Source of the DNA: Ruminococcus flavefaciens
Lineage (GTDB): Bacteria; Bacillota; Clostridia; Oscillospirales; Ruminococcaceae
Direction: 5' to 3' (one strand)
DNA: 64,000 nucleotides
Assembly: GCF_028725585.1 (NCBI RefSeq)
Contig: NZ_JAQYRV010000150.1
In this document: in pieces, positions 1 to 64,000 of the stretch
How the letters are laid out: every line of letters begins with the position of its first letter
How positions within the stretch are numbered: position 1 is the first letter of the stretch
The notes under the pieces: model-generated
Told to the model about the DNA's origin: nothing
The model's input: only the letters and a program-made list of their open reading frames with translations
Databases searched by the model: none
Made by a program: the position numbers and the translations under genes

Positions 1-465
1 CTTAGAATACTTTGTATAGTTGTCAACTGTTACAACACCGCCAGGAGCTGCACCTGTGTATGTGTCATCGATCTGAATAGCAGCAGCTACACAAACGCCA
101 CCAACGCACTCTGCGTTCCAAGCCTTGTTCTTAGCCTTCTCCATGTAGTTGTCAACCTTGCTCTTGAACTCAGTTCCGTTATAAGTATAGCCATTAGAAG
201 CATTTGGAGTGAATGTACAAGCTGTAGACTTAGCAGCACATGCGATTTTCTGTACTCCGCCAGCTTCCTGTGACTCTTCATCAAGCTCTACGAGAGCTGT
301 GTTGATAGCCTTCTGGAGTGAGTTAGCTGCTGAGTTAGCTGAAGAAACCTTTGACTTCTTAACGTAACCGAGCATTGAAGGAACGAGGATTGCTGCGAGA
401 ACACCGATGATAGCGATAACAACGATGAGCTCAATAAGTGTAAAACCTTTTCTTGTAGTTTTCAT
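1..465 (-). CDS. pilA: Type IV major pilin, 3' end cut by the window edge (absent from ORF track)
   Basis: Manual translation from ATG at 465: MKTTRKG|FTLIELIVVIAIIGVLAAILVPSMLGYVKKSK... This is a class III signal peptide with F1 and E5. RBS AAGGAGG lies upstream, the frame is open to base 1, and it has its own strong promoter. Confidence 0.93.
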   Translation of the reverse strand, partial: MKTTRKGFTLIELIVVIAIIGVLAAILVPSMLGYVKKSKVSSANSAANSLQKAINTALVELDEESQEAGGVQKIACAAKSTACTFTPNASNGYTYNGTEFKSKVDNYMEKAKNKAWNAECVGGVCVAAAIQIDDTYTGAAPGGVVTVDNYTKYSK

Positions 466-568
466 AAGAAAACCCTCCTTAAATAATATAGATTTGTGAA
501 AGCCCTTGCTTTCACTTCATTTTTGGGTTTGGGATTTTTTTAACTCCCTTTCCTTTCCCTGTGATTAT

Positions 569-597
569 AGTATACCACCTTATTCATATAATGTCAA
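569..597 (-). promoter_or_regulatory. Sigma-A-type promoter of pilA
   Basis: Minus strand TTGACA (597-592), 17 bp spacer, TATACT (574-569), with TGn extended -10. Confidence 0.8.
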
Positions 598-1035
598 CAG
601 ATTTTGAAAAAAAAATCCATATATGAAGTCACTTTTTACATTGAAACGGTAAATCGGCATATTTTTTTTAGTGTTTCCGTCAAATTGCACAAGTTTCTGT
701 GAATAAGTTAATTGATAAATCTTGTTTTTGTTATATTCACAGTCAAGTATACATTTTGTATATGGGCATTTTGTCTTTCATATGAACATTTCATTGACAT
801 TTTACATTTTATTTTTGAATTTTTTCGAGTTGTTTTCGGACTACTGCACTTTTATAATTCTGCTTTTTCTTATCTCACTCTTTTAATTCTGTAATATTTT
901 ATTCATTTATAACGTTTGGTATACTTATTTGTAAACCAATTCCATCTAAAATATCACTGGTTATGCAACGATGTTCATATTTTTCTGCCGAAAATCCCGT
1001 GTTACGAAATTATGTCCTACTTATTTTATTTACAT

Positions 1036-1065
1036 AAAGAAAACCGTCGGACAAAAGTCCGACGG
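1036..1065 (-). terminator. Intrinsic terminator after pilT
   Basis: CCGTCGGAC-4 nt-GTCCGACGG (1044-1065), followed on the minus strand by TTTTCTTT. Confidence 0.85.
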
Positions 1066-1088
1066 CATTAGTTATTCTTATGCAGTTA

Positions 1089-2189
1089 TCAGCCCTGCAT
1101 TCCACCTCTGGGAGCTCCGCCCATCTGTGAAAGGAAGCGATAGAATTCCTGCTTGTCGAGGCACTTTTCGAGAGCATCGACTTCGCTGATAACGTTCTTG
1201 GATACGAGTCTTGCAAGCTCCATATCCAGAGACATCATGCCCTGCTGCTTACCTGTCTGGATAGCAGACTGAACAAGGTGGATCTTGTTATCACGGATCA
1301 TAGCCGAGATAGCGTCTGTAACGTTAAGGATTTCCATACAAGCAATACGTCCTGTACCGTCCTTCTTAGGAATAAGGGTCTGTGAAATAACAGCTACAAG
1401 GTTGTTAGCGAGCTGTGTTCTGATCTGCTGCTGCTGATGCTCAGGGTAAACGTCGATGATACGGTTAATAGTATCAGCTGCGGATGTTGTATGAAGTGTT
1501 GACATAACGAGATGTCCTGTTTCAGCGGCAGTTACAGCAGCCTGGATAGTCTCGAAGTCACGCATTTCTCCTACGAGGATAACATCTGGGTCCTCACGAA
1601 GTGCAGCTCTCAGAGCAAGAGCAAATGACGGAACGTCGTCGCCGATCTCTCTCTGGTTTACCATACATCTTTTATGCTCGTGAACGTACTCGATAGGATC
1701 CTCTACAGTTATAACATGAGCGCTTCTGTTAAGATTAACGAAGTCGATCATAGCTGCAAGAGTTGTAGATTTACCTGAACCGGTAGGTCCTGTTACGAGA
1801 ACAAGTCCACGAGGACGCATTGCGAAATCCGCAAGGATCGGAGGAAGTCCGAGATCCTCGAGTGTAGGGATATCATTTCTCAGAAGACGGATAGCGATAG
1901 CAGGCTTACCCTTCTGGAAGTATACGTTTACACGGTGACGGTAACCGCTTCTTGTTGTGAACGAGAAGTCAGTATCGTGGTGATTGTTTACGCTTGTCTG
2001 CTGAGCATCGTTTGTCATCTGATGAACGATATTGAGTATTTCTTCTTCATCCATTTCAGGATACTGTGAACGCATTGTTCTGAGTGTACCGTTAAGACGT
2101 ACAACAGGTGCGATCCTGTCTGTAAAATGAAGGTCAGAACAGCCGAGGAGTCTAACCTCGTCAAGTATTCTATGAATTTCTATTGCCAT
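1089..2189 (-). CDS. pilT: Type IV pilus retraction ATPase
   Basis: N-terminal SDLHF, Walker A GPTGSGKST, EDPIEY, LREDPDVILVGEMRD and TGHLVMSTLHT motifs; 366 aa. Confidence 0.95.
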   Translation of the reverse strand: MAIEIHRILDEVRLLGCSDLHFTDRIAPVVRLNGTLRTMRSQYPEMDEEEILNIVHQMTNDAQQTSVNNHHDTDFSFTTRSGYRHRVNVYFQKGKPAIAIRLLRNDIPTLEDLGLPPILADFAMRPRGLVLVTGPTGSGKSTTLAAMIDFVNLNRSAHVITVEDPIEYVHEHKRCMVNQREIGDDVPSFALALRAALREDPDVILVGEMRDFETIQAAVTAAETGHLVMSTLHTTSAADTINRIIDVYPEHQQQQIRTQLANNLVAVISQTLIPKKDGTGRIACMEILNVTDAISAMIRDNKIHLVQSAIQTGKQQGMMSLDMELARLVSKNVISEVDALEKCLDKQEFYRFLSQMGGAPRGGMQG

Positions 2190-2219
2190 GTTATTTTCCT
2201 CCCTATATAGATAAAGCCA

Positions 2220-3902
2220 TTATACTGTATATGTAGCTCTTACAAGCTCATCTATAGATGTTTCTCCTGCCATAACAAGCTCAGCAGCGTTGTCACGAAG
2301 AAGCTTTGTGCCGTTAGCCTTAGCAGCCTTTTCGATCTCTTCCTTAGTACCGCCTGCTGCGATGATAGAAGAAACAGTTGTTGTACAGTGAATGATCTCG
2401 TGGATAGCAGTTCTTCCTCTGTAGCCTGTGTTGTTGCATACAGGGCATCCGCCGGGCTCATAAATCTGGATAGAATGATCTAATCCCATGAGGTCACTTT
2501 CTTCGGGAGTTGACATTCTTGGCTTCTTACACTCAGGGCAGAGAACCTTAACAAGTCGCTGTGCGATAACACCGATAAGTGATGTAGCAACCATGTATGG
2601 AGCAACGCCCATATCAACAAGACGAACAACTGTAGAAGCAGCGTCGTTTGTATGAAGTGTGGAAAGAACCAAGTGTCCTGTGATAGCGGCACGGATACCG
2701 ATATCTGCTGTCTCGGTATCACGCATCTCACCGATCATTACTACGTCAGGGTCCTGACGGAGGATAGAACGAAGAGCTGCAGCGAATGTCATGCCGGCTT
2801 TCATGTTAACCTGACACTGGTTGATACCGTCGATAGCCTTTTCGACAGGGTCCTCAACTGTTACGACGTTTACGTTTGGCTTAGCGATCTCACCAAGTGC
2901 AGCGTAAAGTGTAGTTGTTTTACCTGAACCGGTAGGTCCTGTTACGAGGATAACGCCGTGAGGAACTCTCAGCATTGACTCGAACAGTGTATAGTTGTAA
3001 TCAGACATACCGAGATCCGTGATCTTACGGAGTGCGATCTGTCCTGTTGAAAGAATTCGGATAACGATCTTTTCACCGTGTACCATAGGAAGTGAAGATA
3101 CACGGACATCAAGTGTTGTTCCGTCAACGACCTGTGTGAAACGGCCGTCCTGAGGTATTCTCTTTTCAGCGATGTTCATGCCGCTGATAAGCTTGAAACG
3201 TGTTGTGAGCGCACTATGAACTGCACTGGAAATATTCATGAGTTCAACGAGGTCGCCGTTTACACGGATACGTATTCTTGTATACTTGTCAAATGGCTCG
3301 ATATGAATATCGGTAGCGTCTGCTCTGTAAGAGTTTTCTACGATAGTTGTTGCAAGCTTAACGATAGGAGCACTTTCAACTCTGTCCTTAGACTCGATAT
3401 CAGCCTCAGTCATCTCACCAAGGTCGCCGCCCATACCTGCAACACCTTCGAGAACGCTGTCAACATTCTGCATTGAATAACACTTACCAATAGCCTTATT
3501 GATAGCTGATGTTGTTGCAAGAACAGGAACGGTATCCATACCTGTAGAAACCTTGATGTCTTCGAGGACGATAAAGTTTACAGGATCGTTTGTAGCTACT
3601 GTAAGACGCTTACCTTGTACATTGATAGCGATTACAGTGTGCTTTCTTGCAAGAGCCTCAGGTACCATCTGTACAGCATCGGTATTGATCTCGATATTGT
3701 CAAGGTCAACGTACTGAACTCTCAGGTTTCCTGCAAGTGCTTTTGCGAAATTAACTTCTGACATGAATCCCAGCTCAACAACTACGTCACCAAATTTCTT
3801 TGATCCGTTTGATGCTTTCTGAGCTTCAAGTACCTGCTGAAGCTGTTCGCTTGTGATCAGCCCTTGATTGACTAAGTAGTCACCAATTCTCTCGTTTCTC
3901 AT
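2220..3902 (-). CDS. pilB: Type IV pilus assembly ATPase with N-terminal MshEN motif
   Basis: DIHIEP, IAEKRIPQDG, GPTGSGKTT, LRQDPD motifs and a tetracysteine Zn motif (CPEC...CPVC). N-terminus begins RIGDYLVNQGLIT. Confidence 0.95.
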   Translation of the reverse strand: MRNERIGDYLVNQGLITSEQLQQVLEAQKASNGSKKFGDVVVELGFMSEVNFAKALAGNLRVQYVDLDNIEINTDAVQMVPEALARKHTVIAINVQGKRLTVATNDPVNFIVLEDIKVSTGMDTVPVLATTSAINKAIGKCYSMQNVDSVLEGVAGMGGDLGEMTEADIESKDRVESAPIVKLATTIVENSYRADATDIHIEPFDKYTRIRIRVNGDLVELMNISSAVHSALTTRFKLISGMNIAEKRIPQDGRFTQVVDGTTLDVRVSSLPMVHGEKIVIRILSTGQIALRKITDLGMSDYNYTLFESMLRVPHGVILVTGPTGSGKTTTLYAALGEIAKPNVNVVTVEDPVEKAIDGINQCQVNMKAGMTFAAALRSILRQDPDVVMIGEMRDTETADIGIRAAITGHLVLSTLHTNDAASTVVRLVDMGVAPYMVATSLIGVIAQRLVKVLCPECKKPRMSTPEESDLMGLDHSIQIYEPGGCPVCNNTGYRGRTAIHEIIHCTTTVSSIIAAGGTKEEIEKAAKANGTKLLRDNAAELVMAGETSIDELVRATYTV

Positions 3903-3970
3903 AAAAAACCTCCGCTTATTTTCTGAATATCATGCGTATCCGTCATACCCATAATATTCTAAAATTGTAC

Positions 3971-3998
3971 TTGAATTTTCCATAATTTATGTTATAAT
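3971..3998 (+). promoter_or_regulatory. Putative promoter of pilD
   Basis: TTGAAT (3971-3976), 16 bp spacer, TATAAT (3993-3998), with TGn extended -10. Confidence 0.6.
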
Positions 3999-4037
3999 AA
4001 GATTATGTACATTTTAATATGAAGGAGGGGTAAAATC

Positions 4038-4919
4038 ATGTTTGAATTTGAAAATATGCTCCACGATGAATTTACCGAGCTACCTTTCAAGATCATGTTT
4101 TACGTCATCATTTTCCTGTTTGGCATTTGTATCGGAAGCTTCCTCAACGTCGTCATTTTAAGACTGCCTGCCGGCAAGTCGATACTCGGAATAGGCAAGA
4201 CCAAAGAGGACAAGGAAAAAGCTTCTCACTGCATGACCTGTGGTGCTAAGATCAGACCCATTGACCTGATACCTGTTTTCAGCTGGCTTATGCTGAGGGG
4301 AAAATGTCATAACTGCGGTCAGAAGATCTCACCGCGTTACCCGATCGTAGAGTCGCTCAATGGTATCCTCTACGTTCTGACGTTCTTTGCTTTGGATATT
4401 AATGTTAAATCCATAATAACCTGCGTTCTCATGTCTTTCCTTATTTGTATAGGATTTATCGACTGGGACACTAAGGATATTTACATCAGCATGATCGCTG
4501 TAATACTTATCCTTTCCGTTCCGCTTCACCTCTTCTACTCACGGGAGTATGGAGATGTTACTCTCAAGAGCCGCATCATCGGCGCATTTATCATCAGTGT
4601 ACCATTCTTTATCATCGGAGAAGTCAGCCGACCGATCATCAGAAAGAAATTCGGTGAAGACTTCCGAGCAATTGAACTTGGCGATACATATCTGATGTTT
4701 GCCGCAGGTGCATTTCTTGGAACACAAGCTGTTATCGTTTCAACATTTATCGGTATTATTGTTGCAGCCATTGGCGGACTTATCGTAAAGATGGTCACCA
4801 AAGACTCAAAGTTTGCATTTGGTCCATTCCTTGCTATCGGAATAGCCATCGGTTCACTGTGGGGATCACAGATTGCTCAATGGTATCTTAGCATTCCCGA
4901 AAGGATCAGCGGAAACTGA
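4038..4919 (+). CDS. pilD: Prepilin peptidase / N-methyltransferase
   Basis: GSFLNVVILRLP, CxxC pairs (SHCMTC, GKCHNC), ISPRYP, aspartate motifs FIDW and LGD, C-terminal FAFGPFLAIG. Confidence 0.95.
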   Translation: MFEFENMLHDEFTELPFKIMFYVIIFLFGICIGSFLNVVILRLPAGKSILGIGKTKEDKEKASHCMTCGAKIRPIDLIPVFSWLMLRGKCHNCGQKISPRYPIVESLNGILYVLTFFALDINVKSIITCVLMSFLICIGFIDWDTKDIYISMIAVILILSVPLHLFYSREYGDVTLKSRIIGAFIISVPFFIIGEVSRPIIRKKFGEDFRAIELGDTYLMFAAGAFLGTQAVIVSTFIGIIVAAIGGLIVKMVTKDSKFAFGPFLAIGIAIGSLWGSQIAQWYLSIPERISGN

Positions 4920-4929
4920 ACTCCGAGAA

Positions 4930-4980
4930 AAAACAAAAAAATAAGTACAGGCAGCAGCATTGACTGCTGCCTGTTTTTTA
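4930..4980. terminator. Bidirectional intrinsic terminator between pilD and the minor pilin operon
   Basis: ACAGGCAGCAG-6 nt-CTGCTGCCTGT (4947-4974), with a T-tract on + and an A-rich tract upstream. Confidence 0.85.
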
Positions 4981-4984
4981 CTTA

Positions 4985-6013
4985 TTAAACAAGTTCGTCA
5001 GGATATGCAAATACAAAATAGATATCGTTATTGAAGTCTGTTGTGTTATTTGCAAATGAAGCAAATCCGGGACCACATTCTGCTGTTGACTGCAGAGTTA
5101 TATTTCCGTTTACCCTCTTATATCTCTTTACACCATAAGATGTTGTTGTACCTTCAGCTTTTGTTCTGAAGTTGATATTTGTAAGCGGGAGATTTGCAAT
5201 CTGAACTGCTACAGGCGATTTGAACGCTCTGTAAGTAAATGCTCCTGATGAACCATTCACGCTGACATCTACATAACCTGAATGCGTCTTATCCTTATCA
5301 AGTACGATAGAGATACCGACATTTGTTGCAGATAATCCTGTAGTATCATTGCTGTAATCCTTTTTCAGAGCCTTATACGTGTCATTTTCTCCATTAGGAT
5401 TAGGAACATTTACAAGTACATCCGAACCAAGTGCATAGCTGAAGCTATAAGCTGAATCCTTAGCATCGAAGAATGCAGGATTGAGCATATCTTCTTCAGT
5501 AAATGTTGTTGAAGTAGGAATAGGCTGATTGTTTTCAAACTTAAACATACTTCTTGTGATCTGTCCCTGCTTATGATTAGGATCACTTGCAGTATTGACA
5601 AGACGGATCACATAGATGATTCCCTTTACAGGATTTTCAGAAGTACCATTATATGATATTACTCCATTATAATGATCTTTTCTGAATTTTTCAGCAATAG
5701 CTGCTACCTCAGAAGAGTCGACCGTACCGTTTTGATTAGGTGTGAGAATAAGTCCTCCGGCAACATCTGTTATAGGATCCTTGTCGATCTTATCTGATGT
5801 GTAGACATAAAGACTGTCGGAATATTCAAGAGCACCTTGTAAGTACTCTTGAATATTATTTGCATACGAATAGGTTTTTTCCTGAAGACTGGTCTTGCTG
5901 AACATTCTTGAAACAGGGCGGGTAAGCGCCATAGTAGCTAAAAGCAGTATTGAAAATATTGCCATAACTATGATCAGTTCTATGAGGGTGAAACCTTTTT
6001 TGATCTTATTCAT
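4985..6013 (-). CDS. Minor type IV pilin (PilW/PilJ-like), 342 aa
   Basis: MNKIKKG|FTLIELIIVMAIF class III signal with E5; last gene of the pilC operon. Confidence 0.85.
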   Translation of the reverse strand: MNKIKKGFTLIELIIVMAIFSILLLATMALTRPVSRMFSKTSLQEKTYSYANNIQEYLQGALEYSDSLYVYTSDKIDKDPITDVAGGLILTPNQNGTVDSSEVAAIAEKFRKDHYNGVISYNGTSENPVKGIIYVIRLVNTASDPNHKQGQITRSMFKFENNQPIPTSTTFTEEDMLNPAFFDAKDSAYSFSYALGSDVLVNVPNPNGENDTYKALKKDYSNDTTGLSATNVGISIVLDKDKTHSGYVDVSVNGSSGAFTYRAFKSPVAVQIANLPLTNINFRTKAEGTTTSYGVKRYKRVNGNITLQSTAECGPGFASFANNTTDFNNDIYFVFAYPDELV

Positions 6014-6031
6014 ATTACGTCCACCTCCACA

Positions 6032-6538
6032 TTATGTCGTAGTAGTTGTTGTAGCAACTGCTGTTGTTGTAGTAACTGTGGTCTGGATCTGAATAAACTG
6101 TAAATTAAGATTTCCGTCAGGAGACCTCTTAGCGTCATTTATCTGCTTAGCTGTTCTTCCGTCAATATAAATATCTTCTGTGTTATACTTATTACCCTTC
6201 ATGGTAATTGTCGGATTATCATAAGACTTTTTATCAGCGCCCTTACTCGGATCATTTTTATCCTTAGCAACATAATAGTCGCCTTTTCCGCTGATAGATA
6301 CAGTGATATCCACATCTACAGGAGTAAGACTCTTACCGCTGCCGTAATTTACGACACCGTTTGCTGCATAAGGGGATTCCTTTGATATCTTGAGCTTCAT
6401 ATCATTTGTAGCCTTATTCTTTGCATCGATATGAGTACCGACAAGAATGAGAAGTCCGCCCATCATTGCAAAGATAGCAATTGAAATGATCATCTCGACC
6501 AGAGTCATGCCCTTAACTTTTTTATTACGTTTTTTCAT
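6032..6538 (-). CDS. Minor type IV pilin (PilV-like) with Thr-rich C-terminal tail
   Basis: KVKG|MTLVEMIISIAIFAMMGG class III signal with E5; ends TTVTTTTAVATTTTTT. Confidence 0.85.
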   Translation of the reverse strand: MKKRNKKVKGMTLVEMIISIAIFAMMGGLLILVGTHIDAKNKATNDMKLKISKESPYAANGVVNYGSGKSLTPVDVDITVSISGKGDYYVAKDKNDPSKGADKKSYDNPTITMKGNKYNTEDIYIDGRTAKQINDAKRSPDGNLNLQFIQIQTTVTTTTAVATTTTTT

Positions 6539-6553
6539 AAGAACATTCCTCCT

Positions 6554-9500
6554 TTATGAACCTGCAAAGTAGCCAAGCTCATAGTATCCAAGTGCTGTGT
6601 TAAAGCCTGCACTCTGTCCGCCGCCGCTTTTACCTGACTGACCGGACTCTGTGTAGTAAAGACCAAAACCATTCTGGCATTCTTCAATGTCACTGAAAAG
6701 CGCATTTCCTACTATTGGCGGTTTATTATTAGTAATGTCAATACTTGTTACTTCAGTGTCAGTCTTCCAGTTTACGCCGTATTCATCTGTATAGTCCGCT
6801 GTATAGATACCATTATGAGTAGCTTTGTATGTTGTGAACGGACACTTGAATGAACCTGTGAACTGGCATTGCTGATCACATACAATTTTTGTATTTTTCT
6901 CGCCAAAGAATTCAATACCCCAGTCCTTTTTGTAATCAAACGCTACACCGTCTTTGAGTTCCTTATTTACTATTGCAGAACCCTTAAGATTTAATGTACC
7001 CTTTATAAGGAAGCAAACTTTACCTTCCTGAAGTCCGTTAGCTGGATTTGTAAGATCAACGATAATCTCACGGTAAGTACTCTGGTCCTTTCCGTCAAGC
7101 TTGAAGTTATCAAGAACTACCCAGATTTCTTTTCCCTCCGGATTAATCGTAATAACCTCAGGAGCAATGCCCTTTAAAGTACAATCTTCTTTGATATAGC
7201 CGTTTGAAGACCATACATCAGTATTTCTCTGCACTGGATTTGTTTTTACATATGCATTCTTTGAACAATCATGGCCTGATGGAACTTTTGTGAGATATAC
7301 ATTCTCGCTAAAACCTTTTGCGACGTAATCATAGTCCATTTCTTTTCTTACTTCGTCAAGATTCTTTATTATCTTAGTCTTTGCATCAGCAGGTGTAAAC
7401 TTACCAGCCTGATCGTATGTACCATAGATATTCTCACGCTTCATTGACTCAGGATAAGCCTCAGCGCCATAGCTTGCATACGATGTGATCTTTGACGCAT
7501 CAAAACCTGAGTCCTTCTTAGTATGAGTTGCCTCATATTCACTTACAAGCTGCTGATCAGATTCTCTGTAATATGCAACTGCAAAACCAACTCTTTCATT
7601 TGTTGTTTCACCATCAAAATTTTTCAGAAGATAATATGCATCCTGATGTGTCCAAGTCTCAGCATCTGTAAGAAGTGTCTGTGACTCTGAATCATACCAC
7701 ATAAAATCATCTGCTGATTGTATAGATGTTTCTCTGTATATAGGATCTCCTGCTGTATCTGTTCCAACAACAACAAGATATACAGGGTAACTCTTCATGA
7801 CACCATCATCAATATGAGCTGTATACCATTCATTTACATACTCATCATGATATTTATGAGGCAGTTCATTTTCTAATTTTCCGCTGTCAACATTAATAAA
7901 TGTCTTTAATGCGTAAGTTGTCTTATCATCCCATGTACCTAACTGACCATTTTTAGCGCTCGTTATGATGTCATCAACATTACCGACGAATGTATAAGCT
8001 TCGTCTGTAAAGTTTTCGTCAGCATATGCATATGTAAATGAACCATCATCATTGTTTTGATAAAGCTTCATACCGGGAGCATATTCTGCATTCCATGTGT
8101 AATAGAGTGTCTTCCATGCTTCTTCGTCTTCTCCGCCCGGAGTTTTGCCCTCATGAGAACCGACATTCCATTCAAGCAGATCACGAGTAGGTAAAGTTTT
8201 CTTTTGAAGGTTTCCAAGCTGTGTATCAGAAGCTTCAACATATTCATTGTTGTAGCTTCTGTAACCTGATGTACCTGCATTAGCACCAAAAACATGGTCA
8301 CAATAGATCTTATTTACGCTCTTAAGATGGCTTTTTCCTGCGCTTTCTTCTTCAATGTAAAGATTTCCTTTAACAATAAGATCACCATTAATAGTAGTAT
8401 TTTTATTGATAACGCAATCGCCCATAACTCTTACATCACCATCAATAGTTATAGCTCCTATTGTAAGGTTACCATTACAGTAAATATTACCGCCGTGTGA
8501 CGCAATAAGATCTTCTGTCTTGTCGCATGTAGCAACATTTTCTGCCCATCTATAAAGATTATTGCTTCCGCTGCTCTTTATAATGTTATCTCCTGCGGTC
8601 AATGTTATATCGCCTTGATCTGTTTCAATTTTATAAGTCTTTCTGGGATTATACTCATCCATTAAGTACAGATCACCATTTATACTAAGATTATTCTCAG
8701 TTTCTATAGTACCTGCAAAAACATTGAATGGCTGATCTATGTCACCCGAAGTATCCTCAAGATCTACAATAGTTATAGTTGATTTGAAATACATTCCGCC
8801 ATCAACATATAAATATGGTATCTGCTTTTGAGTATAGTTCGAAGTCATCTTATACTGTGACATAAGTTGAACAAGTGGATTATTAGGAACAAACAGACTT
8901 CCATTGATGACTGTTTCTGAACAAGGTGTTGAACCTGAATCCTTTACCTTTATTGATAATGAACCTGTTTTAGCAAAAAGATCACCATTTACAAAAGTAA
9001 GTGAAGTCTCTGCTGTACAAGCATTATTAAGCAAGAAAGTAGATGGTGAGCTGTTTTTAAGACCTACACCAAGACCACCTGTGAACATACCACCGTTTGC
9101 GAATGAACCGTCACCGGCAGTGTTAAGGCCCTTGATCTTAGATGTCTGAGGAACATTAGTTCCGCTTGAGCCCTTCTTCTTTATGTAAGCAGAAATTGTA
9201 GCCTCTTCCTTAGCAACACGGCAGGTTGCTGTTATCTTAACAGTCTCTACCTCTGTCCACTTAGGACCTGAGCCGTCGTCCATGTATACCCAGTTTGTTT
9301 CCTTATGGAAATAAGCTGGATCACCTTCATGACCGGCATCGTAATAGCCCATTGGCTCTACGATAATCCTGTTTGCGTGCCATGTGTTGGAAGAATCGTA
9401 ATATCCTACAACACCCATAGTGTTATCAGGATTTGTTCCCGGAGCTGCAGGAGCTGAATTCTTAATAGTTACTTCGGGGTAAAGCGGACCTGTCATATTC

Positions 9501-9730
9501 TGAACAGCCGCAACTATACCCTCATCACGCTGCATTGCTTCGGTAAAGCTGGTAATTGCAGCCTTTGCCGTATAGCTTGCCTGCGATGAAGCATATGATT
9601 TGTGTGCTCTGTTATTCGAAGCCGATGCAAGTGCAAGCGTGCCCGTCAGGAATATAACGAGCAGCGCCATTACACATACGACCGTAAACAAAACAGAGCC
9701 GCGTAATGTTTTCTTGTTCTCTGTTTTCAT
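6554..9730 (-). CDS. Giant PilX/PilK-like minor pilin, putative tip adhesin (1058 aa)
   Basis: KTLRG|SVLFTVVCVMALL lacks E5, as PilX/GspK do, followed by ...ASSQASYTAKAA. Later repeats (GDLYL, GNIYC, GDVRV, GDLIV, GNLYI) suggest a beta-solenoid. Confidence 0.75.
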   Translation of the reverse strand: MKTENKKTLRGSVLFTVVCVMALLVIFLTGTLALASASNNRAHKSYASSQASYTAKAAITSFTEAMQRDEGIVAAVQNMTGPLYPEVTIKNSAPAAPGTNPDNTMGVVGYYDSSNTWHANRIIVEPMGYYDAGHEGDPAYFHKETNWVYMDDGSGPKWTEVETVKITATCRVAKEEATISAYIKKKGSSGTNVPQTSKIKGLNTAGDGSFANGGMFTGGLGVGLKNSSPSTFLLNNACTAETSLTFVNGDLFAKTGSLSIKVKDSGSTPCSETVINGSLFVPNNPLVQLMSQYKMTSNYTQKQIPYLYVDGGMYFKSTITIVDLEDTSGDIDQPFNVFAGTIETENNLSINGDLYLMDEYNPRKTYKIETDQGDITLTAGDNIIKSSGSNNLYRWAENVATCDKTEDLIASHGGNIYCNGNLTIGAITIDGDVRVMGDCVINKNTTINGDLIVKGNLYIEEESAGKSHLKSVNKIYCDHVFGANAGTSGYRSYNNEYVEASDTQLGNLQKKTLPTRDLLEWNVGSHEGKTPGGEDEEAWKTLYYTWNAEYAPGMKLYQNNDDGSFTYAYADENFTDEAYTFVGNVDDIITSAKNGQLGTWDDKTTYALKTFINVDSGKLENELPHKYHDEYVNEWYTAHIDDGVMKSYPVYLVVVGTDTAGDPIYRETSIQSADDFMWYDSESQTLLTDAETWTHQDAYYLLKNFDGETTNERVGFAVAYYRESDQQLVSEYEATHTKKDSGFDASKITSYASYGAEAYPESMKRENIYGTYDQAGKFTPADAKTKIIKNLDEVRKEMDYDYVAKGFSENVYLTKVPSGHDCSKNAYVKTNPVQRNTDVWSSNGYIKEDCTLKGIAPEVITINPEGKEIWVVLDNFKLDGKDQSTYREIIVDLTNPANGLQEGKVCFLIKGTLNLKGSAIVNKELKDGVAFDYKKDWGIEFFGEKNTKIVCDQQCQFTGSFKCPFTTYKATHNGIYTADYTDEYGVNWKTDTEVTSIDITNNKPPIVGNALFSDIEECQNGFGLYYTESGQSGKSGGGQSAGFNTALGYYELGYFAGS

Positions 9731-9797
9731 TTTTCTAACCGCCTTTCAAGTTATATCAACTTAATAACTATAGCGTATGATGTAGAAATTCCGCATC

Positions 9798-10601
9798 TTA
9801 ATTAGAAGGAACAGTATCAACATCCGGCTTTGCCATTTCATATACTGAGTAAAGTGTTATAGCAATTCTTACATCTGATGTATTTGATATTTTCTGTCCA
9901 CCAGCATCTACTGTTACCTCTTCGCCCTCTTTGCTTTCAGGAAGAGTTACATTTGCTGCCTTTGCCTTCTCCTGACCAAAGCTATAGTCAGAAATCGATA
10001 CCTGGTTGATCACAACCGACTTATCAAATTTCTTAAGTGCTTCAAGATAATCAAACACATTCTTCTTTGTACCGGTTATAGAAATTCCGTACTGTGTCTG
10101 AAGGATAGATTCTTTTGCTCTCTGTTCAACTGCTATGCTCTCTGCCATACGTGCATTCATTGCTTCTGCAAGTGAACCGTTGACATCAGCTGCATTTCTT
10201 AAATCAGCATCGTTATCCTTGATACTATTATAGTAGTATGATATCGGACTAAGCTTTGACTCAGCAAGCTCAACAGAATTTAATTTTACCTTTGTCTCTT
10301 CTGCAAACTTCTGCATATACTTATCAATAACGACAGGATTCTGAACATCACTTACAGGAACGAAGTTAGCTGTAAGTGCATTTGTATCATTATAGATATT
10401 AAGGATCTGCTCCTTTAAAGATGGGATCTGGTTGATCTTTGCTTCAATATCCTTTTTTGTCTTCTGAACATCTGAAAGAGATGCCTTATCTGCCTTGAGC
10501 TCTTTATTCTTAGGCTTGATCAGTGCAAAAAATCCCATAAGGAGAATAGCAACTGCTATAAGAATAGCTGCTATTATCTTATCTCTGTAATTAAGTTTCA
10601 T
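9798..10601 (-). CDS. pilO: PilO-like alignment protein
   Basis: Starts KLNYRDKIIAAILI with one N-terminal TM, then a coiled coil and a ferredoxin-like C-terminus (ISITGTKKNVFDYL); lies directly after pilMN. Confidence 0.7.
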   Translation of the reverse strand: MKLNYRDKIIAAILIAVAILLMGFFALIKPKNKELKADKASLSDVQKTKKDIEAKINQIPSLKEQILNIYNDTNALTANFVPVSDVQNPVVIDKYMQKFAEETKVKLNSVELAESKLSPISYYYNSIKDNDADLRNAADVNGSLAEAMNARMAESIAVEQRAKESILQTQYGISITGTKKNVFDYLEALKKFDKSVVINQVSISDYSFGQEKAKAANVTLPESKEGEEVTVDAGGQKISNTSDVRIAITLYSVYEMAKPDVDTVPSN

Positions 10602-10603
10602 TT

Positions 10604-12196
10604 TCAGTTAGCCTCCTCTGTGTTTTCAGAATTCTCTTCAGGATGATAAGCGCTCTTGAAACCTACAAGCTTTGCACTTGTATCAAATGCGATAACATCC
10701 TTCGGCTCTGCGCCTTCTTTTTCTTCTACGTTGATTCTGTATCCACTATAGGAAGAAGCACAGAATTTCGGATCATTAAGAATACTGTTAACATAATCCG
10801 AAGGAAGCTTCTGAGCATGCTCATCCTTATTCGCATCGCACTCTACATTAAATGTGATCGTACCATCTGAATACTGAGCATTCTTTACCTCGAAATTTTC
10901 GATCTTTTCTTCCTTACATCTCTCTTCAAGAAGTTTATCAAGTTCTTCATAAGCTGCTCCATCGATCACAGGCTGTGAAAGATAAGCATCATTTGCGTTA
11001 TTTACCTTTGTATAATAAGCATTAACTGTCTCTTTCATGTTGAGCAGACTCTGATGATGTGCAAGCTTCTGATTGGTTTCAGGGCTGTTTATAAACTCTT
11101 CGCACTTCTCGATATCATTCTTGATGCTCTTATCGCGAATAAGGAAACCGGCATATACACCGCCTACGATAGCAGCTGAACCGATAAGTGCTGCGAGCAT
11201 TGCTACATTTCCTGAGCTGTCGCTTCTGATCTTGTTTCTTACAGCTGTTCCCAGGTCAGTCTCAAGGAGGTTGATCTTTTCGATCTCTCTGTTACGCTTG
11301 AACATAGCGCCGATAGCGTTTGCATAAAGAGAGAACTCAAGATTTTCATGTCCGTGGATCTGTGGAGGAACATTGATAAGGCTGGTCTTAAGATCGAGCT
11401 TTTCAAGTTCATCTGTAAGTCTTACATACTCATGAGTATCACCGTAGAAGATTACATTCTCGATAGACTCACCTGTGTTACGGCTTCTGTGGAACTGAAG
11501 CATACGGAAGATATTCTCGTTAACGGCTTCGAATACGTAGTCGTCAGAATAACCGTAGTCAGCAGCATCGATAGAAGCGAAACGTGAGAATGAAAGCTGT
11601 CCCTGCTCATAGAGGTTGAGCGAGATGAAGTTGTTGTCGATCTGAACAGCGAGAAGAGGCATCTTTGATCTGATCTTTGTATCAGCAAGAAGAACCTTTG
11701 TGATACAGTTACAGCCGATCATAACTGATCTGAGGGAAATAGTCAGAAGCTTGAACATTTCTCTGTAGCTGTTTACGATCTCATAAGGACACGCTGTAGC
11801 GAGGATCTTGTACGAAGGCTCGCTTACTTCGCTGCTGTCTGCGTCACCGACTATGATGTATGACACGCTGTATGAATCATCAAGATTAAGCTCTGCCTGC
11901 ATCTGGAGCTTTACAGTCTTCTGAAGGTCCTGACCCTTGCCCTTGGCAACTGTCATTTCCTTAAAAATTGTAAGGTTGGAGGAGATCGAAACGATCGCTT
12001 CCTTATCAGGCATCTTGTGCATTTTAATAACATTGTTGATAAGAGTAGCAACTGCAGGAACATCCTTAACGTGTCCGTTAACGATAAGTCCCTCTTCTAC
12101 ATTTACAGTAGCAGCGGAATTGATCTTGATCTTTCCGTTGCCCTCAACGCCCTTAACAACTCGTATATTTCTATCAGTAATATCAAATGAAAGCAT
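10604..12196 (-). CDS. pilMN: PilM-PilN fusion protein
   Basis: Actin-like PilM region (LSFDITDRNIRVV, AVQIDNNFISL, VIFYGD), then one TM (AMLAALIGSAAIVGGVYAGFLI) and a PilN-like extracellular part. The fusion is known in clostridial T4P loci. Confidence 0.8.
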   Translation of the reverse strand: MLSFDITDRNIRVVKGVEGNGKIKINSAATVNVEEGLIVNGHVKDVPAVATLINNVIKMHKMPDKEAIVSISSNLTIFKEMTVAKGKGQDLQKTVKLQMQAELNLDDSYSVSYIIVGDADSSEVSEPSYKILATACPYEIVNSYREMFKLLTISLRSVMIGCNCITKVLLADTKIRSKMPLLAVQIDNNFISLNLYEQGQLSFSRFASIDAADYGYSDDYVFEAVNENIFRMLQFHRSRNTGESIENVIFYGDTHEYVRLTDELEKLDLKTSLINVPPQIHGHENLEFSLYANAIGAMFKRNREIEKINLLETDLGTAVRNKIRSDSSGNVAMLAALIGSAAIVGGVYAGFLIRDKSIKNDIEKCEEFINSPETNQKLAHHQSLLNMKETVNAYYTKVNNANDAYLSQPVIDGAAYEELDKLLEERCKEEKIENFEVKNAQYSDGTITFNVECDANKDEHAQKLPSDYVNSILNDPKFCASSYSGYRINVEEKEGAEPKDVIAFDTSAKLVGFKSAYHPEENSENTEEAN

Positions 12197-12217
12197 TTAT
12201 TCTTTCCACCTTTCCTT

Positions 12218-13417
12218 TTACTCGTTTTCGATGCTCTCCAGTGAGCCATAAAGTGCAGGGTATACACCACACACAACCATTCCTATGATAAGACCCATGA
12301 AGATAAGGAGGATAGGTTCTATCATACCTACAAGACGCTGAACAGCTGCATCTGATTCTTCTTCGTAGTAATCCGATGTCTTTTCAAGGATCGAATCAAG
12401 CGCACCGGACTCTTCGCCGACGTAAATAACCGAGCAGAACATAGGCTCGAATATTTCTGTACGTGTTATAGATGATGAAAGGGTCTCGCCCTGTTTTACC
12501 TCATCGACAACCGTTTCGAATTTCTCATCAACATATGAGTTGCCGAGAATAGCAGAAGCTCTCTGCAGGCACTCTACCATCGGGATACCGCTTGAGTAAA
12601 GTGAAGAAAGTGTTCTTGAAAAACGTCCTGTATATATCTTAGTGATAAGAGGACCAAATCCGGGTCCTTTTATGAGCATTCTGTCAAATTTCTTTCTGAA
12701 GCTCGGTATCTTCATAGCATATCTGAAGCCGAAAAATGCAGCTGCAAAAATAATAAGAAGTATGTACCACTTTGTCTTCAGGAAGTCACTGATAGCCGCC
12801 ATGATCTTTGTGAGAAGAGGCATCTTGCTCTTATCCTCGAACATACCGATGAAAGTAGGCATGATAACTGTAAAGAGGAAGATAACTATTACGATACAAA
12901 GCACGAGAAGTATGATAGGATAGATCATTGCACTTCTGATCGTATTCTTCAGCTTGTTTTCCTTTGCGTAGTGATCAGCCATTCGAGTCATGATGATATC
13001 CAGCGAACCACTGCTCTCGCCTGCGCCGACCATTGAAATAAGAAAGTCAGGGAATGAACCCGAGTGCATCTCGAGAGTTGACGAGAAAGACTCACCCTTC
13101 TGTACATTCTCGTAGATATCCTGCCAGATTGCCCTTGCTTTTTCATTCTCCTGCTCTTTGGTTAGGATATCGATGGCTTTTACAAGTGTAAGACCCGAAG
13201 TAAGCATCGCACTCAGCTGTCTACAGCAGAAGTTGAGTTCCTTCGTACCAAACTTGTAAATTGATTTTGCGTCACCTGAATCGCTTTCCTTATAATCCTT
13301 GACATACAAGCCTTTTTCTTTGGCTTTCTGTAAGAATTCCTGCTCATTCTCAGCATTGATGATTCCTTTTACCTGTCTGCTTTTTGCGTCCTGAGCTACA
13401 TAGGAAAAACTCTTCAT
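12218..13417 (-). CDS. pilC: Type IV pilus platform protein (T2SSF family)
   Basis: FCRQLSAMLTSGLTL, GAGESSGSL, AMIYPIILL, VGEESGALD and EPILLIFMG motifs. Confidence 0.95.
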   Translation of the reverse strand: MKSFSYVAQDAKSRQVKGIINAENEQEFLQKAKEKGLYVKDYKESDSGDAKSIYKFGTKELNFCCRQLSAMLTSGLTLVKAIDILTKEQENEKARAIWQDIYENVQKGESFSSTLEMHSGSFPDFLISMVGAGESSGSLDIIMTRMADHYAKENKLKNTIRSAMIYPIILLVLCIVIVIFLFTVIMPTFIGMFEDKSKMPLLTKIMAAISDFLKTKWYILLIIFAAAFFGFRYAMKIPSFRKKFDRMLIKGPGFGPLITKIYTGRFSRTLSSLYSSGIPMVECLQRASAILGNSYVDEKFETVVDEVKQGETLSSSITRTEIFEPMFCSVIYVGEESGALDSILEKTSDYYEEESDAAVQRLVGMIEPILLIFMGLIIGMVVCGVYPALYGSLESIENE

Positions 13418-13477
13418 GAAACCACCTCCATAATTAATTACTTGTGATGAACGTTTCTCACTGCCTTAATAATAACA

Positions 13478-13506
13478 ATTATAACATTTTAATAGTTACT
13501 TTTCAA
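13478..13506 (-). promoter_or_regulatory. Promoter of the pilC operon
   Basis: Minus strand TTGAAA (13506-13501), 17 bp spacer, TATAAT (13483-13478), with TGn. Confidence 0.75.
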
Positions 13507-13802
13507 TCGCTTTTTTGACATAAATAATCAACCGTTTTTTATCAATATTTACTAATAAATCTACTATCGGTAATATCGGTCAAACTAAACGGTTATTTTT
13601 TACAAAAAATTGACAAACAAGGCAGCCCAACATATGGTATATGCACACGTATACCAAACATTGTTAAACTTCCACAATAATTATATCACACTCACTTTTA
13701 AATTGCAACATAAAAGCTCATTTTTTCATCTTTTTTTTACAGAATTGTAAACTGCGGCAATTTGCTTATTGCTAATTTAGTTATTTTGACCGTTATGACA
13801 AA

Positions 13803-13837
13803 TAAACAAGGCGCTCCCGACAAAAATACGGGAGCGC
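13803..13837 (-). terminator. Terminator after uvrC
   Basis: GCGCTCCCG-9 nt-CGGGAGCGC (13811-13837), followed on the minus strand by CTTGTTTATTT. Confidence 0.7.
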
Positions 13838-13948
13838 AGGCAGTAAGCAGGTTAATTGTTTTTTACTATAGCTGCACCGTTTTTACCATTTCCGCCTCCG
13901 TATACTATTATAATATATAATAATATTACATAATATTCCTGCTGCACT

Positions 13949-15772
13949 TTACAGCTCACGGATAACTTTCCAAAGCTCCTTTGCTGTCTCGATGTTTACT
14001 CCTGCAACAGACGCTATCTCTTCGGAAGAAGCATTTCGCAGATTGGTTATAGTCTTATACTTCATAAACAGCTTCGCTGCTTTCTTTTCGCCTATTCCGC
14101 GTACATTAAGCAGCTCTGAACTGTAGGTCTTTTTCTTGTGGCGCGAGTGCATAAAGCTTACGGAATAGCGATGTACTTCGTCCTGTATACGCGTCACAAG
14201 GTCAAACACGTATTTCAGGCTGTTTATCTGTATCTCTCTGCCGCCTGTTGCAATGGCACGGGTACGGTGTTTGTCATCCTTTACCATGCCGAAAAGAGGT
14301 ATATCAAGTCCAAGTTCACGCAGTATAGGCGCTACCGCGTTCACATGACCCTTTCCGCCGTCGAGGAGTATAAGGTCAGGCTTTCGGGTGAAATACTCAT
14401 CGCCTTCACCTGTCACGATGTGCATGAGCCGCCTTTTGAGGACTTCGTGCATACTTCCGTAGTCATTCTGGAACTGCTGTTCCTTTATGGTAAAGCGCTT
14501 ATAGGCTTTTTTCAGCGGTCTGCCGTCCTCAAACACTACCATTCCCGCAACCATTGACTCTGAGGAAAGGTTCGATATATCGTAAGCTTCAATATATCTC
14601 GGCGGCTTTGCAAGACCGAGACTCTGTCCAAGCTGTTCAAGCGCAATGACTTCTTTGCCTGTACGGTCATTCTTGATAGCCGCATATTCGGCACTGTTGT
14701 TTTTGGCAAGCTTCAGAAGCTCAAGCTGTCTGCCCTTCTGCGGCACATGGAGCTTGACCTTGTGTTTTGTCTGCTCTTCAAGCATTTTCGTAATGAGTTC
14801 GCTGTCCTCGGGAATATGGTCAATTATGACAGAATGGGGTATATCCGGCTTTTTGTAGTAAAATTGCAGCATGAAACTGCTCAGGATATCCTCGCCCTTA
14901 TCGGGAAGTGGAAACTCGAATACAGCTTTGTCAAACAGCCTGTCCTCACGATACATGAGCACGGAGATGTAAATTCCGTCATAGAATTCCGCAACACCTA
15001 TAACATCCGCAGAGTCTACGCCGCTGTTGATTATCTTCTGTTTTTCCGAAGCCTTTTTTACTGCCGCTATCCTGTCGCGGAGCATTGCGGCTTTCTCAAA
15101 CTCAAGATTTTCAGCCGCCGCATTCATTTCCTCTTCCATGCGCTCGACTGACTCTGCACTTCCGCTTTTAATGAACTCCACTGCCTGCTCTACTGCATTC
15201 CTGTAGTCTTCGGCACTTATCTTACCTCTGCAAACGCCCATACACTGCTTGATATGATAGTTGAGGCACGGACGGCTCTTGCCGAAATCCTGCGGAAATT
15301 TCCGCTTGCAGGTTGGCAGCATGAACACACGGTTAGCCTCATTTACAGCCTCTTTTGTAATAAATCCGCTTGTATACGGACCAAGATATCTTCCGCCCTG
15401 CTTGGTGTTTTTTTCGTTGGTTATGCGAGGATACTCATCATCTGAAATTCGGATATAGTGATACCCCTTGTCATCTTTCAGAAGGATATTGTACTTGGGC
15501 TTGTGCTGCTTGATAAGACTGCACTCCAGCAGCAGAGCTTCAAATTCGCTGTCTGTTACGATAAAATCATAGTCATATACATTCGACACCATCGCCGCAA
15601 CTTTCGGCGTATGGTCAGGATTTTCACGGAAATAACTGCTGACACGATTGTGGAGATTTTTTGCCTTTCCGATGTATATTATGGAGCTGTCCTTTTTCCG
15701 CATTATATAAACGCCCGGCGAAGTCGTCAGCTTTGACGTTTTTTTCCTTAGATACGGTAATCTCGGATTCAT
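13949..15772 (-). CDS. uvrC: Excinuclease ABC subunit C
   Basis: GIY-YIG N-terminus (PGVYIM...IYIGKAKNL), UVR domain, EAYDISN, LILLDGGKG and C-terminal HhH (GIGEKK). Confidence 0.97.
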   Translation of the reverse strand: MNPRLPYLRKKTSKLTTSPGVYIMRKKDSSIIYIGKAKNLHNRVSSYFRENPDHTPKVAAMVSNVYDYDFIVTDSEFEALLLECSLIKQHKPKYNILLKDDKGYHYIRISDDEYPRITNEKNTKQGGRYLGPYTSGFITKEAVNEANRVFMLPTCKRKFPQDFGKSRPCLNYHIKQCMGVCRGKISAEDYRNAVEQAVEFIKSGSAESVERMEEEMNAAAENLEFEKAAMLRDRIAAVKKASEKQKIINSGVDSADVIGVAEFYDGIYISVLMYREDRLFDKAVFEFPLPDKGEDILSSFMLQFYYKKPDIPHSVIIDHIPEDSELITKMLEEQTKHKVKLHVPQKGRQLELLKLAKNNSAEYAAIKNDRTGKEVIALEQLGQSLGLAKPPRYIEAYDISNLSSESMVAGMVVFEDGRPLKKAYKRFTIKEQQFQNDYGSMHEVLKRRLMHIVTGEGDEYFTRKPDLILLDGGKGHVNAVAPILRELGLDIPLFGMVKDDKHRTRAIATGGREIQINSLKYVFDLVTRIQDEVHRYSVSFMHSRHKKKTYSSELLNVRGIGEKKAAKLFMKYKTITNLRNASSEEIASVAGVNIETAKELWKVIREL

Positions 15773-15802
15773 ATTACCCCCTCTTTCTCATTGCAAAATA
15801 TA

Positions 15803-15861
15803 AAGCCATCAGCCTTTGGCACTCAGCTGTAAAAAGCTAATGGCTCATGACTAATGGCTAA
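15803..15861. repeat. Inverted pair of degenerate heptamer tandem arrays
   Basis: AGCCATC-AGCCTTT-GGCACTC-AGCTG faces AAGCTAA-TGGCTCA-TGACTAA-TGGCTAA. The arrays are mutually complementary and overlap the stop codon of the neighbouring gene. Confidence 0.55.
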
Positions 15862-16397
15862 CGGTGCTTTCTCACCTGTCTGCGGATATATCTGAACACC
15901 TCGTCCTCGCCCTTGTCCCGAAGCATAGTAAGCAGAAATTCCAGCTTTGCAGCTGTTGACTTTTCTATCTTACGCTTAGGCTTTGCGCGCAGGTAATATT
16001 CCAGCGGCATGGACTCGTTATAATTCTCTTTGTTGTATATCTTTGATGCCGCAACACGATCACAGAACATCTCAAATATGAATATATCAGGCATTTTCAC
16101 AGGTTCCATGAGCTTAGTCTTGGGATTATAGTCAGTCCAGTATTCAAAGTGGTGGCGGTTGCGTCCTTTATGGTGCATCCACGCCTTTGAATAGCCGTCA
16201 ACTTCCCTTTCACGCTCATTAGGACTGCGGTTGCCCTGATAGTAAAGCACCCCCGGGATAAACTCTGTAGGCGAAAATTTTGACAGGTCATGCACAAATC
16301 CGCGCCACGGTATACCTGCCTTTTTACAGTGGATAAAGACCTGATGTCTGTGCTGCTGAACAGTTTTCAGATGCCCGAAAAAGTTTTTTATTATCAT
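15858..16397 (-). CDS. HD-like His-rich protein (DUF5662-type)
   Basis: HRHQV...VHDLSK...WMHHKGRNRHHFEYW...EMFCDRVAA. ATG at 16397 is 7 nt from GGGAG. Confidence 0.7.
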   Translation of the reverse strand: MIIKNFFGHLKTVQQHRHQVFIHCKKAGIPWRGFVHDLSKFSPTEFIPGVLYYQGNRSPNEREREVDGYSKAWMHHKGRNRHHFEYWTDYNPKTKLMEPVKMPDIFIFEMFCDRVAASKIYNKENYNESMPLEYYLRAKPKRKIEKSTAAKLEFLLTMLRDKGEDEVFRYIRRQVRKHR

Positions 16398-16401
16398 CAA
16401 G

Positions 16402-17442
16402 TCACTCCCTGTTATAACTGCCTCTTATGTCAAGAACACTTTCCTTTTCGATAAGTCTTCCGCTGATTATACGTCTTCCCTCGGTATATGTTGGGTCTGC
16501 AAGCTTTTTTGCCATTATTCCCACAGAGACCTCAGCCATTTTCGCAAGGTCAACCTCAACAGTAGTTATCGTCGGAATACATATACTTGACACTGTATAA
16601 TTGTCATATCCTACAACGCTTATATCATCGGGAACACGTACTCCCTTAGTCTTCAGCGCCGAAATAACGCGAAATGCAGTCTCATCGCAGTTACACACAA
16701 AAGCTGTCGGCATATCGTCAGGAAAATCTATCTTTTCATTGAGTATGCCCTTTTCATTTCTGTCGCCGATTATCCATTCTATGCGGAAATCCAGCTCATT
16801 TTCCATAATGCACTTTATGTATCCCAGATATCTGTCATTGATACTGCTGGTTGCATTGAGAGTGCCGAAAAATCCTATTCTTCTGTGTCCCTTTGAAACA
16901 AGATAATCCGTAAGCATATAGCCGCCGTTGAAGCTGTCGGAAATTACGGAATCTATCTTATATCTGTTGTCGTAGAAATCCACGAAAATAAGCGGTATAG
17001 TGAGCTTGCTGAGGCACTCTATATAGCTTCTGTGGACCTGTCCGATAACGATAACACCGTCAACCTTGCCGTCAATTATCATATTCGGCAGTATGCCGTC
17101 CCTTTCGCTTTCAGCGGTAACGCACTCATAAACAGTGCAGACATTCATCTGTGAAAGCTGATTGGATATACTTGCCGTAAGCTCCCAGTAGAAAGTACCT
17201 CTTGCGCCCACAAATCGCTCAGAAGTGAGTATTCCCACGTTTTTGCTTATTTTAGGGATAGTCATGCGGCGCTTCTCGCTCTTTGTATTTGAAGGCTTAT
17301 AGCCCATTTTTTCTGCTGTTTCGCAGATCCTTTTTCTCATCTGCTCACTTACGCCGTCGCGTCCTGCAAGGGCATTTGACACCGTTACTACGCTGACACC
17401 AAGTTTAGTAGCGATATCGAGCATTTTCACTCCGTTCTTCAT
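16402..17442 (-). CDS. LacI-family transcriptional regulator
   Basis: HTH MLDIATKLGVSVVTVSNAL and a periplasmic-binding-protein-like domain (AFVCNCD, VPDDISVVGYDN). Confidence 0.92.
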   Translation of the reverse strand: MKNGVKMLDIATKLGVSVVTVSNALAGRDGVSEQMRKRICETAEKMGYKPSNTKSEKRRMTIPKISKNVGILTSERFVGARGTFYWELTASISNQLSQMNVCTVYECVTAESERDGILPNMIIDGKVDGVIVIGQVHRSYIECLSKLTIPLIFVDFYDNRYKIDSVISDSFNGGYMLTDYLVSKGHRRIGFFGTLNATSSINDRYLGYIKCIMENELDFRIEWIIGDRNEKGILNEKIDFPDDMPTAFVCNCDETAFRVISALKTKGVRVPDDISVVGYDNYTVSSICIPTITTVEVDLAKMAEVSVGIMAKKLADPTYTEGRRIISGRLIEKESVLDIRGSYNRE

Positions 17443-17485
17443 AAAGTCCCCCTGTCTGTTAAGTCTCCAGAAAGCTGTCTGAAGC

Positions 17486-17538
17486 TTAATATCAAATAAT
17501 CTGATAAAAATCGAATTAAATTAATATTAACTATTATA
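17486..17538 (-). promoter_or_regulatory. lacI promoter -10 with two candidate palindromic operators
   Basis: TGn-TATAAT at 17538-17533. TTAATATTAA at 17521-17530 and a 1-mismatch copy TTAATATCAA at 17486-17495. Confidence 0.45.
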
Positions 17539-17622
17539 TCATGCTTTAAGTGATAAATAAAGTAGTTTTGTGAATTTTGGAATATTTGTCAGTTTCAACA
17601 TAGGTTTATTGTCTTTTACAAC

Positions 17623-17651
17623 AAAAAAACTGCGGAGATGTTTCTCCGCAG
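17623..17651 (-). terminator. Intrinsic terminator
   Basis: CTGCGGAGA-4 nt-TCTCCGCAG followed by T7 on the minus strand. Confidence 0.85.
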
Positions 17652-17654
17652 CCG

Positions 17655-17855
17655 TTATTGTTTTTGTTCCTTGCCGCCCTCATACTCAGGAAGATAAGGG
17701 CATATCTCCTCATAGGAGCTGCGCTGAACGCTGTCCTCAGCGGCATAGGGAATAAGTCCCGTCATATCCCCCCACGAAGCCGAAGGGCAGAAATACTCCT
17801 CTTTTTCGGGTTCGGGAACAGGGATATTCTTCTTTTTTCTGCTCATTTTCATCAT
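17655..17855 (-). CDS. Small hypothetical protein (about 63-66 aa; best start probably ATG 17846)
   Basis: GGGAG RBS and its own terminator. The motif SASWGDMTGLIP...SYEEICPY resembles a small clostridial family as I recall it (not verified). Confidence 0.65.
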   Translation of the reverse strand: MMKMSRKKKNIPVPEPEKEEYFCPSASWGDMTGLIPYAAEDSVQRSSYEEICPYLPEYEGGKEQKQ

Positions 17856-17895
17856 CTCCCGCAGATATTATCTGCAAAGCTATGACGATTATTCA

Positions 17896-17932
17896 GAAAA
17901 AGCCATAGCATTTCCGCAGAAACACTATGGCT
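17896..17932 (-). terminator. Terminator after the TPR gene
   Basis: AGCCATAG...CTATGGCT stem (17901-17932), followed by T5 on the minus strand. Confidence 0.65.
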
Positions 17933-17954
17933 CATATCCGTTATTCAGTCGGGA

Positions 17955-19049
17955 TCATTTTTCAGGGTTATCGTTCACCGTCTGTACAATGCTTGGCTTT
18001 GCCTCGCTCTTATCCTCAGGCGCAGGCACAGCCATAGGAGCATCAGGCTCATATTTAAGGATTATCTTCTTTATCTCTTCATCGCGTGTAAGATTATATG
18101 TCATTTTCAGCGCTTTGAGAGCATTGGGGATATCCTTATCCATGAGGTAATTAGCAGAAAGCTGTGCAGCTACAGATACTACGTCCTCATTTGGTCCGTA
18201 AGGTATCTTGTACTTCTCCATAGCAGCATTTATATCTTCCTGCGTTGGCTTCTTGATAGGACTTCCCTTACGCTCTGCAATATCTCTCAGTTCGTAAGGT
18301 ATTGCAGGGTGAGGAGCAAAGATGATACTTGCTGAAAGGAAAGCTACTGCATCATCATACTCGCCCATATCTGTAAGCGCATAGCCCACATTAGCATAGC
18401 ATCTTGCGATCGCAACAGGAGAAGATGCCACTTCAAGAGTAGCACGGCTCGTTTCGATGAGCATTCTTCTGTTGTTGAGAAGCTTATACACCTCTGCAAG
18501 CTCAAATCTCGGAGCACAGTCAAGCGGATTATACTCCATAGCCTTTTCAAGCGCAGGGATAGCATCAAGCGGCGAACCCGTCTCTACAAGGATATAAGCA
18601 TATGTAGTGATATAAGCAGCAAAGTCAAAGGGTGTGCGGTTGAGTATCTTATCGTCCTTTTTGTATTTGAGCTGATAAAGATTATCCTCAAAAGGATTTC
18701 TCAGCGATACAAACTTTGAATTTTCGCCGTCTCTGTAGTCTATTGTTATTTTCTTATAAAGGCGCTCTGCAAGAGATTTTGCCTCTGTAAGATTTTTTTC
18801 CTTGACAAGCTGCATTATCTTATCATGCATCTCGTCAAGACGCATACCGTCAACATGGGTAAGTCTCTGTATCTCTTCCTTCTGTTCCTGCGGCATGATC
18901 TCGATAAGAAGTTGTGTTGCAGCATCTACGCCCTCTCTGTTTCCTGCCTCAGCAAAACGCTCAGCCTCGCTGCGGAGAAATTTATTGTTTTCTTCAAGTG
19001 AATCCGTGAGCTTCGCTCTCAGTTCTTCAATGATCTTATTCTCTGCCAT
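17955..19049 (-). CDS. Tetratricopeptide-repeat protein
   Basis: TPR-like helices (AIPALEKAMEYNP, CYANVGYALTDMGEYDDAVAFL); 364 aa, no signal peptide. Confidence 0.8.
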   Translation of the reverse strand: MAENKIIEELRAKLTDSLEENNKFLRSEAERFAEAGNREGVDAATQLLIEIMPQEQKEEIQRLTHVDGMRLDEMHDKIMQLVKEKNLTEAKSLAERLYKKITIDYRDGENSKFVSLRNPFEDNLYQLKYKKDDKILNRTPFDFAAYITTYAYILVETGSPLDAIPALEKAMEYNPLDCAPRFELAEVYKLLNNRRMLIETSRATLEVASSPVAIARCYANVGYALTDMGEYDDAVAFLSASIIFAPHPAIPYELRDIAERKGSPIKKPTQEDINAAMEKYKIPYGPNEDVVSVAAQLSANYLMDKDIPNALKALKMTYNLTRDEEIKKIILKYEPDAPMAVPAPEDKSEAKPSIVQTVNDNPEK

Positions 19050-19136
19050 TGATTTTCCTCATTTCATTTGCGATATTATACATTACCGCACAAAGTAACA
19101 GCAATGCGCTCTTTGTGCGGTATTGAAATTATTCTA

Positions 19137-21515
19137 TCAGAAGCCTCTCTTTGACATTTCCTTTCTGAACTTGGCATCGATCTTATCCTGCTTCTTCTTA
19201 GCCTTGAGTTCAGCCTTTGTCATATAACGTGCGTCCTTCTCCATAGACTGCTGTCTCTGAGCAGGAGCTCCGCCTCTGTACGTATTCTGCTGAGGTCCTT
19301 TATACTCCTCGAATACAGGAACGTTCTGCTGTGCCTGAGCCTTAGCCTGAAGCTGTCTCTTTGCCGACTCATCGCCCATAGTTGAAAGAACGTCCTCAAC
19401 AGATGTAAGAACAGGGCTGTTAGCATGGAGTCCCTGTGTATCGATAAGGTTCTTGTCAGCGTACTCCTTTGAGCTTGCGATAGCATTGATGAACGCCTGT
19501 GAAGTAGACTTGCTGTGTGGATTTACAGCGATCTTGGAAATATTCGCAGATGGAATACCGCTCTGCTGAACAGGTCTTCTCGGAACTGCCGATCTAACAG
19601 GAGCCTGCTGTACAGGAGCAACAGGTCTCTGCTGCTGTGCCTGCTGAACAGGAGCTGCTGCTGCAGCTCTCTGTGCCTGTGCTGCTGTCTGCTGTGCAGG
19701 AGCTGCGGTCTGAGGTCTCTGCTGCTGAGCAGGAGCTGCTGCCTGAGGCTTAACTGCCGGCTGTGCACCTACAGGAACATATACAGGCTGACCGTTCTGA
19801 TCATATCCTGCAAGCTTCATCTGCATATACTTGTATACAGGCTGATTGTTTGCATCATAGCCTGCAAGCTGCGGAACCTTGATGATCTGCGGCTGCTGTG
19901 CCTGCTGTTTAGGCTGTTCTGCCTCTGCTGTATTTCTCTCAGCACCTGCGCCCGGTGCTACATAATTATAATCACTCATATTGGTATCATACTCCTCTTC
20001 TGCCATTATCGGCTCATTAAATACTGGTGCGGAAATATCTTCGAGTACCGCTTCGCTGATGTCATTAAATGCAGGCATTCCCCCGTTTATCGGTGCAGGC
20101 TCAGTCACTGCATCTGTAATGTCATCAAGTATAGGTGCTGTAATATGTTCTGCAGGTGGTATTTCGTCAAATGCAGGAACAGTTATGTCCTCAACTGTCG
20201 GTTTCTGCTCTCCAGCAGATGGGGCTGTCTCCTGATAAGCTGATATATCATCAATAACAGGAGCATTTATACCATTAGCTTCAGAAGCTGCTGACATATC
20301 ACCTACAGAAGGTATAGCCAGTTCTTCCATTTCCTTTGGCATATTCTGGTCAAACTGAGGATAAACAGGAGCAGTTTCGGGAATATCCTGCTGTATTGCT
20401 TCCTCATATCCAAACAGCTTATCCTGACCGTTATCCGGCTCAGCGCCTTGAACAGGAGGCTCTGCAGGATATATCATATCAGGCTGTATGTACTGTGGAA
20501 CAGGCTCTGCATACTGCTGTATAAACTCTCCCTCATCGGCGCCGATGACGTTCTGATCGCCGCCGTAAACAGGCTGTCCATATGCAGGCTGACCGTATAC
20601 AGGCTCCTGAACAGGCTCATTTCCAATAGAGAACATCTGCATTATATCCTCTTCGGACTGTACCTGTAAAGGCTGTTCGGGCTGACCATAAACAGGAGTC
20701 TGCGGCTGTCCGTATATCGGAGCCTGCTGCTGTCCGTAATTAAAATCAAGTCCGTCCATTTTATCGGATTCTTCATTATACATAGGTTCAGGCTCGCCGC
20801 CGGGGATCGCTGACTGCTGCGGTGAAGGAATTGCGAACTGTGCGAGAAAATCGTCTTCGGGCACTGCTGCATTGGTCTGTACCGGATCAGCAACTGCGTC
20901 AGGCTTCTGTACAGCGAACTGTGCGAGAAAATCATCTTCCTCTGCAGGAGCAGGCACCGGCTCTTCCTTAGGAACATTTATCGCAAACTGAGCAAGGCTC
21001 TCATCCATAGCAACACCTGTTCCGGGGATGGTGCTTACAGGAGGCTCAGGCACAGGCTGAACTCTGTCGGCAGCAGGCTTTGTAAAATATTCAGCTGCCT
21101 CTCTTGCAGCCTCTTCATCAGCCTTTCTCTTAGCCTCGGCAGCAGCTCTTGCTTCTTCCTCTGCCTTTCTCCTTGCCTCTTCTTCTTTTCTTTTCGCATC
21201 AGGATCTCTTGTGATCTTAGCAGTGGTATTTCCGAGAGGCACTATGCCTTCATCGCCCATACCCATTTTTTCACGTCTCTTCTCTTCCTTGAGGAGCAGA
21301 GCCATTTCTTTTTTGTCAGCCTTGATAAGCTTTTTAGCAAGATTTGCCTTACATTTCTCGCAGGTGATCTCTTTAAGGTCTGTCATTCTTGTGGTCCTGT
21401 GGAAACGAGTCGCATTCTCAGGCTTGAGCAGATTTATGCCACAGCCTGTTTTCTTTTCATTCTCAGTACCGTGAACAATTTTATCAAACGAAGACGTTAC
21501 CAATGTTATATCCAT
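19137..21515 (-). CDS. 792-aa Pro/Gln/acidic low-complexity protein with N-terminal putative Zn-binding motif
   Basis: Start moved to ATG 21515 (RBS GGAGAGG). Contains H-x9-CG...CxxC, a charged coiled coil, repeated DFLAQFA, YGQP, PxxDDI and GYDxNxQPVY motifs, and a basic helical C-terminus. Confidence 0.85.
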   Translation of the reverse strand: MDITLVTSSFDKIVHGTENEKKTGCGINLLKPENATRFHRTTRMTDLKEITCEKCKANLAKKLIKADKKEMALLLKEEKRREKMGMGDEGIVPLGNTTAKITRDPDAKRKEEEARRKAEEEARAAAEAKRKADEEAAREAAEYFTKPAADRVQPVPEPPVSTIPGTGVAMDESLAQFAINVPKEEPVPAPAEEDDFLAQFAVQKPDAVADPVQTNAAVPEDDFLAQFAIPSPQQSAIPGGEPEPMYNEESDKMDGLDFNYGQQQAPIYGQPQTPVYGQPEQPLQVQSEEDIMQMFSIGNEPVQEPVYGQPAYGQPVYGGDQNVIGADEGEFIQQYAEPVPQYIQPDMIYPAEPPVQGAEPDNGQDKLFGYEEAIQQDIPETAPVYPQFDQNMPKEMEELAIPSVGDMSAASEANGINAPVIDDISAYQETAPSAGEQKPTVEDITVPAFDEIPPAEHITAPILDDITDAVTEPAPINGGMPAFNDISEAVLEDISAPVFNEPIMAEEEYDTNMSDYNYVAPGAGAERNTAEAEQPKQQAQQPQIIKVPQLAGYDANNQPVYKYMQMKLAGYDQNGQPVYVPVGAQPAVKPQAAAPAQQQRPQTAAPAQQTAAQAQRAAAAAPVQQAQQQRPVAPVQQAPVRSAVPRRPVQQSGIPSANISKIAVNPHSKSTSQAFINAIASSKEYADKNLIDTQGLHANSPVLTSVEDVLSTMGDESAKRQLQAKAQAQQNVPVFEEYKGPQQNTYRGGAPAQRQQSMEKDARYMTKAELKAKKKQDKIDAKFRKEMSKRGF

Positions 21516-21659
21516 AGTCCTCTCCCAACCGCAGCAAAGCCGCAGCCTCCGCTTTACGGCAGCGGACCGCCGATTTCCCTGATCGCTGCAGAAAATACGC
21601 TCAGAATTGATAGAGGGTCTGAGACGGATCTGCAATAATGCGAATAACTATACAAGTAT

Positions 21660-21688
21660 ATTATACATGATACTTCAAAAAAAATCAA
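21660..21688 (-). promoter_or_regulatory. Promoter of the low-complexity protein gene
   Basis: TTGATT (21688-21683), 17 bp spacer, TATAAT (21665-21660). This implies a leader of about 135 nt. Confidence 0.65.
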
Positions 21689-22057
21689 CACTTTCTAAAA
21701 AAATGACCACCAAAATTATACCCATTTTAAAATTTTCGGTAAAAATAACAAATCGTTATTGATTTTTTTGTCAAAATTCTCCTACATTGTTTAAGTTAAA
21801 TTAGGTAAATAAGAATATTTCAACGTATCTGCGTTGTTTTTCGATATATTCCGCCTCTGCTTCGATGTCTTCCTAACATAAAGACCAAAATCATGACCCT
21901 TATCAGCCATTATTTTACATAGACGTAAAAAATTATGAAATCATACATTTTACTCTTGCATTATGAGCGATTTTGTTGTATTATTAATAGTGTGTTGGTA
22001 GATGAAAAATTTGCTTTTTTCATATGCCGTCTAAGCTTCTTAAAAGGAGGAAAAAAC

Positions 22058-23074
22058 GTGAAGCTCGTTTCCGTAGTAGTTCCGTGTTATAATGAGCAGG
22101 AGGTTCTCCCCATGTTCTATGAGGAGATAACAAAAGTCACAGGTCAGATGTCAAAGGATTTTCCTGAGCTGACTTTCGAATACCTCTTCATCAACGACGG
22201 TTCTAAAGATACAACCCTTGATATACTCCGTTCCCTTTCAGAAAAGGACAAACGGGTAAGATACATTTCATTCTCTCGCAATTTCGGCAAGGAATCAGGT
22301 ATGTACGCAGGTCTGAAAAATGCCAAGGGCGACTATGTTGTCGTTATGGACGCAGACCTTCAGCATCCGCCCGCTTTCCTTCCTCAGATGTACAGCTATG
22401 TCAGAAACGGTGAGTACGATTGTGCCACAACACGCCGCGTAAGCAGACAGGGCGAGTCAAAGGTGCGCTCATGGTTCGCAAGACTGTTCTATAAGATAAT
22501 GAACAAGATCTCTCAGACCGAGATCGTTGACGGCGCTCAGGACTTCCGCTTCATGACCCGTCAGATGGTCGACGCGATACTCGATATGACTGAATATAAC
22601 CGTTTTTCAAAGGGTATATTCAGCTGGGTAGGCTTTAACACCAGATACATCGAATACGAAAACGTTGAAAGACCGGCAGGTACTTCCTCATGGTCATTCT
22701 GGGGCCTTTTCAAATACTCTCTTGAGGGTATCATGGCATTCTCCACAGCTCCACTGGCTATAGCCTCACTGCTGGGAATAATCACCTGCTTTATCGCTTT
22801 CGTACTTATAGTAGTAACGATAATCCGCTCGATATTCGGCTGGCTGAATGCACCTGACGGATATCCCACAATGCTCTGTCTCATATTCCTTTTCAGCGGA
22901 CTTCAGCTCTTCAGCGTCGGAATTCTCGGACAGTACCTTTCAAAAACTTACCTTGAAACGAAAAATCGTCCTATCTATATAACAAAAGAAACAGAAGATA
23001 TCTACAGACAGCGCAAGGCTGAGGCTCAGAAGAACGCTTCTGAAAATACAGGAGCTTCCGACAGCAGCAAATGA
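22058..23074 (+). CDS. GT2 polyprenyl-phosphate glycosyltransferase (GtrB/CsbB-like)
   Basis: GTG start after AGGAGG. SVVVPCYNE, INDGSKD, FSRNFGKE, MDADLQHPP motifs and two C-terminal TMs. Confidence 0.9.
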   Translation: MKLVSVVVPCYNEQEVLPMFYEEITKVTGQMSKDFPELTFEYLFINDGSKDTTLDILRSLSEKDKRVRYISFSRNFGKESGMYAGLKNAKGDYVVVMDADLQHPPAFLPQMYSYVRNGEYDCATTRRVSRQGESKVRSWFARLFYKIMNKISQTEIVDGAQDFRFMTRQMVDAILDMTEYNRFSKGIFSWVGFNTRYIEYENVERPAGTSSWSFWGLFKYSLEGIMAFSTAPLAIASLLGIITCFIAFVLIVVTIIRSIFGWLNAPDGYPTMLCLIFLFSGLQLFSVGILGQYLSKTYLETKNRPIYITKETEDIYRQRKAEAQKNASENTGASDSSK

Positions 23075-23095
23075 TCGCAGGGAGGTGCGGAGACA

Positions 23096-24175
23096 TTGAC
23101 TAAGCATATGAGACTTGTGGTCTCCGTATTATTTATCGTAATAATCGTCCTCGCCGTCGCTATAACCCGTTTCTATTCAAGCACGGGCAAAAGCACGGAA
23201 CTGAGCGGTACTCAGCCCGCTATTGAGAAAATACTCGACGATGACAAATCAGGCAACCATATTTTCCAGAATGATTCGGGAATGTACGGTATTATCGACA
23301 GCAATGAGCGCGTTATCGTATATCCCGAATGGAATGAACTCAAATTCACCGAAAGCGGTCTTTGCATAGCATCAAAGCGCATAAGAGGCAAAATGCTGTT
23401 CGGCGGTATCGACTATGAGGGGAATATTTCTCTTCCCTTTGTATACTCGGATATAAGCCGCATAAATATGCCTTACCGCACTCTTTACGCTGCAAAGTCT
23501 GCTGATGACCAGTCTGTCGTTATCTACGATCAGAACTTCAACCCATGTTTTTCAAGGGTGTGGGATTCATACAAGGAAAGTGAGAATGAACTTATTCTCA
23601 GATCAAAGAACGGCACTTACAGCTATTCAGTATCATCAGGTGATATGATCCTCAGAAATGCCGCTGTAAAAGGCGAAGCTATAGGTCATCCGTTCACTAT
23701 CGAGGTCACAAATAAGTATTTGCTCTCACAGCTTAGCATCTCTTCACTTGAGAATATGTGCCGCGCTGTAGAAAGATACATGAAATACGCTTTTACAGGC
23801 GACAGCAGTCTGCTTTCAGATATAAATGCCGCACCGTCAGCTGTATTTCTTACACTTTTCCCTGAGGATCATTCCATAACCGAGAAAAATCTTATGGGTA
23901 TATCCGATATATCGTTATATTCAGCAAGCTCTGACAGTGATCTTGCGCATTACAAGCTGTCTATCACAGCTGATATTTCTATTTCCTACAAAAACGAGGA
24001 AAAGAAGCTAAAACGCCTGAGAGGCGATTACAAATCTATCATGGAATTCACGTATAGTCCCAATGACGGACTGAAAGTCATATCAGGAGACTTTGTCCCG
24101 AACAAACCGTCGTATCCTGCGACAAATCACGCTGCTCAGCCTAACGGTCAGCAGACCACAGATAACAGCCACTGA
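23096..24175 (+). CDS. Membrane-anchored WG-repeat-like exported protein
   Basis: N-terminal TM, then SGMYGIIDSNERVIVYP and FGGIDYEGNISLPFVY repeats. Confidence 0.6.
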   Translation: MTKHMRLVVSVLFIVIIVLAVAITRFYSSTGKSTELSGTQPAIEKILDDDKSGNHIFQNDSGMYGIIDSNERVIVYPEWNELKFTESGLCIASKRIRGKMLFGGIDYEGNISLPFVYSDISRINMPYRTLYAAKSADDQSVVIYDQNFNPCFSRVWDSYKESENELILRSKNGTYSYSVSSGDMILRNAAVKGEAIGHPFTIEVTNKYLLSQLSISSLENMCRAVERYMKYAFTGDSSLLSDINAAPSAVFLTLFPEDHSITEKNLMGISDISLYSASSDSDLAHYKLSITADISISYKNEEKKLKRLRGDYKSIMEFTYSPNDGLKVISGDFVPNKPSYPATNHAAQPNGQQTTDNSH

Positions 24176-24185
24176 CGGAGGAATT

Positions 24186-25409
24186 ATGATGAAGAAGAAA
24201 ATCGCACTTATCTCCGTGCTTGTTATGCTGTGCACAGCAGGCTGCGGAAGTATCGACAACGCCGATGAGGTAGCCGACGAGAGCCTTACAACTCAGTCAG
24301 CTTCCGACGAGGAGGAGACCTCAGAAGCCGAGACCGAAGCCGCCTCAAATGAAACGGATAAACTCGGCACGGAATTCAATATATTCCCTGATATAAAGCT
24401 GGGCATGACGGAAGACGAGCTCAAGGCCGTTATTGGTGACGACTATGAGCGCAGCGTCGAGAAATTACAGAATGTCGGCCCTGAGATCGCATATTATACC
24501 GTTCCTTTTGAAAGCTGTCCCGAGCTTGATGCCGATATGGCAGGACACAAGCTTTTCACCTTCATTCCTGACGGCGAGCTTATATGTATAAGCTGCCATT
24601 TCGGAGTAAAGGATAGGGACGATACTCCTGTAAAGGAGTATTCAGAGGACGAGATAAAAGCCCTTTACGACACGCTTTTCGATAAAATACACGAACACTA
24701 CGGCGATCATTATTCATCAGCCGACAATGAGGAAAACTGCCTTAGCAGTCTCAGCTGGAATAATATTTTCGGCAATCTTTATCTCTCGTCTTACTATTAT
24801 GAAGATACGAAAACAGGAAAAGTCTCAATATCTTCAATGGGAGACGATTTCGCGCAGAAGATACTCTCCGCCGCAAAAACTTCCGATAAAGACGACTCTG
24901 CATCTGGTTTTAATGAGTCAGAGATCATAGCAGAGGGAAGTCTGTTTTCTCAGCTTAATGCCGAGATCTCAAAGGAGCAGGCATTTGCCACTATCGGGAA
25001 AGAACCTGCCGTCACCGAGAACAGAGGCTCTTATTCGTTCTATGAGTGGAATTTTGATAAGGACGATGCCTTTGGCACAGATTTTCCTTTTTCACTCTAT
25101 ATCGAGTTTGACGATAAGAATGATCGTATAAATTCCTACGGATATGAGCTGGGAGTACAGAAAGTTGACGGCAATTATGATCTTCGCTGCAATTACAATG
25201 AACTCAAAGAGAAGTTTGGCAGCATGGCTTCAAAGTTTAAAGCTGTCTACGGTTCTCCGAGAGATGCCGCGTCTGATGATAATAACATCTATATATGGGA
25301 TGATTCGGATATAGTAATGTTTTTAACGCCTTCCTACGATGAAGATGCTTTCGCATCTGCGGATAATACCGGCAGCGGCTTTATATGTATCGCAAGGTCA
25401 TATGAATAA
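24186..25409 (+). CDS. Lipoprotein with two copies of a shared domain
   Basis: Start at ATG 24186, lipobox TAGC, acidic linker, two similar domains (KLGMTEDELKAVIG and LNAEISKEQAFATIG). Confidence 0.8.
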   Translation: MMKKKIALISVLVMLCTAGCGSIDNADEVADESLTTQSASDEEETSEAETEAASNETDKLGTEFNIFPDIKLGMTEDELKAVIGDDYERSVEKLQNVGPEIAYYTVPFESCPELDADMAGHKLFTFIPDGELICISCHFGVKDRDDTPVKEYSEDEIKALYDTLFDKIHEHYGDHYSSADNEENCLSSLSWNNIFGNLYLSSYYYEDTKTGKVSISSMGDDFAQKILSAAKTSDKDDSASGFNESEIIAEGSLFSQLNAEISKEQAFATIGKEPAVTENRGSYSFYEWNFDKDDAFGTDFPFSLYIEFDDKNDRINSYGYELGVQKVDGNYDLRCNYNELKEKFGSMASKFKAVYGSPRDAASDDNNIYIWDDSDIVMFLTPSYDEDAFASADNTGSGFICIARSYE

Positions 25410-25436
25410 AACCGTCTGAAACAATCGGAGGGATGT

Positions 25437-26168
25437 ATGATAAAGAAAAGAGCCGCTATGATATCCGCACTTGTTATGCTCTGCACAGCAGGCTGCGGAA
25501 GAATAGACTATTCAGCCGAAACAACCGAGGAAACTACTGATGCTGAGGTCACAACAACTGAAGAAGAGATCACATCTGAAGAAATAACGACCGCCGAGGA
25601 AACAACTGCCGAATCGGAGATCACCTCAGAGCCAACTTCCGCCCCCCCTCAGATATCAGAAGATACCGATAATACCGACAAATTCAATGTCATTACACAG
25701 CTCAGCCCGGGTATGTCAAAGGACGAAGTCTTTGAAATCATCGGCAGTGACTATGACTTTGAATTGATCAAGGATTACAGATCAGTCGTCGAATACGACT
25801 ACAATTTTGATACCGAAGAAGCCTTCGGTACAGGACTCGGCGGATATATGTTCACTGAGTTTGACGATGAAACAGAAAAGCTCGTATGCTGCGGCTATCA
25901 TATAGGCGCTGTAGCTAAAGATGAACACAGCTGTACATACCCTTATTCAGCGGAACAGCTCGAAGAAGCATTCAATAAGATCCTTAATCCTCTCAATGAT
26001 GAATTCGGAGAAGCAACTCTGAATAACGACTATGAAGGTGAGGGCATTGATACCGAATACACATGGAATGCAGGCGCAGAAGAGATATGGGCTGTATGGG
26101 GTACAGATATGTGGGGCACATCGAGCGGTATAAACGAAATAATCGTTTCACGTTCCATTGACAATTAA
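25437..26168 (+). CDS. Lipoprotein, paralog of the preceding gene (one domain)
   Basis: Near-identical signal LVMLCTAGCG, T/E-rich linker, LSPGMSKDEVFEIIG...NFDTEEAFGT...EFDD. Confidence 0.8.
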   Translation: MIKKRAAMISALVMLCTAGCGRIDYSAETTEETTDAEVTTTEEEITSEEITTAEETTAESEITSEPTSAPPQISEDTDNTDKFNVITQLSPGMSKDEVFEIIGSDYDFELIKDYRSVVEYDYNFDTEEAFGTGLGGYMFTEFDDETEKLVCCGYHIGAVAKDEHSCTYPYSAEQLEEAFNKILNPLNDEFGEATLNNDYEGEGIDTEYTWNAGAEEIWAVWGTDMWGTSSGINEIIVSRSIDN

Positions 26169-26186
26169 TTTAAAGGAGAAATAACC

Positions 26187-26687
26187 ATGTCTAAAAAAGT
26201 TGCAGTTATCATGGGAAGCGACAGCGACTTCCCTGTTGTAAAATCAGCTCTTACTGAGCTTAAAAAATACGGCGTTGAGTTTGAGTGCCGTGTTATGAGC
26301 GCACACAGAACTCCTGCCGAAGCTTCTGAATTTGCTTCAAATGCAAAGGCTAACGGCTTCGGAGCTATCATCTGCGCCGCAGGTATGGCTGCTCACCTTG
26401 CAGGTGTAGTCGCAGGACATACAACACTTCCTGTTATCGGCATACCAATGAAATCAAAGGCACTTGAGGGCGTTGACGCTCTTCTGGCTACAGTAATGAT
26501 GCCTCCCGGAGTACCTGTTGCTACCGTAGGCATTGACGGCGCAAAGAATGCTGCTGTTCTTGCTGTACAGATGCTCGCTATCTCTGACGATGAGCTTGCT
26601 GCAAAGCTTGCTGCCGAGAAAAAGGCTATGGCTGACGGCGTTATCGCCAAGGACAAGGCTCTCCAGGAGCAGATAGCAGCACTCTGA
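26187..26687 (+). CDS. purE: N5-CAIR mutase / AIR carboxylase
   Basis: [38 protein letters not shown] motifs. Confidence 0.97.
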
Positions 26688-26726
26688 CACACACTTAAAC
26701 CACTTTCACCCAAAGGAGGTCAAAAT

Positions 26727-27383
26727 ATGACACCTTCAGAAAGAAAAGAACATTCAGAAAAGATACTTAGGGAAAAGGGAATAAGCATTAATCCAAATCT
26801 TCCTCTTACAGAAGAGGTATCGCAGATAAAATTGAAAAGTCTTGATGATATCTGCAAAAGAGGCATCGCCGCTTTACTGTCTACTCAGATAGGCATAGAA
26901 GTAAGCGAAAAGCGCACAGACAATCTCAATACCTTTATAAGACTTATGGAGCACTTCGGCGTTTATGACAATCTCAATGCAAAGGAGTCGCGCCTTGTAA
27001 ACGGTGAGGCTTCTCAGCAGGACGTTATCGACATAGTCTGGGAGTATGAATGCTACTGGTCACTGCTCTGGGCACTGGGGATAGTTGACGATATCACAGA
27101 CTCAAGCAAGATATGCGACTGTGAAATGGCAATACGCTCTGTATCACAGTGCGAGGACTTTGAAGACTTCAAGAGCAGATGCAATTTAAGAAGTGCAGAT
27201 GAGATCATGGATATGCTGGACCTTTACTACCGTTATCACTGGGCTGTTGTTCAGCATGAGCACATCGACAGCAATTGTTCTGTTGGTGATCTAAGCGGTG
27301 ATGTGGTATATGAGCGCAGACGCGGCCTTGAATGGCTGGTTTGCGATACCTCCGACTGGCACGATATATCACTTGATACATGA
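26727..27383 (+). CDS. DUF4272-like protein
   Basis: WEYECYWSLLWALG, LDLYYRYHWA and VVYERRRGLEWL resemble DUF4272 as I recall it. Confidence 0.7.
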   Translation: MTPSERKEHSEKILREKGISINPNLPLTEEVSQIKLKSLDDICKRGIAALLSTQIGIEVSEKRTDNLNTFIRLMEHFGVYDNLNAKESRLVNGEASQQDVIDIVWEYECYWSLLWALGIVDDITDSSKICDCEMAIRSVSQCEDFEDFKSRCNLRSADEIMDMLDLYYRYHWAVVQHEHIDSNCSVGDLSGDVVYERRRGLEWLVCDTSDWHDISLDT

Positions 27384-28030
27384 TGAAAAATTTTGATACA
27401 CTTTTATTCGACCTTGACGGTACTCTCACCGATTCTACAGAGGGCATACTCAAATGCCTGATAAATGCTGTTGAAAAAATGGGATTTGAAGTTCCCGAGG
27501 ATACGAATAAATTTCTCGGTCCGCCTATCCGTCAGTCCTTTGCCGAGTTCATCGGCATGAACGAGGAACAGATCGACGAAGCCGTAAGGATATTCCGCGA
27601 AAGATACTCCACTGTGGGGCTTTTTGAGAACCGCGTATATGAGGGTATCCCCGAAATGCTGGAACGGCTGAAAAAGGCTGGCAAAAGGCTCATGGTAGCC
27701 ACAAGCAAGCCTGAGGTCTATGCGGTCCGCATACTTGAAAGGTTCGGCATTGCGCCTTACTTTGAAATAGTCGGCGGCGCAGAGCTTGACGGCTCTCGTG
27801 ACTATAAACATGAAGTAATAGAGTATGTTCTCGCAAAAGCGGATATCACCGACAGAAGCCGCGTGCTTATGATAGGTGACCGCAGACAGGACGTTCTCGG
27901 CGCTCATAAGACAGGTCTGAAATGCATGGGCATCCTCTGGGGCTACGGCTCAGCAGAAGAGCTTGATGAAGCAGGCGCTGACTTTATCGCAGATACACCA
28001 AAAAATACAGCAGATATGTTAATTACATGA
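27380..28030 (+). CDS. HAD-superfamily phosphatase (subfamily IA)
   Basis: FDLDGTLTDS, ATSK and MIGDRRQD motifs; ATGA overlap with the upstream gene. Confidence 0.92.
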   Translation: MMKNFDTLLFDLDGTLTDSTEGILKCLINAVEKMGFEVPEDTNKFLGPPIRQSFAEFIGMNEEQIDEAVRIFRERYSTVGLFENRVYEGIPEMLERLKKAGKRLMVATSKPEVYAVRILERFGIAPYFEIVGGAELDGSRDYKHEVIEYVLAKADITDRSRVLMIGDRRQDVLGAHKTGLKCMGILWGYGSAEELDEAGADFIADTPKNTADMLIT

Positions 28031-28046
28031 TACAGGAGGAAGCGAT

Positions 28047-28271
28047 ATGTTTGATAAAGAAAAGAAGCCACAAAAACGCGGACGTTTTATTATCACACAT
28101 GAACAGCGACTTGAAAGAACCATGGGTTTCGGCGCAGTTCAGATAATTGTTGACACAGAAACAGGTGTTAATTACATAAACACTGTCGGTGATGCATACT
28201 CAGGTATCACACCGCTTCTCGGCTCAGACGGCAAAGTCGTTGTGACTCCCATTTCAGACGAGATCGAATAA
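28047..28271 (+). CDS. Small hypothetical protein (DUF6440-like)
   Basis: GGAGG RBS; IIVDTETGVNY...GITPLLGSDGK. Confidence 0.7.
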   Translation: MFDKEKKPQKRGRFIITHEQRLERTMGFGAVQIIVDTETGVNYINTVGDAYSGITPLLGSDGKVVVTPISDEIE

Positions 28272-28343
28272 GCCTACAATTTCCGCGATGATGCGGAATT
28301 GCATATATAATCATTTATATAATTCTCAAGGAGGAATTTTAAA

Positions 28344-29063
28344 ATGTCAAACATCGAAAAGAAGGAACAGCTCTATGAGGGCAAGGCAAAAAAGGTATAC
28401 GCAACAAATGATCCTGATCTCGTTATCGTAGATTACAAGGACGACGCAACAGCTTTCAACGGCGAAAAGAAGGGCACTATCGCAGGCAAGGGTGTTATCA
28501 ATAACAAAATGACAAACTTCATGTTCAAGATGCTCGAAAAGGAAGGCGTACCTACTCACCTTGTAGAGGAGATCAGTGACCGTGAGACTATCGTTAAGAA
28601 GGTCTCTATCGTTCCCCTTGAGGTAATCATCAGAAACGTTGCAGCAGGCAGCTTCTCTAAGAGAATGGGCGTTGAAGAAGGCAAAAAGCTCCTCTGCCCT
28701 ATCCTCGAATTCAGCTATAAGAACGACGATCTCGGTGATCCTTTCATCAACGATTACTACGCACTGGCTCTCGGTATCGCTACTAAGGAAGATCTCGACA
28801 CTATTTCTAAATACGCTTTCAAGGTAAATGAGTTCATGGTTAAGTTCTTCAAGGGACTCAACATAGACCTCATCGACTTCAAGATCGAGTTCGGTAAAAC
28901 TTCTGACGGTACTATCATCCTCGCTGACGAGATCTCACCTGATACCTGCCGTTTCTGGGATTCTACAACTCACGAAAAGCTCGACAAGGACCGTTTCCGC
29001 AGAGATATGGGCGGCGTAGAAGAAGCTTATCAGGAAATCATGAAGAGACTTATGGGAGAATAA
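28344..29063 (+). CDS. purC: SAICAR synthetase
   Basis: [48 protein letters not shown] motifs. Confidence 0.98.
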
Positions 29064-29067
29064 TCGT

Positions 29068-30492
29068 ATGGGTGGTTTTTTTGGTGCAGCCTCTAAAAAC
29101 GACTGCGTTACTGACGTTTTCTTCGGCACAGACTATCATTCACACCTCGGCACAAGAAGAGGCGGTATGACTTCATGGTCTGAAGAGAATGGCTTTCAGA
29201 GAAATATCCATAGTATCGAAAATTCTCCTTTCCGCACTAAATTTGAAAACGATGTTGTAAATATGAGAGGCAAGCTCTGTATCGGCTGTATCAGCGATAC
29301 AGACCCTCAGCCTATCCTCGTCCGTTCAAAGCTCGGACTCTATGCTGTATGCTCTGTAGGCATAATCCGCAACGCAGATGCTCTTGTAAATGAGCTTCTC
29401 GAAAAGGGCTGCGCTAACTTTGAGTCAATGAGCAGCGGAAATATCAACTCAGGTGACCTTATCGGTGCTCTTATCGCACAGAAGAACAGCTTTGTTGACG
29501 GTATCCGCTATGCACAGGAAAAGATAGAGGGAACAATGTCGCTCATTATCCTCACTAAAAACAGCATTATCGCTGCAAGAGATAAATTCGGCAGACTTCC
29601 TATAATCATAGGCAGAAGAAGCGACGGCTACTGCCTTTCTACTGAGTCATTCGCATTCCAGAAGCTGGGATACACCACTTACAAGGAGCTTGAAGCAGGT
29701 GAGATCGCTGAGCTTACAGCTGACGAGTGCAAAACACTTGCCGAGGGCGATCCTTCAAAGATGAAGATATGCACCTTCCTCTGGACTTACTACGGCTATC
29801 CTAACGCTGTTTATGAGGGCGTAAACGTTGAAGTTATGCGTACAAGAAACGGCGAGATCATGGCGGAAAATGACATCAAGAACGGCAGACTCCCCGATGT
29901 TGACTATATCTGCGGTGTGCCTGATTCGGGTACTCCTCACGCTATCGGCTATGCCAACAGAAGCGGTATACCTTTCGCAAGACCATTCATCAAGTATACC
30001 CCAACATGGCCAAGAAGCTTCATGCCTACAAACCAGAGCATGAGAAATCAGGTAGCAAAGATGAAGCTCATCCCCGTTCACGATCTTATCAACGGCAAAA
30101 AGCTCCTCTTTGTTGACGACAGTATCGTAAGAGGTACTCAGATGAGAGAGACTGTTGAGTTTCTCTATGAGCACGGCGCTAAGGAAGTTCATATGCGTTC
30201 TGCCTGTCCGCCTATAATGTACGGCTGCAAATACCTCAACTTCTCACGCAGCACTTCCGAAATGGAGCTTATCGCACGCCAGATAATCGACGAATTTGAA
30301 GGTCCTGACGGAATAAAGTATATAGACGAGTACAGCACATCTGCTACTGAAAGAGGCAAACGACTCAGAGATGAGATCTGCAAGCGTCTCCGTCTTACAT
30401 CACTTGAGTTCCAGACACTTGAGGGTACAGAAAAGGCTGTAGGTCTTGATACCTGCGGACTCTGCACTTACTGCTGGAACGGCAAAGAATAA
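29068..30492 (+). CDS. purF: Amidophosphoribosyltransferase homolog lacking the N-terminal catalytic Cys
   Basis: GVPDSG and PRPP loop VDDSIVRGT present; Fe-S-type Cys in KICTF, SACPP and CTYC. The N-terminus is MGGFFG rather than MCG. Confidence 0.93.
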   Translation: MGGFFGAASKNDCVTDVFFGTDYHSHLGTRRGGMTSWSEENGFQRNIHSIENSPFRTKFENDVVNMRGKLCIGCISDTDPQPILVRSKLGLYAVCSVGIIRNADALVNELLEKGCANFESMSSGNINSGDLIGALIAQKNSFVDGIRYAQEKIEGTMSLIILTKNSIIAARDKFGRLPIIIGRRSDGYCLSTESFAFQKLGYTTYKELEAGEIAELTADECKTLAEGDPSKMKICTFLWTYYGYPNAVYEGVNVEVMRTRNGEIMAENDIKNGRLPDVDYICGVPDSGTPHAIGYANRSGIPFARPFIKYTPTWPRSFMPTNQSMRNQVAKMKLIPVHDLINGKKLLFVDDSIVRGTQMRETVEFLYEHGAKEVHMRSACPPIMYGCKYLNFSRSTSEMELIARQIIDEFEGPDGIKYIDEYSTSATERGKRLRDEICKRLRLTSLEFQTLEGTEKAVGLDTCGLCTYCWNGKE

Positions 30493-30507
30493 TTTATTGC
30501 AACCGAT

Positions 30508-30580
30508 TGTAGGGGCTGGCGTCCTCGACAGCCCGTAATTACATAATTTTTGCGGGACGTTGAGGACGCCGTCCCCTACA
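30508..30580. repeat. GTAG-type REP doublet (REPIN-like inverted repeat)
   Basis: TGTAGGGGCTGGCGTCCTCGACAGCCCGT (30508-30536) and an inverted near-copy (30552-30580) flank a 15-nt AT-rich spacer. Confidence 0.75.
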
Positions 30581-30601
30581 TTTATTCATGGAGGTAAATC
30601 A

Positions 30602-31639
30602 ATGAACAACAGTTTTTCCGAAAGCTATAAGAAAGCAGGCGTTGACGTAACCGCCGGATATAAGTCAGTTGAACTTATGAAGCAGCACATCGCCCGTACT
30701 ATGATAAAGGGCGCTCTGTCAGGTATCGGCGGCTTCGGCGGTCTTTTTGAGCTTGACCTTACAGGTATCAGCAAGCCTGTCCTCGTATCGGGTACAGACG
30801 GCGTAGGTACTAAGATCAAGATCGCTTTCATCATGGACAAGCATGATACTGTAGGTATCGACTGTGTTGCTATGTGCGTAAACGATATCATCTGCTGCGG
30901 TGCTAAGCCACAGTTCTTCCTCGATTATATTGCCTGCGGCAAGAATTATCCCGAGAAGATCGCAACTATCGTATCAGGCGTTGCAGAGGGCTGTGTACAG
31001 GCAGAATGTGCACTCATCGGCGGTGAGACTGCTGAACACCCGGGTCTTATGCCTGAGGACGAATACGACCTTGCAGGCTTCTCAGTAGGTGTTGTTGACA
31101 AGGACAAGATCCTCCAGCCTGATACTCAGAAGGCAGGCGATGTCCTCATAGCTATCAAGTCAAGCGGCGTTCACTCAAACGGCTTCTCTCTCGTAAGAAG
31201 AGTTTTCAATGTAAACGAGCAGAATCTCGCTATGCACTTCGATGATCTCGGAACTACTCTCGGCGAATGCCTGCTGACTCCTACACGCATCTATGTAAAG
31301 GCTGTTATGAGCCTTCTTGACGCTGTAAAGGTAAAGTCTATCTCACATATCACAGGCGGCGGCTTCTATGAGAATATCCCTCGTTCACTTCCAAAGAACC
31401 TTGCTGCAAAGATCGAAAGAAATTCTGTACAGGTGCTTCCTATCTTTGATCTTATCCAGAGAACAGGAGATATCCCTGAGCGTGATATGTTCAATACCTT
31501 CAATATGGGTGTCGGCATGATAGTATCTGTCGACAAAAATGACGCTGACAAGGCTGTTGCAGCTATCAAGGCTGCAGGTGAAGATGCTTACGTTCTCGGC
31601 GAACTCGTTGAGTCTGAGGAAGGCGTTATCATCTGCTGA
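30602..31639 (+). CDS. purM: AIR synthetase
   Basis: Start at ATG 30602 (GGAGG). [47 protein letters not shown] motifs. Confidence 0.98.
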
Positions 31640-31772
31640 TAAAGCAAGTATCAGTTTAAACATCATAGCATTATCCGCAAAATTATCCGAATTCAGTATT
31701 TTATGAACTATCCGCATGATATCTCACGAAAAAATGACAATGGGGTATGGGATTTGGAAATTTTAAAAGGTA

Positions 31773-32654
31773 GTGATGTTTATGAAAAAAGGTAAATTAA
31801 CAGCTGTGGGACTGCTCTGCGCTGTCCTCACAGCAACTCCCATATACTGCGGAGCTTCTTCCGAGATACCTATGGACTATAATTCCGACGGTATCGTTGA
31901 CTGCTTTGACCTTATTTCAGCAAGGAAAAGCGATGCGTCAAAGAAAGAACTGAGAGAGCTTCAGAACTTTATACTCGGAAAAACTCCTGTTCAGTTTGAG
32001 GTACAGACCGACAATCCTATCGACGAAAGCTGTATCCTTGAGCCTAAGGGTACGGTACATACTGGCGAAGGCACTTTCTACGGCGGCGGCTATACAGGCG
32101 GTCATGCCATGCTTGACCCTGTTTCCCACGATTACTGGATTGTTGCGATGAATCACTCTGATTACAACGAAGCTCAGCTTGCAGGTGCTTATCTCGAAGT
32201 CACAGGCGAGCTGGGTACTATAAAAATGCTCGTTACAGACGAGCTCCCCGAAGGCAAAAAGGGCGACCTTGACCTGTATACAGACGCTTTTCCGCTCATC
32301 GCTCCTGTTGAGAAAGGAAGAGTCCCTGTAAGCTGGAAGATAATACCGCTCGATACTGCTGAGGACGCTCCTATCTCCTTCAAATACAAAGAGGGCAGTA
32401 CAGAATACTGGTGCGGAGTACAGGTGCGCAATCACCGCTACCCCATCACTAAGCTGGAATATCTTAATGAAGACGGCGAATTCGTTGAGATAAAACGCCG
32501 CCCATACAATTATTTTGAATCCCGTGATATGGGAAAAGGTCCTTTCACATTCCGCATAACCGATATCTACGGTCAGGTAGTCATCGACAAGGATATCCCG
32601 CTGTCATATGATGATACGGAAATAATTCCCGGACACGTACAGTTCCCCGAATAA
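31773..32654 (+). CDS. Secreted dockerin-bearing bacterial expansin-like protein
   Basis: Signal peptide, dockerin-like DYNSDGIVDCFDL...LQNFILGK, DPBB domain (GEGTFY, DLDL) and CBM63-like domain (YWCGVQVRNHRYPI). Start is 31773-31782. Confidence 0.88.
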   Translation: MMFMKKGKLTAVGLLCAVLTATPIYCGASSEIPMDYNSDGIVDCFDLISARKSDASKKELRELQNFILGKTPVQFEVQTDNPIDESCILEPKGTVHTGEGTFYGGGYTGGHAMLDPVSHDYWIVAMNHSDYNEAQLAGAYLEVTGELGTIKMLVTDELPEGKKGDLDLYTDAFPLIAPVEKGRVPVSWKIIPLDTAEDAPISFKYKEGSTEYWCGVQVRNHRYPITKLEYLNEDGEFVEIKRRPYNYFESRDMGKGPFTFRITDIYGQVVIDKDIPLSYDDTEIIPGHVQFPE

Positions 32655-32678
32655 TCAGGGCTACAGAAAGGAAAGATC

Positions 32679-33086
32679 ATGGGCATCGGTTTTATTGTTT
32701 TCGGCTTGCTTATACTCGCCGCAGGACTTTTTATCTGCTATGTAAAACGCGCACAGCTGAAAAACGCTGTAACTGTTTCAGCCGTTATCACAGGAAATCT
32801 CGAAAAGAAAAAGCGTTCGAAATATGTTATTGAAACTGTTTACTGTCCTGTTGTCGAATATGAAAAAGACGGCAAAAGGATAACTGCCGAGCACTTTGAA
32901 TATATGAGCAGCTTTGCGCTCCAACACCGCGTCGGCGATACAGTTCTCATATATGTTGATCCGCAAATGCAGAAAAAATTCCGGTTCATTGAGGAAGGAA
33001 AAGGTCCTGACCTGCTGGGAGTTGCTGTAGCAGTCGGCGGTGCGGTGATAATACTGTTCGGTATTATCGGTCTTGTAATAATATAA
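32679..33086 (+). CDS. Two-TM membrane protein (DUF3592-like)
   Basis: N- and C-terminal TMs around an OB-like loop (YCPVVEYEKDG...VGDTVLIYVDP). Confidence 0.65.
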   Translation: MGIGFIVFGLLILAAGLFICYVKRAQLKNAVTVSAVITGNLEKKKRSKYVIETVYCPVVEYEKDGKRITAEHFEYMSSFALQHRVGDTVLIYVDPQMQKKFRFIEEGKGPDLLGVAVAVGGAVIILFGIIGLVII

Positions 33087-33123
33087 ACAGAATGCTGTAT
33101 ATCAGCTTTCACGGAGGAAAAAT

Positions 33124-33747
33124 ATGAAAAATATAGTCGTTCTCGTATCAGGCGGCGGTACTAATCTACAGGCGCTCATTGATGCGGAAAAATCAGGCAT
33201 TATCAAGGGCGGAAAGATCACCTGCGTGATAGCCTCTAAGGAGGGCGTATACGCTCTTGAAAGGGCGGCGCAGAACGGCATAAAAAGCCGCGTTATACCG
33301 CGAAAGGAGTACGCTGATATAGCGTCCTACACCAAGGCAGTCACAGACGCTCTCATCGAGGAAAAGGCAGACCTTGTAGTATATGCGGGATTCATGACCA
33401 TACTCGACGAGCAGGTAGTAAAGGCGTTCCCATATAAGATGATGAACGTTCATCCTGCACTGATACCAAGCTTCTGCGGAAAGGGCTTCTACGGACTTCA
33501 CGTCCATGAGGCTGCTCTTGCAGCAGGAGTGAAGCTCTCAGGCGCAACAGTACATTTCGTAACCGAGGAGTGTGACGGCGGACCGATAATAATACAGAAG
33601 GCTGTCCCCGTAGAAAACGGTGATACTCCCGAGTCACTTCAAAAGCGCATAATGGAACAGGCTGAGTGGAAGATACTCCCCGAGGCTGTGTCGCTGTTCT
33701 GTCAGGACAGGATAGAGATACAGGACGGAAAGGCATACGTAAAATAA
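33124..33747 (+). CDS. purN: Phosphoribosylglycinamide formyltransferase
   Basis: VSGGGTNLQALID, YAGFM, NVHPALIPSF, GATVHFV and DGGPII motifs. Confidence 0.97.
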   Translation: MKNIVVLVSGGGTNLQALIDAEKSGIIKGGKITCVIASKEGVYALERAAQNGIKSRVIPRKEYADIASYTKAVTDALIEEKADLVVYAGFMTILDEQVVKAFPYKMMNVHPALIPSFCGKGFYGLHVHEAALAAGVKLSGATVHFVTEECDGGPIIIQKAVPVENGDTPESLQKRIMEQAEWKILPEAVSLFCQDRIEIQDGKAYVK

Positions 33748-33749
33748 AA

Positions 33750-34313
33750 ATGAAGATAAAGGAATTATTGGAAAAACAAACTGTTCAGAAGCTGTTTCTC
33801 TGCTTCTGGATGTATTCTGTACTCGGCTGGCTGTATGAGGTCTTCCTCGAAGTCGTAGTATACAAATGGGGTTTTACAAACGTCGGAATAATGTACGGAC
33901 CATACTGCCCGATATACGGTGTCGGCGCACTGCTGTTCCTGCTGTTTTTCGGACGTTTTATGAAAAAAGAAGGCGGCATAGGTCTGAAATTGTCGCGTCC
34001 GTTCATCATATTCTTCGGCTGTATGATAGTTGCTACTACCGTAGAGCTTCTGGGCACATACGTGCTGGAATTCTTTATCGGCTCATGGCCCTGGGATACA
34101 TATGCGGACTATGACATCAATTTTCAGGCAAGAATAGCACTTTCCCCTTCTCTCCGATTTGGAATGGGCGGTGTGCTGTTCATGTACTTTGTACAGCCTT
34201 TCTATGACTGGCTTCTCGCAAAGCCAAAGCGCAAAACTCTCAACATCATAACTCTTATAGTGCTTATCGGTGTTGTTACAGATTTCATTCTCACATTGAT
34301 ATTCAGACACTGA
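33750..34313 (+). CDS. Putative ABC-transporter-permease-family membrane protein (CmpB-like)
   Basis: YSVLGWLYEV...GPYCPIYGVG...VELLG...WDTY motifs. Start moved to ATG 33750. Confidence 0.7.
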   Translation: MKIKELLEKQTVQKLFLCFWMYSVLGWLYEVFLEVVVYKWGFTNVGIMYGPYCPIYGVGALLFLLFFGRFMKKEGGIGLKLSRPFIIFFGCMIVATTVELLGTYVLEFFIGSWPWDTYADYDINFQARIALSPSLRFGMGGVLFMYFVQPFYDWLLAKPKRKTLNIITLIVLIGVVTDFILTLIFRH

Positions 34314-34350
34314 TATTCTGATAAACCATTATCCGAAAGGAGTCATTATT

Positions 34351-35064
34351 ATGAAAAAGCTTGATTTAGCACAGGAACTCAGCACAAACGCTTACCCGGG
34401 AAGAGGTATCGTTATCGGTAAATCCGACTGCGGAAAGTACGCTGTTACAGCATACTTCATCATGGGCAGAAGCGAAAACAGCCGTAACCGCGTATTCATC
34501 GAGGACGGCAAGGGCATACGCACAGAGGCTTTCGATCCTTCAAAGCTCACTGATCCCCACCTTATCATCTACGCTCCTGTAAGAGTTCTCGGAAATAAGC
34601 TCATCGTCACAAACGGCGACCAGACTGATACTATCTATGAGCTTATGGACAAGCAGTACACATTCGAGCAGGCTCTCCGCACACGCGAATTTGAGGACGA
34701 TGCTCCTAACTTTACTCCTCGTATTTCAGGTATACTCCGTTTCGGTGAAGAGGGCTTCAACTACGCTATGTCTATCCTCAAAAGCGCTAACGGCAACCCC
34801 GACTCATGCCAGAGATACACATTCAGCTATACAAATCCTATTGCAGGCGAGGGTCACTTCATTCATACATATATGGGCGACGGCAATCCGCTCCCAAGCT
34901 TTGAGGGTGAGCCTAAGCTCGTAGGCATCAGCAGTAATATCGACCAGTTCACAGATATGCTCTGGAACAATCTCAACGCTGACAACAAGGTATCTCTCTT
35001 CGTTCGCTATGTGAACCTTGAAACAAATGCCGAGGAGACACGTATCGTAAACAAGAACAAGTAA
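34351..35064 (+). CDS. Stand-alone IMP cyclohydrolase (PurO-like fold)
   Basis: YPGRGIVIG, YFIMGRSENSRNR, LIIYAPV, NGDQTD, FEDDAPNFTPRISG, FIHTY motifs. Confidence 0.88.
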   Translation: MKKLDLAQELSTNAYPGRGIVIGKSDCGKYAVTAYFIMGRSENSRNRVFIEDGKGIRTEAFDPSKLTDPHLIIYAPVRVLGNKLIVTNGDQTDTIYELMDKQYTFEQALRTREFEDDAPNFTPRISGILRFGEEGFNYAMSILKSANGNPDSCQRYTFSYTNPIAGEGHFIHTYMGDGNPLPSFEGEPKLVGISSNIDQFTDMLWNNLNADNKVSLFVRYVNLETNAEETRIVNKNK

Positions 35065-35066
35065 TA

Positions 35067-35585
35067 ATGGATATCATAAAGATACAGTGCCCTTACTGCG
35101 GCGCAAGTGTCGAAAGAAAAAACGATGAATACTTCGGAGTCTGCCCTTACTGCGGCTCTGAGGTATGCTTCAACGATGCAAAGGCTGAAGCTGAGGTCAA
35201 TGATCTCCGCGGTCAGTTAAATACCCTTGACCAGCGCCTTGATGAAGAAAAGCAGTATAAACAGAAGCTTGCAGTATGGGAGAAAAAGCGCAGCAGAATG
35301 TACATCATCACTGGTATAATGGCATTTTTAGGATTTCTGTTTGTAACTCTCAGCGAAGACTCAGAGGGCGCGCTCATTGCCATAGGCGTTATGCTGTTAT
35401 TCGGAGCGGTCATAGGACTTATCTTTTTCTCTATTCTCAGAGCTGCCGACTGCCCTAAGCCCAATAATGGCGGAGACGCTCAGAGCACGATCAATTTTTT
35501 CAAAATATTCGGCATAGGAGTGCTGATACTCTGCGGTGCAGCTTTCCTCTCGATCATTTTTTATGGTATGCTGGGAAAACGATAA
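35067..35585 (+). CDS. Double zinc-ribbon membrane protein
   Basis: CPYCG twice, a coiled coil and three predicted TMs. Confidence 0.7.
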   Translation: MDIIKIQCPYCGASVERKNDEYFGVCPYCGSEVCFNDAKAEAEVNDLRGQLNTLDQRLDEEKQYKQKLAVWEKKRSRMYIITGIMAFLGFLFVTLSEDSEGALIAIGVMLLFGAVIGLIFFSILRAADCPKPNNGGDAQSTINFFKIFGIGVLILCGAAFLSIIFYGMLGKR

Positions 35586-35597
35586 ACAAGCTGAATA

Positions 35598-35625
35598 ATT
35601 ATGCATTAAGCATTATGAATTATGA
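35598..35625. repeat. Heptamer tandem repeat (ATTATGM-like) x4
   Basis: ATTATGC-ATTAAGC-ATTATGA-ATTATGA, just upstream of the purH RBS. Confidence 0.7.
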
Positions 35626-35649
35626 ATCAATATAAGGAGGACATTAACA

Positions 35650-36831
35650 ATGTCAAATGAAATGCAGTTAAAATACGGCTGTAACCCAAATCAGAAGCCT
35701 TCAAGAGTTTACATGGCTGACGGCAGCGAGCTTCCTATCGAGGTGCTCTGCGGCAAGCCCGGCTATATCAACCTTCTTGACGCTTTCAACGGCTGGCAGC
35801 TCGTTAAGGAGCTGAAGGCTGCTACAGGTATGTGTGCAGCTACTTCATTCAAGCACGTTTCCCCTGCAGGTGCTGCTATCGGCAGACCTCTCAGCGACGA
35901 CCTCAAGAAGATCTACTGGGTAGATGATCTTGGTGAGCTTTCTCCCCTTGCAAGCGCTTATGCAAGAGCAAGAGGCGCTGACAGAATGTCCTCTTACGGC
36001 GATTTCATCGCTCTCTCTGACAAGGTAGACGTTTGCACAGCAAAGATGATACAGCGTGAGGTATCCGACGGCGTTATCGCTCCCGACTATGACCCTGAGG
36101 CTCTTGAAATACTCAAGTCAAAGAGAAAGGGCACTTACTGCATACTCAAAATGGACGAGAACTACAAGCCTGCTCCTATCGAGACAAAGCAGGTCTACGG
36201 CGTATCCTTCGAGCAGGGACGCAATGAGCTCGATATCAACCGTGAGCTCCTCGCAAACGTTGTTACAAACAACAAGGATATCCCTGACGATAAGAAGGAC
36301 GACCTCCTTATCTCTCTCATCACTCTCAAATACACACAGTCAAACTCTGTATGCTATGTAAAGGACGGACAGGCTATCGGTATCGGTGCAGGTCAGCAGT
36401 CACGTATCCACTGCACACGTCTTGCAGGACAGAAGGCTGATAACTGGTGGCTGAGACAGTCTCCACAGGTTATGGGACTCCAGTTCGTTGACGATATCCG
36501 CCGTGCAGACCGCGACAACGCTATCGATGTTTACATCGGCGATGAGTACGAGGACGTTCTCCGTGAGGGCGAGTGGCAGCGTATCTTCAAGGTTAAGCCT
36601 GCTGTATTCACAAGAGAGGAAAAGAAGGCTTGGCTCGCTAAGAATACAGGCGTTTGCCTCGGTTCAGACGCTTTCTTCCCATTCGGTGACAACATTGAGC
36701 GTGCTAAGAAGTCAGGCGTTGAGTATATTGCAGAGCCGGGCGGTTCTATCCGTGATGACAACGTTATCGAGACCTGCAATAAGTACAACATCGCAATGGC
36801 ATTCACAGGCATTCGCCTTTTCCACCACTAA
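35650..36831 (+). CDS. purH: AICAR transformylase (PurH transformylase domain only)
   Basis: LKYGCNPNQ, SFKHVSPAG, KYTQSNSV, GAGQQSR, SDAFFPF, EPGGSIRD and RLFHH motifs. No N-terminal IMP cyclohydrolase domain. Confidence 0.92.
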   Translation: MSNEMQLKYGCNPNQKPSRVYMADGSELPIEVLCGKPGYINLLDAFNGWQLVKELKAATGMCAATSFKHVSPAGAAIGRPLSDDLKKIYWVDDLGELSPLASAYARARGADRMSSYGDFIALSDKVDVCTAKMIQREVSDGVIAPDYDPEALEILKSKRKGTYCILKMDENYKPAPIETKQVYGVSFEQGRNELDINRELLANVVTNNKDIPDDKKDDLLISLITLKYTQSNSVCYVKDGQAIGIGAGQQSRIHCTRLAGQKADNWWLRQSPQVMGLQFVDDIRRADRDNAIDVYIGDEYEDVLREGEWQRIFKVKPAVFTREEKKAWLAKNTGVCLGSDAFFPFGDNIERAKKSGVEYIAEPGGSIRDDNVIETCNKYNIAMAFTGIRLFHH

Positions 36832-36846
36832 TTCAACAACAACTCG

Positions 36847-36877
36847 GCTGCGGTCAGCATTTGACCGCAGCTTTTTT
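36847..36877 (+). terminator. Intrinsic terminator after purH
   Basis: GCTGCGGTCA-5 nt-TGACCGCAGC followed by T6. Confidence 0.9.
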
Positions 36878-36929
36878 GTTTCTACATAAATATCTGTCAA
36901 TATTATTTCCGAAACAGGCAATAAATCTC

Positions 36930-36958
36930 TTGAAATATTTCTGCTGTTATGATATACT
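36930..36958 (+). promoter_or_regulatory. Promoter of the three-gene block and probably purD
   Basis: TTGAAA (36930-36935), 17 bp spacer, TATACT (36953-36958), with TGn. Confidence 0.7.
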
Positions 36959-37002
36959 ATATTAGTATAAAAATATAATCGCGGTATTATCGCAGAAGCA
37001 TA

Positions 37003-37551
37003 ATGTCATTTCATTATTTCGGGGGGAAATATATGGGCAGCTATCATTCTATCTCACTAAGAAAACTATACATCACAGCAGCCGTTTTCAGCGGCGTTTA
37101 CATAATATCTTCAATACTCGCATACATACTTTCAGGCGATATTTTCAATGCTATTGCAAATGCTGACTTTAAATCCAATCATCCCGAGATGATAATTTCT
37201 GCAAAATGTAAGGCTCTTCTTTGTGTTATACAATTAGTCTGGTTTCCATTTGTGATATATATATTCAGCTGTGTCGGCTGGGCATTCTCGGCAAAACGGT
37301 GTAAGCGTACACTAAAAGCCGCGCCTGCGCTATGGATATTTGGTTTTATAGCCGAACACGCCTTAGCTCTCCTTATATCACATCTTCCAATAGCTGACGG
37401 ACATATTTCAGAACGCTGGCTCATACAGCGCACAGAATATATAACTTTTTTCTTTAGTATACTCCTTGTGGGCGCACTTGTGCTCGTTTGTACAGCCGCC
37501 GCACTTGGAATAGACGAAGACCGTCACGTTAAACATCTGAAATACAAATAA
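37003..37551 (+). CDS. Hypothetical multi-pass membrane protein
   Basis: About four hydrophobic segments; AT-rich. Start may instead be ATG 37033. Confidence 0.6.
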   Translation: MSFHYFGGKYMGSYHSISLRKLYITAAVFSGVYIISSILAYILSGDIFNAIANADFKSNHPEMIISAKCKALLCVIQLVWFPFVIYIFSCVGWAFSAKRCKRTLKAAPALWIFGFIAEHALALLISHLPIADGHISERWLIQRTEYITFFFSILLVGALVLVCTAAALGIDEDRHVKHLKYK

Positions 37552-37562
37552 GGAGCACAACA

Positions 37563-38072
37563 ATGCAGAAACCAAATTCACTAAGGATCACATTACTTAT
37601 TTCAACACTTTTATGTATTATCAAGCTTGGATTAGATATTTTCTTTATAATGTACAGCCATTCTTCGGTGTATACAGTTCTTTTCGGAGAAAATATCCCC
37701 GGCATGGTACTTCCCACACAAGTTAAGCTCGGACTTATTACCGAAGCACTAATAGTCTCTGCACCTATATGTATAGTTGCATCTGTCAATTTTGTATATA
37801 AGGATCTTAAATACAAAAGAGGCATAATAACGCTTATCCTGTCAATAATAATGTTCCTGACTGACTATGCAGGCTCTATAGTAGTAAATCGAATAATATG
37901 CAAAAAAATCGAGAAAGTTTACGGTGTAGAGCTGATGGATGTCGTTAATCGGGTAAATTCATTAAGGATATTCTCAGGATGCCTTGTATGCGCCGCGTTC
38001 GTTATGGTCTGCTGCTGTGCGTCCATAGAAATATACGGCGGAAGATTAGCTGAACAAAAAGGAACTGTTTAA
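37563..38072 (+). CDS. Hypothetical multi-pass membrane protein
   Basis: AGGAG RBS and about four TMs. Confidence 0.65.
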   Translation: MQKPNSLRITLLISTLLCIIKLGLDIFFIMYSHSSVYTVLFGENIPGMVLPTQVKLGLITEALIVSAPICIVASVNFVYKDLKYKRGIITLILSIIMFLTDYAGSIVVNRIICKKIEKVYGVELMDVVNRVNSLRIFSGCLVCAAFVMVCCCASIEIYGGRLAEQKGTV

Positions 38073-39058
38073 TGAAAAAAATCATCATCATTCTGTCATC
38101 CGTCATCATCGTTCTGGGCGCAGTTTTGTTTGGTGGATACTTATACACCACACACCCGTCCGAGGAGTATGGGTTGAAAAACTTCAGCTTTAAAGTGCCT
38201 GACGGCTTCGAGTGCATCGACCATACAGTCGATCATTCATTTACCTACAAGTTTTTTGGCGAAACAATATTCATTAGAGACTTAGATATGAACTGTGATC
38301 TCGAAACGGCAAAAAATTATGTGTACCGAATCAGTGAAGACACAAAGTTTGAAAAGCTCGAAGGATACCCGTATGACGGCTATTACTGTACTGCAAAGCC
38401 CGTTTTTTGGAGCGAAGATGATGAAAAGAGCGTACAGATCGGGTACATTCTCGGAACAGATACAAACTATTTTGATATATACTGTGATTGCACTCCATTA
38501 AAGGCAAAGATCATAAAACCTATAATTGCAAAGATAGCAAAAACTGCAAAATACACCTCTGATTTCCGACTTGCAGATAAGCCCGATGTGTATGACTGTG
38601 AATATTTAAGCGTATACACAGGCTCAAAATACTATTGCAGGGAATGTGATGAAACTTATGCAGTCCCCCCCGATCACATACTCTCGTTAGAAGAAAACTA
38701 TGCTAATACCGATAATCCTGCAAAAATAGTTTTTCCTGCACTGGAAATAAAGGTCTATGATAACGGCAAATCACCTGTTGAACTTGCAGATGACGTTTAT
38801 AATGGTTTCCTTGAAACAGAAGAATCTGTAAAAGATATCCGTCCCGACGGATTCTACGATGAAGTGACGAGAGAACAGAGGGATATGTTTGGTTTAAAAT
38901 GCGAACTCGTCCACTCAATGGACAAGAATTATTGCTTCGATTATTACTATTTCAGCAATGGCAAATATACCTATTATATCAATGTAAAATACACCAAAAA
39001 TGCTGACGAAGCCGATATAAAGGAAATGCTTGACGGCATTACAATAAAGAATAAATAA
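38072..39058 (+). CDS. Membrane-anchored exported protein, possibly two PsbP/DcrB-like domains
   Basis: N-terminal TM; FSFKVPDGF and YYYFSNGKYTYYINVKY...MLDGI resemble that fold. Confidence 0.55.
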   Translation: MKKIIIILSSVIIVLGAVLFGGYLYTTHPSEEYGLKNFSFKVPDGFECIDHTVDHSFTYKFFGETIFIRDLDMNCDLETAKNYVYRISEDTKFEKLEGYPYDGYYCTAKPVFWSEDDEKSVQIGYILGTDTNYFDIYCDCTPLKAKIIKPIIAKIAKTAKYTSDFRLADKPDVYDCEYLSVYTGSKYYCRECDETYAVPPDHILSLEENYANTDNPAKIVFPALEIKVYDNGKSPVELADDVYNGFLETEESVKDIRPDGFYDEVTREQRDMFGLKCELVHSMDKNYCFDYYYFSNGKYTYYINVKYTKNADEADIKEMLDGITIKNK

Positions 39059-39086
39059 GTATTTACATACAGGAGGAATAAATCCA

Positions 39087-40373
39087 ATGAAAAATGTATT
39101 AGTAGTAGGCGGCGGCGGACGCGAACACGCCATCATAATGAAGCTTGCTGAAAGTCCTAAGGTAGGAAAGCTCTACTGTACCCCTGGCAACGGCGGTATC
39201 TCAAAGTATGCTGAGTGCTTCAACGTAGGCGCTACAGATGTTGACGGAGTAGTAGCTCTTGCAAAGCAGCTCAAGCCTGATATGGTCGTAGTAGCTCCTG
39301 ATGATCCGCTTGTACTCGGAATGGTAGACGCTCTTCAGAAAGAAGGCTTCATGACATTCGGTCCTAAGGCTAATGCTGCTATAATTGAAGGCTCTAAGGT
39401 ATTCTCAAAAGAGCTTATGAAAAAGTACAACATTCCTACAGCTTTCTATGAGGTATTCACAGAGTCCGACAAGGCTATCGCTTACCTCAAGGAGCAGAAC
39501 AGCTATCCTGCTGTTATCAAGGCTGACGGTCTTGCTCTCGGAAAGGGCGTTATCATCGCTCAGAACGAGGAAGAAGCTGTTGCAGCTGTTCACGAGATGA
39601 TAGACGAGCTTAAATTCGGCAAAAGCTCAGCACGTATAGTGATTGAAGAATTCCTCACAGGTCCTGAGGTGTCTGTTCTCAGCTTTACAGACGGCAAGAC
39701 TATGGTGCCTATGATATCTTCAATGGATCACAAACGCGCTCTCGACGGCGATAAGGGTCTTAACACTGGCGGTATGGGTACTATTTCTCCTAACCCTTGC
39801 TACACAGAAGATGTTGCTAAGGAGTGTATGGAAAAGATCTTCATTCCTACCATGAACGCTATGAACGCTGAGGGACGTACATTTGAAGGCTGTCTCTACT
39901 TCGGACTTATGATAACTCCAAAAGGACCTAAGGTAATTGAGTATAACTGCCGTTTCGGTGACCCTGAGACACAGGTAGTACTCCCTATGCTCGATGCTGA
40001 CCTCTATGAGATATTCGAGGCTATATACAACCATGAGCTTGACAAGGTGGACATCAAGTGGCATAAGGGAAGCTGTGCCTGCGTAGTTATGGCAAGCGGC
40101 GGATATCCCGAAAGCTATCCTAAGGGAATAGTAATGAACGGATTTGACGACAAGGGTCAGGTAGAGGGCTGCTTCGTTTACCATGCAGGAACTAAGCTTG
40201 ACGATAACGGCAATTTTCTCACAAACGGCGGTCGTGTGATCGGTGTTACAGCTAAGGGCGATACTCTTCAGGCTGCACTCGACAAGGCTTATGAGGGAGT
40301 ATCAAAGATAAGCTTTGAGGGCGCTCATTACAGAAAAGATATCGGACAGAGAGCGCTGAAGGCTCTCGGCTAA
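39087..40373 (+). CDS. purD: Phosphoribosylamine-glycine ligase
   Basis: VGGGGREHA, PGNGG, IKADGLALGKGV, DHKR, NTGGMG, EYNCRFGDPE and GGRV motifs. Confidence 0.98.
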   Translation: MKNVLVVGGGGREHAIIMKLAESPKVGKLYCTPGNGGISKYAECFNVGATDVDGVVALAKQLKPDMVVVAPDDPLVLGMVDALQKEGFMTFGPKANAAIIEGSKVFSKELMKKYNIPTAFYEVFTESDKAIAYLKEQNSYPAVIKADGLALGKGVIIAQNEEEAVAAVHEMIDELKFGKSSARIVIEEFLTGPEVSVLSFTDGKTMVPMISSMDHKRALDGDKGLNTGGMGTISPNPCYTEDVAKECMEKIFIPTMNAMNAEGRTFEGCLYFGLMITPKGPKVIEYNCRFGDPETQVVLPMLDADLYEIFEAIYNHELDKVDIKWHKGSCACVVMASGGYPESYPKGIVMNGFDDKGQVEGCFVYHAGTKLDDNGNFLTNGGRVIGVTAKGDTLQAALDKAYEGVSKISFEGAHYRKDIGQRALKALG

Positions 40374-40383
40374 GGAGCAAGCC

Positions 40384-41004
40384 ATGCACGAAAGGTTAAA
40401 TAAAGGACTGAAAAACTGCCTTATCGCAAATATTATGTTCTTTGCATTTGGCTTGATATGTTTCGTATACTACAAGACATATGTTAACGGTTCGGTATTG
40501 TCAAAGATAATCGAGGTGCTCGCCTATTCCTGTGAAATATGCGGATTTATGCTGTTCCTATGGGGCGACTGGCTGATATCGACTGCCATAAGATTCAGAA
40601 ATATTCTGAAAGCAAGCCTGACAGCATACATATTCCTCGAAGCTTTGATGATGATATTTGAGCTTAACTCAAACAAACTTGATTTTTACGAGCCGTATTC
40701 CCTGCTGCTCGCTATAGTTCACTCTGTAATATCAGGTCTTACCTGTCTGACATTCCTGCAGCTTGAGACCGATAAAAAGCCGCTTGAACGCATGGTGCTT
40801 GTTTGTATTGCAATGATGTTTGCAGGTATGTTCGGAAATATCATCGGAATACGTATCTATTTCAGTATTATTGTCAACGCTGTAGCTTTTGCTGTACTGT
40901 TCTATTCTGTACGCAGACTCATAGCTCGTGAAGAGATCGAGGTCGATTGTCACGGCGACAAGGCAAGAGTTGCAGAATTTAAAAGTACATTTGTTGATGA
41001 CTAA
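40384..41004 (+). CDS. Hypothetical multi-pass membrane protein
   Basis: AGGAG RBS directly after purD; about six hydrophobic segments. Confidence 0.7.
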   Translation: MHERLNKGLKNCLIANIMFFAFGLICFVYYKTYVNGSVLSKIIEVLAYSCEICGFMLFLWGDWLISTAIRFRNILKASLTAYIFLEALMMIFELNSNKLDFYEPYSLLLAIVHSVISGLTCLTFLQLETDKKPLERMVLVCIAMMFAGMFGNIIGIRIYFSIIVNAVAFAVLFYSVRRLIAREEIEVDCHGDKARVAEFKSTFVDD

Positions 41005-41043
41005 AAAAACTAATTATAATAAGTGTGTCGATATAGAAGTTTT

Positions 41044-41090
41044 AAGTCATAGTATTTCTGATATCAGTCCAAAAATACTATGACTTTTCT
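41044..41090 (+). terminator. Terminator after the purD block
   Basis: AAGTCATAGTATTT...AAATACTATGACTT followed by TTCT. Confidence 0.65.
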
Positions 41091-41138
41091 ATTGACAACA
41101 CATAGACACTGTTCTGTATTTTTTTGAAAGAGGTTATT

Positions 41139-41534
41139 ATGGCATTTCAATTCTGTGAGTTAGATGAATCGGAACAACGTGAGTATACCCTCACTATGTT
41201 CCCACACTATGGCGACAAGCGGAAACCTGGTGGTGGAATTATTGACTTTGAAAACGATATTCGCTTATGTTACTATGGAAACGGTCCATATACAGAACCC
41301 TGCGACGAGTATCAATTTATTTTTGATTACAAAGGCACTGCAATGAATATTAACATCCATCAAAAAATCGAAGGAAATGACATTTATTATTCTCTGATCG
41401 CGGTTGAGGGAAATGGTCAGTTATGCATTGATGAAATTAAGCCATCTCTTCGTGAAGCGATCAGGTTATTCGGAATTCGAAGGTATGCTTCCGGTGTAAA
41501 GAATAATCCGGATATGATTCATATCAATTTTTAA
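41139..41534 (+). CDS. Hypothetical protein (AT-rich orphan)
   Basis: ATG 41139 after GAGG; 131 aa; no recognised motif. Confidence 0.55.
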   Translation: MAFQFCELDESEQREYTLTMFPHYGDKRKPGGGIIDFENDIRLCYYGNGPYTEPCDEYQFIFDYKGTAMNINIHQKIEGNDIYYSLIAVEGNGQLCIDEIKPSLREAIRLFGIRRYASGVKNNPDMIHINF

Positions 41535-41591
41535 TTATGAAATAAATAGCATTTCATTTGCAGTTTTTTCTGCTTTCAGCCGTGAATACAC

Positions 41592-41620
41592 AAAAAAGGC
41601 GAACCATTCGGTTCGCCTTT
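41592..41620. terminator. Terminator after groEL (possibly bidirectional)
   Basis: AAAGGCGAACC-4 nt-GGTTCGCCTTT with flanking A/T tracts. Confidence 0.85.
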
Positions 41621-41641
41621 AATTTTACACTATGCTTGGAA

Positions 41642-43270
<1,629 letters not shown>

Positions 43271-43334
43271 TTACTCCTTTAAATTATATTTATATCTTTA
43301 GGAAACAGTGCCTTGCCGTTCCCTGCAATAGTTC

Positions 43335-43671
<337 letters not shown>

Positions 43672-43768
43672 TTATATTTTACCACCTTTTTACAATAAAT
43701 CAAGCCTTTTCTGCAAGCTTTCACAATTTTTGTCACTGTACACAAATCGCGAGATATAAAGTGAATTT

Positions 43769-44905
43769 TTATGTACTTTCAGACAGTTTTTTACTGCTAT
43801 TTTTCCCGAATTCGATCATCACCATCACTGTCATTATAATAAGCATCAACGATGGAACAGGTGTGCTGCTGCGGACTTTTTCAACGACGACAGCCGATAC
43901 TTCTGCTGTTTCATACTCCATGAAAAATGGCATTATCAGCCTGCATACAAAGCCGCTCATCACCGCCGCTGTACACCTCATTATCACAAGCGGCGCTATG
44001 GATATCCTTCTGCCTGCAGCGGCTGAAAGCTGAAACATAACACATACGCCGCCAAATGACACCAGACCGCTTATGTAAGGCAGCAGCAGCCAGTCGCCGC
44101 GCGGAAATACCGATACATTTGTAACATCTGACAACGCGGCGACTAAAGCCTCGCCGCTTATGCGGTCGAGGCTGGGGAGCTTCATAAGAAGCTCCCCGAC
44201 TGCTGCTGCCGCCCCGATGCGGATAAAAAAAACATTTATGACAGAAAATATCGTTATCATAATACATATATCCGCCATAGCTCTGCCACTCTGTGCTACA
44301 GACTCGGTAAACATCTCAGCTGAAAAACGGAACTCACGCTTTACCGCTGAAACAGACGCAGTTTTTCTCAGATATGGTGACATTATCAGCAAAAGCAGCA
44401 AATTTGCACAGATATTTGATAAAAGTATCACCTTTCCTGCCCCGTCCGAGCTGTAAAGCTGACCTGATATACAGCCGAATATGAATGCAGGTCCTGCTCC
44501 GAAGCATAGTCCCGAAAGAATCTCTGCGCGCTTTTTCGTTATCCTGCCTGCACTGTACTCGTCACAAAGCATTTTTACTCCCACAGGATAGCCTGCAAAC
44601 ATTCCAAAAATAAATATCGGCAGTATATTGCCCTCAATACCGAATAAAAATCTGCTTATACGTCCGAAACATTTCGGGATTAGCGTAAGTATACCGCTTT
44701 TTACTATAAGCGAGGATACTGCCATAACTGCAAACAACGACGGTATCACCACATTCAGACACCGCATAATGCTCTCACCTATCGCCTTTGTACACAGCGT
44801 AGTATCTGCAAGACAGAATATAAGCACTGACAACAATACTGCTATTTTTATGGCTGTAAGCGCTTTTTCGGCAGTTTTTCTCATAATCATCACCCTATAA
44901 ATCAT
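43769..44905 (-). CDS. ylbJ: YlbJ-like integral membrane protein (nucleoside-recognition/gate family)
   Basis: VVIPSLF, GMFAGYPVG, GAGPAFI and FGGVCV motifs; divergent from yqfCD. Confidence 0.7.
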   Translation of the reverse strand: MIYRVMIMRKTAEKALTAIKIAVLLSVLIFCLADTTLCTKAIGESIMRCLNVVIPSLFAVMAVSSLIVKSGILTLIPKCFGRISRFLFGIEGNILPIFIFGMFAGYPVGVKMLCDEYSAGRITKKRAEILSGLCFGAGPAFIFGCISGQLYSSDGAGKVILLSNICANLLLLLIMSPYLRKTASVSAVKREFRFSAEMFTESVAQSGRAMADICIMITIFSVINVFFIRIGAAAAVGELLMKLPSLDRISGEALVAALSDVTNVSVFPRGDWLLLPYISGLVSFGGVCVMFQLSAAAGRRISIAPLVIMRCTAAVMSGFVCRLIMPFFMEYETAEVSAVVVEKVRSSTPVPSLMLIIMTVMVMIEFGKNSSKKLSEST

Positions 44906-44943
44906 ATTATTGGAAGTGAAAAAATATACAGGAGTGAACGCTT

Positions 44944-45261
44944 ATGTTTGAATGGTTCGCAGAATTTGCACGTGAAACGCTTTATCTCAATACAAGTATA
45001 CATATTTCGGGAAATAATGAGCTTATTATCGACAACTGCCGAAGAATAGAGGAGTACAACGAAGTTTATATGAGACTGGTCTCAGGCGGATTATACATAA
45101 GTATACACGGGAATGACCTGAGAGCCTTTGATTTCAGAACAGGCGGTCTTGTTATACGAGGAAACATCGAAAAAATAGAGTTTACAGAAAGGAGAAGCCG
45201 CCATGAGTCTGAGGATACGAAATCGGGTAAGAGTAAACGCACAGGGAAAGAAGCTATATAA
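44944..45261 (+). CDS. yqfC: YabP/YqfC-family protein
   Basis: ISGNNELIIDNCRRIEEYN...IHGNDL...IRGNIEKIEF; lies upstream of yqfD. Confidence 0.75.
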   Translation: MFEWFAEFARETLYLNTSIHISGNNELIIDNCRRIEEYNEVYMRLVSGGLYISIHGNDLRAFDFRTGGLVIRGNIEKIEFTERRSRHESEDTKSGKSKRTGKEAI

Positions 45262-46369
45262 GTTCATAAACTGCATACACGACAATGGTATCGAATGCAG
45301 TGAGCAATACTGCCGCGGCAATATTTTCAGATGCGATATCTTGAAAAAGGACATGAAGAAGCTGAAAATTCTTGCTGAAGAGTGCGGAATAGAACTTAAA
45401 TACGCAGAATATCACAGCCTTGCCGCTAAATTATCCCGTTACCGCAAAAGAGCAGGTCTGTTTATCGGTATCATTCTTGCCGCTGTTACAGTGCTGTATT
45501 TCTCTCAGGTAGTTGTCACTATTGAAATACAGGGCAACACTTCCGTAAGCGATGAAGTTATCCTATCCGCCCTCAAAGAACTCGATATAAAAGCAGGTAC
45601 TCCCCTTTTCCGCCTTGACCTGCGCACAAGCGAGAAAAAGCTGAAAGCTATGCTGGATAACGTTGCATGGGCAGGTATTCGCCACACAGGAAGCCGCATA
45701 GTCGTTCAGATACATGAAGCCGCTCCCATTCCCGAAATGTCCCGTGAACGTATCCCATGCAATATAGTAGCAAGCCGCGATGCAGTGATATCCTCTGTAC
45801 TTGTTAAAAGCGGAGAGCTAAGACATATCGTGGGAGATTACGTACCCAAAGGAACTCTCCTCATCAGCGGCGTTGCCGAAAACGACAAAGGTCAGACCTT
45901 TGTATATCACGCTATGGGAGAGATACGCGGCACTTATGAGGAAGAAGTAAGCTTTTCAGCTCCTTTTCACACACAGGAACTTCTCCCCACTGGAAAAACA
46001 CGAAAACTAAGAAGACTGAAACTTTTCAGCCTTGATATACCGCTGTATTTTTTCGGAAACGACTACACAGACAGCCGCACCGAAAAATCGGTAAGTAAAC
46101 TGAAAATATTCGGCAAAGAGCTTCCCTTAGGCATAGAGGAAAACACCTTCACCGAAATGTATGCACAGGGATTCGACAGGAACGAAGACGAACTGTATCA
46201 GCACCTGATGGAAAGAGTCTATCTATATGAAAATAACTTTCTCGATAACGATACCATTATTCTCAGCCGCTCGGTAAACACTTCCAGAACTGACGATACG
46301 CTGACTCTTACCGTTAAATACAGCCTTGAAAGTAACATCTGCCAACAGAATGACATATTCATAAAGTAA
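45203..46369 (+). CDS. yqfD: YqfD-like (stage IV sporulation family) protein
   Basis: TM, then EIQGN...GIKAG, WAGIRHTGSRIVV, PCNIVASRDAVI, GDYVPKGTLLISG and AMGEIRG. Confidence 0.85.
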   Translation: MSLRIRNRVRVNAQGKKLYKFINCIHDNGIECSEQYCRGNIFRCDILKKDMKKLKILAEECGIELKYAEYHSLAAKLSRYRKRAGLFIGIILAAVTVLYFSQVVVTIEIQGNTSVSDEVILSALKELDIKAGTPLFRLDLRTSEKKLKAMLDNVAWAGIRHTGSRIVVQIHEAAPIPEMSRERIPCNIVASRDAVISSVLVKSGELRHIVGDYVPKGTLLISGVAENDKGQTFVYHAMGEIRGTYEEEVSFSAPFHTQELLPTGKTRKLRRLKLFSLDIPLYFFGNDYTDSRTEKSVSKLKIFGKELPLGIEENTFTEMYAQGFDRNEDELYQHLMERVYLYENNFLDNDTIILSRSVNTSRTDDTLTLTVKYSLESNICQQNDIFIK

Positions 46370-46399
46370 AATTTTACTGTTACTTTTCACAAAAATATA

Positions 46400-46428
46400 T
46401 TGACAATTTTCTCTTTTCAATGTAAAAT
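46400..46428 (+). promoter_or_regulatory. Promoter of the Phd-like gene
   Basis: TTGACA (46400-46405), 17 bp spacer, TAAAAT (46423-46428). Confidence 0.75.
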
Positions 46429-46472
46429 AGTATGCAGGGGATCATTTTGTGCCTTGAAAGGAGAGACTTTCC

Positions 46473-46742
46473 ATGATATCAATTAAAAACGAAGACTTCA
46501 GTGAAAACTATGAGCTTTTCGTCAAGTTATGTTCCATAACTTCCGAGCCTTTAAAGCTCATAAATGATAACTGTCAGGATATGATAGTCATGACTGCCGA
46601 AGCCTTTGAGCGCAGAAAGAAAATGCTCGATCTCCGTGAAAAATTCCTCGGCATCGACATGGACAAAGTCCTCAGCTCAGATAAGACCGACTTTAAGAAA
46701 CTCGGACAATATATCAACGAACTGGAAAAAGATGAGGAATAA
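46473..46742 (+). CDS. Divergent Phd/YefM antitoxin-like protein
   Basis: NYELFVKLCSITSEPLKL...DMIVMTAEAFERRKKMLDLRE follows the clostridial Phd pattern as I recall it. Confidence 0.6.
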   Translation: MISIKNEDFSENYELFVKLCSITSEPLKLINDNCQDMIVMTAEAFERRKKMLDLREKFLGIDMDKVLSSDKTDFKKLGQYINELEKDEE

Positions 46743-46777
46743 TTTGGTAACAGTGTGTTCACACATCGGTTTATAAA

Positions 46778-46838
46778 TGAAAATCAGATGAAATCAGACA
46801 GCTTTTCCTTGACAACCATAGGATAAATACAATATAAT
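46778..46838 (+). promoter_or_regulatory. pspA promoter with upstream 10-bp-period direct repeat
   Basis: AAATCAGA at 46781 and 46791, TTGACA at 46809-46814, 18 bp spacer, TATAAT at 46833-46838. Confidence 0.6.
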
Positions 46839-46900
46839 TATTTTGTGGCGCAAGGGGTGCGCTCATGACACATTGTTACATGAAACAGGAGGATTATAAA

Positions 46901-47605
46901 ATGGGTGTATTCAGAAGATTAAGCGACCTTCTCAAGTCAAATGTCAACGATCTTATCGACAGAGCAGAAGATCCTGAGAAGATGGTAAAACAGGTCATCA
47001 TCGATATGCAGACCGAACTTACTAAGGCTACTCAGAATTATGGCAAGGCTAAGGCAAGCGAGCGCCTCGCTGAAAAGAAATATCTTGAATCTCAGAAGAT
47101 ATCTTCTGACTGGGAGTCAAAGGCTAAGGCTGCTCTCGCTAAGGGCGATCAGGAGCTTGCTAAACAGGCTCTCGCAAGAAAAGTCAAGGCTGATGAAGAT
47201 GTTGCTAATTATAAGGAAATGTATGAGTCTATCTCTGATCAGACGGAAGCTATCGGCAATCAGGTAGAAGTCCTCAAGGCTAAGCTTGAAGAAGCTAAGA
47301 GCCGTCAGGCTATGCTCATTGCCCGTTCACAGATGGCTGATACAAAGAAAAATCTCGCTAAGGCTGCAGGCGGTTTCGACGGTAATTCCTCACTGGAAAA
47401 GTTCCAGAGAATGGAAGAAAAGATCGAGCGCAAGGAAGCTGAAGCAGACGCTTTTACTGAGATCGCAGGCGGTGCTGCAAACGGTATCGGTGACGAGCTT
47501 AGCGATTCATTTGAAAAGCTTGAGTCAGACGCAAAGGTTGACGCTGAGCTTCAGAGACTTATGGCTGAAATGAACGGCAGCGCTCCTTCACAGGACGCTG
47601 AATAA
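46901..47605 (+). CDS. pspA: PspA/IM30-family protein
   Basis: Start moved to ATG 46901 (AGGAGG). MGVFRRLSDLLKSNVNDLIDRAEDPEKM, a long coiled coil, FQRMEEKI and VDAELQRL. Confidence 0.95.
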   Translation: MGVFRRLSDLLKSNVNDLIDRAEDPEKMVKQVIIDMQTELTKATQNYGKAKASERLAEKKYLESQKISSDWESKAKAALAKGDQELAKQALARKVKADEDVANYKEMYESISDQTEAIGNQVEVLKAKLEEAKSRQAMLIARSQMADTKKNLAKAAGGFDGNSSLEKFQRMEEKIERKEAEADAFTEIAGGAANGIGDELSDSFEKLESDAKVDAELQRLMAEMNGSAPSQDAE

Positions 47606-47634
47606 TTCAATAATAAAAAGCAAAGGATTTTAAT

Positions 47635-47808
47635 ATGAGCCGCAAAAAAGAAAATGTATATTCAGCAAAAAAAATGTTCAAGGATTCACTGCCTATTCTC
47701 TGTGCAATATTCCTTGCAATTGTTTCCGTAGCTTATATCCTCTTCCGCAGCTGGAGCAACAAGCTCTATTATGAAAAGTGGAAAGAATACGAGGATTGCG
47801 GTATCTGA
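47635..47808 (+). CDS. 57-aa single-TM protein downstream of pspA (not in ORF track)
   Basis: Manual translation: MSRKKENVYSAKKMFKDSLPILCAIFLAIVSVAYILFRSWSNKLYYEKWKEYEDCGI. AAGGA RBS upstream, terminator downstream. Confidence 0.75.
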   Translation: MSRKKENVYSAKKMFKDSLPILCAIFLAIVSVAYILFRSWSNKLYYEKWKEYEDCGI

Positions 47809-47822
47809 ATAATAACAACGAC

Positions 47823-47856
47823 AAAGCTCCGAGGCATTGCGCTTCGGAGCTTTTTT
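47823..47856 (+). terminator. Terminator of the pspA operon
   Basis: AAGCTCCGAG...TTCGGAGCTT followed by a T-tract. Confidence 0.8.
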
Positions 47857-47869
47857 CACATAATAAAAC

Positions 47870-47901
47870 GAAAAGAAAAGCTCCCCAATTCGGGGAGCTT
47901 T
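47870..47901 (-). terminator. Terminator of the GH9 gene
   Basis: AAAGCTCCCC-5 nt-GGGGAGCTTT, followed by TTCTTTT on the minus strand. Confidence 0.8.
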
Positions 47902-47912
47902 CATAATAGATA

Positions 47913-50591
47913 TTACTTTGTAGGGTCAAGAGTTGCTACTTTCTTGAGGAGGAATTCCTGTATGCGGAGTGCGTCATTTGATGTAACGCCCTTGCTTGAA
48001 GTATCAACGTCTGCATTAGCAGAACCCTGTGCTGTGATGTGGTTCTTGTCTGAACCGTTTGCACCGTACTTGTCAGGATTTGCAAGCGACTGCATGATAA
48101 GAACTATATCAGACATATCAACTGTATCATCACAGTTAGCATCACCGTAAAGAGTTACGTTATTTTCGCTGGTTACAGGAGGTGAAGCAGGTCCTACTAC
48201 AGTGATCTCGAAAGTAAATGTCTTGTTGCTCTCAGGAGGTGTTATGTAGACCTCTGTCTTGCCTTGCTTGAGACCTGTAAATGAACCGAATTTACCTTCA
48301 TTAGGATCATACTTAACAATGCTCTCGTCCTTGATCTCAACATCTACTCTGTTTGTGAGCGACTCGTAAACCATAAGCTCAATAGATGTACCCTTACCTA
48401 TTGTTTCTGTAGAAAGGTAAGGTGTCGGATGAGGAACAAAGCCTTCTGTAGTAATAGTTGTTACAGTAGTTGTCTCTGCAGTTGTTGTTGCCTTTGTAGT
48501 TGTAGTAGTTGTCTCTCTTGGCTTTGTAGTTGAAGTTGTTACCTTAGGAGTATCACTGCCTGTGCCGCCGAGACCGTCAGCCTTTGTGCCGTCAGGCTCT
48601 TCGCCGTAGTAAAGCTTGCCGTTTACGTATACAGGTACATAAGGAGTGATAACGCCCTTTGCAGAACCGTCATCGCCCTTGGATGTCTTTCCGAGGTCCT
48701 TAGCGGAGAAGTCGTTTGATGAATCCCAGCCGCTGCCGTAGTCAGGCATTACAAGTGCAAGGAGTATCTCGCACTGCTGCTGTCCCTCAGAAATAGGAAG
48801 AACAACTCTTCCGTCAGGGAGATTTACATCGATATAGTAGATATCGCCGCTGTACTGGATAGGCTTGGATATCTCAGCTGTCTTGTAGCCCTTGCCAGAA
48901 TACATTGCAGACTGGTCACGGTCACAGCGGATAACGATGTCCTCAGGATTTTTGCCCAGAGCCTTTACTTCGCTGAGATCCATGTAGTATCTGAATGAGA
49001 TGTTGTCCTGTACTCTTGCAGGCCATGCTGAATGGTTTGTAACCTTGAAGCTGATAGTCTGTCCGCTTGCGTCGCCGCCCTTTGAGAGCACCTCAACATA
49101 AAACTCAGGTCCGTCATGGACTTCCTTCTGTGGGAAGCTTGGATCCTTAGTTCCGCCGTACTTGTCTACCATCTTGCAGAGCATAGCTGTAAAGCCTGCG
49201 TTATAGTCTGTAGCTACCTCGTTGTTGATGTAGTTCTGACGATCGTCCTTGTAATCACCGCTCTGAGTAGGACCGCCGACCAGTGCACCATAGAGGATAT
49301 GGCGGTTAGTATCTGGAATAGAGAGGTCATTCTTCCATGAACCGTGAGCAGTTCTGTGGTGAGGATTCTTAGTATAGTTATCGCCAAAGCCAACAACGTA
49401 GCTTGAATTTCTTGGGTTATCGCCAAGAGCGTAATTTACCTGAGTTTCAGCGAAATCCTCATACTTTGAAGTGTCAGTGCCCTCAAAGATAGTATCGCTT
49501 GCAACAGTAGCTATGAAAGCAGCTGCGTTAGCGTAACGGAGGCAGCCCCATTCGCTGAGCCAGCGGAGACCACCCGGGATTATCTTAGCTTCGTCGCCGT
49601 TCACCCAGCGCTCAACGTGCTTTTTAACGTGAGCAATAGCGCTTGAATCCTTAGTATTTATAGCATAGAGCAGCATACCGCCCTGCATATTATCGTCCCA
49701 GCAGTGACACCAGCCGTAAGCAGGAGTATCGCCTTCACCCAGCATTTTGCCCAGGTTAGGCTTAAATGTTTCAGCATCACTGAGGTATCCCTTATCGCCT
49801 GTAGCGATGTACAGCCAGTTAGCTGCATAGAAAAGCTCGTCATAGAAGTGGCTTGACTGATAGAAGCCCTGAGCATCGCTCTTATTATAAACAGCATCGC
49901 TTGGAGATGTCTTTGCTATCTTATAGATATTTTCTGCGTGTTTAATGTAGTCAGCCTTCTTTGAAGCGTCGATGTCGCCGTCAAGAGCTGCTGCACCTGC
50001 TGCGAGAGCTGCTGCCATTTCACCGAATACAGCTGAACAGCCCTTAGATGCCTTCAGTGCTGCACGAGACTCTGCGATAGAGTGTGAGTTGTCCTCCATA
50101 CCATATTCAAGAAGACCAACAGGACCCCACCATGTGTGGTCGTCCTTACCGATACCTACCTGATAAACGACCTCTGTGCCCTTGTCGCAATCTGCAAGGT
50201 AATCAAGTACGAATTCAAGATTGTTTACGTATGTCTGCTTGAGTCCTGCCTTTTCAAGACCGTCAGGATACTGATAAAGTCCCCATGCAAGCATAGAAGC
50301 TGAATAAGACATAGGAAGATTGAACTTAACGTGGTCACCTGCATCGTACCAGCCGCCGAGAACAGGATCCTGCATTGAGGAATCCGACTTCCACTCAACT
50401 CTGTTCCATGATGGCAGCGGACCTGCCTGCTGTGCCTCATAGAAGAACAATGACTTATCAAGAGCATCAACGTAATTGAACTTTCCGTCCGCAGCAGTTG
50501 CTGTGTTCATAACAGCATACGGTGCTGATGACATTACTGATGCTCCCAGCAGAACAGCTGATACTATTCCGCTTGTGATTTTTTTAAGCAT
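47913..50591 (-). CDS. Cellulosomal endoglucanase: GH9 + CBM3c + Thr linker + Ig-like + dockerin
   Basis: Signal peptide, GGWYDAGDHVK, NPHHRTAH, NNEVATDYNA, CBM3c (TNHSAWPAR...FRYYMDLSE), T-rich linker and dockerin GDANCDDTVDMSD...DALRIQEFLL. Confidence 0.95.
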   Translation of the reverse strand: MLKKITSGIVSAVLLGASVMSSAPYAVMNTATAADGKFNYVDALDKSLFFYEAQQAGPLPSWNRVEWKSDSSMQDPVLGGWYDAGDHVKFNLPMSYSASMLAWGLYQYPDGLEKAGLKQTYVNNLEFVLDYLADCDKGTEVVYQVGIGKDDHTWWGPVGLLEYGMEDNSHSIAESRAALKASKGCSAVFGEMAAALAAGAAALDGDIDASKKADYIKHAENIYKIAKTSPSDAVYNKSDAQGFYQSSHFYDELFYAANWLYIATGDKGYLSDAETFKPNLGKMLGEGDTPAYGWCHCWDDNMQGGMLLYAINTKDSSAIAHVKKHVERWVNGDEAKIIPGGLRWLSEWGCLRYANAAAFIATVASDTIFEGTDTSKYEDFAETQVNYALGDNPRNSSYVVGFGDNYTKNPHHRTAHGSWKNDLSIPDTNRHILYGALVGGPTQSGDYKDDRQNYINNEVATDYNAGFTAMLCKMVDKYGGTKDPSFPQKEVHDGPEFYVEVLSKGGDASGQTISFKVTNHSAWPARVQDNISFRYYMDLSEVKALGKNPEDIVIRCDRDQSAMYSGKGYKTAEISKPIQYSGDIYYIDVNLPDGRVVLPISEGQQQCEILLALVMPDYGSGWDSSNDFSAKDLGKTSKGDDGSAKGVITPYVPVYVNGKLYYGEEPDGTKADGLGGTGSDTPKVTTSTTKPRETTTTTTKATTTAETTTVTTITTEGFVPHPTPYLSTETIGKGTSIELMVYESLTNRVDVEIKDESIVKYDPNEGKFGSFTGLKQGKTEVYITPPESNKTFTFEITVVGPASPPVTSENNVTLYGDANCDDTVDMSDIVLIMQSLANPDKYGANGSDKNHITAQGSANADVDTSSKGVTSNDALRIQEFLLKKVATLDPTK

Positions 50592-50668
50592 AGTAAAACT
50601 CTCCTCTCATTTTTAATTGCCTTGTAAAAACAAAGCTCCTCACGAGTATACATAGCTATACAACATAA

Positions 50669-50697
50669 ATTATGCCATATTATCGCTGAAATGTCAA
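50669..50697 (-). promoter_or_regulatory. Promoter of the GH9 gene
   Basis: TTGACA (50697-50692), 17 bp spacer, CATAAT (50674-50669), with TGn. Confidence 0.7.
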
Positions 50698-50839
50698 GTG
50701 CAGAGAGGCCGCAAAACAGCGATATATAGTCAAAAAGGCTTATATTTTATCACAATAGCCAATTTCATAACAGTTATTTTGTGAAAGCTGACAATACCGT
50801 TCCGCCTTCCTTGCTATTCAATTTAAACAGTGATATAAT

Positions 50840-51805
50840 ATGATTACAATTTGTGGTATAGGGGGTATGACCGTGAAAAAATTTTTAAAGCTCATTCCTG
50901 CAATTTTACTTACGCTGTGCATATTCATAATTCCGCTGGAGACTCGTGCGGATTTCGGTGACTTTGCAGGCGATTCCGATTATGATTACGACAGCGGCTG
51001 GGATAGCGGCTGGGACGACGATGATGACTGGGACAGCGATGACGATTATGACAGCGGCGGTAATTACTATTCAGGCGGAAGCAGTCATCACAGCAGCGGC
51101 GGCGACACCGACTTATCTGAAATTGTTTTTGTGGGTATGATCATTATCTGGATCGTATTGTATACAACCAGAGCGGCAAAGCGCAGCGGTAAGAATGCGG
51201 GAAGAAGAGTGAACTCTCGTCCTGTAAACAGGCTCAATAGTATCTATCAGTATCTTAATATTGACCCGAATTTCTCGACCTATGACTTCCAGCAGAAGGT
51301 GTCAAATCTCTACGTCCGCTTCCAGAAAGAATGGCAGAATAAGAACATCGAACCGCTCAGACCTTACATGACGGGTGCTATGTTCGGTCAGATGAACAGC
51401 CAGCTCGACAATTATCGCAGAAATAATCAGACCAATCATATCGAACGTATATCTGTTCTTGATACCGACATACTCGGCTGGAAACAGGAAAACGGTTATG
51501 ATATCATCATAGTCAAGCTCAATACAAGAATAGTCGATTACGTTACAGATGATTACACAGGTCAGGTTATCCGCGGCAGTGCCACAAAGGAAAAGTTCAT
51601 GACATATGAATGGACTCTCGTCCGCACTACAGGCGTAACTACCGCAAGATCCACAGGCACTACATCTCAGATATGCCCATACTGCGGCGCTCATGTCGAT
51701 ATCAATCAGAACAGCGTATGCGAATACTGCGGCTCCGTTCTCACTACAGATACCTTTGACTGGGCTGTAAGCAATATCAAGGGAATATCTCAGCATACGA
51801 AATAA
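50840..51805 (+). CDS. Tim44-like domain membrane protein with C-terminal zinc ribbon
   Basis: Signal, D/Y/W/G-rich segment, TM, DPNFS..F, YEWTLVR and CPYCG...CEYCG. True start is probably near 50867. Confidence 0.8.
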   Translation: MITICGIGGMTVKKFLKLIPAILLTLCIFIIPLETRADFGDFAGDSDYDYDSGWDSGWDDDDDWDSDDDYDSGGNYYSGGSSHHSSGGDTDLSEIVFVGMIIIWIVLYTTRAAKRSGKNAGRRVNSRPVNRLNSIYQYLNIDPNFSTYDFQQKVSNLYVRFQKEWQNKNIEPLRPYMTGAMFGQMNSQLDNYRRNNQTNHIERISVLDTDILGWKQENGYDIIIVKLNTRIVDYVTDDYTGQVIRGSATKEKFMTYEWTLVRTTGVTTARSTGTTSQICPYCGAHVDINQNSVCEYCGSVLTTDTFDWAVSNIKGISQHTK

Positions 51806-51855
51806 AAATCACGGGCTTCCGATAGCGTTTCGGAAGCCCTTATTCGGAGGAAAAG

Positions 51856-52539
51856 ATGAAAGGACATTTACTAATCTGTGACACTGCTCCGGAGCTTGGA
51901 GGGGTTTTGTCACGCAGATTTATGAATATGGGAATACTGGCGGAATGCTGTAAATACTCACTGCCGATCATACAAAATGTACTTGCCGACAGTGATATAT
52001 CAGGTATACTAATATTCTCATTCTCCGCTGACGAAGCGCTTATGGAATTCATCAGGAATAACCAAAAATACGGAAGAAAAGTCTTTGTCGGACTTTATAA
52101 TATGACCTCTTCTGCACACGAACTTTACTTGGAAGCAGGCGCTGTGCGCTGTTTCGCAATGCCCTGCTCATTCAGCAATATCTGCCGAACTGTTATGCTT
52201 CTCATAGACTCAGACGAAAGCGATCTCACTCAGCTTGAAATCTTCATGGAAGAGCTTGGATTTTCACGCAGACTAAAGGGCTTTTATTATCTCGCAAAAG
52301 CGGCAGAAATAGCACTTTCCGATCCCGAAAGGCTGTGGGGCGGAATGACCGGTATTTATGAAGAGGTAGCACAGCATTACTCAACAAAAGCTTCTCTCGT
52401 AGAAAGAGCTATAAGAAATCTCTCGGCTCATGTCTGTGAAAGCGGTGTTTCCGCTAAGCTCACAAATCACACACTCACAGCCAAGATGAACAACACAGAA
52501 CTTATCTGCGCCCTATGTGACAGGTTCAACCGTTTATAA
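51856..52539 (+). CDS. Spo0A C-terminal-domain protein with degenerate receiver domain
   Basis: LGFSRRLKGFYYL...IYEEVAQHYSTKASLVERAIRN resembles the Spo0A DNA-binding domain. The receiver part lacks the acidic site. Confidence 0.7.
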   Translation: MKGHLLICDTAPELGGVLSRRFMNMGILAECCKYSLPIIQNVLADSDISGILIFSFSADEALMEFIRNNQKYGRKVFVGLYNMTSSAHELYLEAGAVRCFAMPCSFSNICRTVMLLIDSDESDLTQLEIFMEELGFSRRLKGFYYLAKAAEIALSDPERLWGGMTGIYEEVAQHYSTKASLVERAIRNLSAHVCESGVSAKLTNHTLTAKMNNTELICALCDRFNRL

Positions 52540-52612
52540 AAAAGCAAAAATATACTCCATGTAAAAAATATAACGAAATAAGCTCACAAATTCAAAAAAT
52601 AGCAATTTTTGA

Positions 52613-52641
52613 TTGACATTTTCGCTGATCTGAGTTATAAT
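52613..52641 (+). promoter_or_regulatory. Promoter of the RR-HK-htrA operon
   Basis: TTGACA (52613-52618), 17 bp spacer, TATAAT (52636-52641). Confidence 0.8.
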
Positions 52642-52684
52642 TATCTTAATATAATGTTTAATACGGAAGGAAGGTATTAACAAA

Positions 52685-53392
52685 ATGGCTAACGAAAAAA
52701 ACCCAAAAGTCCTTATAGTAGATGACGATAAAAACATATGCGATCTTCTCAGACTCTACCTCGAAAAAGACGGTTACAGTGTCCTTCTCTGCCACGACGG
52801 TGACGATGCTGTTGTAAAATTCAAAGCTTTAAGCCCGGATATGGTTCTTCTTGATATAATGCTTCCCGGAAAGGACGGCTGGCAGGTATGCCGTGAGATC
52901 AGAAAGATCTCAAATGTTCCGATCATCATGATCACTGCAAAGGGTGAAACGATCGATAAGGTCATCGGTCTTGAACTCGGTGCCGACGATTATATCGTAA
53001 AGCCATTTGATGCTAAGGAAGTTATCGCTCGTATCAACGCCGTTACACGCCGTGTGGGTACCGGTATGGCTGAGCCTGAATCAAAGGAAGTTCATTACGA
53101 TAAGCTCTCTGTAAATATGGACAGCTATGAGCTTAAAGTAAACGGCAAAAATATCGATACTCCGCCTAAGGAGCTTGAACTTCTCTATTACCTTGCTTCT
53201 AATCCCAACAGAGTTTATACCCGTGATCAGCTCCTCGATGAAGTATGGGGATTTGAGTATTACGGAGACTCAAGAACTATTGACGTTCATATCAAGCGCC
53301 TCAGAGAAAAGCTTGAGGGAGTTTCCGATAAATGGACTCTTAAAACGGTATGGGGTGTTGGATATAAATTTGAGGCTGACGAAGAGGAATAA
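52685..53392 (+). CDS. OmpR/PhoB-family response regulator
   Basis: VDDD, LLDIMLP, GADDYIVKPF, and wHTH SRTIDVHIKRLREK...TVWGVGY. Confidence 0.97.
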   Translation: MANEKNPKVLIVDDDKNICDLLRLYLEKDGYSVLLCHDGDDAVVKFKALSPDMVLLDIMLPGKDGWQVCREIRKISNVPIIMITAKGETIDKVIGLELGADDYIVKPFDAKEVIARINAVTRRVGTGMAEPESKEVHYDKLSVNMDSYELKVNGKNIDTPPKELELLYYLASNPNRVYTRDQLLDEVWGFEYYGDSRTIDVHIKRLREKLEGVSDKWTLKTVWGVGYKFEADEEE

Positions 53393-53459
53393 GTTCTCAT
53401 ATATTCCAAACTATCAAGGGGACTTTTTGTCCCCTTATTTTGTATTGAGGTGATCCCGC

Positions 53460-54926
53460 TTGAAAACCAAAAAAAGCTCTTATGACAAGCTTTTTATATT
53501 TCTGATATTTATAGTCGTGTCGGTAAATATAGTTATCGGTGTCATAATTACTACTGTAAGCTCATGGCTTTACAGGTCATCAAAGCTTGATGATCTTCAG
53601 TCTATAGGTGATCTGTTTATAAGCTGTATGCAGGACAATTATGCCGAAACACGCAATACACGTTCAGAAGCTGTAAAGACACTGCATAATAAATTTTCAA
53701 GCAAGTATCACCTGATGATCTATATTTACGATGAAAACGGCAACTGTGTACTCTCAGATGCCGACTATAAAGATAAACCGAAAAAAGTCGTAAAAAACAG
53801 CGAAAGAATATCCGATGCGGAAATGAAAAGTCTTGACAGCCATGACTATCTCGATCTTGAAACAAAGAGCATATCTGCAAATGAACCGTATATGCTCTAT
53901 GGAAGCTGTTTTTTCCTCAAAGGCTCGGGCGACATTGTGCCTATGCGAATGTACGCAAAGGTATACGGCAAATCAAACTCAATGAATTCATTCGTGCTGA
54001 AAACAGCTTTGCTCTATACCCTGCTTTGTGTCTTGAGCATAATCATACAGCTTTTGCTTATAAGGCGCAGATTTAACAAGCTATCGGAATATGAAACGAT
54101 CTTCCGCAGGATCTCGGAACAGTATGCTAAGCGAGACTTCTCCGAAGCTATCCCCACAAATGTTCCCTATACCTCTTCCGAGATAGCTGACTATGTCAAC
54201 GCTGTTGCCGCTGACGTTGCAAAAAGTGAAGAAACAAGCAAGACCTTTATCGCTAATGTTTCTCATGAGCTGAGAACGCCTATAACTACTATCGGCGGAT
54301 TTGTTGACGGTATCCTTGACGGAACTATCCCTAAGGGCAGACAAAATGAATACCTTGTACTTGTATCAAAGGAGATAAAGCGTCTGCGCATACTTATATC
54401 ATCCATGCTCAATATGTCAAGGTTTGAGACAGGTACTCTCAGACCGAATTTCCGCGACGTGAACCTTACAGAAATAGTTATCCAGACCGTTCTCATGTTT
54501 GAGAAAAAAATAGAGGATAAAAACCTCGAAGTTGAAGGTCTCGGAAGCGAGCGCATGACAGCAGAGGTAGACGCAGACCTGCTTCAGCAGGTTATCTATA
54601 ATCTCGTGGAAAACGCTGTAAAATTCATAGACAACGGCGGTACACTTTCATTCCGCTTTGAACGTTCTGTAAACGGTATGTGCACCATAGGCATAAAGAA
54701 TACCGGTGAAGGACTCAAAAATGACGAGATCACTCAGGTTTTTGACAGGTTTTATAAGACAGACTCTTCACGAGGCAAGGACACAACAGGTCTTGGTCTC
54801 GGACTTGCGATCTCGCGTAAGATCGTTCATCTCCACCACGGTCACATCGTTGTAAAGAGCGTGTACGGAGAATACACGGAATTTCTCATTCAGCTGCCCG
54901 AAAAACAGCCTAAAGCGAAAGGATAA
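53460..54926 (+). CDS. Sensor histidine kinase
   Basis: Two TMs, H-box NVSHELRTP, N-box NLVENAVKF, FDRFY and GLGLGL. Confidence 0.95.
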   Translation: MKTKKSSYDKLFIFLIFIVVSVNIVIGVIITTVSSWLYRSSKLDDLQSIGDLFISCMQDNYAETRNTRSEAVKTLHNKFSSKYHLMIYIYDENGNCVLSDADYKDKPKKVVKNSERISDAEMKSLDSHDYLDLETKSISANEPYMLYGSCFFLKGSGDIVPMRMYAKVYGKSNSMNSFVLKTALLYTLLCVLSIIIQLLLIRRRFNKLSEYETIFRRISEQYAKRDFSEAIPTNVPYTSSEIADYVNAVAADVAKSEETSKTFIANVSHELRTPITTIGGFVDGILDGTIPKGRQNEYLVLVSKEIKRLRILISSMLNMSRFETGTLRPNFRDVNLTEIVIQTVLMFEKKIEDKNLEVEGLGSERMTAEVDADLLQQVIYNLVENAVKFIDNGGTLSFRFERSVNGMCTIGIKNTGEGLKNDEITQVFDRFYKTDSSRGKDTTGLGLGLAISRKIVHLHHGHIVVKSVYGEYTEFLIQLPEKQPKAKG

Positions 54927-54929
54927 ACA

Positions 54930-56522
54930 ATGGACGAAAGAGATAATATTTATGGTGCTGACAGCGGAGAAAATTCTTCTTCACAGCAGCCGTATACTCC
55001 TCAGCATGAAAGACCTGCCGCAGATCAAAGTGTCAACAGCGGTATGCCAAATACAGATCAGCGCTACGGTTATTCAAATAACACACCGCCGCCTCAGCGA
55101 AACCCTTACGGTCAGATGAGAGGAGGCTACTCTCAGCCGCAGAATAACTATAATAACGGTTATAACAACGGCTACGGACAGCGTCCGCAGCAAGGTATGT
55201 ACGGTCAGCAGCCTAACTATAATCAGCCGCGCAGACCTGTATACGACCAGTTCATGTATGAACCGCTCGGCTTTGAAGAGCTTGATCGCTCACAGAACGG
55301 CAGCCCTGACCAGTTCGGAAACGGATTTGATCAGCCGCGCCGTCCAAAAGGACAATCAGCTGTACTGATACTGTTCGTTATCCTTGTTATAGTTTCTATA
55401 CTCTTAGCTGTATTCGGTATCGTCTTTGATATCATGAACAGCGACAAGATCGTTGACAAGATCGGCTCTCCTAAGCAGGTCGTGCTGTATAAGGAGTCAA
55501 AGCCTGCTGGTGCTAATGACGAGGAAAAATACAAGGACGAAAGCGGCAGATATACGCCGGAAGGAGCTGCTGCTCTTGTTAAGCCTTCTATCGTTAAGAT
55601 ATACACCTATAAGAATTACGCCAACTTTACATCAAAGCATACCCTCGGAACAGGCTCCGGCATTGTCCTCAATGAGGACGGCTATATCGCTACAAATGCC
55701 CATGTTCTCGAAGCTGAGGGATATCACGTAGTCGAGACTGTTGACGGCATGACATACGACGCTAAGGTCATAGGCAGAGATGCAAAGACTGATATAGCCG
55801 TTGTAAAGATAAACGCTGAGGGACTCAAACCTGCTGTTCTCGGTAACTCAGATGAAGCTGTAGTCGGCGAACAGGTCATCGCTATCGGCAACCCAGCAAA
55901 CCTTGCAAGCACCGTAACAGACGGTATCGTTTCCGCTGTAAACAGAAAGATAAGCAGTGACTCTACAGGCTTTGAAATGGACTGTATACAGACAAATGCC
56001 GATATAAGTCCCGGTAACTCAGGCGGTGCGCTTGTAAATATGTACGGTCAGGTAATAGGCATCACATCTTCAAAGTACGTAAGTGCAGAATTTGAAGGTC
56101 TCGGCTTTGCTATTACTATAAATGAAGCCACTCCTGTTATCGAAGAACTTATCAAAAACGGCTATGTGGGCGGACGCTTCAAGATAGGCATACAGCTCTA
56201 TGACATGAGTTCACAGGGCAATATCGATAAAATACAGGAAGAGCTTGGTTTTGATCTTCCTAAAGACTTCAAGGGCGTTTACATCATCAAGATCGAAAAA
56301 GACTTTGATATCGCCAACACCGATCTCAAGGAAGGCGACTTTATCACCGCTATCAACGGCAAGACTGTAAGCACCTACCATGAGCTTTACGATACAATAA
56401 GCAGTCAGTATCAGGCAGGCGATAAAGTACCTGCTACCTGCGCCCACATTGATAAAGACGGAAATGTTTCATATTATGATATTGAATTCAAGCTTGTTGA
56501 AGATAAATCAGGCAATTATTGA
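54930..56522 (+). CDS. htrA: HtrA-family serine protease with PDZ domain
   Basis: Q/Y/N/P-rich N-terminus, TM, catalytic TNAHV / TDIAV / GNSGG and a C-terminal PDZ. Confidence 0.95.
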   Translation: MDERDNIYGADSGENSSSQQPYTPQHERPAADQSVNSGMPNTDQRYGYSNNTPPPQRNPYGQMRGGYSQPQNNYNNGYNNGYGQRPQQGMYGQQPNYNQPRRPVYDQFMYEPLGFEELDRSQNGSPDQFGNGFDQPRRPKGQSAVLILFVILVIVSILLAVFGIVFDIMNSDKIVDKIGSPKQVVLYKESKPAGANDEEKYKDESGRYTPEGAAALVKPSIVKIYTYKNYANFTSKHTLGTGSGIVLNEDGYIATNAHVLEAEGYHVVETVDGMTYDAKVIGRDAKTDIAVVKINAEGLKPAVLGNSDEAVVGEQVIAIGNPANLASTVTDGIVSAVNRKISSDSTGFEMDCIQTNADISPGNSGGALVNMYGQVIGITSSKYVSAEFEGLGFAITINEATPVIEELIKNGYVGGRFKIGIQLYDMSSQGNIDKIQEELGFDLPKDFKGVYIIKIEKDFDIANTDLKEGDFITAINGKTVSTYHELYDTISSQYQAGDKVPATCAHIDKDGNVSYYDIEFKLVEDKSGNY

Positions 56523-56917
56523 TCCCACAGCTTCTTAGGACGCTTTGAATTGACACCTGCAACTCCCCCTGCTGCTCCAAAAACGGACAGCAGGAGGAGC
56601 TTTTTTATTCCCACGGGGTGACCAATAACGATAATACCAATTGAAGAGATCACCGCATATATGAAAACACCGCAGAAAGTTCCGCAGAATAGTCCTTTTC
56701 TTCGCCTGTATTTGCCGTAAACAAAACCGCTGATATAAGCTCCCAGTGCAATTGCTCCGCCTGTAAGCGCCCTTGTCAGTCTGATATCCTTCAGCACAAA
56801 GAATATGAGTGTAGTCGATAATACTATCCCCGCTGCCATGCTGACCATGCCGAGTATAACAGACAGCATCATACTGAATACAGGGCTTGACCACAGGCTT
56901 TTCCTATGTCTGCGCAT
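56516..56917 (-). CDS. Four-TM membrane protein (TIGR04086-like)
   Basis: GAYISGFVYG...KGLFCG...GAAGGVAGVN pattern. Confidence 0.65.
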   Translation of the reverse strand: MRRHRKSLWSSPVFSMMLSVILGMVSMAAGIVLSTTLIFFVLKDIRLTRALTGGAIALGAYISGFVYGKYRRRKGLFCGTFCGVFIYAVISSIGIIVIGHPVGIKKLLLLSVFGAAGGVAGVNSKRPKKLWDQ

Positions 56918-56969
56918 AAAAAACCTCCGCTTTCGAATTATTACTAATTCTATGCGGAGGTCTTATTAT

Positions 56970-57527
56970 TTATTCGTCAGCTTTATCCTTTTTCTTTGAC
57001 TTCTTATCATCGTCATCATCAACAACTGCTGCTGATTCAACTGTAGAAGACTGCTTTCCGGCAGCCTTTGCTTCCCTGATACGCTCAGCAGCCGTAACAT
57101 TCTCTGTAATTGCCCAGTTCTTTATTCTGAGCTTGTGCTTAGCACCGCCTGTCTCAATAACGACTGTATCCTCGCCAACGCTTACTACGATACCAACGAT
57201 ACCGCCGCCTGTAACTACCTCATCACCGACCTGTAAGCTCTCCTGCATTTCTTTAAGCTCTTTGTCGCGCTTTTTCTGAGGTCTTATAGCCATAAAATAG
57301 AGCAATACGAACATTACAACAAGCATCAGAGGCATTGTAAGAAGGCTTCCCATGCTTGCCTGCTGCTGTCCGTTTGCATTGGCTGTCTGTTCAGCCGCCT
57401 CCTCAGCAAACGCGCTCATTGCTGTATATCCAGCCGCAACAGCTGTTGTTACACCAGCTGTAAGGGATACGATAAACTTTCTTATTTTCATATACTTATT
57501 CTCCAATCGTTTTGATTTGTATTTCAT
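56970..57527 (-). CDS. yajC: Preprotein translocase subunit YajC with N-terminal extension
   Basis: LYFMAIRPQKKR...LQVGDEVVTGGGIVG. Confidence 0.9.
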   Translation of the reverse strand: MKYKSKRLENKYMKIRKFIVSLTAGVTTAVAAGYTAMSAFAEEAAEQTANANGQQQASMGSLLTMPLMLVVMFVLLYFMAIRPQKKRDKELKEMQESLQVGDEVVTGGGIVGIVVSVGEDTVVIETGGAKHKLRIKNWAITENVTAAERIREAKAAGKQSSTVESAAVVDDDDDKKSKKKDKADE

Positions 57528-57611
57528 ACGATGTATATTATATCATATCCAAGATTTTTTTTCAAGTACTTTCAGGCGATTTTCCGTATTTTTTTATTAC
57601 CTGTAATACAG

Positions 57612-57640
57612 AAAAGCCGCTCCCTTTCGGGAACGGCTCT
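57612..57640 (-). terminator. Terminator of the alpha operon
   Basis: AGCCG-C-TCCC-4 nt-GGGA-A-CGGCT, followed by TTTCT on the minus strand. Confidence 0.7.
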
Positions 57641-57658
57641 TTAGTTGAATATCTGCGA

Positions 57659-58000
57659 TCAAACGAGCTTGATGATAGCCATTTCAGCAGCGTCACCACG
57701 GCGAGGACCGATCTTTACGATCTGTGTGTAACCACCGTTCTTATCAGCATACTTTGGAGCGATCTCGTCGAAAACCTTCTTTGCAACGGACTCCTTAGTG
57801 ATGTATGAATATACCTGACGCTTGGAGTGCAGATCATCATTTTTACCGATAGTGATCATTTTTTCTGCAACTGCACGTACTTCCTTAGCTCTTGTTACGG
57901 TAGTTTCGATCTGACCGTTCTCAAGCAGGAAAGTTACCATGCCTCTGAGCATAGCCTTTCTATGATCAGATGTTCTGCCCAGCTTTCTTGTACCCGGCAT
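57659..58000 (-). CDS. rplQ: 50S ribosomal protein L17
   Basis: [33 protein letters not shown]. Start at ATG 58000 (GGAG). Confidence 0.98.
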
Positions 58001-58048
58001 TGTATTCACTCCTTTTTATAGTTGTGCGCTGTACGCACGTTTTATGGT

Positions 58049-59014
58049 TTATTCCTCTTCAGATGAGAGCTCAAAGCCCAGTGACTGGAGCTTTTCCTTA
58101 ACCTCATCGAAGGACTTCTTTCCAAGGTTTCTAACCTTCATCATTTCTTCCTCTGACTTATTGATCAAGTCATCCACGGTATTGATTCCTGCACGCTTCA
58201 GACAATTGAATGAACGTACAGATAAGTCAAGATCCTCAATGGTCATCTCAAGGATTTTTTCCTTACCCTTCTCGCCCTTTTCAACAAGGACCTCAGCAAG
58301 TCCAGCCTCTTCTGAGAGGTCGATGAACAGCTTCAGATGCTCGTTGAGGAGATTGGCTGCCTGTGATAAAGCTTCCTTTGCTGAGATAGTACCGTCGGTC
58401 CATACCTCCATTGTAAGCTTATCATAGTCTGTGACCTGACCGAGTCGTGTATCCTCTACGGTATAATTAACCTTAAGAACAGGAGTATAGATGCTGTCTA
58501 CAGCTATCACATCAACAGGGAGGTTGATCTGCTTTTTGTTTCTTTCTGCTGAAACATAGCCTCTTCCTCTGTCGATTGTGATCTCCATATAGAGCTTAGC
58601 GTCCTTGCCAAGTGTTGCAATGTGCATACCGGGATCAAGGATGTTGACCTCTGAATCGGTCTTGATATCACCTGCTGTGATCTCACATTCGCCCTCTGCT
58701 TCTATATATACTGTCTTTGGGCCTTCTCCGTAGAGTTTAGCCGTCAGTCCTTTAATACTGAGGATTATTTCCGTAACGTCTTCTTTTACGCCCGGAATAG
58801 TTGACAACTCATGGTGAACTGTACCATCCTTGCCCGAAAGCTTTACAGATGTTACAGCCACACCAGGAAGTGAGGAGAGCAGCACACGTCTGAGGCTGTT
58901 TCCAAGTGTAATACCGTATCCACGCTCCAGCGGTGCTAAAACGAATTTGCCGTATTTGCCGTCACTTTTAAGCTCGACAATATCAATATCAGGCTTATTA
59001 ATTTTTTCCAGCAT
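58049..59014 (-). CDS. rpoA: RNA polymerase alpha subunit
   Basis: [50 protein letters not shown]. Confidence 0.99.
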
Positions 59015-59083
59015 AAAAACCCTCCTATTTCGCGATTAATGTTGTTTTTTATCACTGAATCTTCAAGCAGATCCGTATTCGGA

Positions 59084-59683
59084 TTACTTGGAGTACAGCT
59101 CGACGATGAGGTGAGTAGCTACCTCGTAGTCAATATCCTCAGCTGAGGGGAGACGGTTTACTGTAGCAGAGAAATCATCCTTGTTAACTGTGAGCCAAAC
59201 AGGAACGAGTCTGTCCTTTGTTTCCTCTACTGTAGCCTTGAACTTTTCAGAAGTTCTGTCCTTCTCCTTGAGGGCGATAACGTCGCCAACCTTAACTCTA
59301 TAGGAAGGAATGTTTACCTTCTTGCCGTTTACTGTATAGTGGCTGTGTACAACGAGCTGTCTTGCTTCTCTTCTTGTGAGAGCGAGGCCCATTCTGTAGA
59401 TCACGCTGTCAAGTCTGGATTCGAGAACTGTGATAAGGTTATCACCGGCTTTACCTTCCATCTTTTCAGCGATTGAGAAGTAGTTTCTGAACTGCTTCTC
59501 GAGCACGCCATAGATAAACTTCAGCTTCTGCTTTTCCTTGAGCTGAAGTCCGTATTCAGAGATCTTCTTTCTGTTGTTAGCGTTCTTAAAACGGATCGAC
59601 TCCTTCTTTGAAACGCCCATTACAGCTGGGCTGATGCCCAGATATCTGCACTTTTTAAGAATTGGTTCTTTCTGTACTGCCAT
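59084..59683 (-). CDS. rpsD: 30S ribosomal protein S4
   Basis: SEYGLQLKEKQK, LESRLD, ARQLVVH, VNIPSY, IVELYSK. Confidence 0.98.
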   Translation of the reverse strand: MAVQKEPILKKCRYLGISPAVMGVSKKESIRFKNANNRKKISEYGLQLKEKQKLKFIYGVLEKQFRNYFSIAEKMEGKAGDNLITVLESRLDSVIYRMGLALTRREARQLVVHSHYTVNGKKVNIPSYRVKVGDVIALKEKDRTSEKFKATVEETKDRLVPVWLTVNKDDFSATVNRLPSAEDIDYEVATHLIVELYSK

Positions 59684-59704
59684 ATTAATACACCTCCAAT
59701 TTTA

Positions 59705-60109
59705 TCAGACACGACGTCTCTTAGGCGGACGGCAGCCATTGTGCGGGATAGGTGTTACGTCCTTGATCATTCTTACCTCAAGGCCTACTGTCTGAAGTGC
59801 TCTGATAGCTGCTTCACGACCTGCACCAGGTCCCTTTACGTATACTTCTACATTCTTGAGGCCGTGCTCCATAGCAGCCTTTGCTGCTGTCTCAGCAGCT
59901 GTCTGTGCTGCGAAAGGAGTAGACTTCTTTGAGCCTCTGAAACCAAGCTCGCCTGCGCTTGCCCAAGAAATTGCGTTTCCGGCTGTATCTGTAATAGTTA
60001 CGATCGTGTTATTGAAAGTGGACTGGATATGAACAGCGCCGCTTTCGATATTCTTACGTTCTCTACGTCTTCTGATAGTAGTAACTTTTTTACCCTTCTG
60101 CTGTGCCAA
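59705..60109 (-). CDS. rpsK: 30S ribosomal protein S11
   Basis: [36 protein letters not shown]; TTG start. Confidence 0.98.
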
Positions 60110-60123
60110 AGTTCATAACCTCC

Positions 60124-60492
60124 TTACTTCTTCTTGTTTGCGATAGTCTTTACAGGACCCTTACGAGTTCTTGCGTTTGTCTTTGTTCTCTGTCCTCTTA
60201 CAGGAAGACCCTTACGATGACGAACGCCTCTGTAGCAGCCTATTTCAACAAGTCTCTTGATGTTAAGAGCAACTTCACGGCGGAGGTCACCCTCTACTGT
60301 GTAATGCTCGTCTATATAGTCACGAAGCTTAGCTACATCCTCTTCTGCGAGGTCCTTAACTCTTACGTCAGGATCTACGCCTGTGTTAGCGAGGATATCT
60401 GTTGCAGTCTGACGACCGATTCCGTAGATATAAGTGAGACCGATTTCGATTCTCTTATTCTTTGGAAGGTCAACACCGGCTATTCTTGCCAT
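60124..60492 (-). CDS. rpsM: 30S ribosomal protein S13
   Basis: [26 protein letters not shown]. Confidence 0.99.
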
Positions 60493-60527
60493 ATTATAAT
60501 TGCACCTCCATTAATGCGCTCGGGTCA

Positions 60528-60641
60528 TCAACCCTGACGCTGCTTATGCTTTGGGTTTTCGCAGATCACCATGATTCTGCCTTTACGTTTGATAACCTTG
60601 CACTTTTCGCAAATAGGTTTTACTGAAGGTCTGACTTTCAT
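60528..60641 (-). CDS. rpmJ: 50S ribosomal protein L36 (not in ORF track)
   Basis: Manual translation: [37 protein letters not shown]. Confidence 0.98.
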
Positions 60642-60691
60642 TGAAAATACCTCCTTTAGCGGATAACGGATATTTTTGATATCCTGTATTC

Positions 60692-60910
60692 TTACTTAAC
60701 GCGCCAGGTAATACGACCCTTTGAAAGATCATAGGGTGACATTTCAAGCTTTACCTTGTCGCCTGGAACTATTCTGATATAATTCATTCTGAGCTTACCT
60801 GAAACGTGAGATAACACCTCATGTCCGTTCTCAAGCTGAACCTTGAACATTGCATTCGGCAGCGCGTCTGTTACAACGCCCTCAACCTCGATTACATCTT
60901 CTTTTGACAC
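60692..60910 (-). CDS. infA: Translation initiation factor IF-1
   Basis: [10 protein letters not shown]...LPNAMF...[14 protein letters not shown] 60910 is best spaced from GGAGG. Confidence 0.97.
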
Positions 60911-60924
60911 TTGCATAACCTCCT

Positions 60925-61167
60925 TTACTCAGCCTCACTGAATTGCTTCAGCGTGTTTCTGAGTTTTTTATCAGTTATATCGTTTAGATCGATCATACTG
61001 TCTGTAATGCGGATATGTTTTATATTCTTTCGCTTTGGCTTGTCGAGCTTTCTGCTCTTGCCGTCTGCTATAAAGCAATACTTTTCATCAAAACCGACAA
61101 CTGCGAAATATCCTCCGCCGTCACGGCCTGCCTCCGCTCTTACAACAGAGCCTTTCAGCAGCTTCAC
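60925..61167 (-). CDS. KOW-motif RNA-binding protein (L14e-like)
   Basis: [11 protein letters not shown]...[20 protein letters not shown]; usual clostridial position between map and infA. Confidence 0.85.
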
Positions 61168-61181
61168 TATTGTTCCCTCCG

Positions 61182-61934
61182 TCAGGGCTGTGTCAGAATG
61201 ACGGGACCGTCAGGAGTTATTGCGATCATATGCTCAAAGTGAGCTGAAAGTGAACCACTTTTTGTAACGACTGTCCAGTTATCTTTCATGACCTTGACGT
61301 CGTCGCCCTTGACGTTTATCATGGGCTCTATGCAGATAGTCATTCCTGCTACCAATCTTGGTCCGTGACCTGCACGTCCCCAATTCGGTACTTCAGGTGA
61401 TTCGTGAACCTCTCTGCCGATTCCGTGGCCGCAGTAATTTCTTACGATTCCGTAGCCTCGTGAAGCACAATACTCTTCTACAGCATGAGAAATATCTCCG
61501 ACCCTTGCGCCAACCTGAGCCTGAGCGATGCCTTCAAAAAGACTCGCCTCTGTAACCTCAAGCAATGCTTTAGCTTCATCAGAAATTTTACCCACAGGGA
61601 AGGTCCAGCAGCTGTCTCCATTGAAGCCCTTGTACGCTGCTCCGGTGTCGATGCTTACTATATCTCCTTCTTTTAATCTGTGGCTTGCCTTTGGAATACC
61701 GTGGATTATCTCCTCATTTACTGAGATACAAGCGTTTCCAGGAAATCCATAAAGGCCTTTAAAGCAGGATCTGCTGTTGTGGCGGGCATAATACTCACCG
61801 ACCAGCTTATCAACATCAAGTGTTGACATTCCCGGCTTTAATCTTTCGCCCGCATACCATATTGCGCCGCAGGTAATCTTACCTGCTTCACGCATTATGG
61901 CTAACTCGGACTTTGATTTAATAGTTATGCTCAT
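61182..61934 (-). CDS. map: Methionine aminopeptidase type I
   Basis: CISVNEEIIHGIP, IDTG, GHGIG, IEPMIN and AHFEH motifs. Confidence 0.98.
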   Translation of the reverse strand: MSITIKSKSELAIMREAGKITCGAIWYAGERLKPGMSTLDVDKLVGEYYARHNSRSCFKGLYGFPGNACISVNEEIIHGIPKASHRLKEGDIVSIDTGAAYKGFNGDSCWTFPVGKISDEAKALLEVTEASLFEGIAQAQVGARVGDISHAVEEYCASRGYGIVRNYCGHGIGREVHESPEVPNWGRAGHGPRLVAGMTICIEPMINVKGDDVKVMKDNWTVVTKSGSLSAHFEHMIAITPDGPVILTQP

Positions 61935-62572
61935 TACTTCTCTACTCCTACTGCCTGCAGAGTGAGCTTAGAAGTATCAGCAACCTCTTCCTGACCAATT
62001 ACAGTAACAAGTTTGCCCTGCTTCTCGTAATAGTCCTTGAGAGGAGCTGTCTTTTCGTGATAAGTTGCAAGTCTGTCGAGAACGACTTCCGGCTGATCGT
62101 CCTTACGAACGATAGTCTTGTCGCCGCACTTATCGCAAACACCCTCGACCTTTGTAGGCTTATACTCGATATGGTAAGAAGCTCCGCAGCCTTGGCAGAC
62201 TCTTCTGCCTGAAACTCTCTGTTTGATAGTCTCATCTGGAACGTGGATCTCGATTACCTTATCAATCTGGATGTTCATTTTGTCAAGAGCTTCTGCCTGA
62301 GGTACCGTTCTTGGGAAGCCATCGAGGATGAAACCGTTCTTGCAGTCGTCCTCAGCTATTCTCTCCTTGAGGATACCGATAACGATATCATCTGAAACGA
62401 GAGCGCCGGCATCCATTGCAGCCTTAGCCTTAAGGCCGTACTCTGTGCCGTTCTTAGCAGCCTCACGAAGAATATTACCTGTTGATATCTGAGGAATATT
62501 CAGAGCATCGGAAACTACCTCAGCCTGAGTACCCTTGCCTGCGCCGGGAGCGCCTAAAAAGATAAGGTTCAT
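61934..62572 (-). CDS. adk: Adenylate kinase
   Basis: GAPGAGKGTQ, LDGFPR, Zn lid CQGC...CDKC, RKDD. Confidence 0.98.
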   Translation of the reverse strand: MNLIFLGAPGAGKGTQAEVVSDALNIPQISTGNILREAAKNGTEYGLKAKAAMDAGALVSDDIVIGILKERIAEDDCKNGFILDGFPRTVPQAEALDKMNIQIDKVIEIHVPDETIKQRVSGRRVCQGCGASYHIEYKPTKVEGVCDKCGDKTIVRKDDQPEVVLDRLATYHEKTAPLKDYYEKQGKLVTVIGQEEVADTSKLTLQAVGVEK

Positions 62573-62587
62573 ATTGTCGGTCCTCCT

Positions 62588-63919
62588 TTACTGTAAGAAG
62601 CCCTTATGATGACGCATCATAAGATGTGATTCAAGTGTTCTTGTTGTTTCAAGTGCAACGCTTACTGCGATAAGGATCGTAGTACCGCCCATTGAAAGTG
62701 TTCTGAGCTGTTCGTCTGCCATCGAGATGAAGATCGGGATAACAGCGATAAATCCGAGGAAGATAGCACCAACGAGTGAGATCTTGTTGAGAACTCTCTG
62801 AATGTAGTCAGATGTTGGCTTACCAGGTCTGATACCCGGGATACCGCCGTTTGACTGACGAAGGTTGTTGGCGATCTCAATTGGATTGTACTGGATCGAT
62901 ACGTAGAAGTAATTGAATGCGATAATAAGAATGAAGTAGATGACTGCGTATCCCCAGCCTCTTGTGCTGAAGAACTTCAGGAACTTATCATAGAAAGTAC
63001 CAGGTGTAGCCTTCTTGAACATTCCTATTGCACTTGGAAGAGACATAAACGACATAGCGAAGATGATCGGCATAACACCGCTCATGATAACCTTTATCGG
63101 AATATGTGTCTTCTGTCCGCCGTACTGCTTTCTGCCAACTACGCGCTTAGCATACTGGATCGGAATACGTCTTTCTGCCTCGTTCATGAAAACGATGAAA
63201 GCGATCTCGGCGAGTATAAATAAGAGATAACCAAGTGATACAAAGAGGTATTTGCTCGGATTATCCGCTGTGAGTTTTACGAGAAGAGCAGCATCGGTAG
63301 GGAATCTTGCTGCGATACCAGCAAAGAGGAGAATGGAAATACCATTTCCGATACCCTTGTCGCTTACTCTGTTACCCATCCATACAACGATGAGTGCACC
63401 TGCTACGAAGCAGGCAATGATAACGAAGGCTGCGAATACGCCTTCACCGCCGCTTGAATATTTCAGAGCGTGCAGTACAGAACCGTTTTCGCCATCAACG
63501 TTCATACGCTTTAATGTAAGATAATAAGCATATGACATGAAAACTGCAAGTACCATAGCAACGAAAGCTGTGATCTTTTCGATTTTCTTTCTTCCCTCTT
63601 CGCCCTCGTCACGCATTCGTTCGAGTGGCGGCAGTGCATATGTCAGCAGCTGCATGATAATGGAAGCGTTGATGAACGGTGTGATTGAAAGTGAGAAGAC
63701 AGTCGCCTGTGACAGCGCACCGCCGGTGATCGTATTCATGTAATCGAGAAAGCCGCCGTCAGTTGCATTCGTATCCATCCATGCTTTTACAACATCAGGA
63801 TTAAGGAATGGAACTGTAACCGCACTTCCGAATCTGAAAATTATGATCATGAGTAATGTGTATAAGATCTTTTTACGTATCTCGGGAACACCCCACGCCT
63901 TTCTCAGGGTCTGGAACAC
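62588..63919 (-). CDS. secY: Preprotein translocase subunit SecY
   Basis: FSLSITPFINASIIMQLL, GIGNGISILLF, ERRIPIQYA, GVMPIIFA, IPGIRPG, GGTTILI; GTG start. Confidence 0.99.
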   Translation of the reverse strand: MFQTLRKAWGVPEIRKKILYTLLMIIIFRFGSAVTVPFLNPDVVKAWMDTNATDGGFLDYMNTITGGALSQATVFSLSITPFINASIIMQLLTYALPPLERMRDEGEEGRKKIEKITAFVAMVLAVFMSYAYYLTLKRMNVDGENGSVLHALKYSSGGEGVFAAFVIIACFVAGALIVVWMGNRVSDKGIGNGISILLFAGIAARFPTDAALLVKLTADNPSKYLFVSLGYLLFILAEIAFIVFMNEAERRIPIQYAKRVVGRKQYGGQKTHIPIKVIMSGVMPIIFAMSFMSLPSAIGMFKKATPGTFYDKFLKFFSTRGWGYAVIYFILIIAFNYFYVSIQYNPIEIANNLRQSNGGIPGIRPGKPTSDYIQRVLNKISLVGAIFLGFIAVIPIFISMADEQLRTLSMGGTTILIAVSVALETTRTLESHLMMRHHKGFLQ

Positions 63920-63920
63920 A

Positions 63921-64000
63921 TTACATCACCTCTGTCTTTCCGCCTGCCTTTTCTATCTTCTCAACAGCACTCTGTGAGAATTTTGCAGCTTTAACTGTCA
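63921..64000 (-). CDS. rplO: 50S ribosomal protein L15, C-terminal fragment at the window edge
   Basis: Manual translation: ...TVKAAKFSQSAVEKIEKAGGKTEVM*, directly upstream of secY. Confidence 0.93.
   Translation of the reverse strand, partial: TVKAAKFSQSAVEKIEKAGGKTEVM

Follow-up and report, generated by a model that had tools for sequence, protein, structure and literature searches.

A giant Glu5-less protein of the Ruminococcus flavefaciens type IV pilus locus as a probable tip pilin

Type IV pili have been known since 1998-2002 to aid the attachment of Ruminococcus to cellulose, and a 2026 review reportedly credits only the major pilin for this attachment. The pilus locus of R. flavefaciens encodes in addition a protein of 1058 residues, the orthologue of "orfX" of strain 007c, which was left as hypothetical in the sole published R. 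flavefaciens pilus cluster. What is this protein, and what does its very large body do? A sequence-only reading had proposed a PilX/GspK-like tip pilin with adhesin modules fused to it. We analyzed a stretch of 64,000 nucleotides that contains the locus (the window), together with homologues from other genomes. The answer that we favor, with a probability of roughly two in three, is that the gene encodes an apical minor pilin of the K type (GspK/PilX/PilK class) in a type IVa pilus of a monoderm, and that the body displayed by this pilin most probably mediates attachment.

The pilus locus and its transcription

The open reading frame at 6554-9730 is real and lies on the minus strand among genes for pilus proteins (a slash marks the junction between leader and mature protein):

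1-465, minus strand: major pilin gene pilA, cut by the window edge
1089-2189, minus strand: pilT
2220-3902, minus strand: pilB
4038..4919, plus strand: prepilin peptidase gene pilD (A24 family)
4947..4974, minus strand: terminator (strong hairpin and T-run), directly 3' of the 342-residue pilin gene
4985..6013, minus strand: minor pilin of 342 residues, KG/FTLIEL, Glu5 present; AlphaFold2 pLDDT 92, alpha1 at 10-62
6032..6538, minus strand: minor pilin of 168 residues, KG/MTLVEM, Glu5 present; weak GspI/ComGE-like N-terminal matches
6554..9730, minus strand: giant minor pilin gene P0001 (K-type, Glu5-less), 1058 residues
9798-10601, minus strand: pilO-like gene, upstream of the giant gene in a common transcription unit
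10604-12196, minus strand: pilM-N fusion, in the same unit
12218-13417, minus strand: pilC, in the same unit (9798..13417)
13478..13506, minus strand: promoter-like site upstream of pilC, near-consensus (TTGAAA-17-TATAAT with TG)

The gene for the 168-residue pilin starts 15 nt past the giant gene. In gut metatranscriptomes, a 4753-nt contig spans positions 4997-9746 and thus covers the giant gene together with the genes for the 168- and 342-residue pilins; it stops at 4997, and the terminator at 4947..4974 marks the end of the six-gene unit. The depth of this contig (about 43, versus about 26,000 for pilA) fits the stoichiometry of minor and major pilins, with the caveat that contig depth is a poor gauge of expression and that metatranscriptomes can contain DNA. 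The order pilC-pilMN-pilO-giant-168aa-342aa-(pilD)-pilB-pilT was found in all 80 loci that we retrieved from Ruminococcus and related metagenome-assembled genomes, and pilA comes after pilT wherever the locus sequence extends that far.

Both partners always carry G/(F or M)TLxE, and Glu5 is present in the two neighboring pilins and in the major pilin, unlike in the giant protein. Beyond this signature, the partners gave only weak N-terminal matches, to GspI, GspJ, and ComGE. The head of the 342-residue partner had no significant fold match in the PDB, and no pilin fold was among its matches despite a model of pLDDT 92, so we rejected a GspJ/PilW fold for this protein; the name GspI-J-K trimer for the three proteins is thus based only on their signatures and on the order of the genes. 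A Pfam search found no PilY1/PilC-type domain in the giant protein, the proteins of the pilus operon, or the eight large ORFs of the window that were scanned. We therefore rejected a PilY1 identity among the proteins scanned, and the statement of the sequence-only reading that the window holds no pilY1-type gene stands for these proteins.

A pilin-like N-terminus and a candidate donor strand

From its N-terminus to its C-terminus, the giant protein can be divided into seven parts:

9698..9730, minus strand: leader peptide, residues 1-11 (MKTENKKTLRG; Gly11 in 93/93 homologues), with cleavage predicted after Gly11
9500..9697, minus strand: alpha1 helix, residues 12-77, Thr at +5; better conserved than any other part and homologous to the N-terminus of tapirins
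9161..9499, minus strand: pilin head beta-sheet, residues 78-190 (strands 107-186), proposed acceptor of the C-terminal strand
8291..9160, minus strand: beta-helix/solenoid body, residues 191-480, with GDLYL, GNIYC, GDVRV, GDLIV, and GNLYI repeats; family-wide
7451..8290, minus strand: central acidic Tyr/Trp-rich cassette, residues 481-760; exchangeable
6647..7450, minus strand: conserved beta-rich C-terminal domain, residues 761-1028
6557..6646, minus strand: Gly/Ser linker and conserved aromatic end strand, residues 1029-1058 (ending GYYELGYFAGS), candidate cis "C-beta" donor strand

The protein begins with MKTENKKTLRG followed by SVLFTVVCVMALL, and so has Gly at -1 and, at +5, Thr in the place of Glu, with a hydrophobic stretch thereafter. 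The junction MKTENKKTLRG/SVLFTVVCVMALLVIFL is a class III prepilin signal with a short basic leader, which confirms the Glu5-less signal noticed in the sequence-only reading. Gly11 and Leu14 are invariant in 93 homologues, as are Arg41 and Gln50, and the +5 residue is Thr in 92 of them. The prepilin peptidase is predicted to cut after Gly11, and the PilD encoded in the locus is presumed to be the enzyme. An AlphaFold2 model of the whole protein (pLDDT 84, pTM 0.64) has a helix at 12-68 (57 residues) and a small beta-sheet pilin head, to which a beta-helix and beta-rich domains add about 840 residues.

The family comprises 1222 representative clusters at E ≤ 0.001 and 432 at E ≤ 1e-30, and no Pfam or NCBIfam model matched it above its cut-off. 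The N-terminus matched the tapirin HMM at E = 6e-6, and the N-termini of 14 of 45 relatives matched this model too; ComGG was matched in 4 of the 45, and the best GspK match among them had E = 2.6e-4. The curated GspK model NF037980 (T2SS_GspK) was not reached (E = 0.02, 14.5 bits versus a cut-off of 130), and the Pfam pilin families PilX_N and T2SSK matched neither the giant protein nor the relatives scanned. The family size, the identical gene order across 80 genomes, and the RNA coverage put the observation far beyond chance.

The extreme C-terminus is also conserved. In 221 diverse sequences, a Gly/Ser linker is followed by an end strand in which position 1050 is aromatic (Tyr, Trp, or Phe) in 96%, position 1052 is Ile, Val, or Leu, position 1054 is Tyr in 81%, and position 1055 is Tyr or Phe in 90%. 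We analyzed covariation by mean-field DCA, with the N-terminal and C-terminal blocks aligned separately and an alignment depth of about 181 effective sequences. The analysis recovered the known hairpin of the head (z 5.2). The first-ranked of 320 possible ladders placed 1049-1056 antiparallel to 143-150 (z 4.7) and the second paired 1049-1056 with 180-187 (z 3.1); both partner segments are predicted head strands, and no ladder from the end strand to the C-terminal block stood out. The motif and the covariation suggest that the end strand may dock on the sheet of the pilin head.

This layout has precedents. The K-type core minor pilins GspK of the T2SS (PDB 3CI0), Caulobacter CpaL, and Thermus ComZ (PDB 6QVI) carry a large insert that separates the head sheet from a C-terminal strand donated in cis, an arrangement described for other K-type pilins with large insertions as well (PMC13533445). 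Like them, the giant protein lacks Glu5 in its class III signal, shares its gene cluster with Glu5 minor pilins, has no PilY1 beside it among the proteins scanned, and consists of an N-terminal pilin-like domain, a large insert, and a conserved extreme C-terminal beta-strand; like that of ComZ, its insert contains a beta-solenoid. It differs in the size of the insert (about 840 residues, versus about 180 in GspK and about 470 in CpaL), in the exchangeable cassette and strain mosaic of its body, and in belonging to a monoderm type IVa pilus, and it has no significant sequence or fold match to GspK, CpaL, or ComZ. Taken together, the signal, the helix, the gene position, the weak GspK and ComGG matches, and the covarying end strand give good, if indirect, support to its assignment as a tip pilin. 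Every indirect test that we ran fits the PilX/GspK-like identity proposed in the sequence-only reading, although the thresholds of the curated families were missed.

We propose that PilD removes the 11-residue leader after Gly11 and that the hydrophobic alpha1 helix then serves as a membrane anchor. Because it lacks Glu5, the giant pilin could take only the first, topmost position in the pilus. Its own aromatic end strand would complete the small pilin head in cis, the Gly/Ser linker delivering the strand once the body of about 840 residues had folded, and the giant pilin and its two co-transcribed Glu5 partners (168 and 342 residues) would prime polymerization of the major pilin. The outcome would be a pilus tip bearing a large acidic body of beta-helix and beta-rich domains, in which the central cassette and segments of the beta-helix are swapped between strains. 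The role proposed here for the giant pilin is that of PilY1/PilC in diderm type IVa pili, a large protein at the tip that licenses assembly by means of a C-terminal strand and also serves adhesion. PilY1, however, is a separate non-pilin with a beta-propeller that provides its strand in trans, whereas here pilin and body are one polypeptide.

The body and its variation between strains

The features of the body listed in the sequence-only reading are all present. GDLYL lies at about residue 352, and GNIYC, GDVRV, GDLIV, and GNLYI all lie within 413-466, in a stretch that forms many short beta-strands in the AlphaFold2 model. The central block (481-760) has a pI of 4.29; aromatic residues, among them 26 Tyr and 7 Trp, make up 15% of it, and Asp plus Glu 17.5%. 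The pI of the mature protein is 4.7. The repeat stretch gave weak matches to the beta-helices of bactofilin, LpxD, and MinC. The bactofilin match (Pfam, E = 0.033; E ≤ 0.01 in 8 of 45 relatives) reflects generic beta-helix repeats, and we rejected a cytoskeletal identity: PF04519 scored 14.9 bits where 27.9 are required and covered only 54 residues, and the giant protein, with its prepilin-type signal and membrane helix, is exported. One relative carries the database name "polymer-forming cytoskeletal protein."

The body matched no Pfam family, carbohydrate-binding module (CBM), or solved fold, and neither the giant protein nor any of 45 relatives has a detectable CBM, lectin, vWA, or further adhesin domain of a known kind. 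The proposal that adhesin modules are fused to the tip pilin therefore holds as a description of the architecture but has no known adhesin domain behind it. Modeling, which the sequence-only reading had put forward as a check, yielded the helix, the head, and the beta-rich body, but no interpretable Foldseek match. A search of the PDB with the full model returned 69 matches at E ≤ 10 and nothing below E = 0.1. Among viral structures, the matches were generic beta-helical fibers and depolymerase-like proteins, and the sole significant one was to an unnamed protein with a TM-score of 0.09. We draw no functional reading from either search.

The body varies greatly between close strains. Across R. 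flavefaciens strains, identity to the proteins of the window is 95-99% for PilB and PilT, but only 32-45% for the giant protein and 40-52% for its two partners. Synonymous divergence from the closest allele rises from 0-0.18 to 0.9-2.2 within residues 201-480, and dN/dS is below 1 in every segment of the giant protein. Because synonymous divergence rises together with nonsynonymous divergence and dN/dS is below 1, we rejected positive selection as the source of the hypervariable patches in favor of recombination; by this sequence comparison, the beta-helix is a recombinational mosaic between close strains. The central cassette falls into 41 types that are unrelated by BLAST, and it is missing from 10 of 222 members. 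The beta-helix and the C-terminal domain, in contrast, each form a single homologous cluster and are present in all 222. The cassette exchange, the mosaic, the C-terminal strand motif, and the tapirin precedent discussed below do not appear in the sequence-only reading.

What the body may do

Tapirins are the nearest functional analogues of the giant pilin that sequence comparison suggests, with homology only in the N-terminal 60 or so residues. These cellulose-binding proteins of Caldicellulosiruptor (NCBIfam NF051896; PDB 4WA0) are encoded beside a type IV pilus locus. They share with the giant pilin a homologous N-terminus (G/SVL, no Glu5; hhalign probability 84%, E = 7e-6, 36% identity), a gene that immediately follows pilO and is accompanied by one for a Glu5 pilin (in the window and in tapirin locus L081), a beta-helix in the body, and a cellulolytic Firmicute host. 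They differ in length (about 640 residues versus 1058), in their C-terminus, and in the central swap cassette of the giant protein, and tapirins themselves are not known to be pilins. Membership of the tapirin family was rejected, since the giant protein scored 24.8 bits with NF051896, over residues 7-61 only, against a cut-off of 600, and a true tapirin used as a control scored 897. Homology over the full length was rejected as well: hhalign aligned residues 6-64 and nothing beyond 64. The tapirin structure 4WA0 had E = 4.7 in a profile search and was absent from the best 50 of the 69 PDB fold matches (E ≤ 10).

Very large minor pilins also occur in monoderm type IVa pili, to which we liken the giant pilin by description. 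PilB (with a vWA module) and PilC (with a lectin module) of Streptococcus sanguinis have a proposed or demonstrated adhesive role (PMC6916266, PMC8179133), and PilK of Clostridioides difficile is placed with PilU and PilV in a proposed complex at the tip (PMC9556784). Unlike the S. sanguinis proteins, the giant protein has no vWA, lectin, or other recognized module.

The lack of a known binding domain in any relative scanned is one reason to consider that the protein is a K-type tip and priming pilin whose body is a plug, a shield, a retraction stop, or a wall-crossing aid, and whose variability serves escape from pilus-targeting phages or host antibodies and not the choice of ligand. Recombinational variation with dN/dS below 1 in all segments is what antigenic or receptor variation would produce, and a cassette that can be wholly missing, as in those 10 relatives, fits such a role. 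We nevertheless think this explanation unlikely. The retention of the beta-helix and C-terminal domains in 222 of 222 members implies a conserved function beyond bulk, the nearest beta-helix analogues (tapirins and ComZ) bind ligands, and the Tyr- and Trp-rich composition of the cassette typifies surfaces that bind carbohydrate. It is more doubtful still that the protein stands outside pili, an uncleaved or signal-anchor helix holding a surface protein beside the pilus machinery, as is assumed for tapirins. The 2013 annotation of the orthologue lists only "SP, TMR," tapirins with the same N-terminus were seen over the cell surface and poles and not shown on pili (10.1101/359786), and the family reaches no pilin HMM threshold. 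A mere anchor would, however, hardly account for an invariant Gly at -1, a short basic leader, and the absence of Glu5 in 92 of 93 homologues; two canonical minor pilin genes always lie beside the gene and are transcribed with it, and the conserved end strand covaries with the head that adjoins alpha1.

ComZ raises a further alternative, that the tip is a receptor for extracellular DNA in natural transformation. ComZ (PDB 6QVI) was among the top three distinct PDB entries in the Foldseek search, at a nonsignificant E of 0.18-0.32 and a TM-score of about 0.1; like the giant protein, it is built as a pilin joined to a beta-solenoid, and the locus encodes the retraction ATPase PilT. We regard a DNA receptor as very improbable, given that the mature protein and its cassette are strongly acidic, unlike what would be expected of DNA-binding ComZ. 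Hypervariable cassettes would not be expected in such a receptor, and the pilus of this lineage is tied to growth on cellulose (PMC3672088).

A K-type tip pilin with an attachment body therefore remains our preferred reading, and plant cell-wall material would be the leading candidate ligand. The major pilin of this cluster is 19-fold up on Avicel in R. flavefaciens 007c, and in R. albus the adhesion of cells to cellulose is mediated by pili (PMC3672088; PMC6916266). Pointing the other way, cellulose binding was reported for the R. albus major pilin itself, and cellulose elicited no transcriptional response of the pil locus in that species (PMC4300822). Binding of carbohydrate or cellulose by the body, and with it the cellulosome-independent route to the substrate proposed in the sequence-only reading, is an inference.

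If the giant protein caps the pilus, it would be the evident candidate for what gives fiber attachment its specificity in the chief cellulolytic bacteria of rumen and hindgut. It is the best candidate for the surface grip of these fiber degraders. As a cap, it would also be a monoderm type IVa case of the recently described licensing of pilus assembly by a cis C-terminal strand, and it offers a possible answer to the question of how cells hold tapirins. More tentatively, the fiber-degrading Firmicutes Ruminococcus, of the gut and rumen, and Caldicellulosiruptor, of hot springs, might share an ancient design in which a retractable type IV pilus adheres to the substrate through its Glu5-less cap pilin itself; on this view, tapirins would sit at the pilus tip as pilins and be neither free nor bound to the wall. 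The body in Ruminococcus might be a plug-in system, in which a constant plug (the leader, alpha1, the head, the C-terminal strand, and the two partners) carries recombinationally exchanged beta-helix segments and cassettes that decide what a given strain grips, be it a plant polymer, the surface of a particle, or a partner cell. If the giant protein is the pilus cap, the exchange of cassettes from strain to strain would bear on niche partitioning between strains.

The pilus operon and the family of its giant gene

The giant gene is a single ORF of 1058 codons and is the fourth in a row of six genes on the minus strand:

12218-13417, minus: pilC (gene 1 of 6)
10604-12196, minus: pilM-pilN fusion (gene 2 of 6)
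9798-10601, minus: pilO-like gene (gene 3 of 6)
6554-9730, minus: giant gene (gene 4 of 6)
6032-6538, minus: 168-aa pilin, KG|MTLVEM (gene 5 of 6)
4985-6013, minus: 342-aa pilin, KG|FTLIEL (gene 6 of 6)

A promoter-like site close to consensus precedes pilC, and directly past the 342-aa pilin gene is a strong terminator; pilD, on the opposite strand, lies beyond the row, followed by pilB, pilT, and the gene for the major pilin. One 4753-nt contig of a sheep gut metatranscriptome (4997-9746) carries the giant gene together with both small pilin genes at a word depth of ~43, compared with ~26,000 over pilA (run X25; contig depth, with possible DNA carry-over), which indicates that these genes are cotranscribed at minor-pilin levels. 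The word depth of the major pilin region (window 1-467) in gut metatranscriptome contigs was ~600-fold above that of the other pilus genes, and the major pilin transcript is among this organism's most abundant in vivo. Near-identical matches to the window DNA come mostly from pig gut metagenomes, and the presence of a GH9 cellulase with a CBM3 module (892 aa; 47913-50591, minus strand) is consistent with a cellulolytic Ruminococcus.

The 342-aa partner is predicted with high confidence to adopt a pilin fold (alpha1 10-62, pLDDT 92), and a fold search of its model gave no match to the GspJ/PilW fold, so the I/J labels of both partners stay nominal. The 168-aa pilin ends in a Thr-rich tail (window 6032-6085; ..TTVTTTTAVATTTTTT) that may be glycosylated and has no domain after it; its orthologues range from 117 to 254 aa, varying by locus.

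A word-indexed search found 104 relatives of the giant protein; with an exhaustive profile search, 1222 representative clusters matched at E<=0.001 and 432 at E<=1e-30. No Pfam or NCBIfam model was reached above its cut-off. The public names of the 104 relatives are limited to "hypothetical," "type II secretion system protein," and "polymer-forming cytoskeletal protein," and are applied inconsistently (for example, to relatives P0030 and P0042). The last of these names, derived from bactofilin, is wrong and stems from the beta-helix repeats. Relatives are encoded at 137 loci in one-genome-per-species data. The best 80 of these, retrieved for gene-order comparison, came from R. flavefaciens, other Ruminococcus, and Oscillospiraceae/Clostridia MAGs, with one record labelled Alistipes; pilus gene order was identical in all 80. 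R. flavefaciens 007c has the orthologue "orfX" (contig 00916, 12179-15010, coordinates that match our retrieved locus L015), which the sole published description of the cluster annotates as "hypothetical protein, SP, TMR" (PMC3672088).

Pilin-like features of the two ends

The giant protein begins MKTENKKTLRG|SVLFTVVCVMALLVIFLTG: a short, basic leader closes with Gly, and the hydrophobic segment after it has Thr in place of Glu at residue 5 of the mature protein. When 93 homologues are aligned, conservation is highest over the first 60 residues; G11 and L14 never vary, and Thr occupies +5 in all but one sequence (92/93), which confirms the class III signal without Glu5 proposed in the sequence-only reading. 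The protein thus has the sequence hallmarks of a K-type pilin: this signal, the lack of Glu5, and Glu5 partners in the pilus operon. A tapirin HMM matched its N-terminus at E=6e-6, and among 45 relatives there were N-terminal matches to the tapirin HMM in 14 at E<=0.01 (best 1.2e-6), to ComGG in 4, and to GspK with a best E of 2.6e-4. Because no curated threshold was reached, the protein is not filed in the GspK model family.

An AlphaFold2 model built with the 93-sequence alignment (mean pLDDT 84, pTM 0.64) has the following features:

aa 12-68, extended to 77: continuous helix
aa 107-186: small beta-sheet head
aa 200-520: many short strands, including the G-x-hydrophobic repeats
up to aa 1028: mixed beta domains
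after aa 1028: Gly/Ser linker, low confidence
aa 1049-1056: terminal strand

Every G-x-hydrophobic motif quoted from sequence alone was found in the protein, and the central acidic, aromatic-rich block was located at 481-760 (pI 4.29, 26 Tyr, 7 Trp). Residues 200-520 gave weak beta-helix matches to bactofilin, LpxD, and MinC. A Foldseek search of the PDB found no significant match (the best were the FwdC beta-helix, E=0.16, and the Thermus pilin ComZ, E=0.18-0.3, followed by pectate lyases and TPS beta-helices), nor did a profile search against PDB sequences, and viral models returned solely beta-helical fibre-like proteins. The body is therefore structurally uncharacterised beyond a generic beta-helix.

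A 2026 study reported that the head sheet of the K-type pilin is completed by an extreme C-terminal beta-strand, either its own or supplied in trans by PilY1, and that this addition licenses assembly of the tip complex (PMC13533445). Where PilY1 is absent, the K-pilin often carries a large insertion that separates the acceptor sheet from the donor strand; examples are CpaL and the competence pili of Thermus and Vibrio (PMC13533445). The giant-protein family fits this plan: across 221 diverse sequences, a variable Gly/Ser-rich linker precedes a conserved terminal strand with an aromatic residue at 1050 (96%), Ile/Val/Leu at 1052, Tyr at 1054 (81%), and Tyr/Phe at 1055 (90%). We examined docking of this strand by mean-field DCA of the N-terminal 215 and C-terminal 90 residues (~181 effective sequences), which recovered the predicted head hairpin (z 5.2). 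Of 320 possible ladders to the N-terminal block, the top two paired 1049-1056 in antiparallel with 143-150 (z 4.7) and with 180-187 (z 3.1), and each partner falls on a predicted head strand; no ladder to the C-terminal block was remarkable. Covariation is thus suggestive of a terminal strand placed on the pilin-head sheet.

Tapirins bind cellulose and are encoded next to the pilus locus of Caldicellulosiruptor. They have a C-terminal beta-helix domain and an N-terminus that has been proposed to mediate cell association, and cells lacking tapirins lose quick cellulose binding (10.1101/359786). As a control we used a genuine Caldicellulosiruptor-type tapirin locus from metagenome contigs (L081), in which the tapirin gene (5191-7119; 897 bits on NF051896) follows pilM, pilN, pilO, and one Glu5 pilin (4335-5180). 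Its product has a prepilin-like N-terminus (...KKVDG|SVLIVVIIVIAVL..., with Gly-1 and no Glu5), and a second copy from 11309 onwards has an identical one. Profile comparison aligned residues 6-64 of the giant protein with tapirin 14-72 (36% identity, probability 84%, E=7e-6); no other part of the two proteins aligned. The two therefore share a K-type N-terminal module, as well as locus position, whereas their bodies have no detectable homology. These likenesses suggest that tapirins are themselves K-type pilin-like proteins, which we did not find stated in the tapirin literature.

Variation of the body

Identity to the proteins of R. flavefaciens strains is 95-99% for PilB and PilT and 81-94% for PilC, but just 32-45% for the giant protein and 40-52% for its two partners. 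PilO is 51-65% identical between strains in which PilB is 95-98% identical, and the block from pilO through the minor pilins (window 4985-10601) is the part of the locus most divergent between strains. The GC content of this block is ~0.35-0.40, against 0.42-0.48 in pilB, pilT, and pilC, and is below that of the core pilus genes across most of the giant gene. Except in the most distant relatives, conservation of alpha1 is 55-100%; the central region, which is 0 to 445 residues long, shows ~10% identity in most of the relatives. In BLAST clustering of 222 sequences, alpha1 plus head formed one cluster, as did the beta-helix, and a single cluster held 217 of 220 C-terminal parts. The central region fell into 41 unrelated clusters and was missing in 10 of the 222 members. 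Unrelated cassettes occur on backbones that are 71-85% identical, and one cassette type recurs on backbones just ~30% identical.

We compared dS by segment with the closest allele (L084:2072-5242, 81% identical). It was 0 at both gene ends (aa 1-80 and 1041-1058) and 0.1-0.18 over most of the gene, rising to 0.9-2.2, near saturation, across aa 201-480, ~1 in aa 601-640, and ~0.7 in aa 961-1040. As dS jumps between segments and dN/dS is <1 throughout, we rejected a local burst of substitutions as the source of the divergence; the pattern of synonymous change is that of a recombinational mosaic. It appears that the variable body does not share the history of the constant "plug" ends.

Role of the giant protein

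We consider it probable, at roughly two chances in three, that the giant protein is the K-type cap and priming pilin of a monoderm type IVa pilus, with an unusually large, partly exchangeable beta-helix body. In diderms, PilY1 is regulated through calcium sites. With its pilin-like N-terminus and operon, the protein is less likely to be a surface anchor outside the pilus, and a role as a DNA receptor is also less likely.

A plant-fibre adhesin is a reasonable reading of the body because of Ruminococcus pilus biology, the aromatic-rich cassette, and the analogy with tapirins; the protein has no detectable module of a known binding type. The exchange of cassettes could also be antigenic or phage-driven variation of a non-adhesive plug, which we regard as less likely. 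The giant proteins make up a hitherto unannotated group that deserves definition as a family.

What the first reader, a model, noticed from the sequence alone, without database searches (positions are those of the whole stretch)
29068..30492. PurF without the catalytic Cys1: a possibly ammonia-only amidophosphoribosyltransferase
Seen: the gene begins ATG GGT GGT TTT TTT GGT (M-G-G-F-F-G), with Gly where PurF has CG(I/V)FG. The PRPP loop (VDDSIVRGT) and Fe-S-type cysteines are intact, and the gene sits between purC and purM. Established: Ntn amidotransferases need an N-terminal Cys1 to hydrolyse glutamine, and Cys1 mutants of PurF keep NH3-dependent activity. Inference: this enzyme starts purine synthesis from free ammonia, which fits an ammonia-rich rumen or gut, or it borrows NH3 from a separate glutaminase. 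I recall MGGFFG-type PurFs in other gut anaerobes but know of no characterisation.
Basis: partly seen in the sequence, partly recalled or inferred. Interest (0 to 1): 0.75.

Follow-up and report, generated by a model that had tools for sequence, protein, structure and literature searches.

The report
Glutaminase-dead PurF in purine operon
The gene in the purF slot of this rumen bacterium's purine operon belongs to a large, uncharacterised branch of PurF that has lost everything needed to use glutamine but keeps its PRPP site, so it most likely starts purine synthesis directly from ammonia.

Summary
ORF 29068-30492 (474 aa) starts MGGFFG, and an in-frame stop at 29041 rules out an earlier start. 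It lies between purC and purM in a purE...purH cluster of a Ruminococcus flavefaciens-like genome.

The change is much larger than Cys1->Gly:
- Arg26 is Leu.
- The Arg73/Tyr74/Thr76 glutamine loop is 8 residues shorter.
- Asn101 and Asp127 are replaced.
- PRPP-binding residues, PRTase-side ammonia-channel residues and all four Fe-S cysteines are conserved.

The AlphaFold2 model (pLDDT 92) superposes on B. subtilis PurF at TM 0.82-0.85. Position 2 is Gly or Ser, never Cys, in 79 species (Gly codons GGC/GGA/GGT). Both domains are under purifying selection (dN/dS about 0.05-0.1).

The clade is old and occurs in Clostridia, Bacteroidales and Archaea. It fails the curated purF model (187 vs 350 bits). 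I found no published characterisation.

Related genomes show three operon states: canonical purF only, the two genes in tandem, and this gene only. That pattern fits paralogous displacement.

Best reading (about 0.6): an ammonia-dependent PRPP amidotransferase. Not shown: enzyme activity, and whether a canonical purF lies elsewhere in this genome.

The parts
29068..30492 (+). purF-like gene ('purFx'), 474 aa, starting MGGFFG. It has a two-domain PurF fold with a glutaminase-dead N-domain and an intact PRTase domain.
   Evidence: AF2 model pLDDT 92.4. Foldseek TM 0.82-0.85 to 1AO0, 1GPH and 6LBP.
29054..29059 (+). Shine-Dalgarno-like GGGAGA, 8 nt before the ATG.
   Evidence: Read directly. The in-frame TGA at 29041-29043 excludes a longer ORF.
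29071..29073 (+). GGT codon for Gly2, at the position of the catalytic Cys1 of PurF.
   Evidence: Alignments. Codon survey (GGC 41, GGA 19, GGT 18, AGC 1 in 79 species).
29068..29757 (+). N-terminal Ntn-type domain (aa 1-230) without glutaminase residues: Arg26->Leu27, Asn101->Val97, Asp127->Ser128.
   Evidence: Site table. dN/dS 0.08-0.105 in the closest pairs. Mean identity 62.5% across 79 species.
29287..29298 (+). C-I-S-D (aa 74-77), the site where the canonical Arg73-Tyr74-Pro-Thr76-...-Gly glutamine loop is 8 residues shorter.
   Evidence: MAFFT alignment, gap in 26 of 26 family members. The profile-HMM alignment to 1AO0 shows the same 8-residue gap.
29758..30489 (+). Type I phosphoribosyltransferase domain (aa 231-474). 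The equivalents of Lys326, Arg332, Lys349, Asp366, Asp367, Ser368, Arg371, Gly372 and Thr373 are conserved, as are channel residues Phe254, Tyr258, Phe334 and Leu415.
   Evidence: dN/dS 0.05-0.095.
30112..30141 (+). PRPP-binding loop VDDSIVRGTQ (aa 349-358). The final Gln replaces the canonical Thr374 in 25 of 26 family members.
   Evidence: The pattern [DE]DS[ILW]VRG[TN]Q matched more than 600 stretches in species-representative genomes.
29770..29772 (+). Cys235 codon, equivalent to B. subtilis Fe-S ligand Cys236.
   Evidence: 26 of 26 conserved.
30226..30228 (+). Cys387 codon, equivalent to B. subtilis Fe-S ligand Cys382.
   Evidence: 26 of 26 conserved.
30463..30474 (+). Cys466 and Cys469 codons (C-T-Y-C), equivalent to B. 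subtilis Fe-S ligands Cys437 and Cys440.
   Evidence: 25 of 26 and 26 of 26 conserved.
30280..30366 (+). Family-specific insertion of about 29 aa (aa ~405-433), predicted helical and absent from canonical PurF.
   Evidence: profile positions 394-423 unmatched in 1AO0. Helices 402-423 and 428-441 in the model.
28344..29063 (+). purC (SAICAR synthetase), immediately upstream.
   Evidence: PF01259, E 1e-91.
30602..31639 (+). purM (AIR synthetase), immediately downstream. The likely start is ATG 30602 after GGAGG.
26187..36831 (+). The pur cluster: purE, DUF4272, HAD, purC, purFx, purM, unknown ORF, purN, CmpB-like, IMP cyclohydrolase (PurO type), unknown ORF, purH (AICARFT). A terminator-like hairpin follows at 36846-36872.
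   Evidence: The synteny is conserved in almost all 80 related loci.
30508..30580 (+). Long hairpin in the purFx-purM spacer, at the place where some relatives carry canonical purF.
   Evidence: -55 kcal/mol, z -7.5. (single copy in the window).

Best explanation
The gene encodes a member of an old, widespread and uncharacterised clade of [4Fe-4S]-type PurF homologues, here called PurFx. Its N-terminal Ntn domain can no longer bind or hydrolyse glutamine. Its phosphoribosyltransferase domain, its flexible loop and the PRTase half of the ammonia channel are intact. It most likely catalyses PRPP + NH3 -> 5-phosphoribosylamine + PPi using free ammonia. It would thus serve as the first enzyme of the purine operon in place of glutamine-dependent PurF. 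Shown: loss of the glutaminase residues, conservation of the PRTase and Fe-S residues, the PurF fold, purifying selection on both domains, and conserved placement in the purF slot. Inferred: NH3 as the nitrogen donor; entry of NH3 through the emptied glutamine pocket, opened by the 8-residue loop deletion and Cys1->Gly; a structural or regulatory role for the retained N-domain; and the advantage, namely saving the ATP spent on glutamine synthesis in ammonia-rich rumen and gut habitats.
For: Glutaminase site lost across the family: Cys1 in 0 of 26, Arg26->Leu in 21 of 26, glutamine loop 8 residues shorter in 26 of 26, Asn101 kept in 1 of 26, Asp127 in 0 of 26. The profile alignment confirms this independently. 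PRTase and channel residues and the four Fe-S cysteines are conserved in 24-26 of 26 (Asp366 is Asp 17/Glu 8; Gly372 and Thr373 are 23 of 26). Full-length PurF fold: pLDDT 92.4, TM 0.82-0.85 to 1AO0. dN/dS is 0.05-0.1 in both domains. The order purE-purC-purFx-purM-purN-purO-purH recurs in nearly all of 80 species-level loci. In this clade three operon states exist: canonical purF only (L091), tandem purFx+purF spaced 0-50 nt or overlapping, in both orders, and purFx only (this window and most loci). This is the pattern expected for functional displacement. PRPP synthetase lies directly after purFx in Paludicola sp. MB14-C6. purL lies directly before it in Muribaculaceae. Cys1 mutants of E. 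coli PurF lose glutamine use but keep NH3 use (Mei & Zalkin 1989 via PMC3261824). Fibrolytic rumen bacteria require ammonia (PMC12993626). There is no second purF in the window, and no R. flavefaciens-labelled protein among the 120 closest relatives of a Ruminococcus canonical PurF.
Against: No enzymatic or genetic data exist for any member in the literature I could search. In 9 of 80 related species a canonical Cys1 purF sits beside purFx, so purFx may not suffice alone under all conditions, or the two may act together. The rest of this genome was not visible, so a canonical purF elsewhere is not excluded. Within Oscillospirales the N-terminal segment G2-G6, D22-G28 and Q44-F59 are at least 97% conserved, which is more than a passive ammonia funnel obviously needs. 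Thr374->Gln, the altered flexible loop (KYTPxWxRS) and the 29-aa insertion could reflect a changed substrate or changed regulation. Archaeal members (PolD-purFx-TctA) and a metagenomic contig (L095) whose protein cluster is labelled Coprobacillus sp. are not in pur operons.
Confidence: 0.6

Rival explanations
1. PurFx is catalytically active at its PRTase site but does not use bulk ammonia. It would receive NH3 from a partner protein, either canonical PurF in a mixed oligomer or another glutaminase such as PurQ/PurL.
For: Tandem, tightly spaced or overlapping purFx-purF pairs occur in 9 of 80 species. purL with its glutaminase domain is adjacent in Muribaculaceae. The strongly conserved N-domain surface could be a docking site.
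Against: Most of the 65 loci with both flanks visible have no purF or glutaminase gene beside purFx. Three operon states, including purFx only, argue that it can stand alone. No conserved glutaminase neighbour was seen.
Confidence: 0.13
2. PurFx is not the PRA-forming enzyme. It would be a regulatory pseudoenzyme, or a PRTase with a different acceptor, kept in the pur operon, while a canonical purF elsewhere in the genome does the first step.
For: It scores only 187 bits against a cut-off of 350 for the purF equivalog model. It has family-specific changes at Thr374->Gln, in the flexible loop and a 29-aa insertion. Some members lie outside pur operons. The genome outside the window is unseen.
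Against: All PRPP-binding and catalytic-loop residues and the hydrophobic channel residues are conserved under strong purifying selection, which a pseudoenzyme would not need. The gene occupies exactly the purF slot, and canonical purF is missing from that slot in most relatives. A prs gene is adjacent in Paludicola.
Confidence: 0.12
3. PurFx still hydrolyses glutamine or another amide with a replacement nucleophile, for example Ser1/Thr1 as in other Ntn hydrolases.
For: Ser or Thr occupies position 2 in 23 of 75 diverse representatives. The N-domain is under purifying selection.
Against: This protein and 78 of 79 related species have Gly, which has no side chain. The oxyanion Asn101 and the substrate-binding Arg73 and Asp127 are gone, and the loop is deleted. 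No family-wide new polar constellation exists: H24 and D22 vary across the wider family.
Confidence: 0.03
4. Artefact: a sequencing error (GGT for TGT) or a wrong start codon hides a normal PurF.
For: GGT and TGT differ by one base.
Against: An in-frame stop lies 27 nt upstream. Gly is encoded by three different codons in 78 of 79 species. Four other glutaminase features are also missing.
Confidence: 0.01

Closest known systems
Bacillus subtilis-type [4Fe-4S] glutamine PRPP amidotransferase PurF (EC 2.4.2.14; PDB 1AO0/1GPH; TIGR01134)
   Same: The same two-domain fold (TM 0.82-0.85). The same four Fe-S cysteine ligands, PRPP loop, flexible-loop Lys/Arg and hydrophobic channel residues. The same slot in the clostridial pur operon.
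   Different: No Cys1, Arg26, Arg73/Tyr74 loop, Asn101 or Asp127. No propeptide. Thr374->Gln. A C-terminal insertion of about 29 aa. About 28% identity. It scores 187 bits against the 350-bit cut-off.
E. coli PurF Cys1 substitution mutants (Mei & Zalkin 1989, as cited in PMC3261824)
   Same: They lack the N-terminal nucleophile. They lose glutamine-dependent activity but keep NH3-dependent PRA synthesis. This is the functional precedent for what PurFx is proposed to do.
   Different: Those are laboratory point mutants of a non-Fe-S enzyme with the rest of the glutamine site intact. PurFx is a natural, ancient lineage with the whole site remodelled.
Mlab_0150, the Ser-for-Cys purF paralogue of Methanocorpusculum labreanum (Brown et al. 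2011, PMC3261824)
   Same: A natural purF-like gene without the catalytic Cys, noted as unlikely to be a glutamine amidotransferase and left unexplained.
   Different: It was described as a recent duplicate of the organism's own purF that co-exists with it. It is not known to belong to the PurFx clade, and I did not have its sequence to test this.
Ammonia-dependent counterparts of glutamine amidotransferases, e.g. AsnA versus AsnB and NH3-dependent NAD synthetase NadE (my own knowledge)
   Same: The same logic: the synthase reaction is run with free NH3 instead of glutamine-derived NH3, typically where ammonia is plentiful.
   Different: Those enzymes either lack the glutaminase domain altogether or are unrelated folds. 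PurFx keeps a conserved but catalytically emptied glutaminase domain.

Membership tests
PurF, glutamine PRPP amidotransferase (TIGR01134 equivalog) | Whole-protein score at or above the curated cut-off (350 bits) | tested here: not met
   186.7 bits, aligned only over residues 77-426.
PurF, glutamine PRPP amidotransferase | N-terminal catalytic Cys1, exposed by Met or propeptide removal | tested here: not met
   Gly2. No upstream start is possible. 0 of 26 family members have Cys.
PurF, glutamine PRPP amidotransferase | Glutamine-site residues Arg26, Arg73, Tyr74, Asn101/Gly102 and Asp127 | tested here: not met
   Leu27, loop shortened by 8 residues, Val97 (Gly98 kept), Ser128.
PurF, glutamine PRPP amidotransferase | Two-domain fold: Ntn alpha-beta-beta-alpha sandwich plus type I PRTase | tested here: met
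   AF2 pLDDT 92.4. Foldseek TM 0.82-0.85 to 1AO0, 6LBP and 1ECB.
PurF, glutamine PRPP amidotransferase | PRPP-binding loop (DDSIVRGTT), PPi loop (PDS), flexible-loop Lys326, Arg332 and Lys349 | tested here: met
   D350, D351, S352, R355, G356, T357 (then Q358 instead of T), P285-D286-S287, K309, R316, K333.
PurF, glutamine PRPP amidotransferase | Glutamine-dependent (and NH3-dependent) PRA synthesis activity | not testable with these tools
   Needs an enzyme assay.
PurF, B. subtilis [4Fe-4S] subclass | Four cysteine ligands (Bs Cys236, 382, 437, 440) | tested here: met
   Cys235, 387, 466 and 469. Conserved in 25-26 of 26 family members.
PurF, B. subtilis [4Fe-4S] subclass | N-terminal propeptide ending just before Cys1 | tested here: not met
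   The protein starts M-G-G-F-F-G. The tandem canonical copies in relatives do have ...HEEC|GVFG.
Class II (Ntn) glutamine amidotransferases (Pfam GATase_2/6/7) | Domain homology | tested here: met
   GATase_7, 31.2 bits against a cut-off of 25. Structural matches to GlmS glutaminase domains.
Class II (Ntn) glutamine amidotransferases | N-terminal nucleophile | tested here: not met
   Gly at the N-terminus.
De novo purine biosynthesis operon member | Conserved co-location with pur genes across species | tested here: met
   purE-purC-X-purM-purN-purO-purH in nearly all 80 loci. Also next to purL in Muribaculaceae and next to prs in Paludicola. Not in archaeal contigs.

The most novel reading that the evidence does not exclude
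PurFx would be the only phosphoribosylamine-forming enzyme of R. flavefaciens and of many gut and rumen Clostridia and Bacteroidales. The committed step of purine synthesis in these organisms would then be strictly ammonia-dependent and uncoupled from the glutamine pool. That would help explain the classical ammonia requirement of fibrolytic rumen bacteria. The retained, highly conserved pseudo-glutaminase domain would have been repurposed as an ammonia entry or nitrogen-sensing module.
Probability: 0.4. Interest if true: 0.75.

Novelty: new variant of a known kind. Interest (0 to 1): 0.6.

Why it matters
PurF is the textbook committed, glutamine-dependent step of purine synthesis. If a large clade of anaerobes runs this step on free ammonia, several things follow. 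Metabolic reconstructions that annotate these genes simply as EC 2.4.2.14 mis-state the nitrogen donor. Nitrogen and energy budgets of rumen and gut fermenters change, because one ATP per purine is saved by bypassing glutamine synthetase. Glutamine-analogue inhibitors would not hit this step in these organisms. The long-known ammonia dependence of cellulolytic rumen bacteria would gain a concrete molecular component. The family is also a natural experiment for amidotransferase channel biology, since it keeps the synthase half and the channel but has an emptied glutaminase pocket. The hypothesis can be tested with one protein preparation and one complementation experiment.

Tried and rejected
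1. Upstream start or propeptide supplying a Cys: rejected, because of the in-frame TGA at 29041.
2. Sequencing error GGT for TGT: rejected.
3. A new metal or catalytic site in the conserved D22-Y-H24-S-H26 motif: H26 and G28 are simply the canonical His25 and Gly27. D22 and H24 vary (N/Q/L) across the wider family, so no family-wide HxH site exists. I dropped this as a leading idea.
4. A decaying relic N-domain: rejected, because dN/dS is 0.08-0.105 and identity is 62.5%.
5. A riboswitch or other known RNA upstream of or inside the cluster: none at Rfam gathering thresholds.
6. A second purF in the window: none (tblastn).
7. Whether R. flavefaciens has a canonical purF elsewhere: this could not be settled. 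The single genome-collection scan went on the family survey. A search with a Ruminococcus canonical PurF found no R. flavefaciens-labelled hit among the top 120 or in ten cluster look-ups.
8. Context of distant representatives P0133 and P0137: the contigs are too short to be informative.
9. Literature: ten full-text searches found no characterisation of a Cys-less PurF clade. Several were noisy and uninformative.
10. Model coordinates are not exposed, so I could not measure pocket or channel geometry in the AF2 model.
Full report
**1. The observation**

The ORF at 29068-30492 (+) reads ATG GGT GGT TTT TTT GGT ... and encodes 474 aa. A GGGAGA Shine-Dalgarno lies 8 nt upstream. The same frame carries TGA at 29041, with no start or Cys codon in between, so neither an earlier start nor a propeptide can supply a Cys. 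purC ends at 29063, and purM starts about 110 nt downstream (ATG 30602).

The wider cluster is purE, DUF4272, a HAD hydrolase, purC, this gene, purM, an unknown ORF, purN, a CmpB-like membrane protein, a PurO-type IMP cyclohydrolase, an unknown ORF and purH (AICARFT). A terminator-like hairpin closes it at 36846.

The closest homologues are 'amidophosphoribosyltransferase' of Ruminococcus flavefaciens at 96% identity. A GH9+CBM3 cellulase elsewhere in the window fits that organism.

**2. It is not a point change**

I checked my B. subtilis and E. coli PurF sequences against PDB 1GPH/1AO0 and 1ECB. I then aligned them with this protein and 29 diverse relatives and tabulated the functional positions.

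Positions in the strict family of 26 sequences:

| Canonical feature | State in the family |
|---|---|
| Cys1 | Never Cys (S 11, G 9, others) |
| Arg26 | Leu in 21 of 26 |
| Loop with Arg73, Tyr74, Thr76 | 8 residues shorter in 26 of 26 |
| Asn101 (oxyanion) | Kept in 1 of 26 |
| Asp127 | Kept in 0 of 26 |
| PPi loop P-D-S | Conserved |
| Lys326, Arg332, Lys349 (flexible loop) | Conserved |
| Asp366, Asp367, Ser368, Arg371, Gly372, Thr373 | Conserved |
| Channel residues Phe254, Tyr258, Phe334, Leu415 | Conserved |
| Four B. subtilis Fe-S ligands | Conserved (24-26 of 26 for most PRTase-side positions; Asp366 is Asp 17/Glu 8; Gly372, Thr373 and the P-D-S proline are 23 of 26) |

An independent profile-HMM alignment of the family to 1AO0 reproduces three things. 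Position 2 aligns with Cys1. The same 8-residue gap appears. A family-specific insertion of about 29 aa lies near the C-terminus.

Family-specific signatures are Thr374->Gln (25 of 26), a KYTPxWxRS flexible loop and the insertion.

Curated models do not capture the family. TIGR01134 gives 187 bits against a cut-off of 350 and aligns only from residue 77. Pfam gives a weak GATase_7 hit and a sub-threshold Pribosyltran hit.

**3. It is a real, folded, selected protein**

AlphaFold2 on the family alignment gives pLDDT 92.4 and pTM 0.91. Foldseek places the model on B. subtilis, Arabidopsis and E. coli PurF over its whole length, with TM 0.80-0.85.

Across 79 species-level genomes the residue at position 2 is Gly 78 times and Ser once. 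The codons are GGC 41, GGA 19, GGT 18 and AGC 1.

Mean pairwise identity is 62.5% for the N-domain and 71.8% for the PRTase domain. For canonical PurFs of the same clade the values are 76.9% and 80.5%.

In the closest pairs (dS about 0.9-1.2), dN/dS is 0.08-0.105 for the N-domain and 0.05-0.095 for the C-domain. dS is near saturation, so these values are approximate. The emptied glutaminase domain is therefore still under strong constraint.

**4. How wide the family is**

A search of 1.84 billion cluster representatives returned 150 top hits (at least 197 bits, against 158 bits for B. subtilis PurF). Nearly all share the Cys-less N-terminus M-[GSTA]-G-x-x-G ... G-T-D-Y-H-S-H-L-G.

Named members include:
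- Oscillospiraceae, Acutalibacteraceae, Christensenellales and Lachnospiraceae
- Coprobacillus
- Paludicola sp. MB14-C6, Cuneatibacter sp. NSJ-177 and Evtepia gabavorous
- Muribaculaceae, i.e. Bacteroidales
- Two contigs with archaeal replication genes such as PolD, Cdc6 and IF5A

A neighbour-joining tree, without support values, shows the strict family as one clade within the Fe-S-type PurFs. Its basal relatives are partial. For example, P0222 keeps Cys1 and QHRGQ but already lacks the Arg73 loop and Asn101. This suggests stepwise loss.

**5. Genomic context**

In the 80 best genome loci the order purE-(purC)-purFx-purM-purN-purO-purH is almost invariant.

In 9 of 80 loci a second purF lies directly beside purFx, in either order, 0-50 nt away or overlapping (L092). 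The eight of these copies that could be read in full (the ninth, in L026, runs off the end of its contig) are canonical. They have a propeptide ending ...HEE-C|GVFG, followed by LQHRGQE.

Look-ups of canonical PurFs from the same clade show an operon with canonical purF only (L091) and operons with both genes (L089, L092).

Three states therefore co-exist among close relatives: canonical only, both, and purFx only. The window is in the third state. This is the signature of paralogous displacement, in which purFx can take over the operon's purF role.

Further links to the PRPP-to-PRA step:
- In the complete genome of Paludicola sp. MB14-C6, PRPP synthetase follows purFx directly.
- In Muribaculaceae, purL precedes it.

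**6. Mechanism proposed**

Shown: the glutaminase machinery is gone. The PRTase machinery, the hydrophobic channel lining on the PRTase side and the Fe-S site are kept. The gene sits where purF sits.

Established knowledge: E. coli PurF without Cys1 cannot use glutamine but still uses NH3 (Mei & Zalkin 1989, cited in PMC3261824).

Inference: PurFx makes phosphoribosylamine from PRPP and free NH3. The loss of the Cys1 side chain and of the 8-residue loop that normally closes over glutamine probably leaves an open path into the channel. The N-domain is retained for folding, oligomerisation, loop and channel formation, or regulation.

The habitat fits. Fibrolytic rumen bacteria require ammonia (PMC12993626; also classical work by Bryant, from my own knowledge). 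Bypassing glutamine saves the ATP spent by glutamine synthetase.

**7. What speaks against it, and what stays open**

- No biochemical or genetic study of any member turned up in ten full-text searches.
- The tandem canonical copy in about one species in eight shows that purFx and PurF are not simply redundant. They may be isozymes for high and low ammonia, or partners.
- I could not search the rest of this genome. A search with a Ruminococcus canonical PurF found no R. flavefaciens-labelled protein among the 120 closest relatives or in ten cluster look-ups.
- Within Oscillospirales the old active-site region (G2-G6, D22-G28, Q44-F59) is at least 97% conserved. That hints at a function beyond a passive funnel.
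- Across the wider family only residues shared with canonical PurF, plus Tyr23 and Ser76, stay conserved. I therefore do not propose new chemistry.
- Members outside pur operons (archaeal contigs, and a contig whose protein cluster is labelled Coprobacillus sp.) may do something else.

**8. Comparison and verdict**

The protein works like an E. coli PurF Cys1 mutant and like other ammonia-dependent counterparts of amidotransferases.

It is a homologue of Fe-S-type PurF. It fails the defining glutaminase features and the curated equivalog threshold. It should therefore not be filed as a glutamine PRPP amidotransferase.

It is best described as a new, uncurated variant of a known kind: a probable ammonia-dependent PRPP amidotransferase.

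Its interpretation is partly supported: the inference is strengthened by the residue and synteny evidence, but activity, and whether this is the only purF in the genome, remain untested.

Noticed in passing
window 30508-30580: A stem-loop of roughly 28 paired bases (RNA MFE -55 kcal/mol for the folded stretch, z -7.5) fills the spacer between purFx and purM, with no T-run after it. It sits exactly where some Ruminococcus relatives carry canonical purF. It is a single copy in the window. Its role (mRNA processing or stability element, REP-like repeat, or deletion scar) is unknown.
   Followed up: partly
window 31773-32654: A 293-aa ORF with no Pfam hit is inserted between purM and purN. It is present only in the closest relatives (L001-L004). 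By eye its N-terminus looks like a signal peptide followed by a dockerin-like repeat (DYNSDGIVDCFDL). This was not tested.
   Followed up: no
window 26727-28030: A DUF4272 protein and a HAD-family hydrolase sit between purE and purC inside the pur cluster. A HAD gene occupies the same place in L092. It could be a nucleotide or sugar-phosphate phosphatase linked to purine metabolism.
   Followed up: no
L006, L008, L009, L010, L018, L024, L026, L048, L055; L089, L092: Tandem purFx plus canonical Cys1 purF, in both gene orders, 0-50 nt apart or overlapping by 4 nt. This suggests co-translation and possibly a mixed oligomer.
   Followed up: partly
L094 (Paludicola sp. MB14-C6, CP133133.1) 8001-10695: PRPP synthetase (prs) is inserted directly after purFx within the pur operon.
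   Followed up: no
L086 4882-6297; L088 10001-11386: Two contigs with archaeal genes share the arrangement PolD large subunit - purFx - TctA. This is a conserved context outside any pur operon and remains unexplained.
   Followed up: no
P0222, P0216, P0265, P0270 (alignment A1): These lineages are basal to the family and show partial states. P0222 keeps Cys1 and QHRGQ but already lacks the Arg73 loop and Asn101. The others have Ala or Thr at position 1 and keep QHRG- or EH-type motifs, without the C-terminal insertion. Loss of the glutaminase site seems to have been stepwise.
   Followed up: partly
window 34351-36831: IMP synthesis is split between a PurO-type IMP cyclohydrolase (PF07826) and a purH that carries only the AICARFT part. 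This arrangement is conserved in nearly all related loci.
   Followed up: no
window 1089-13417 and 47913-50591: Other genes in the window: a type IV pilus/T2SS-like cluster (T2SSE ATPase, PilM-like, and a 1058-aa ORF with no Pfam hit) and a GH9 cellulase with CBM3. The window also holds UvrC, GroEL, a HisKA kinase, an HtrA-like protease and SecY.
   Followed up: no
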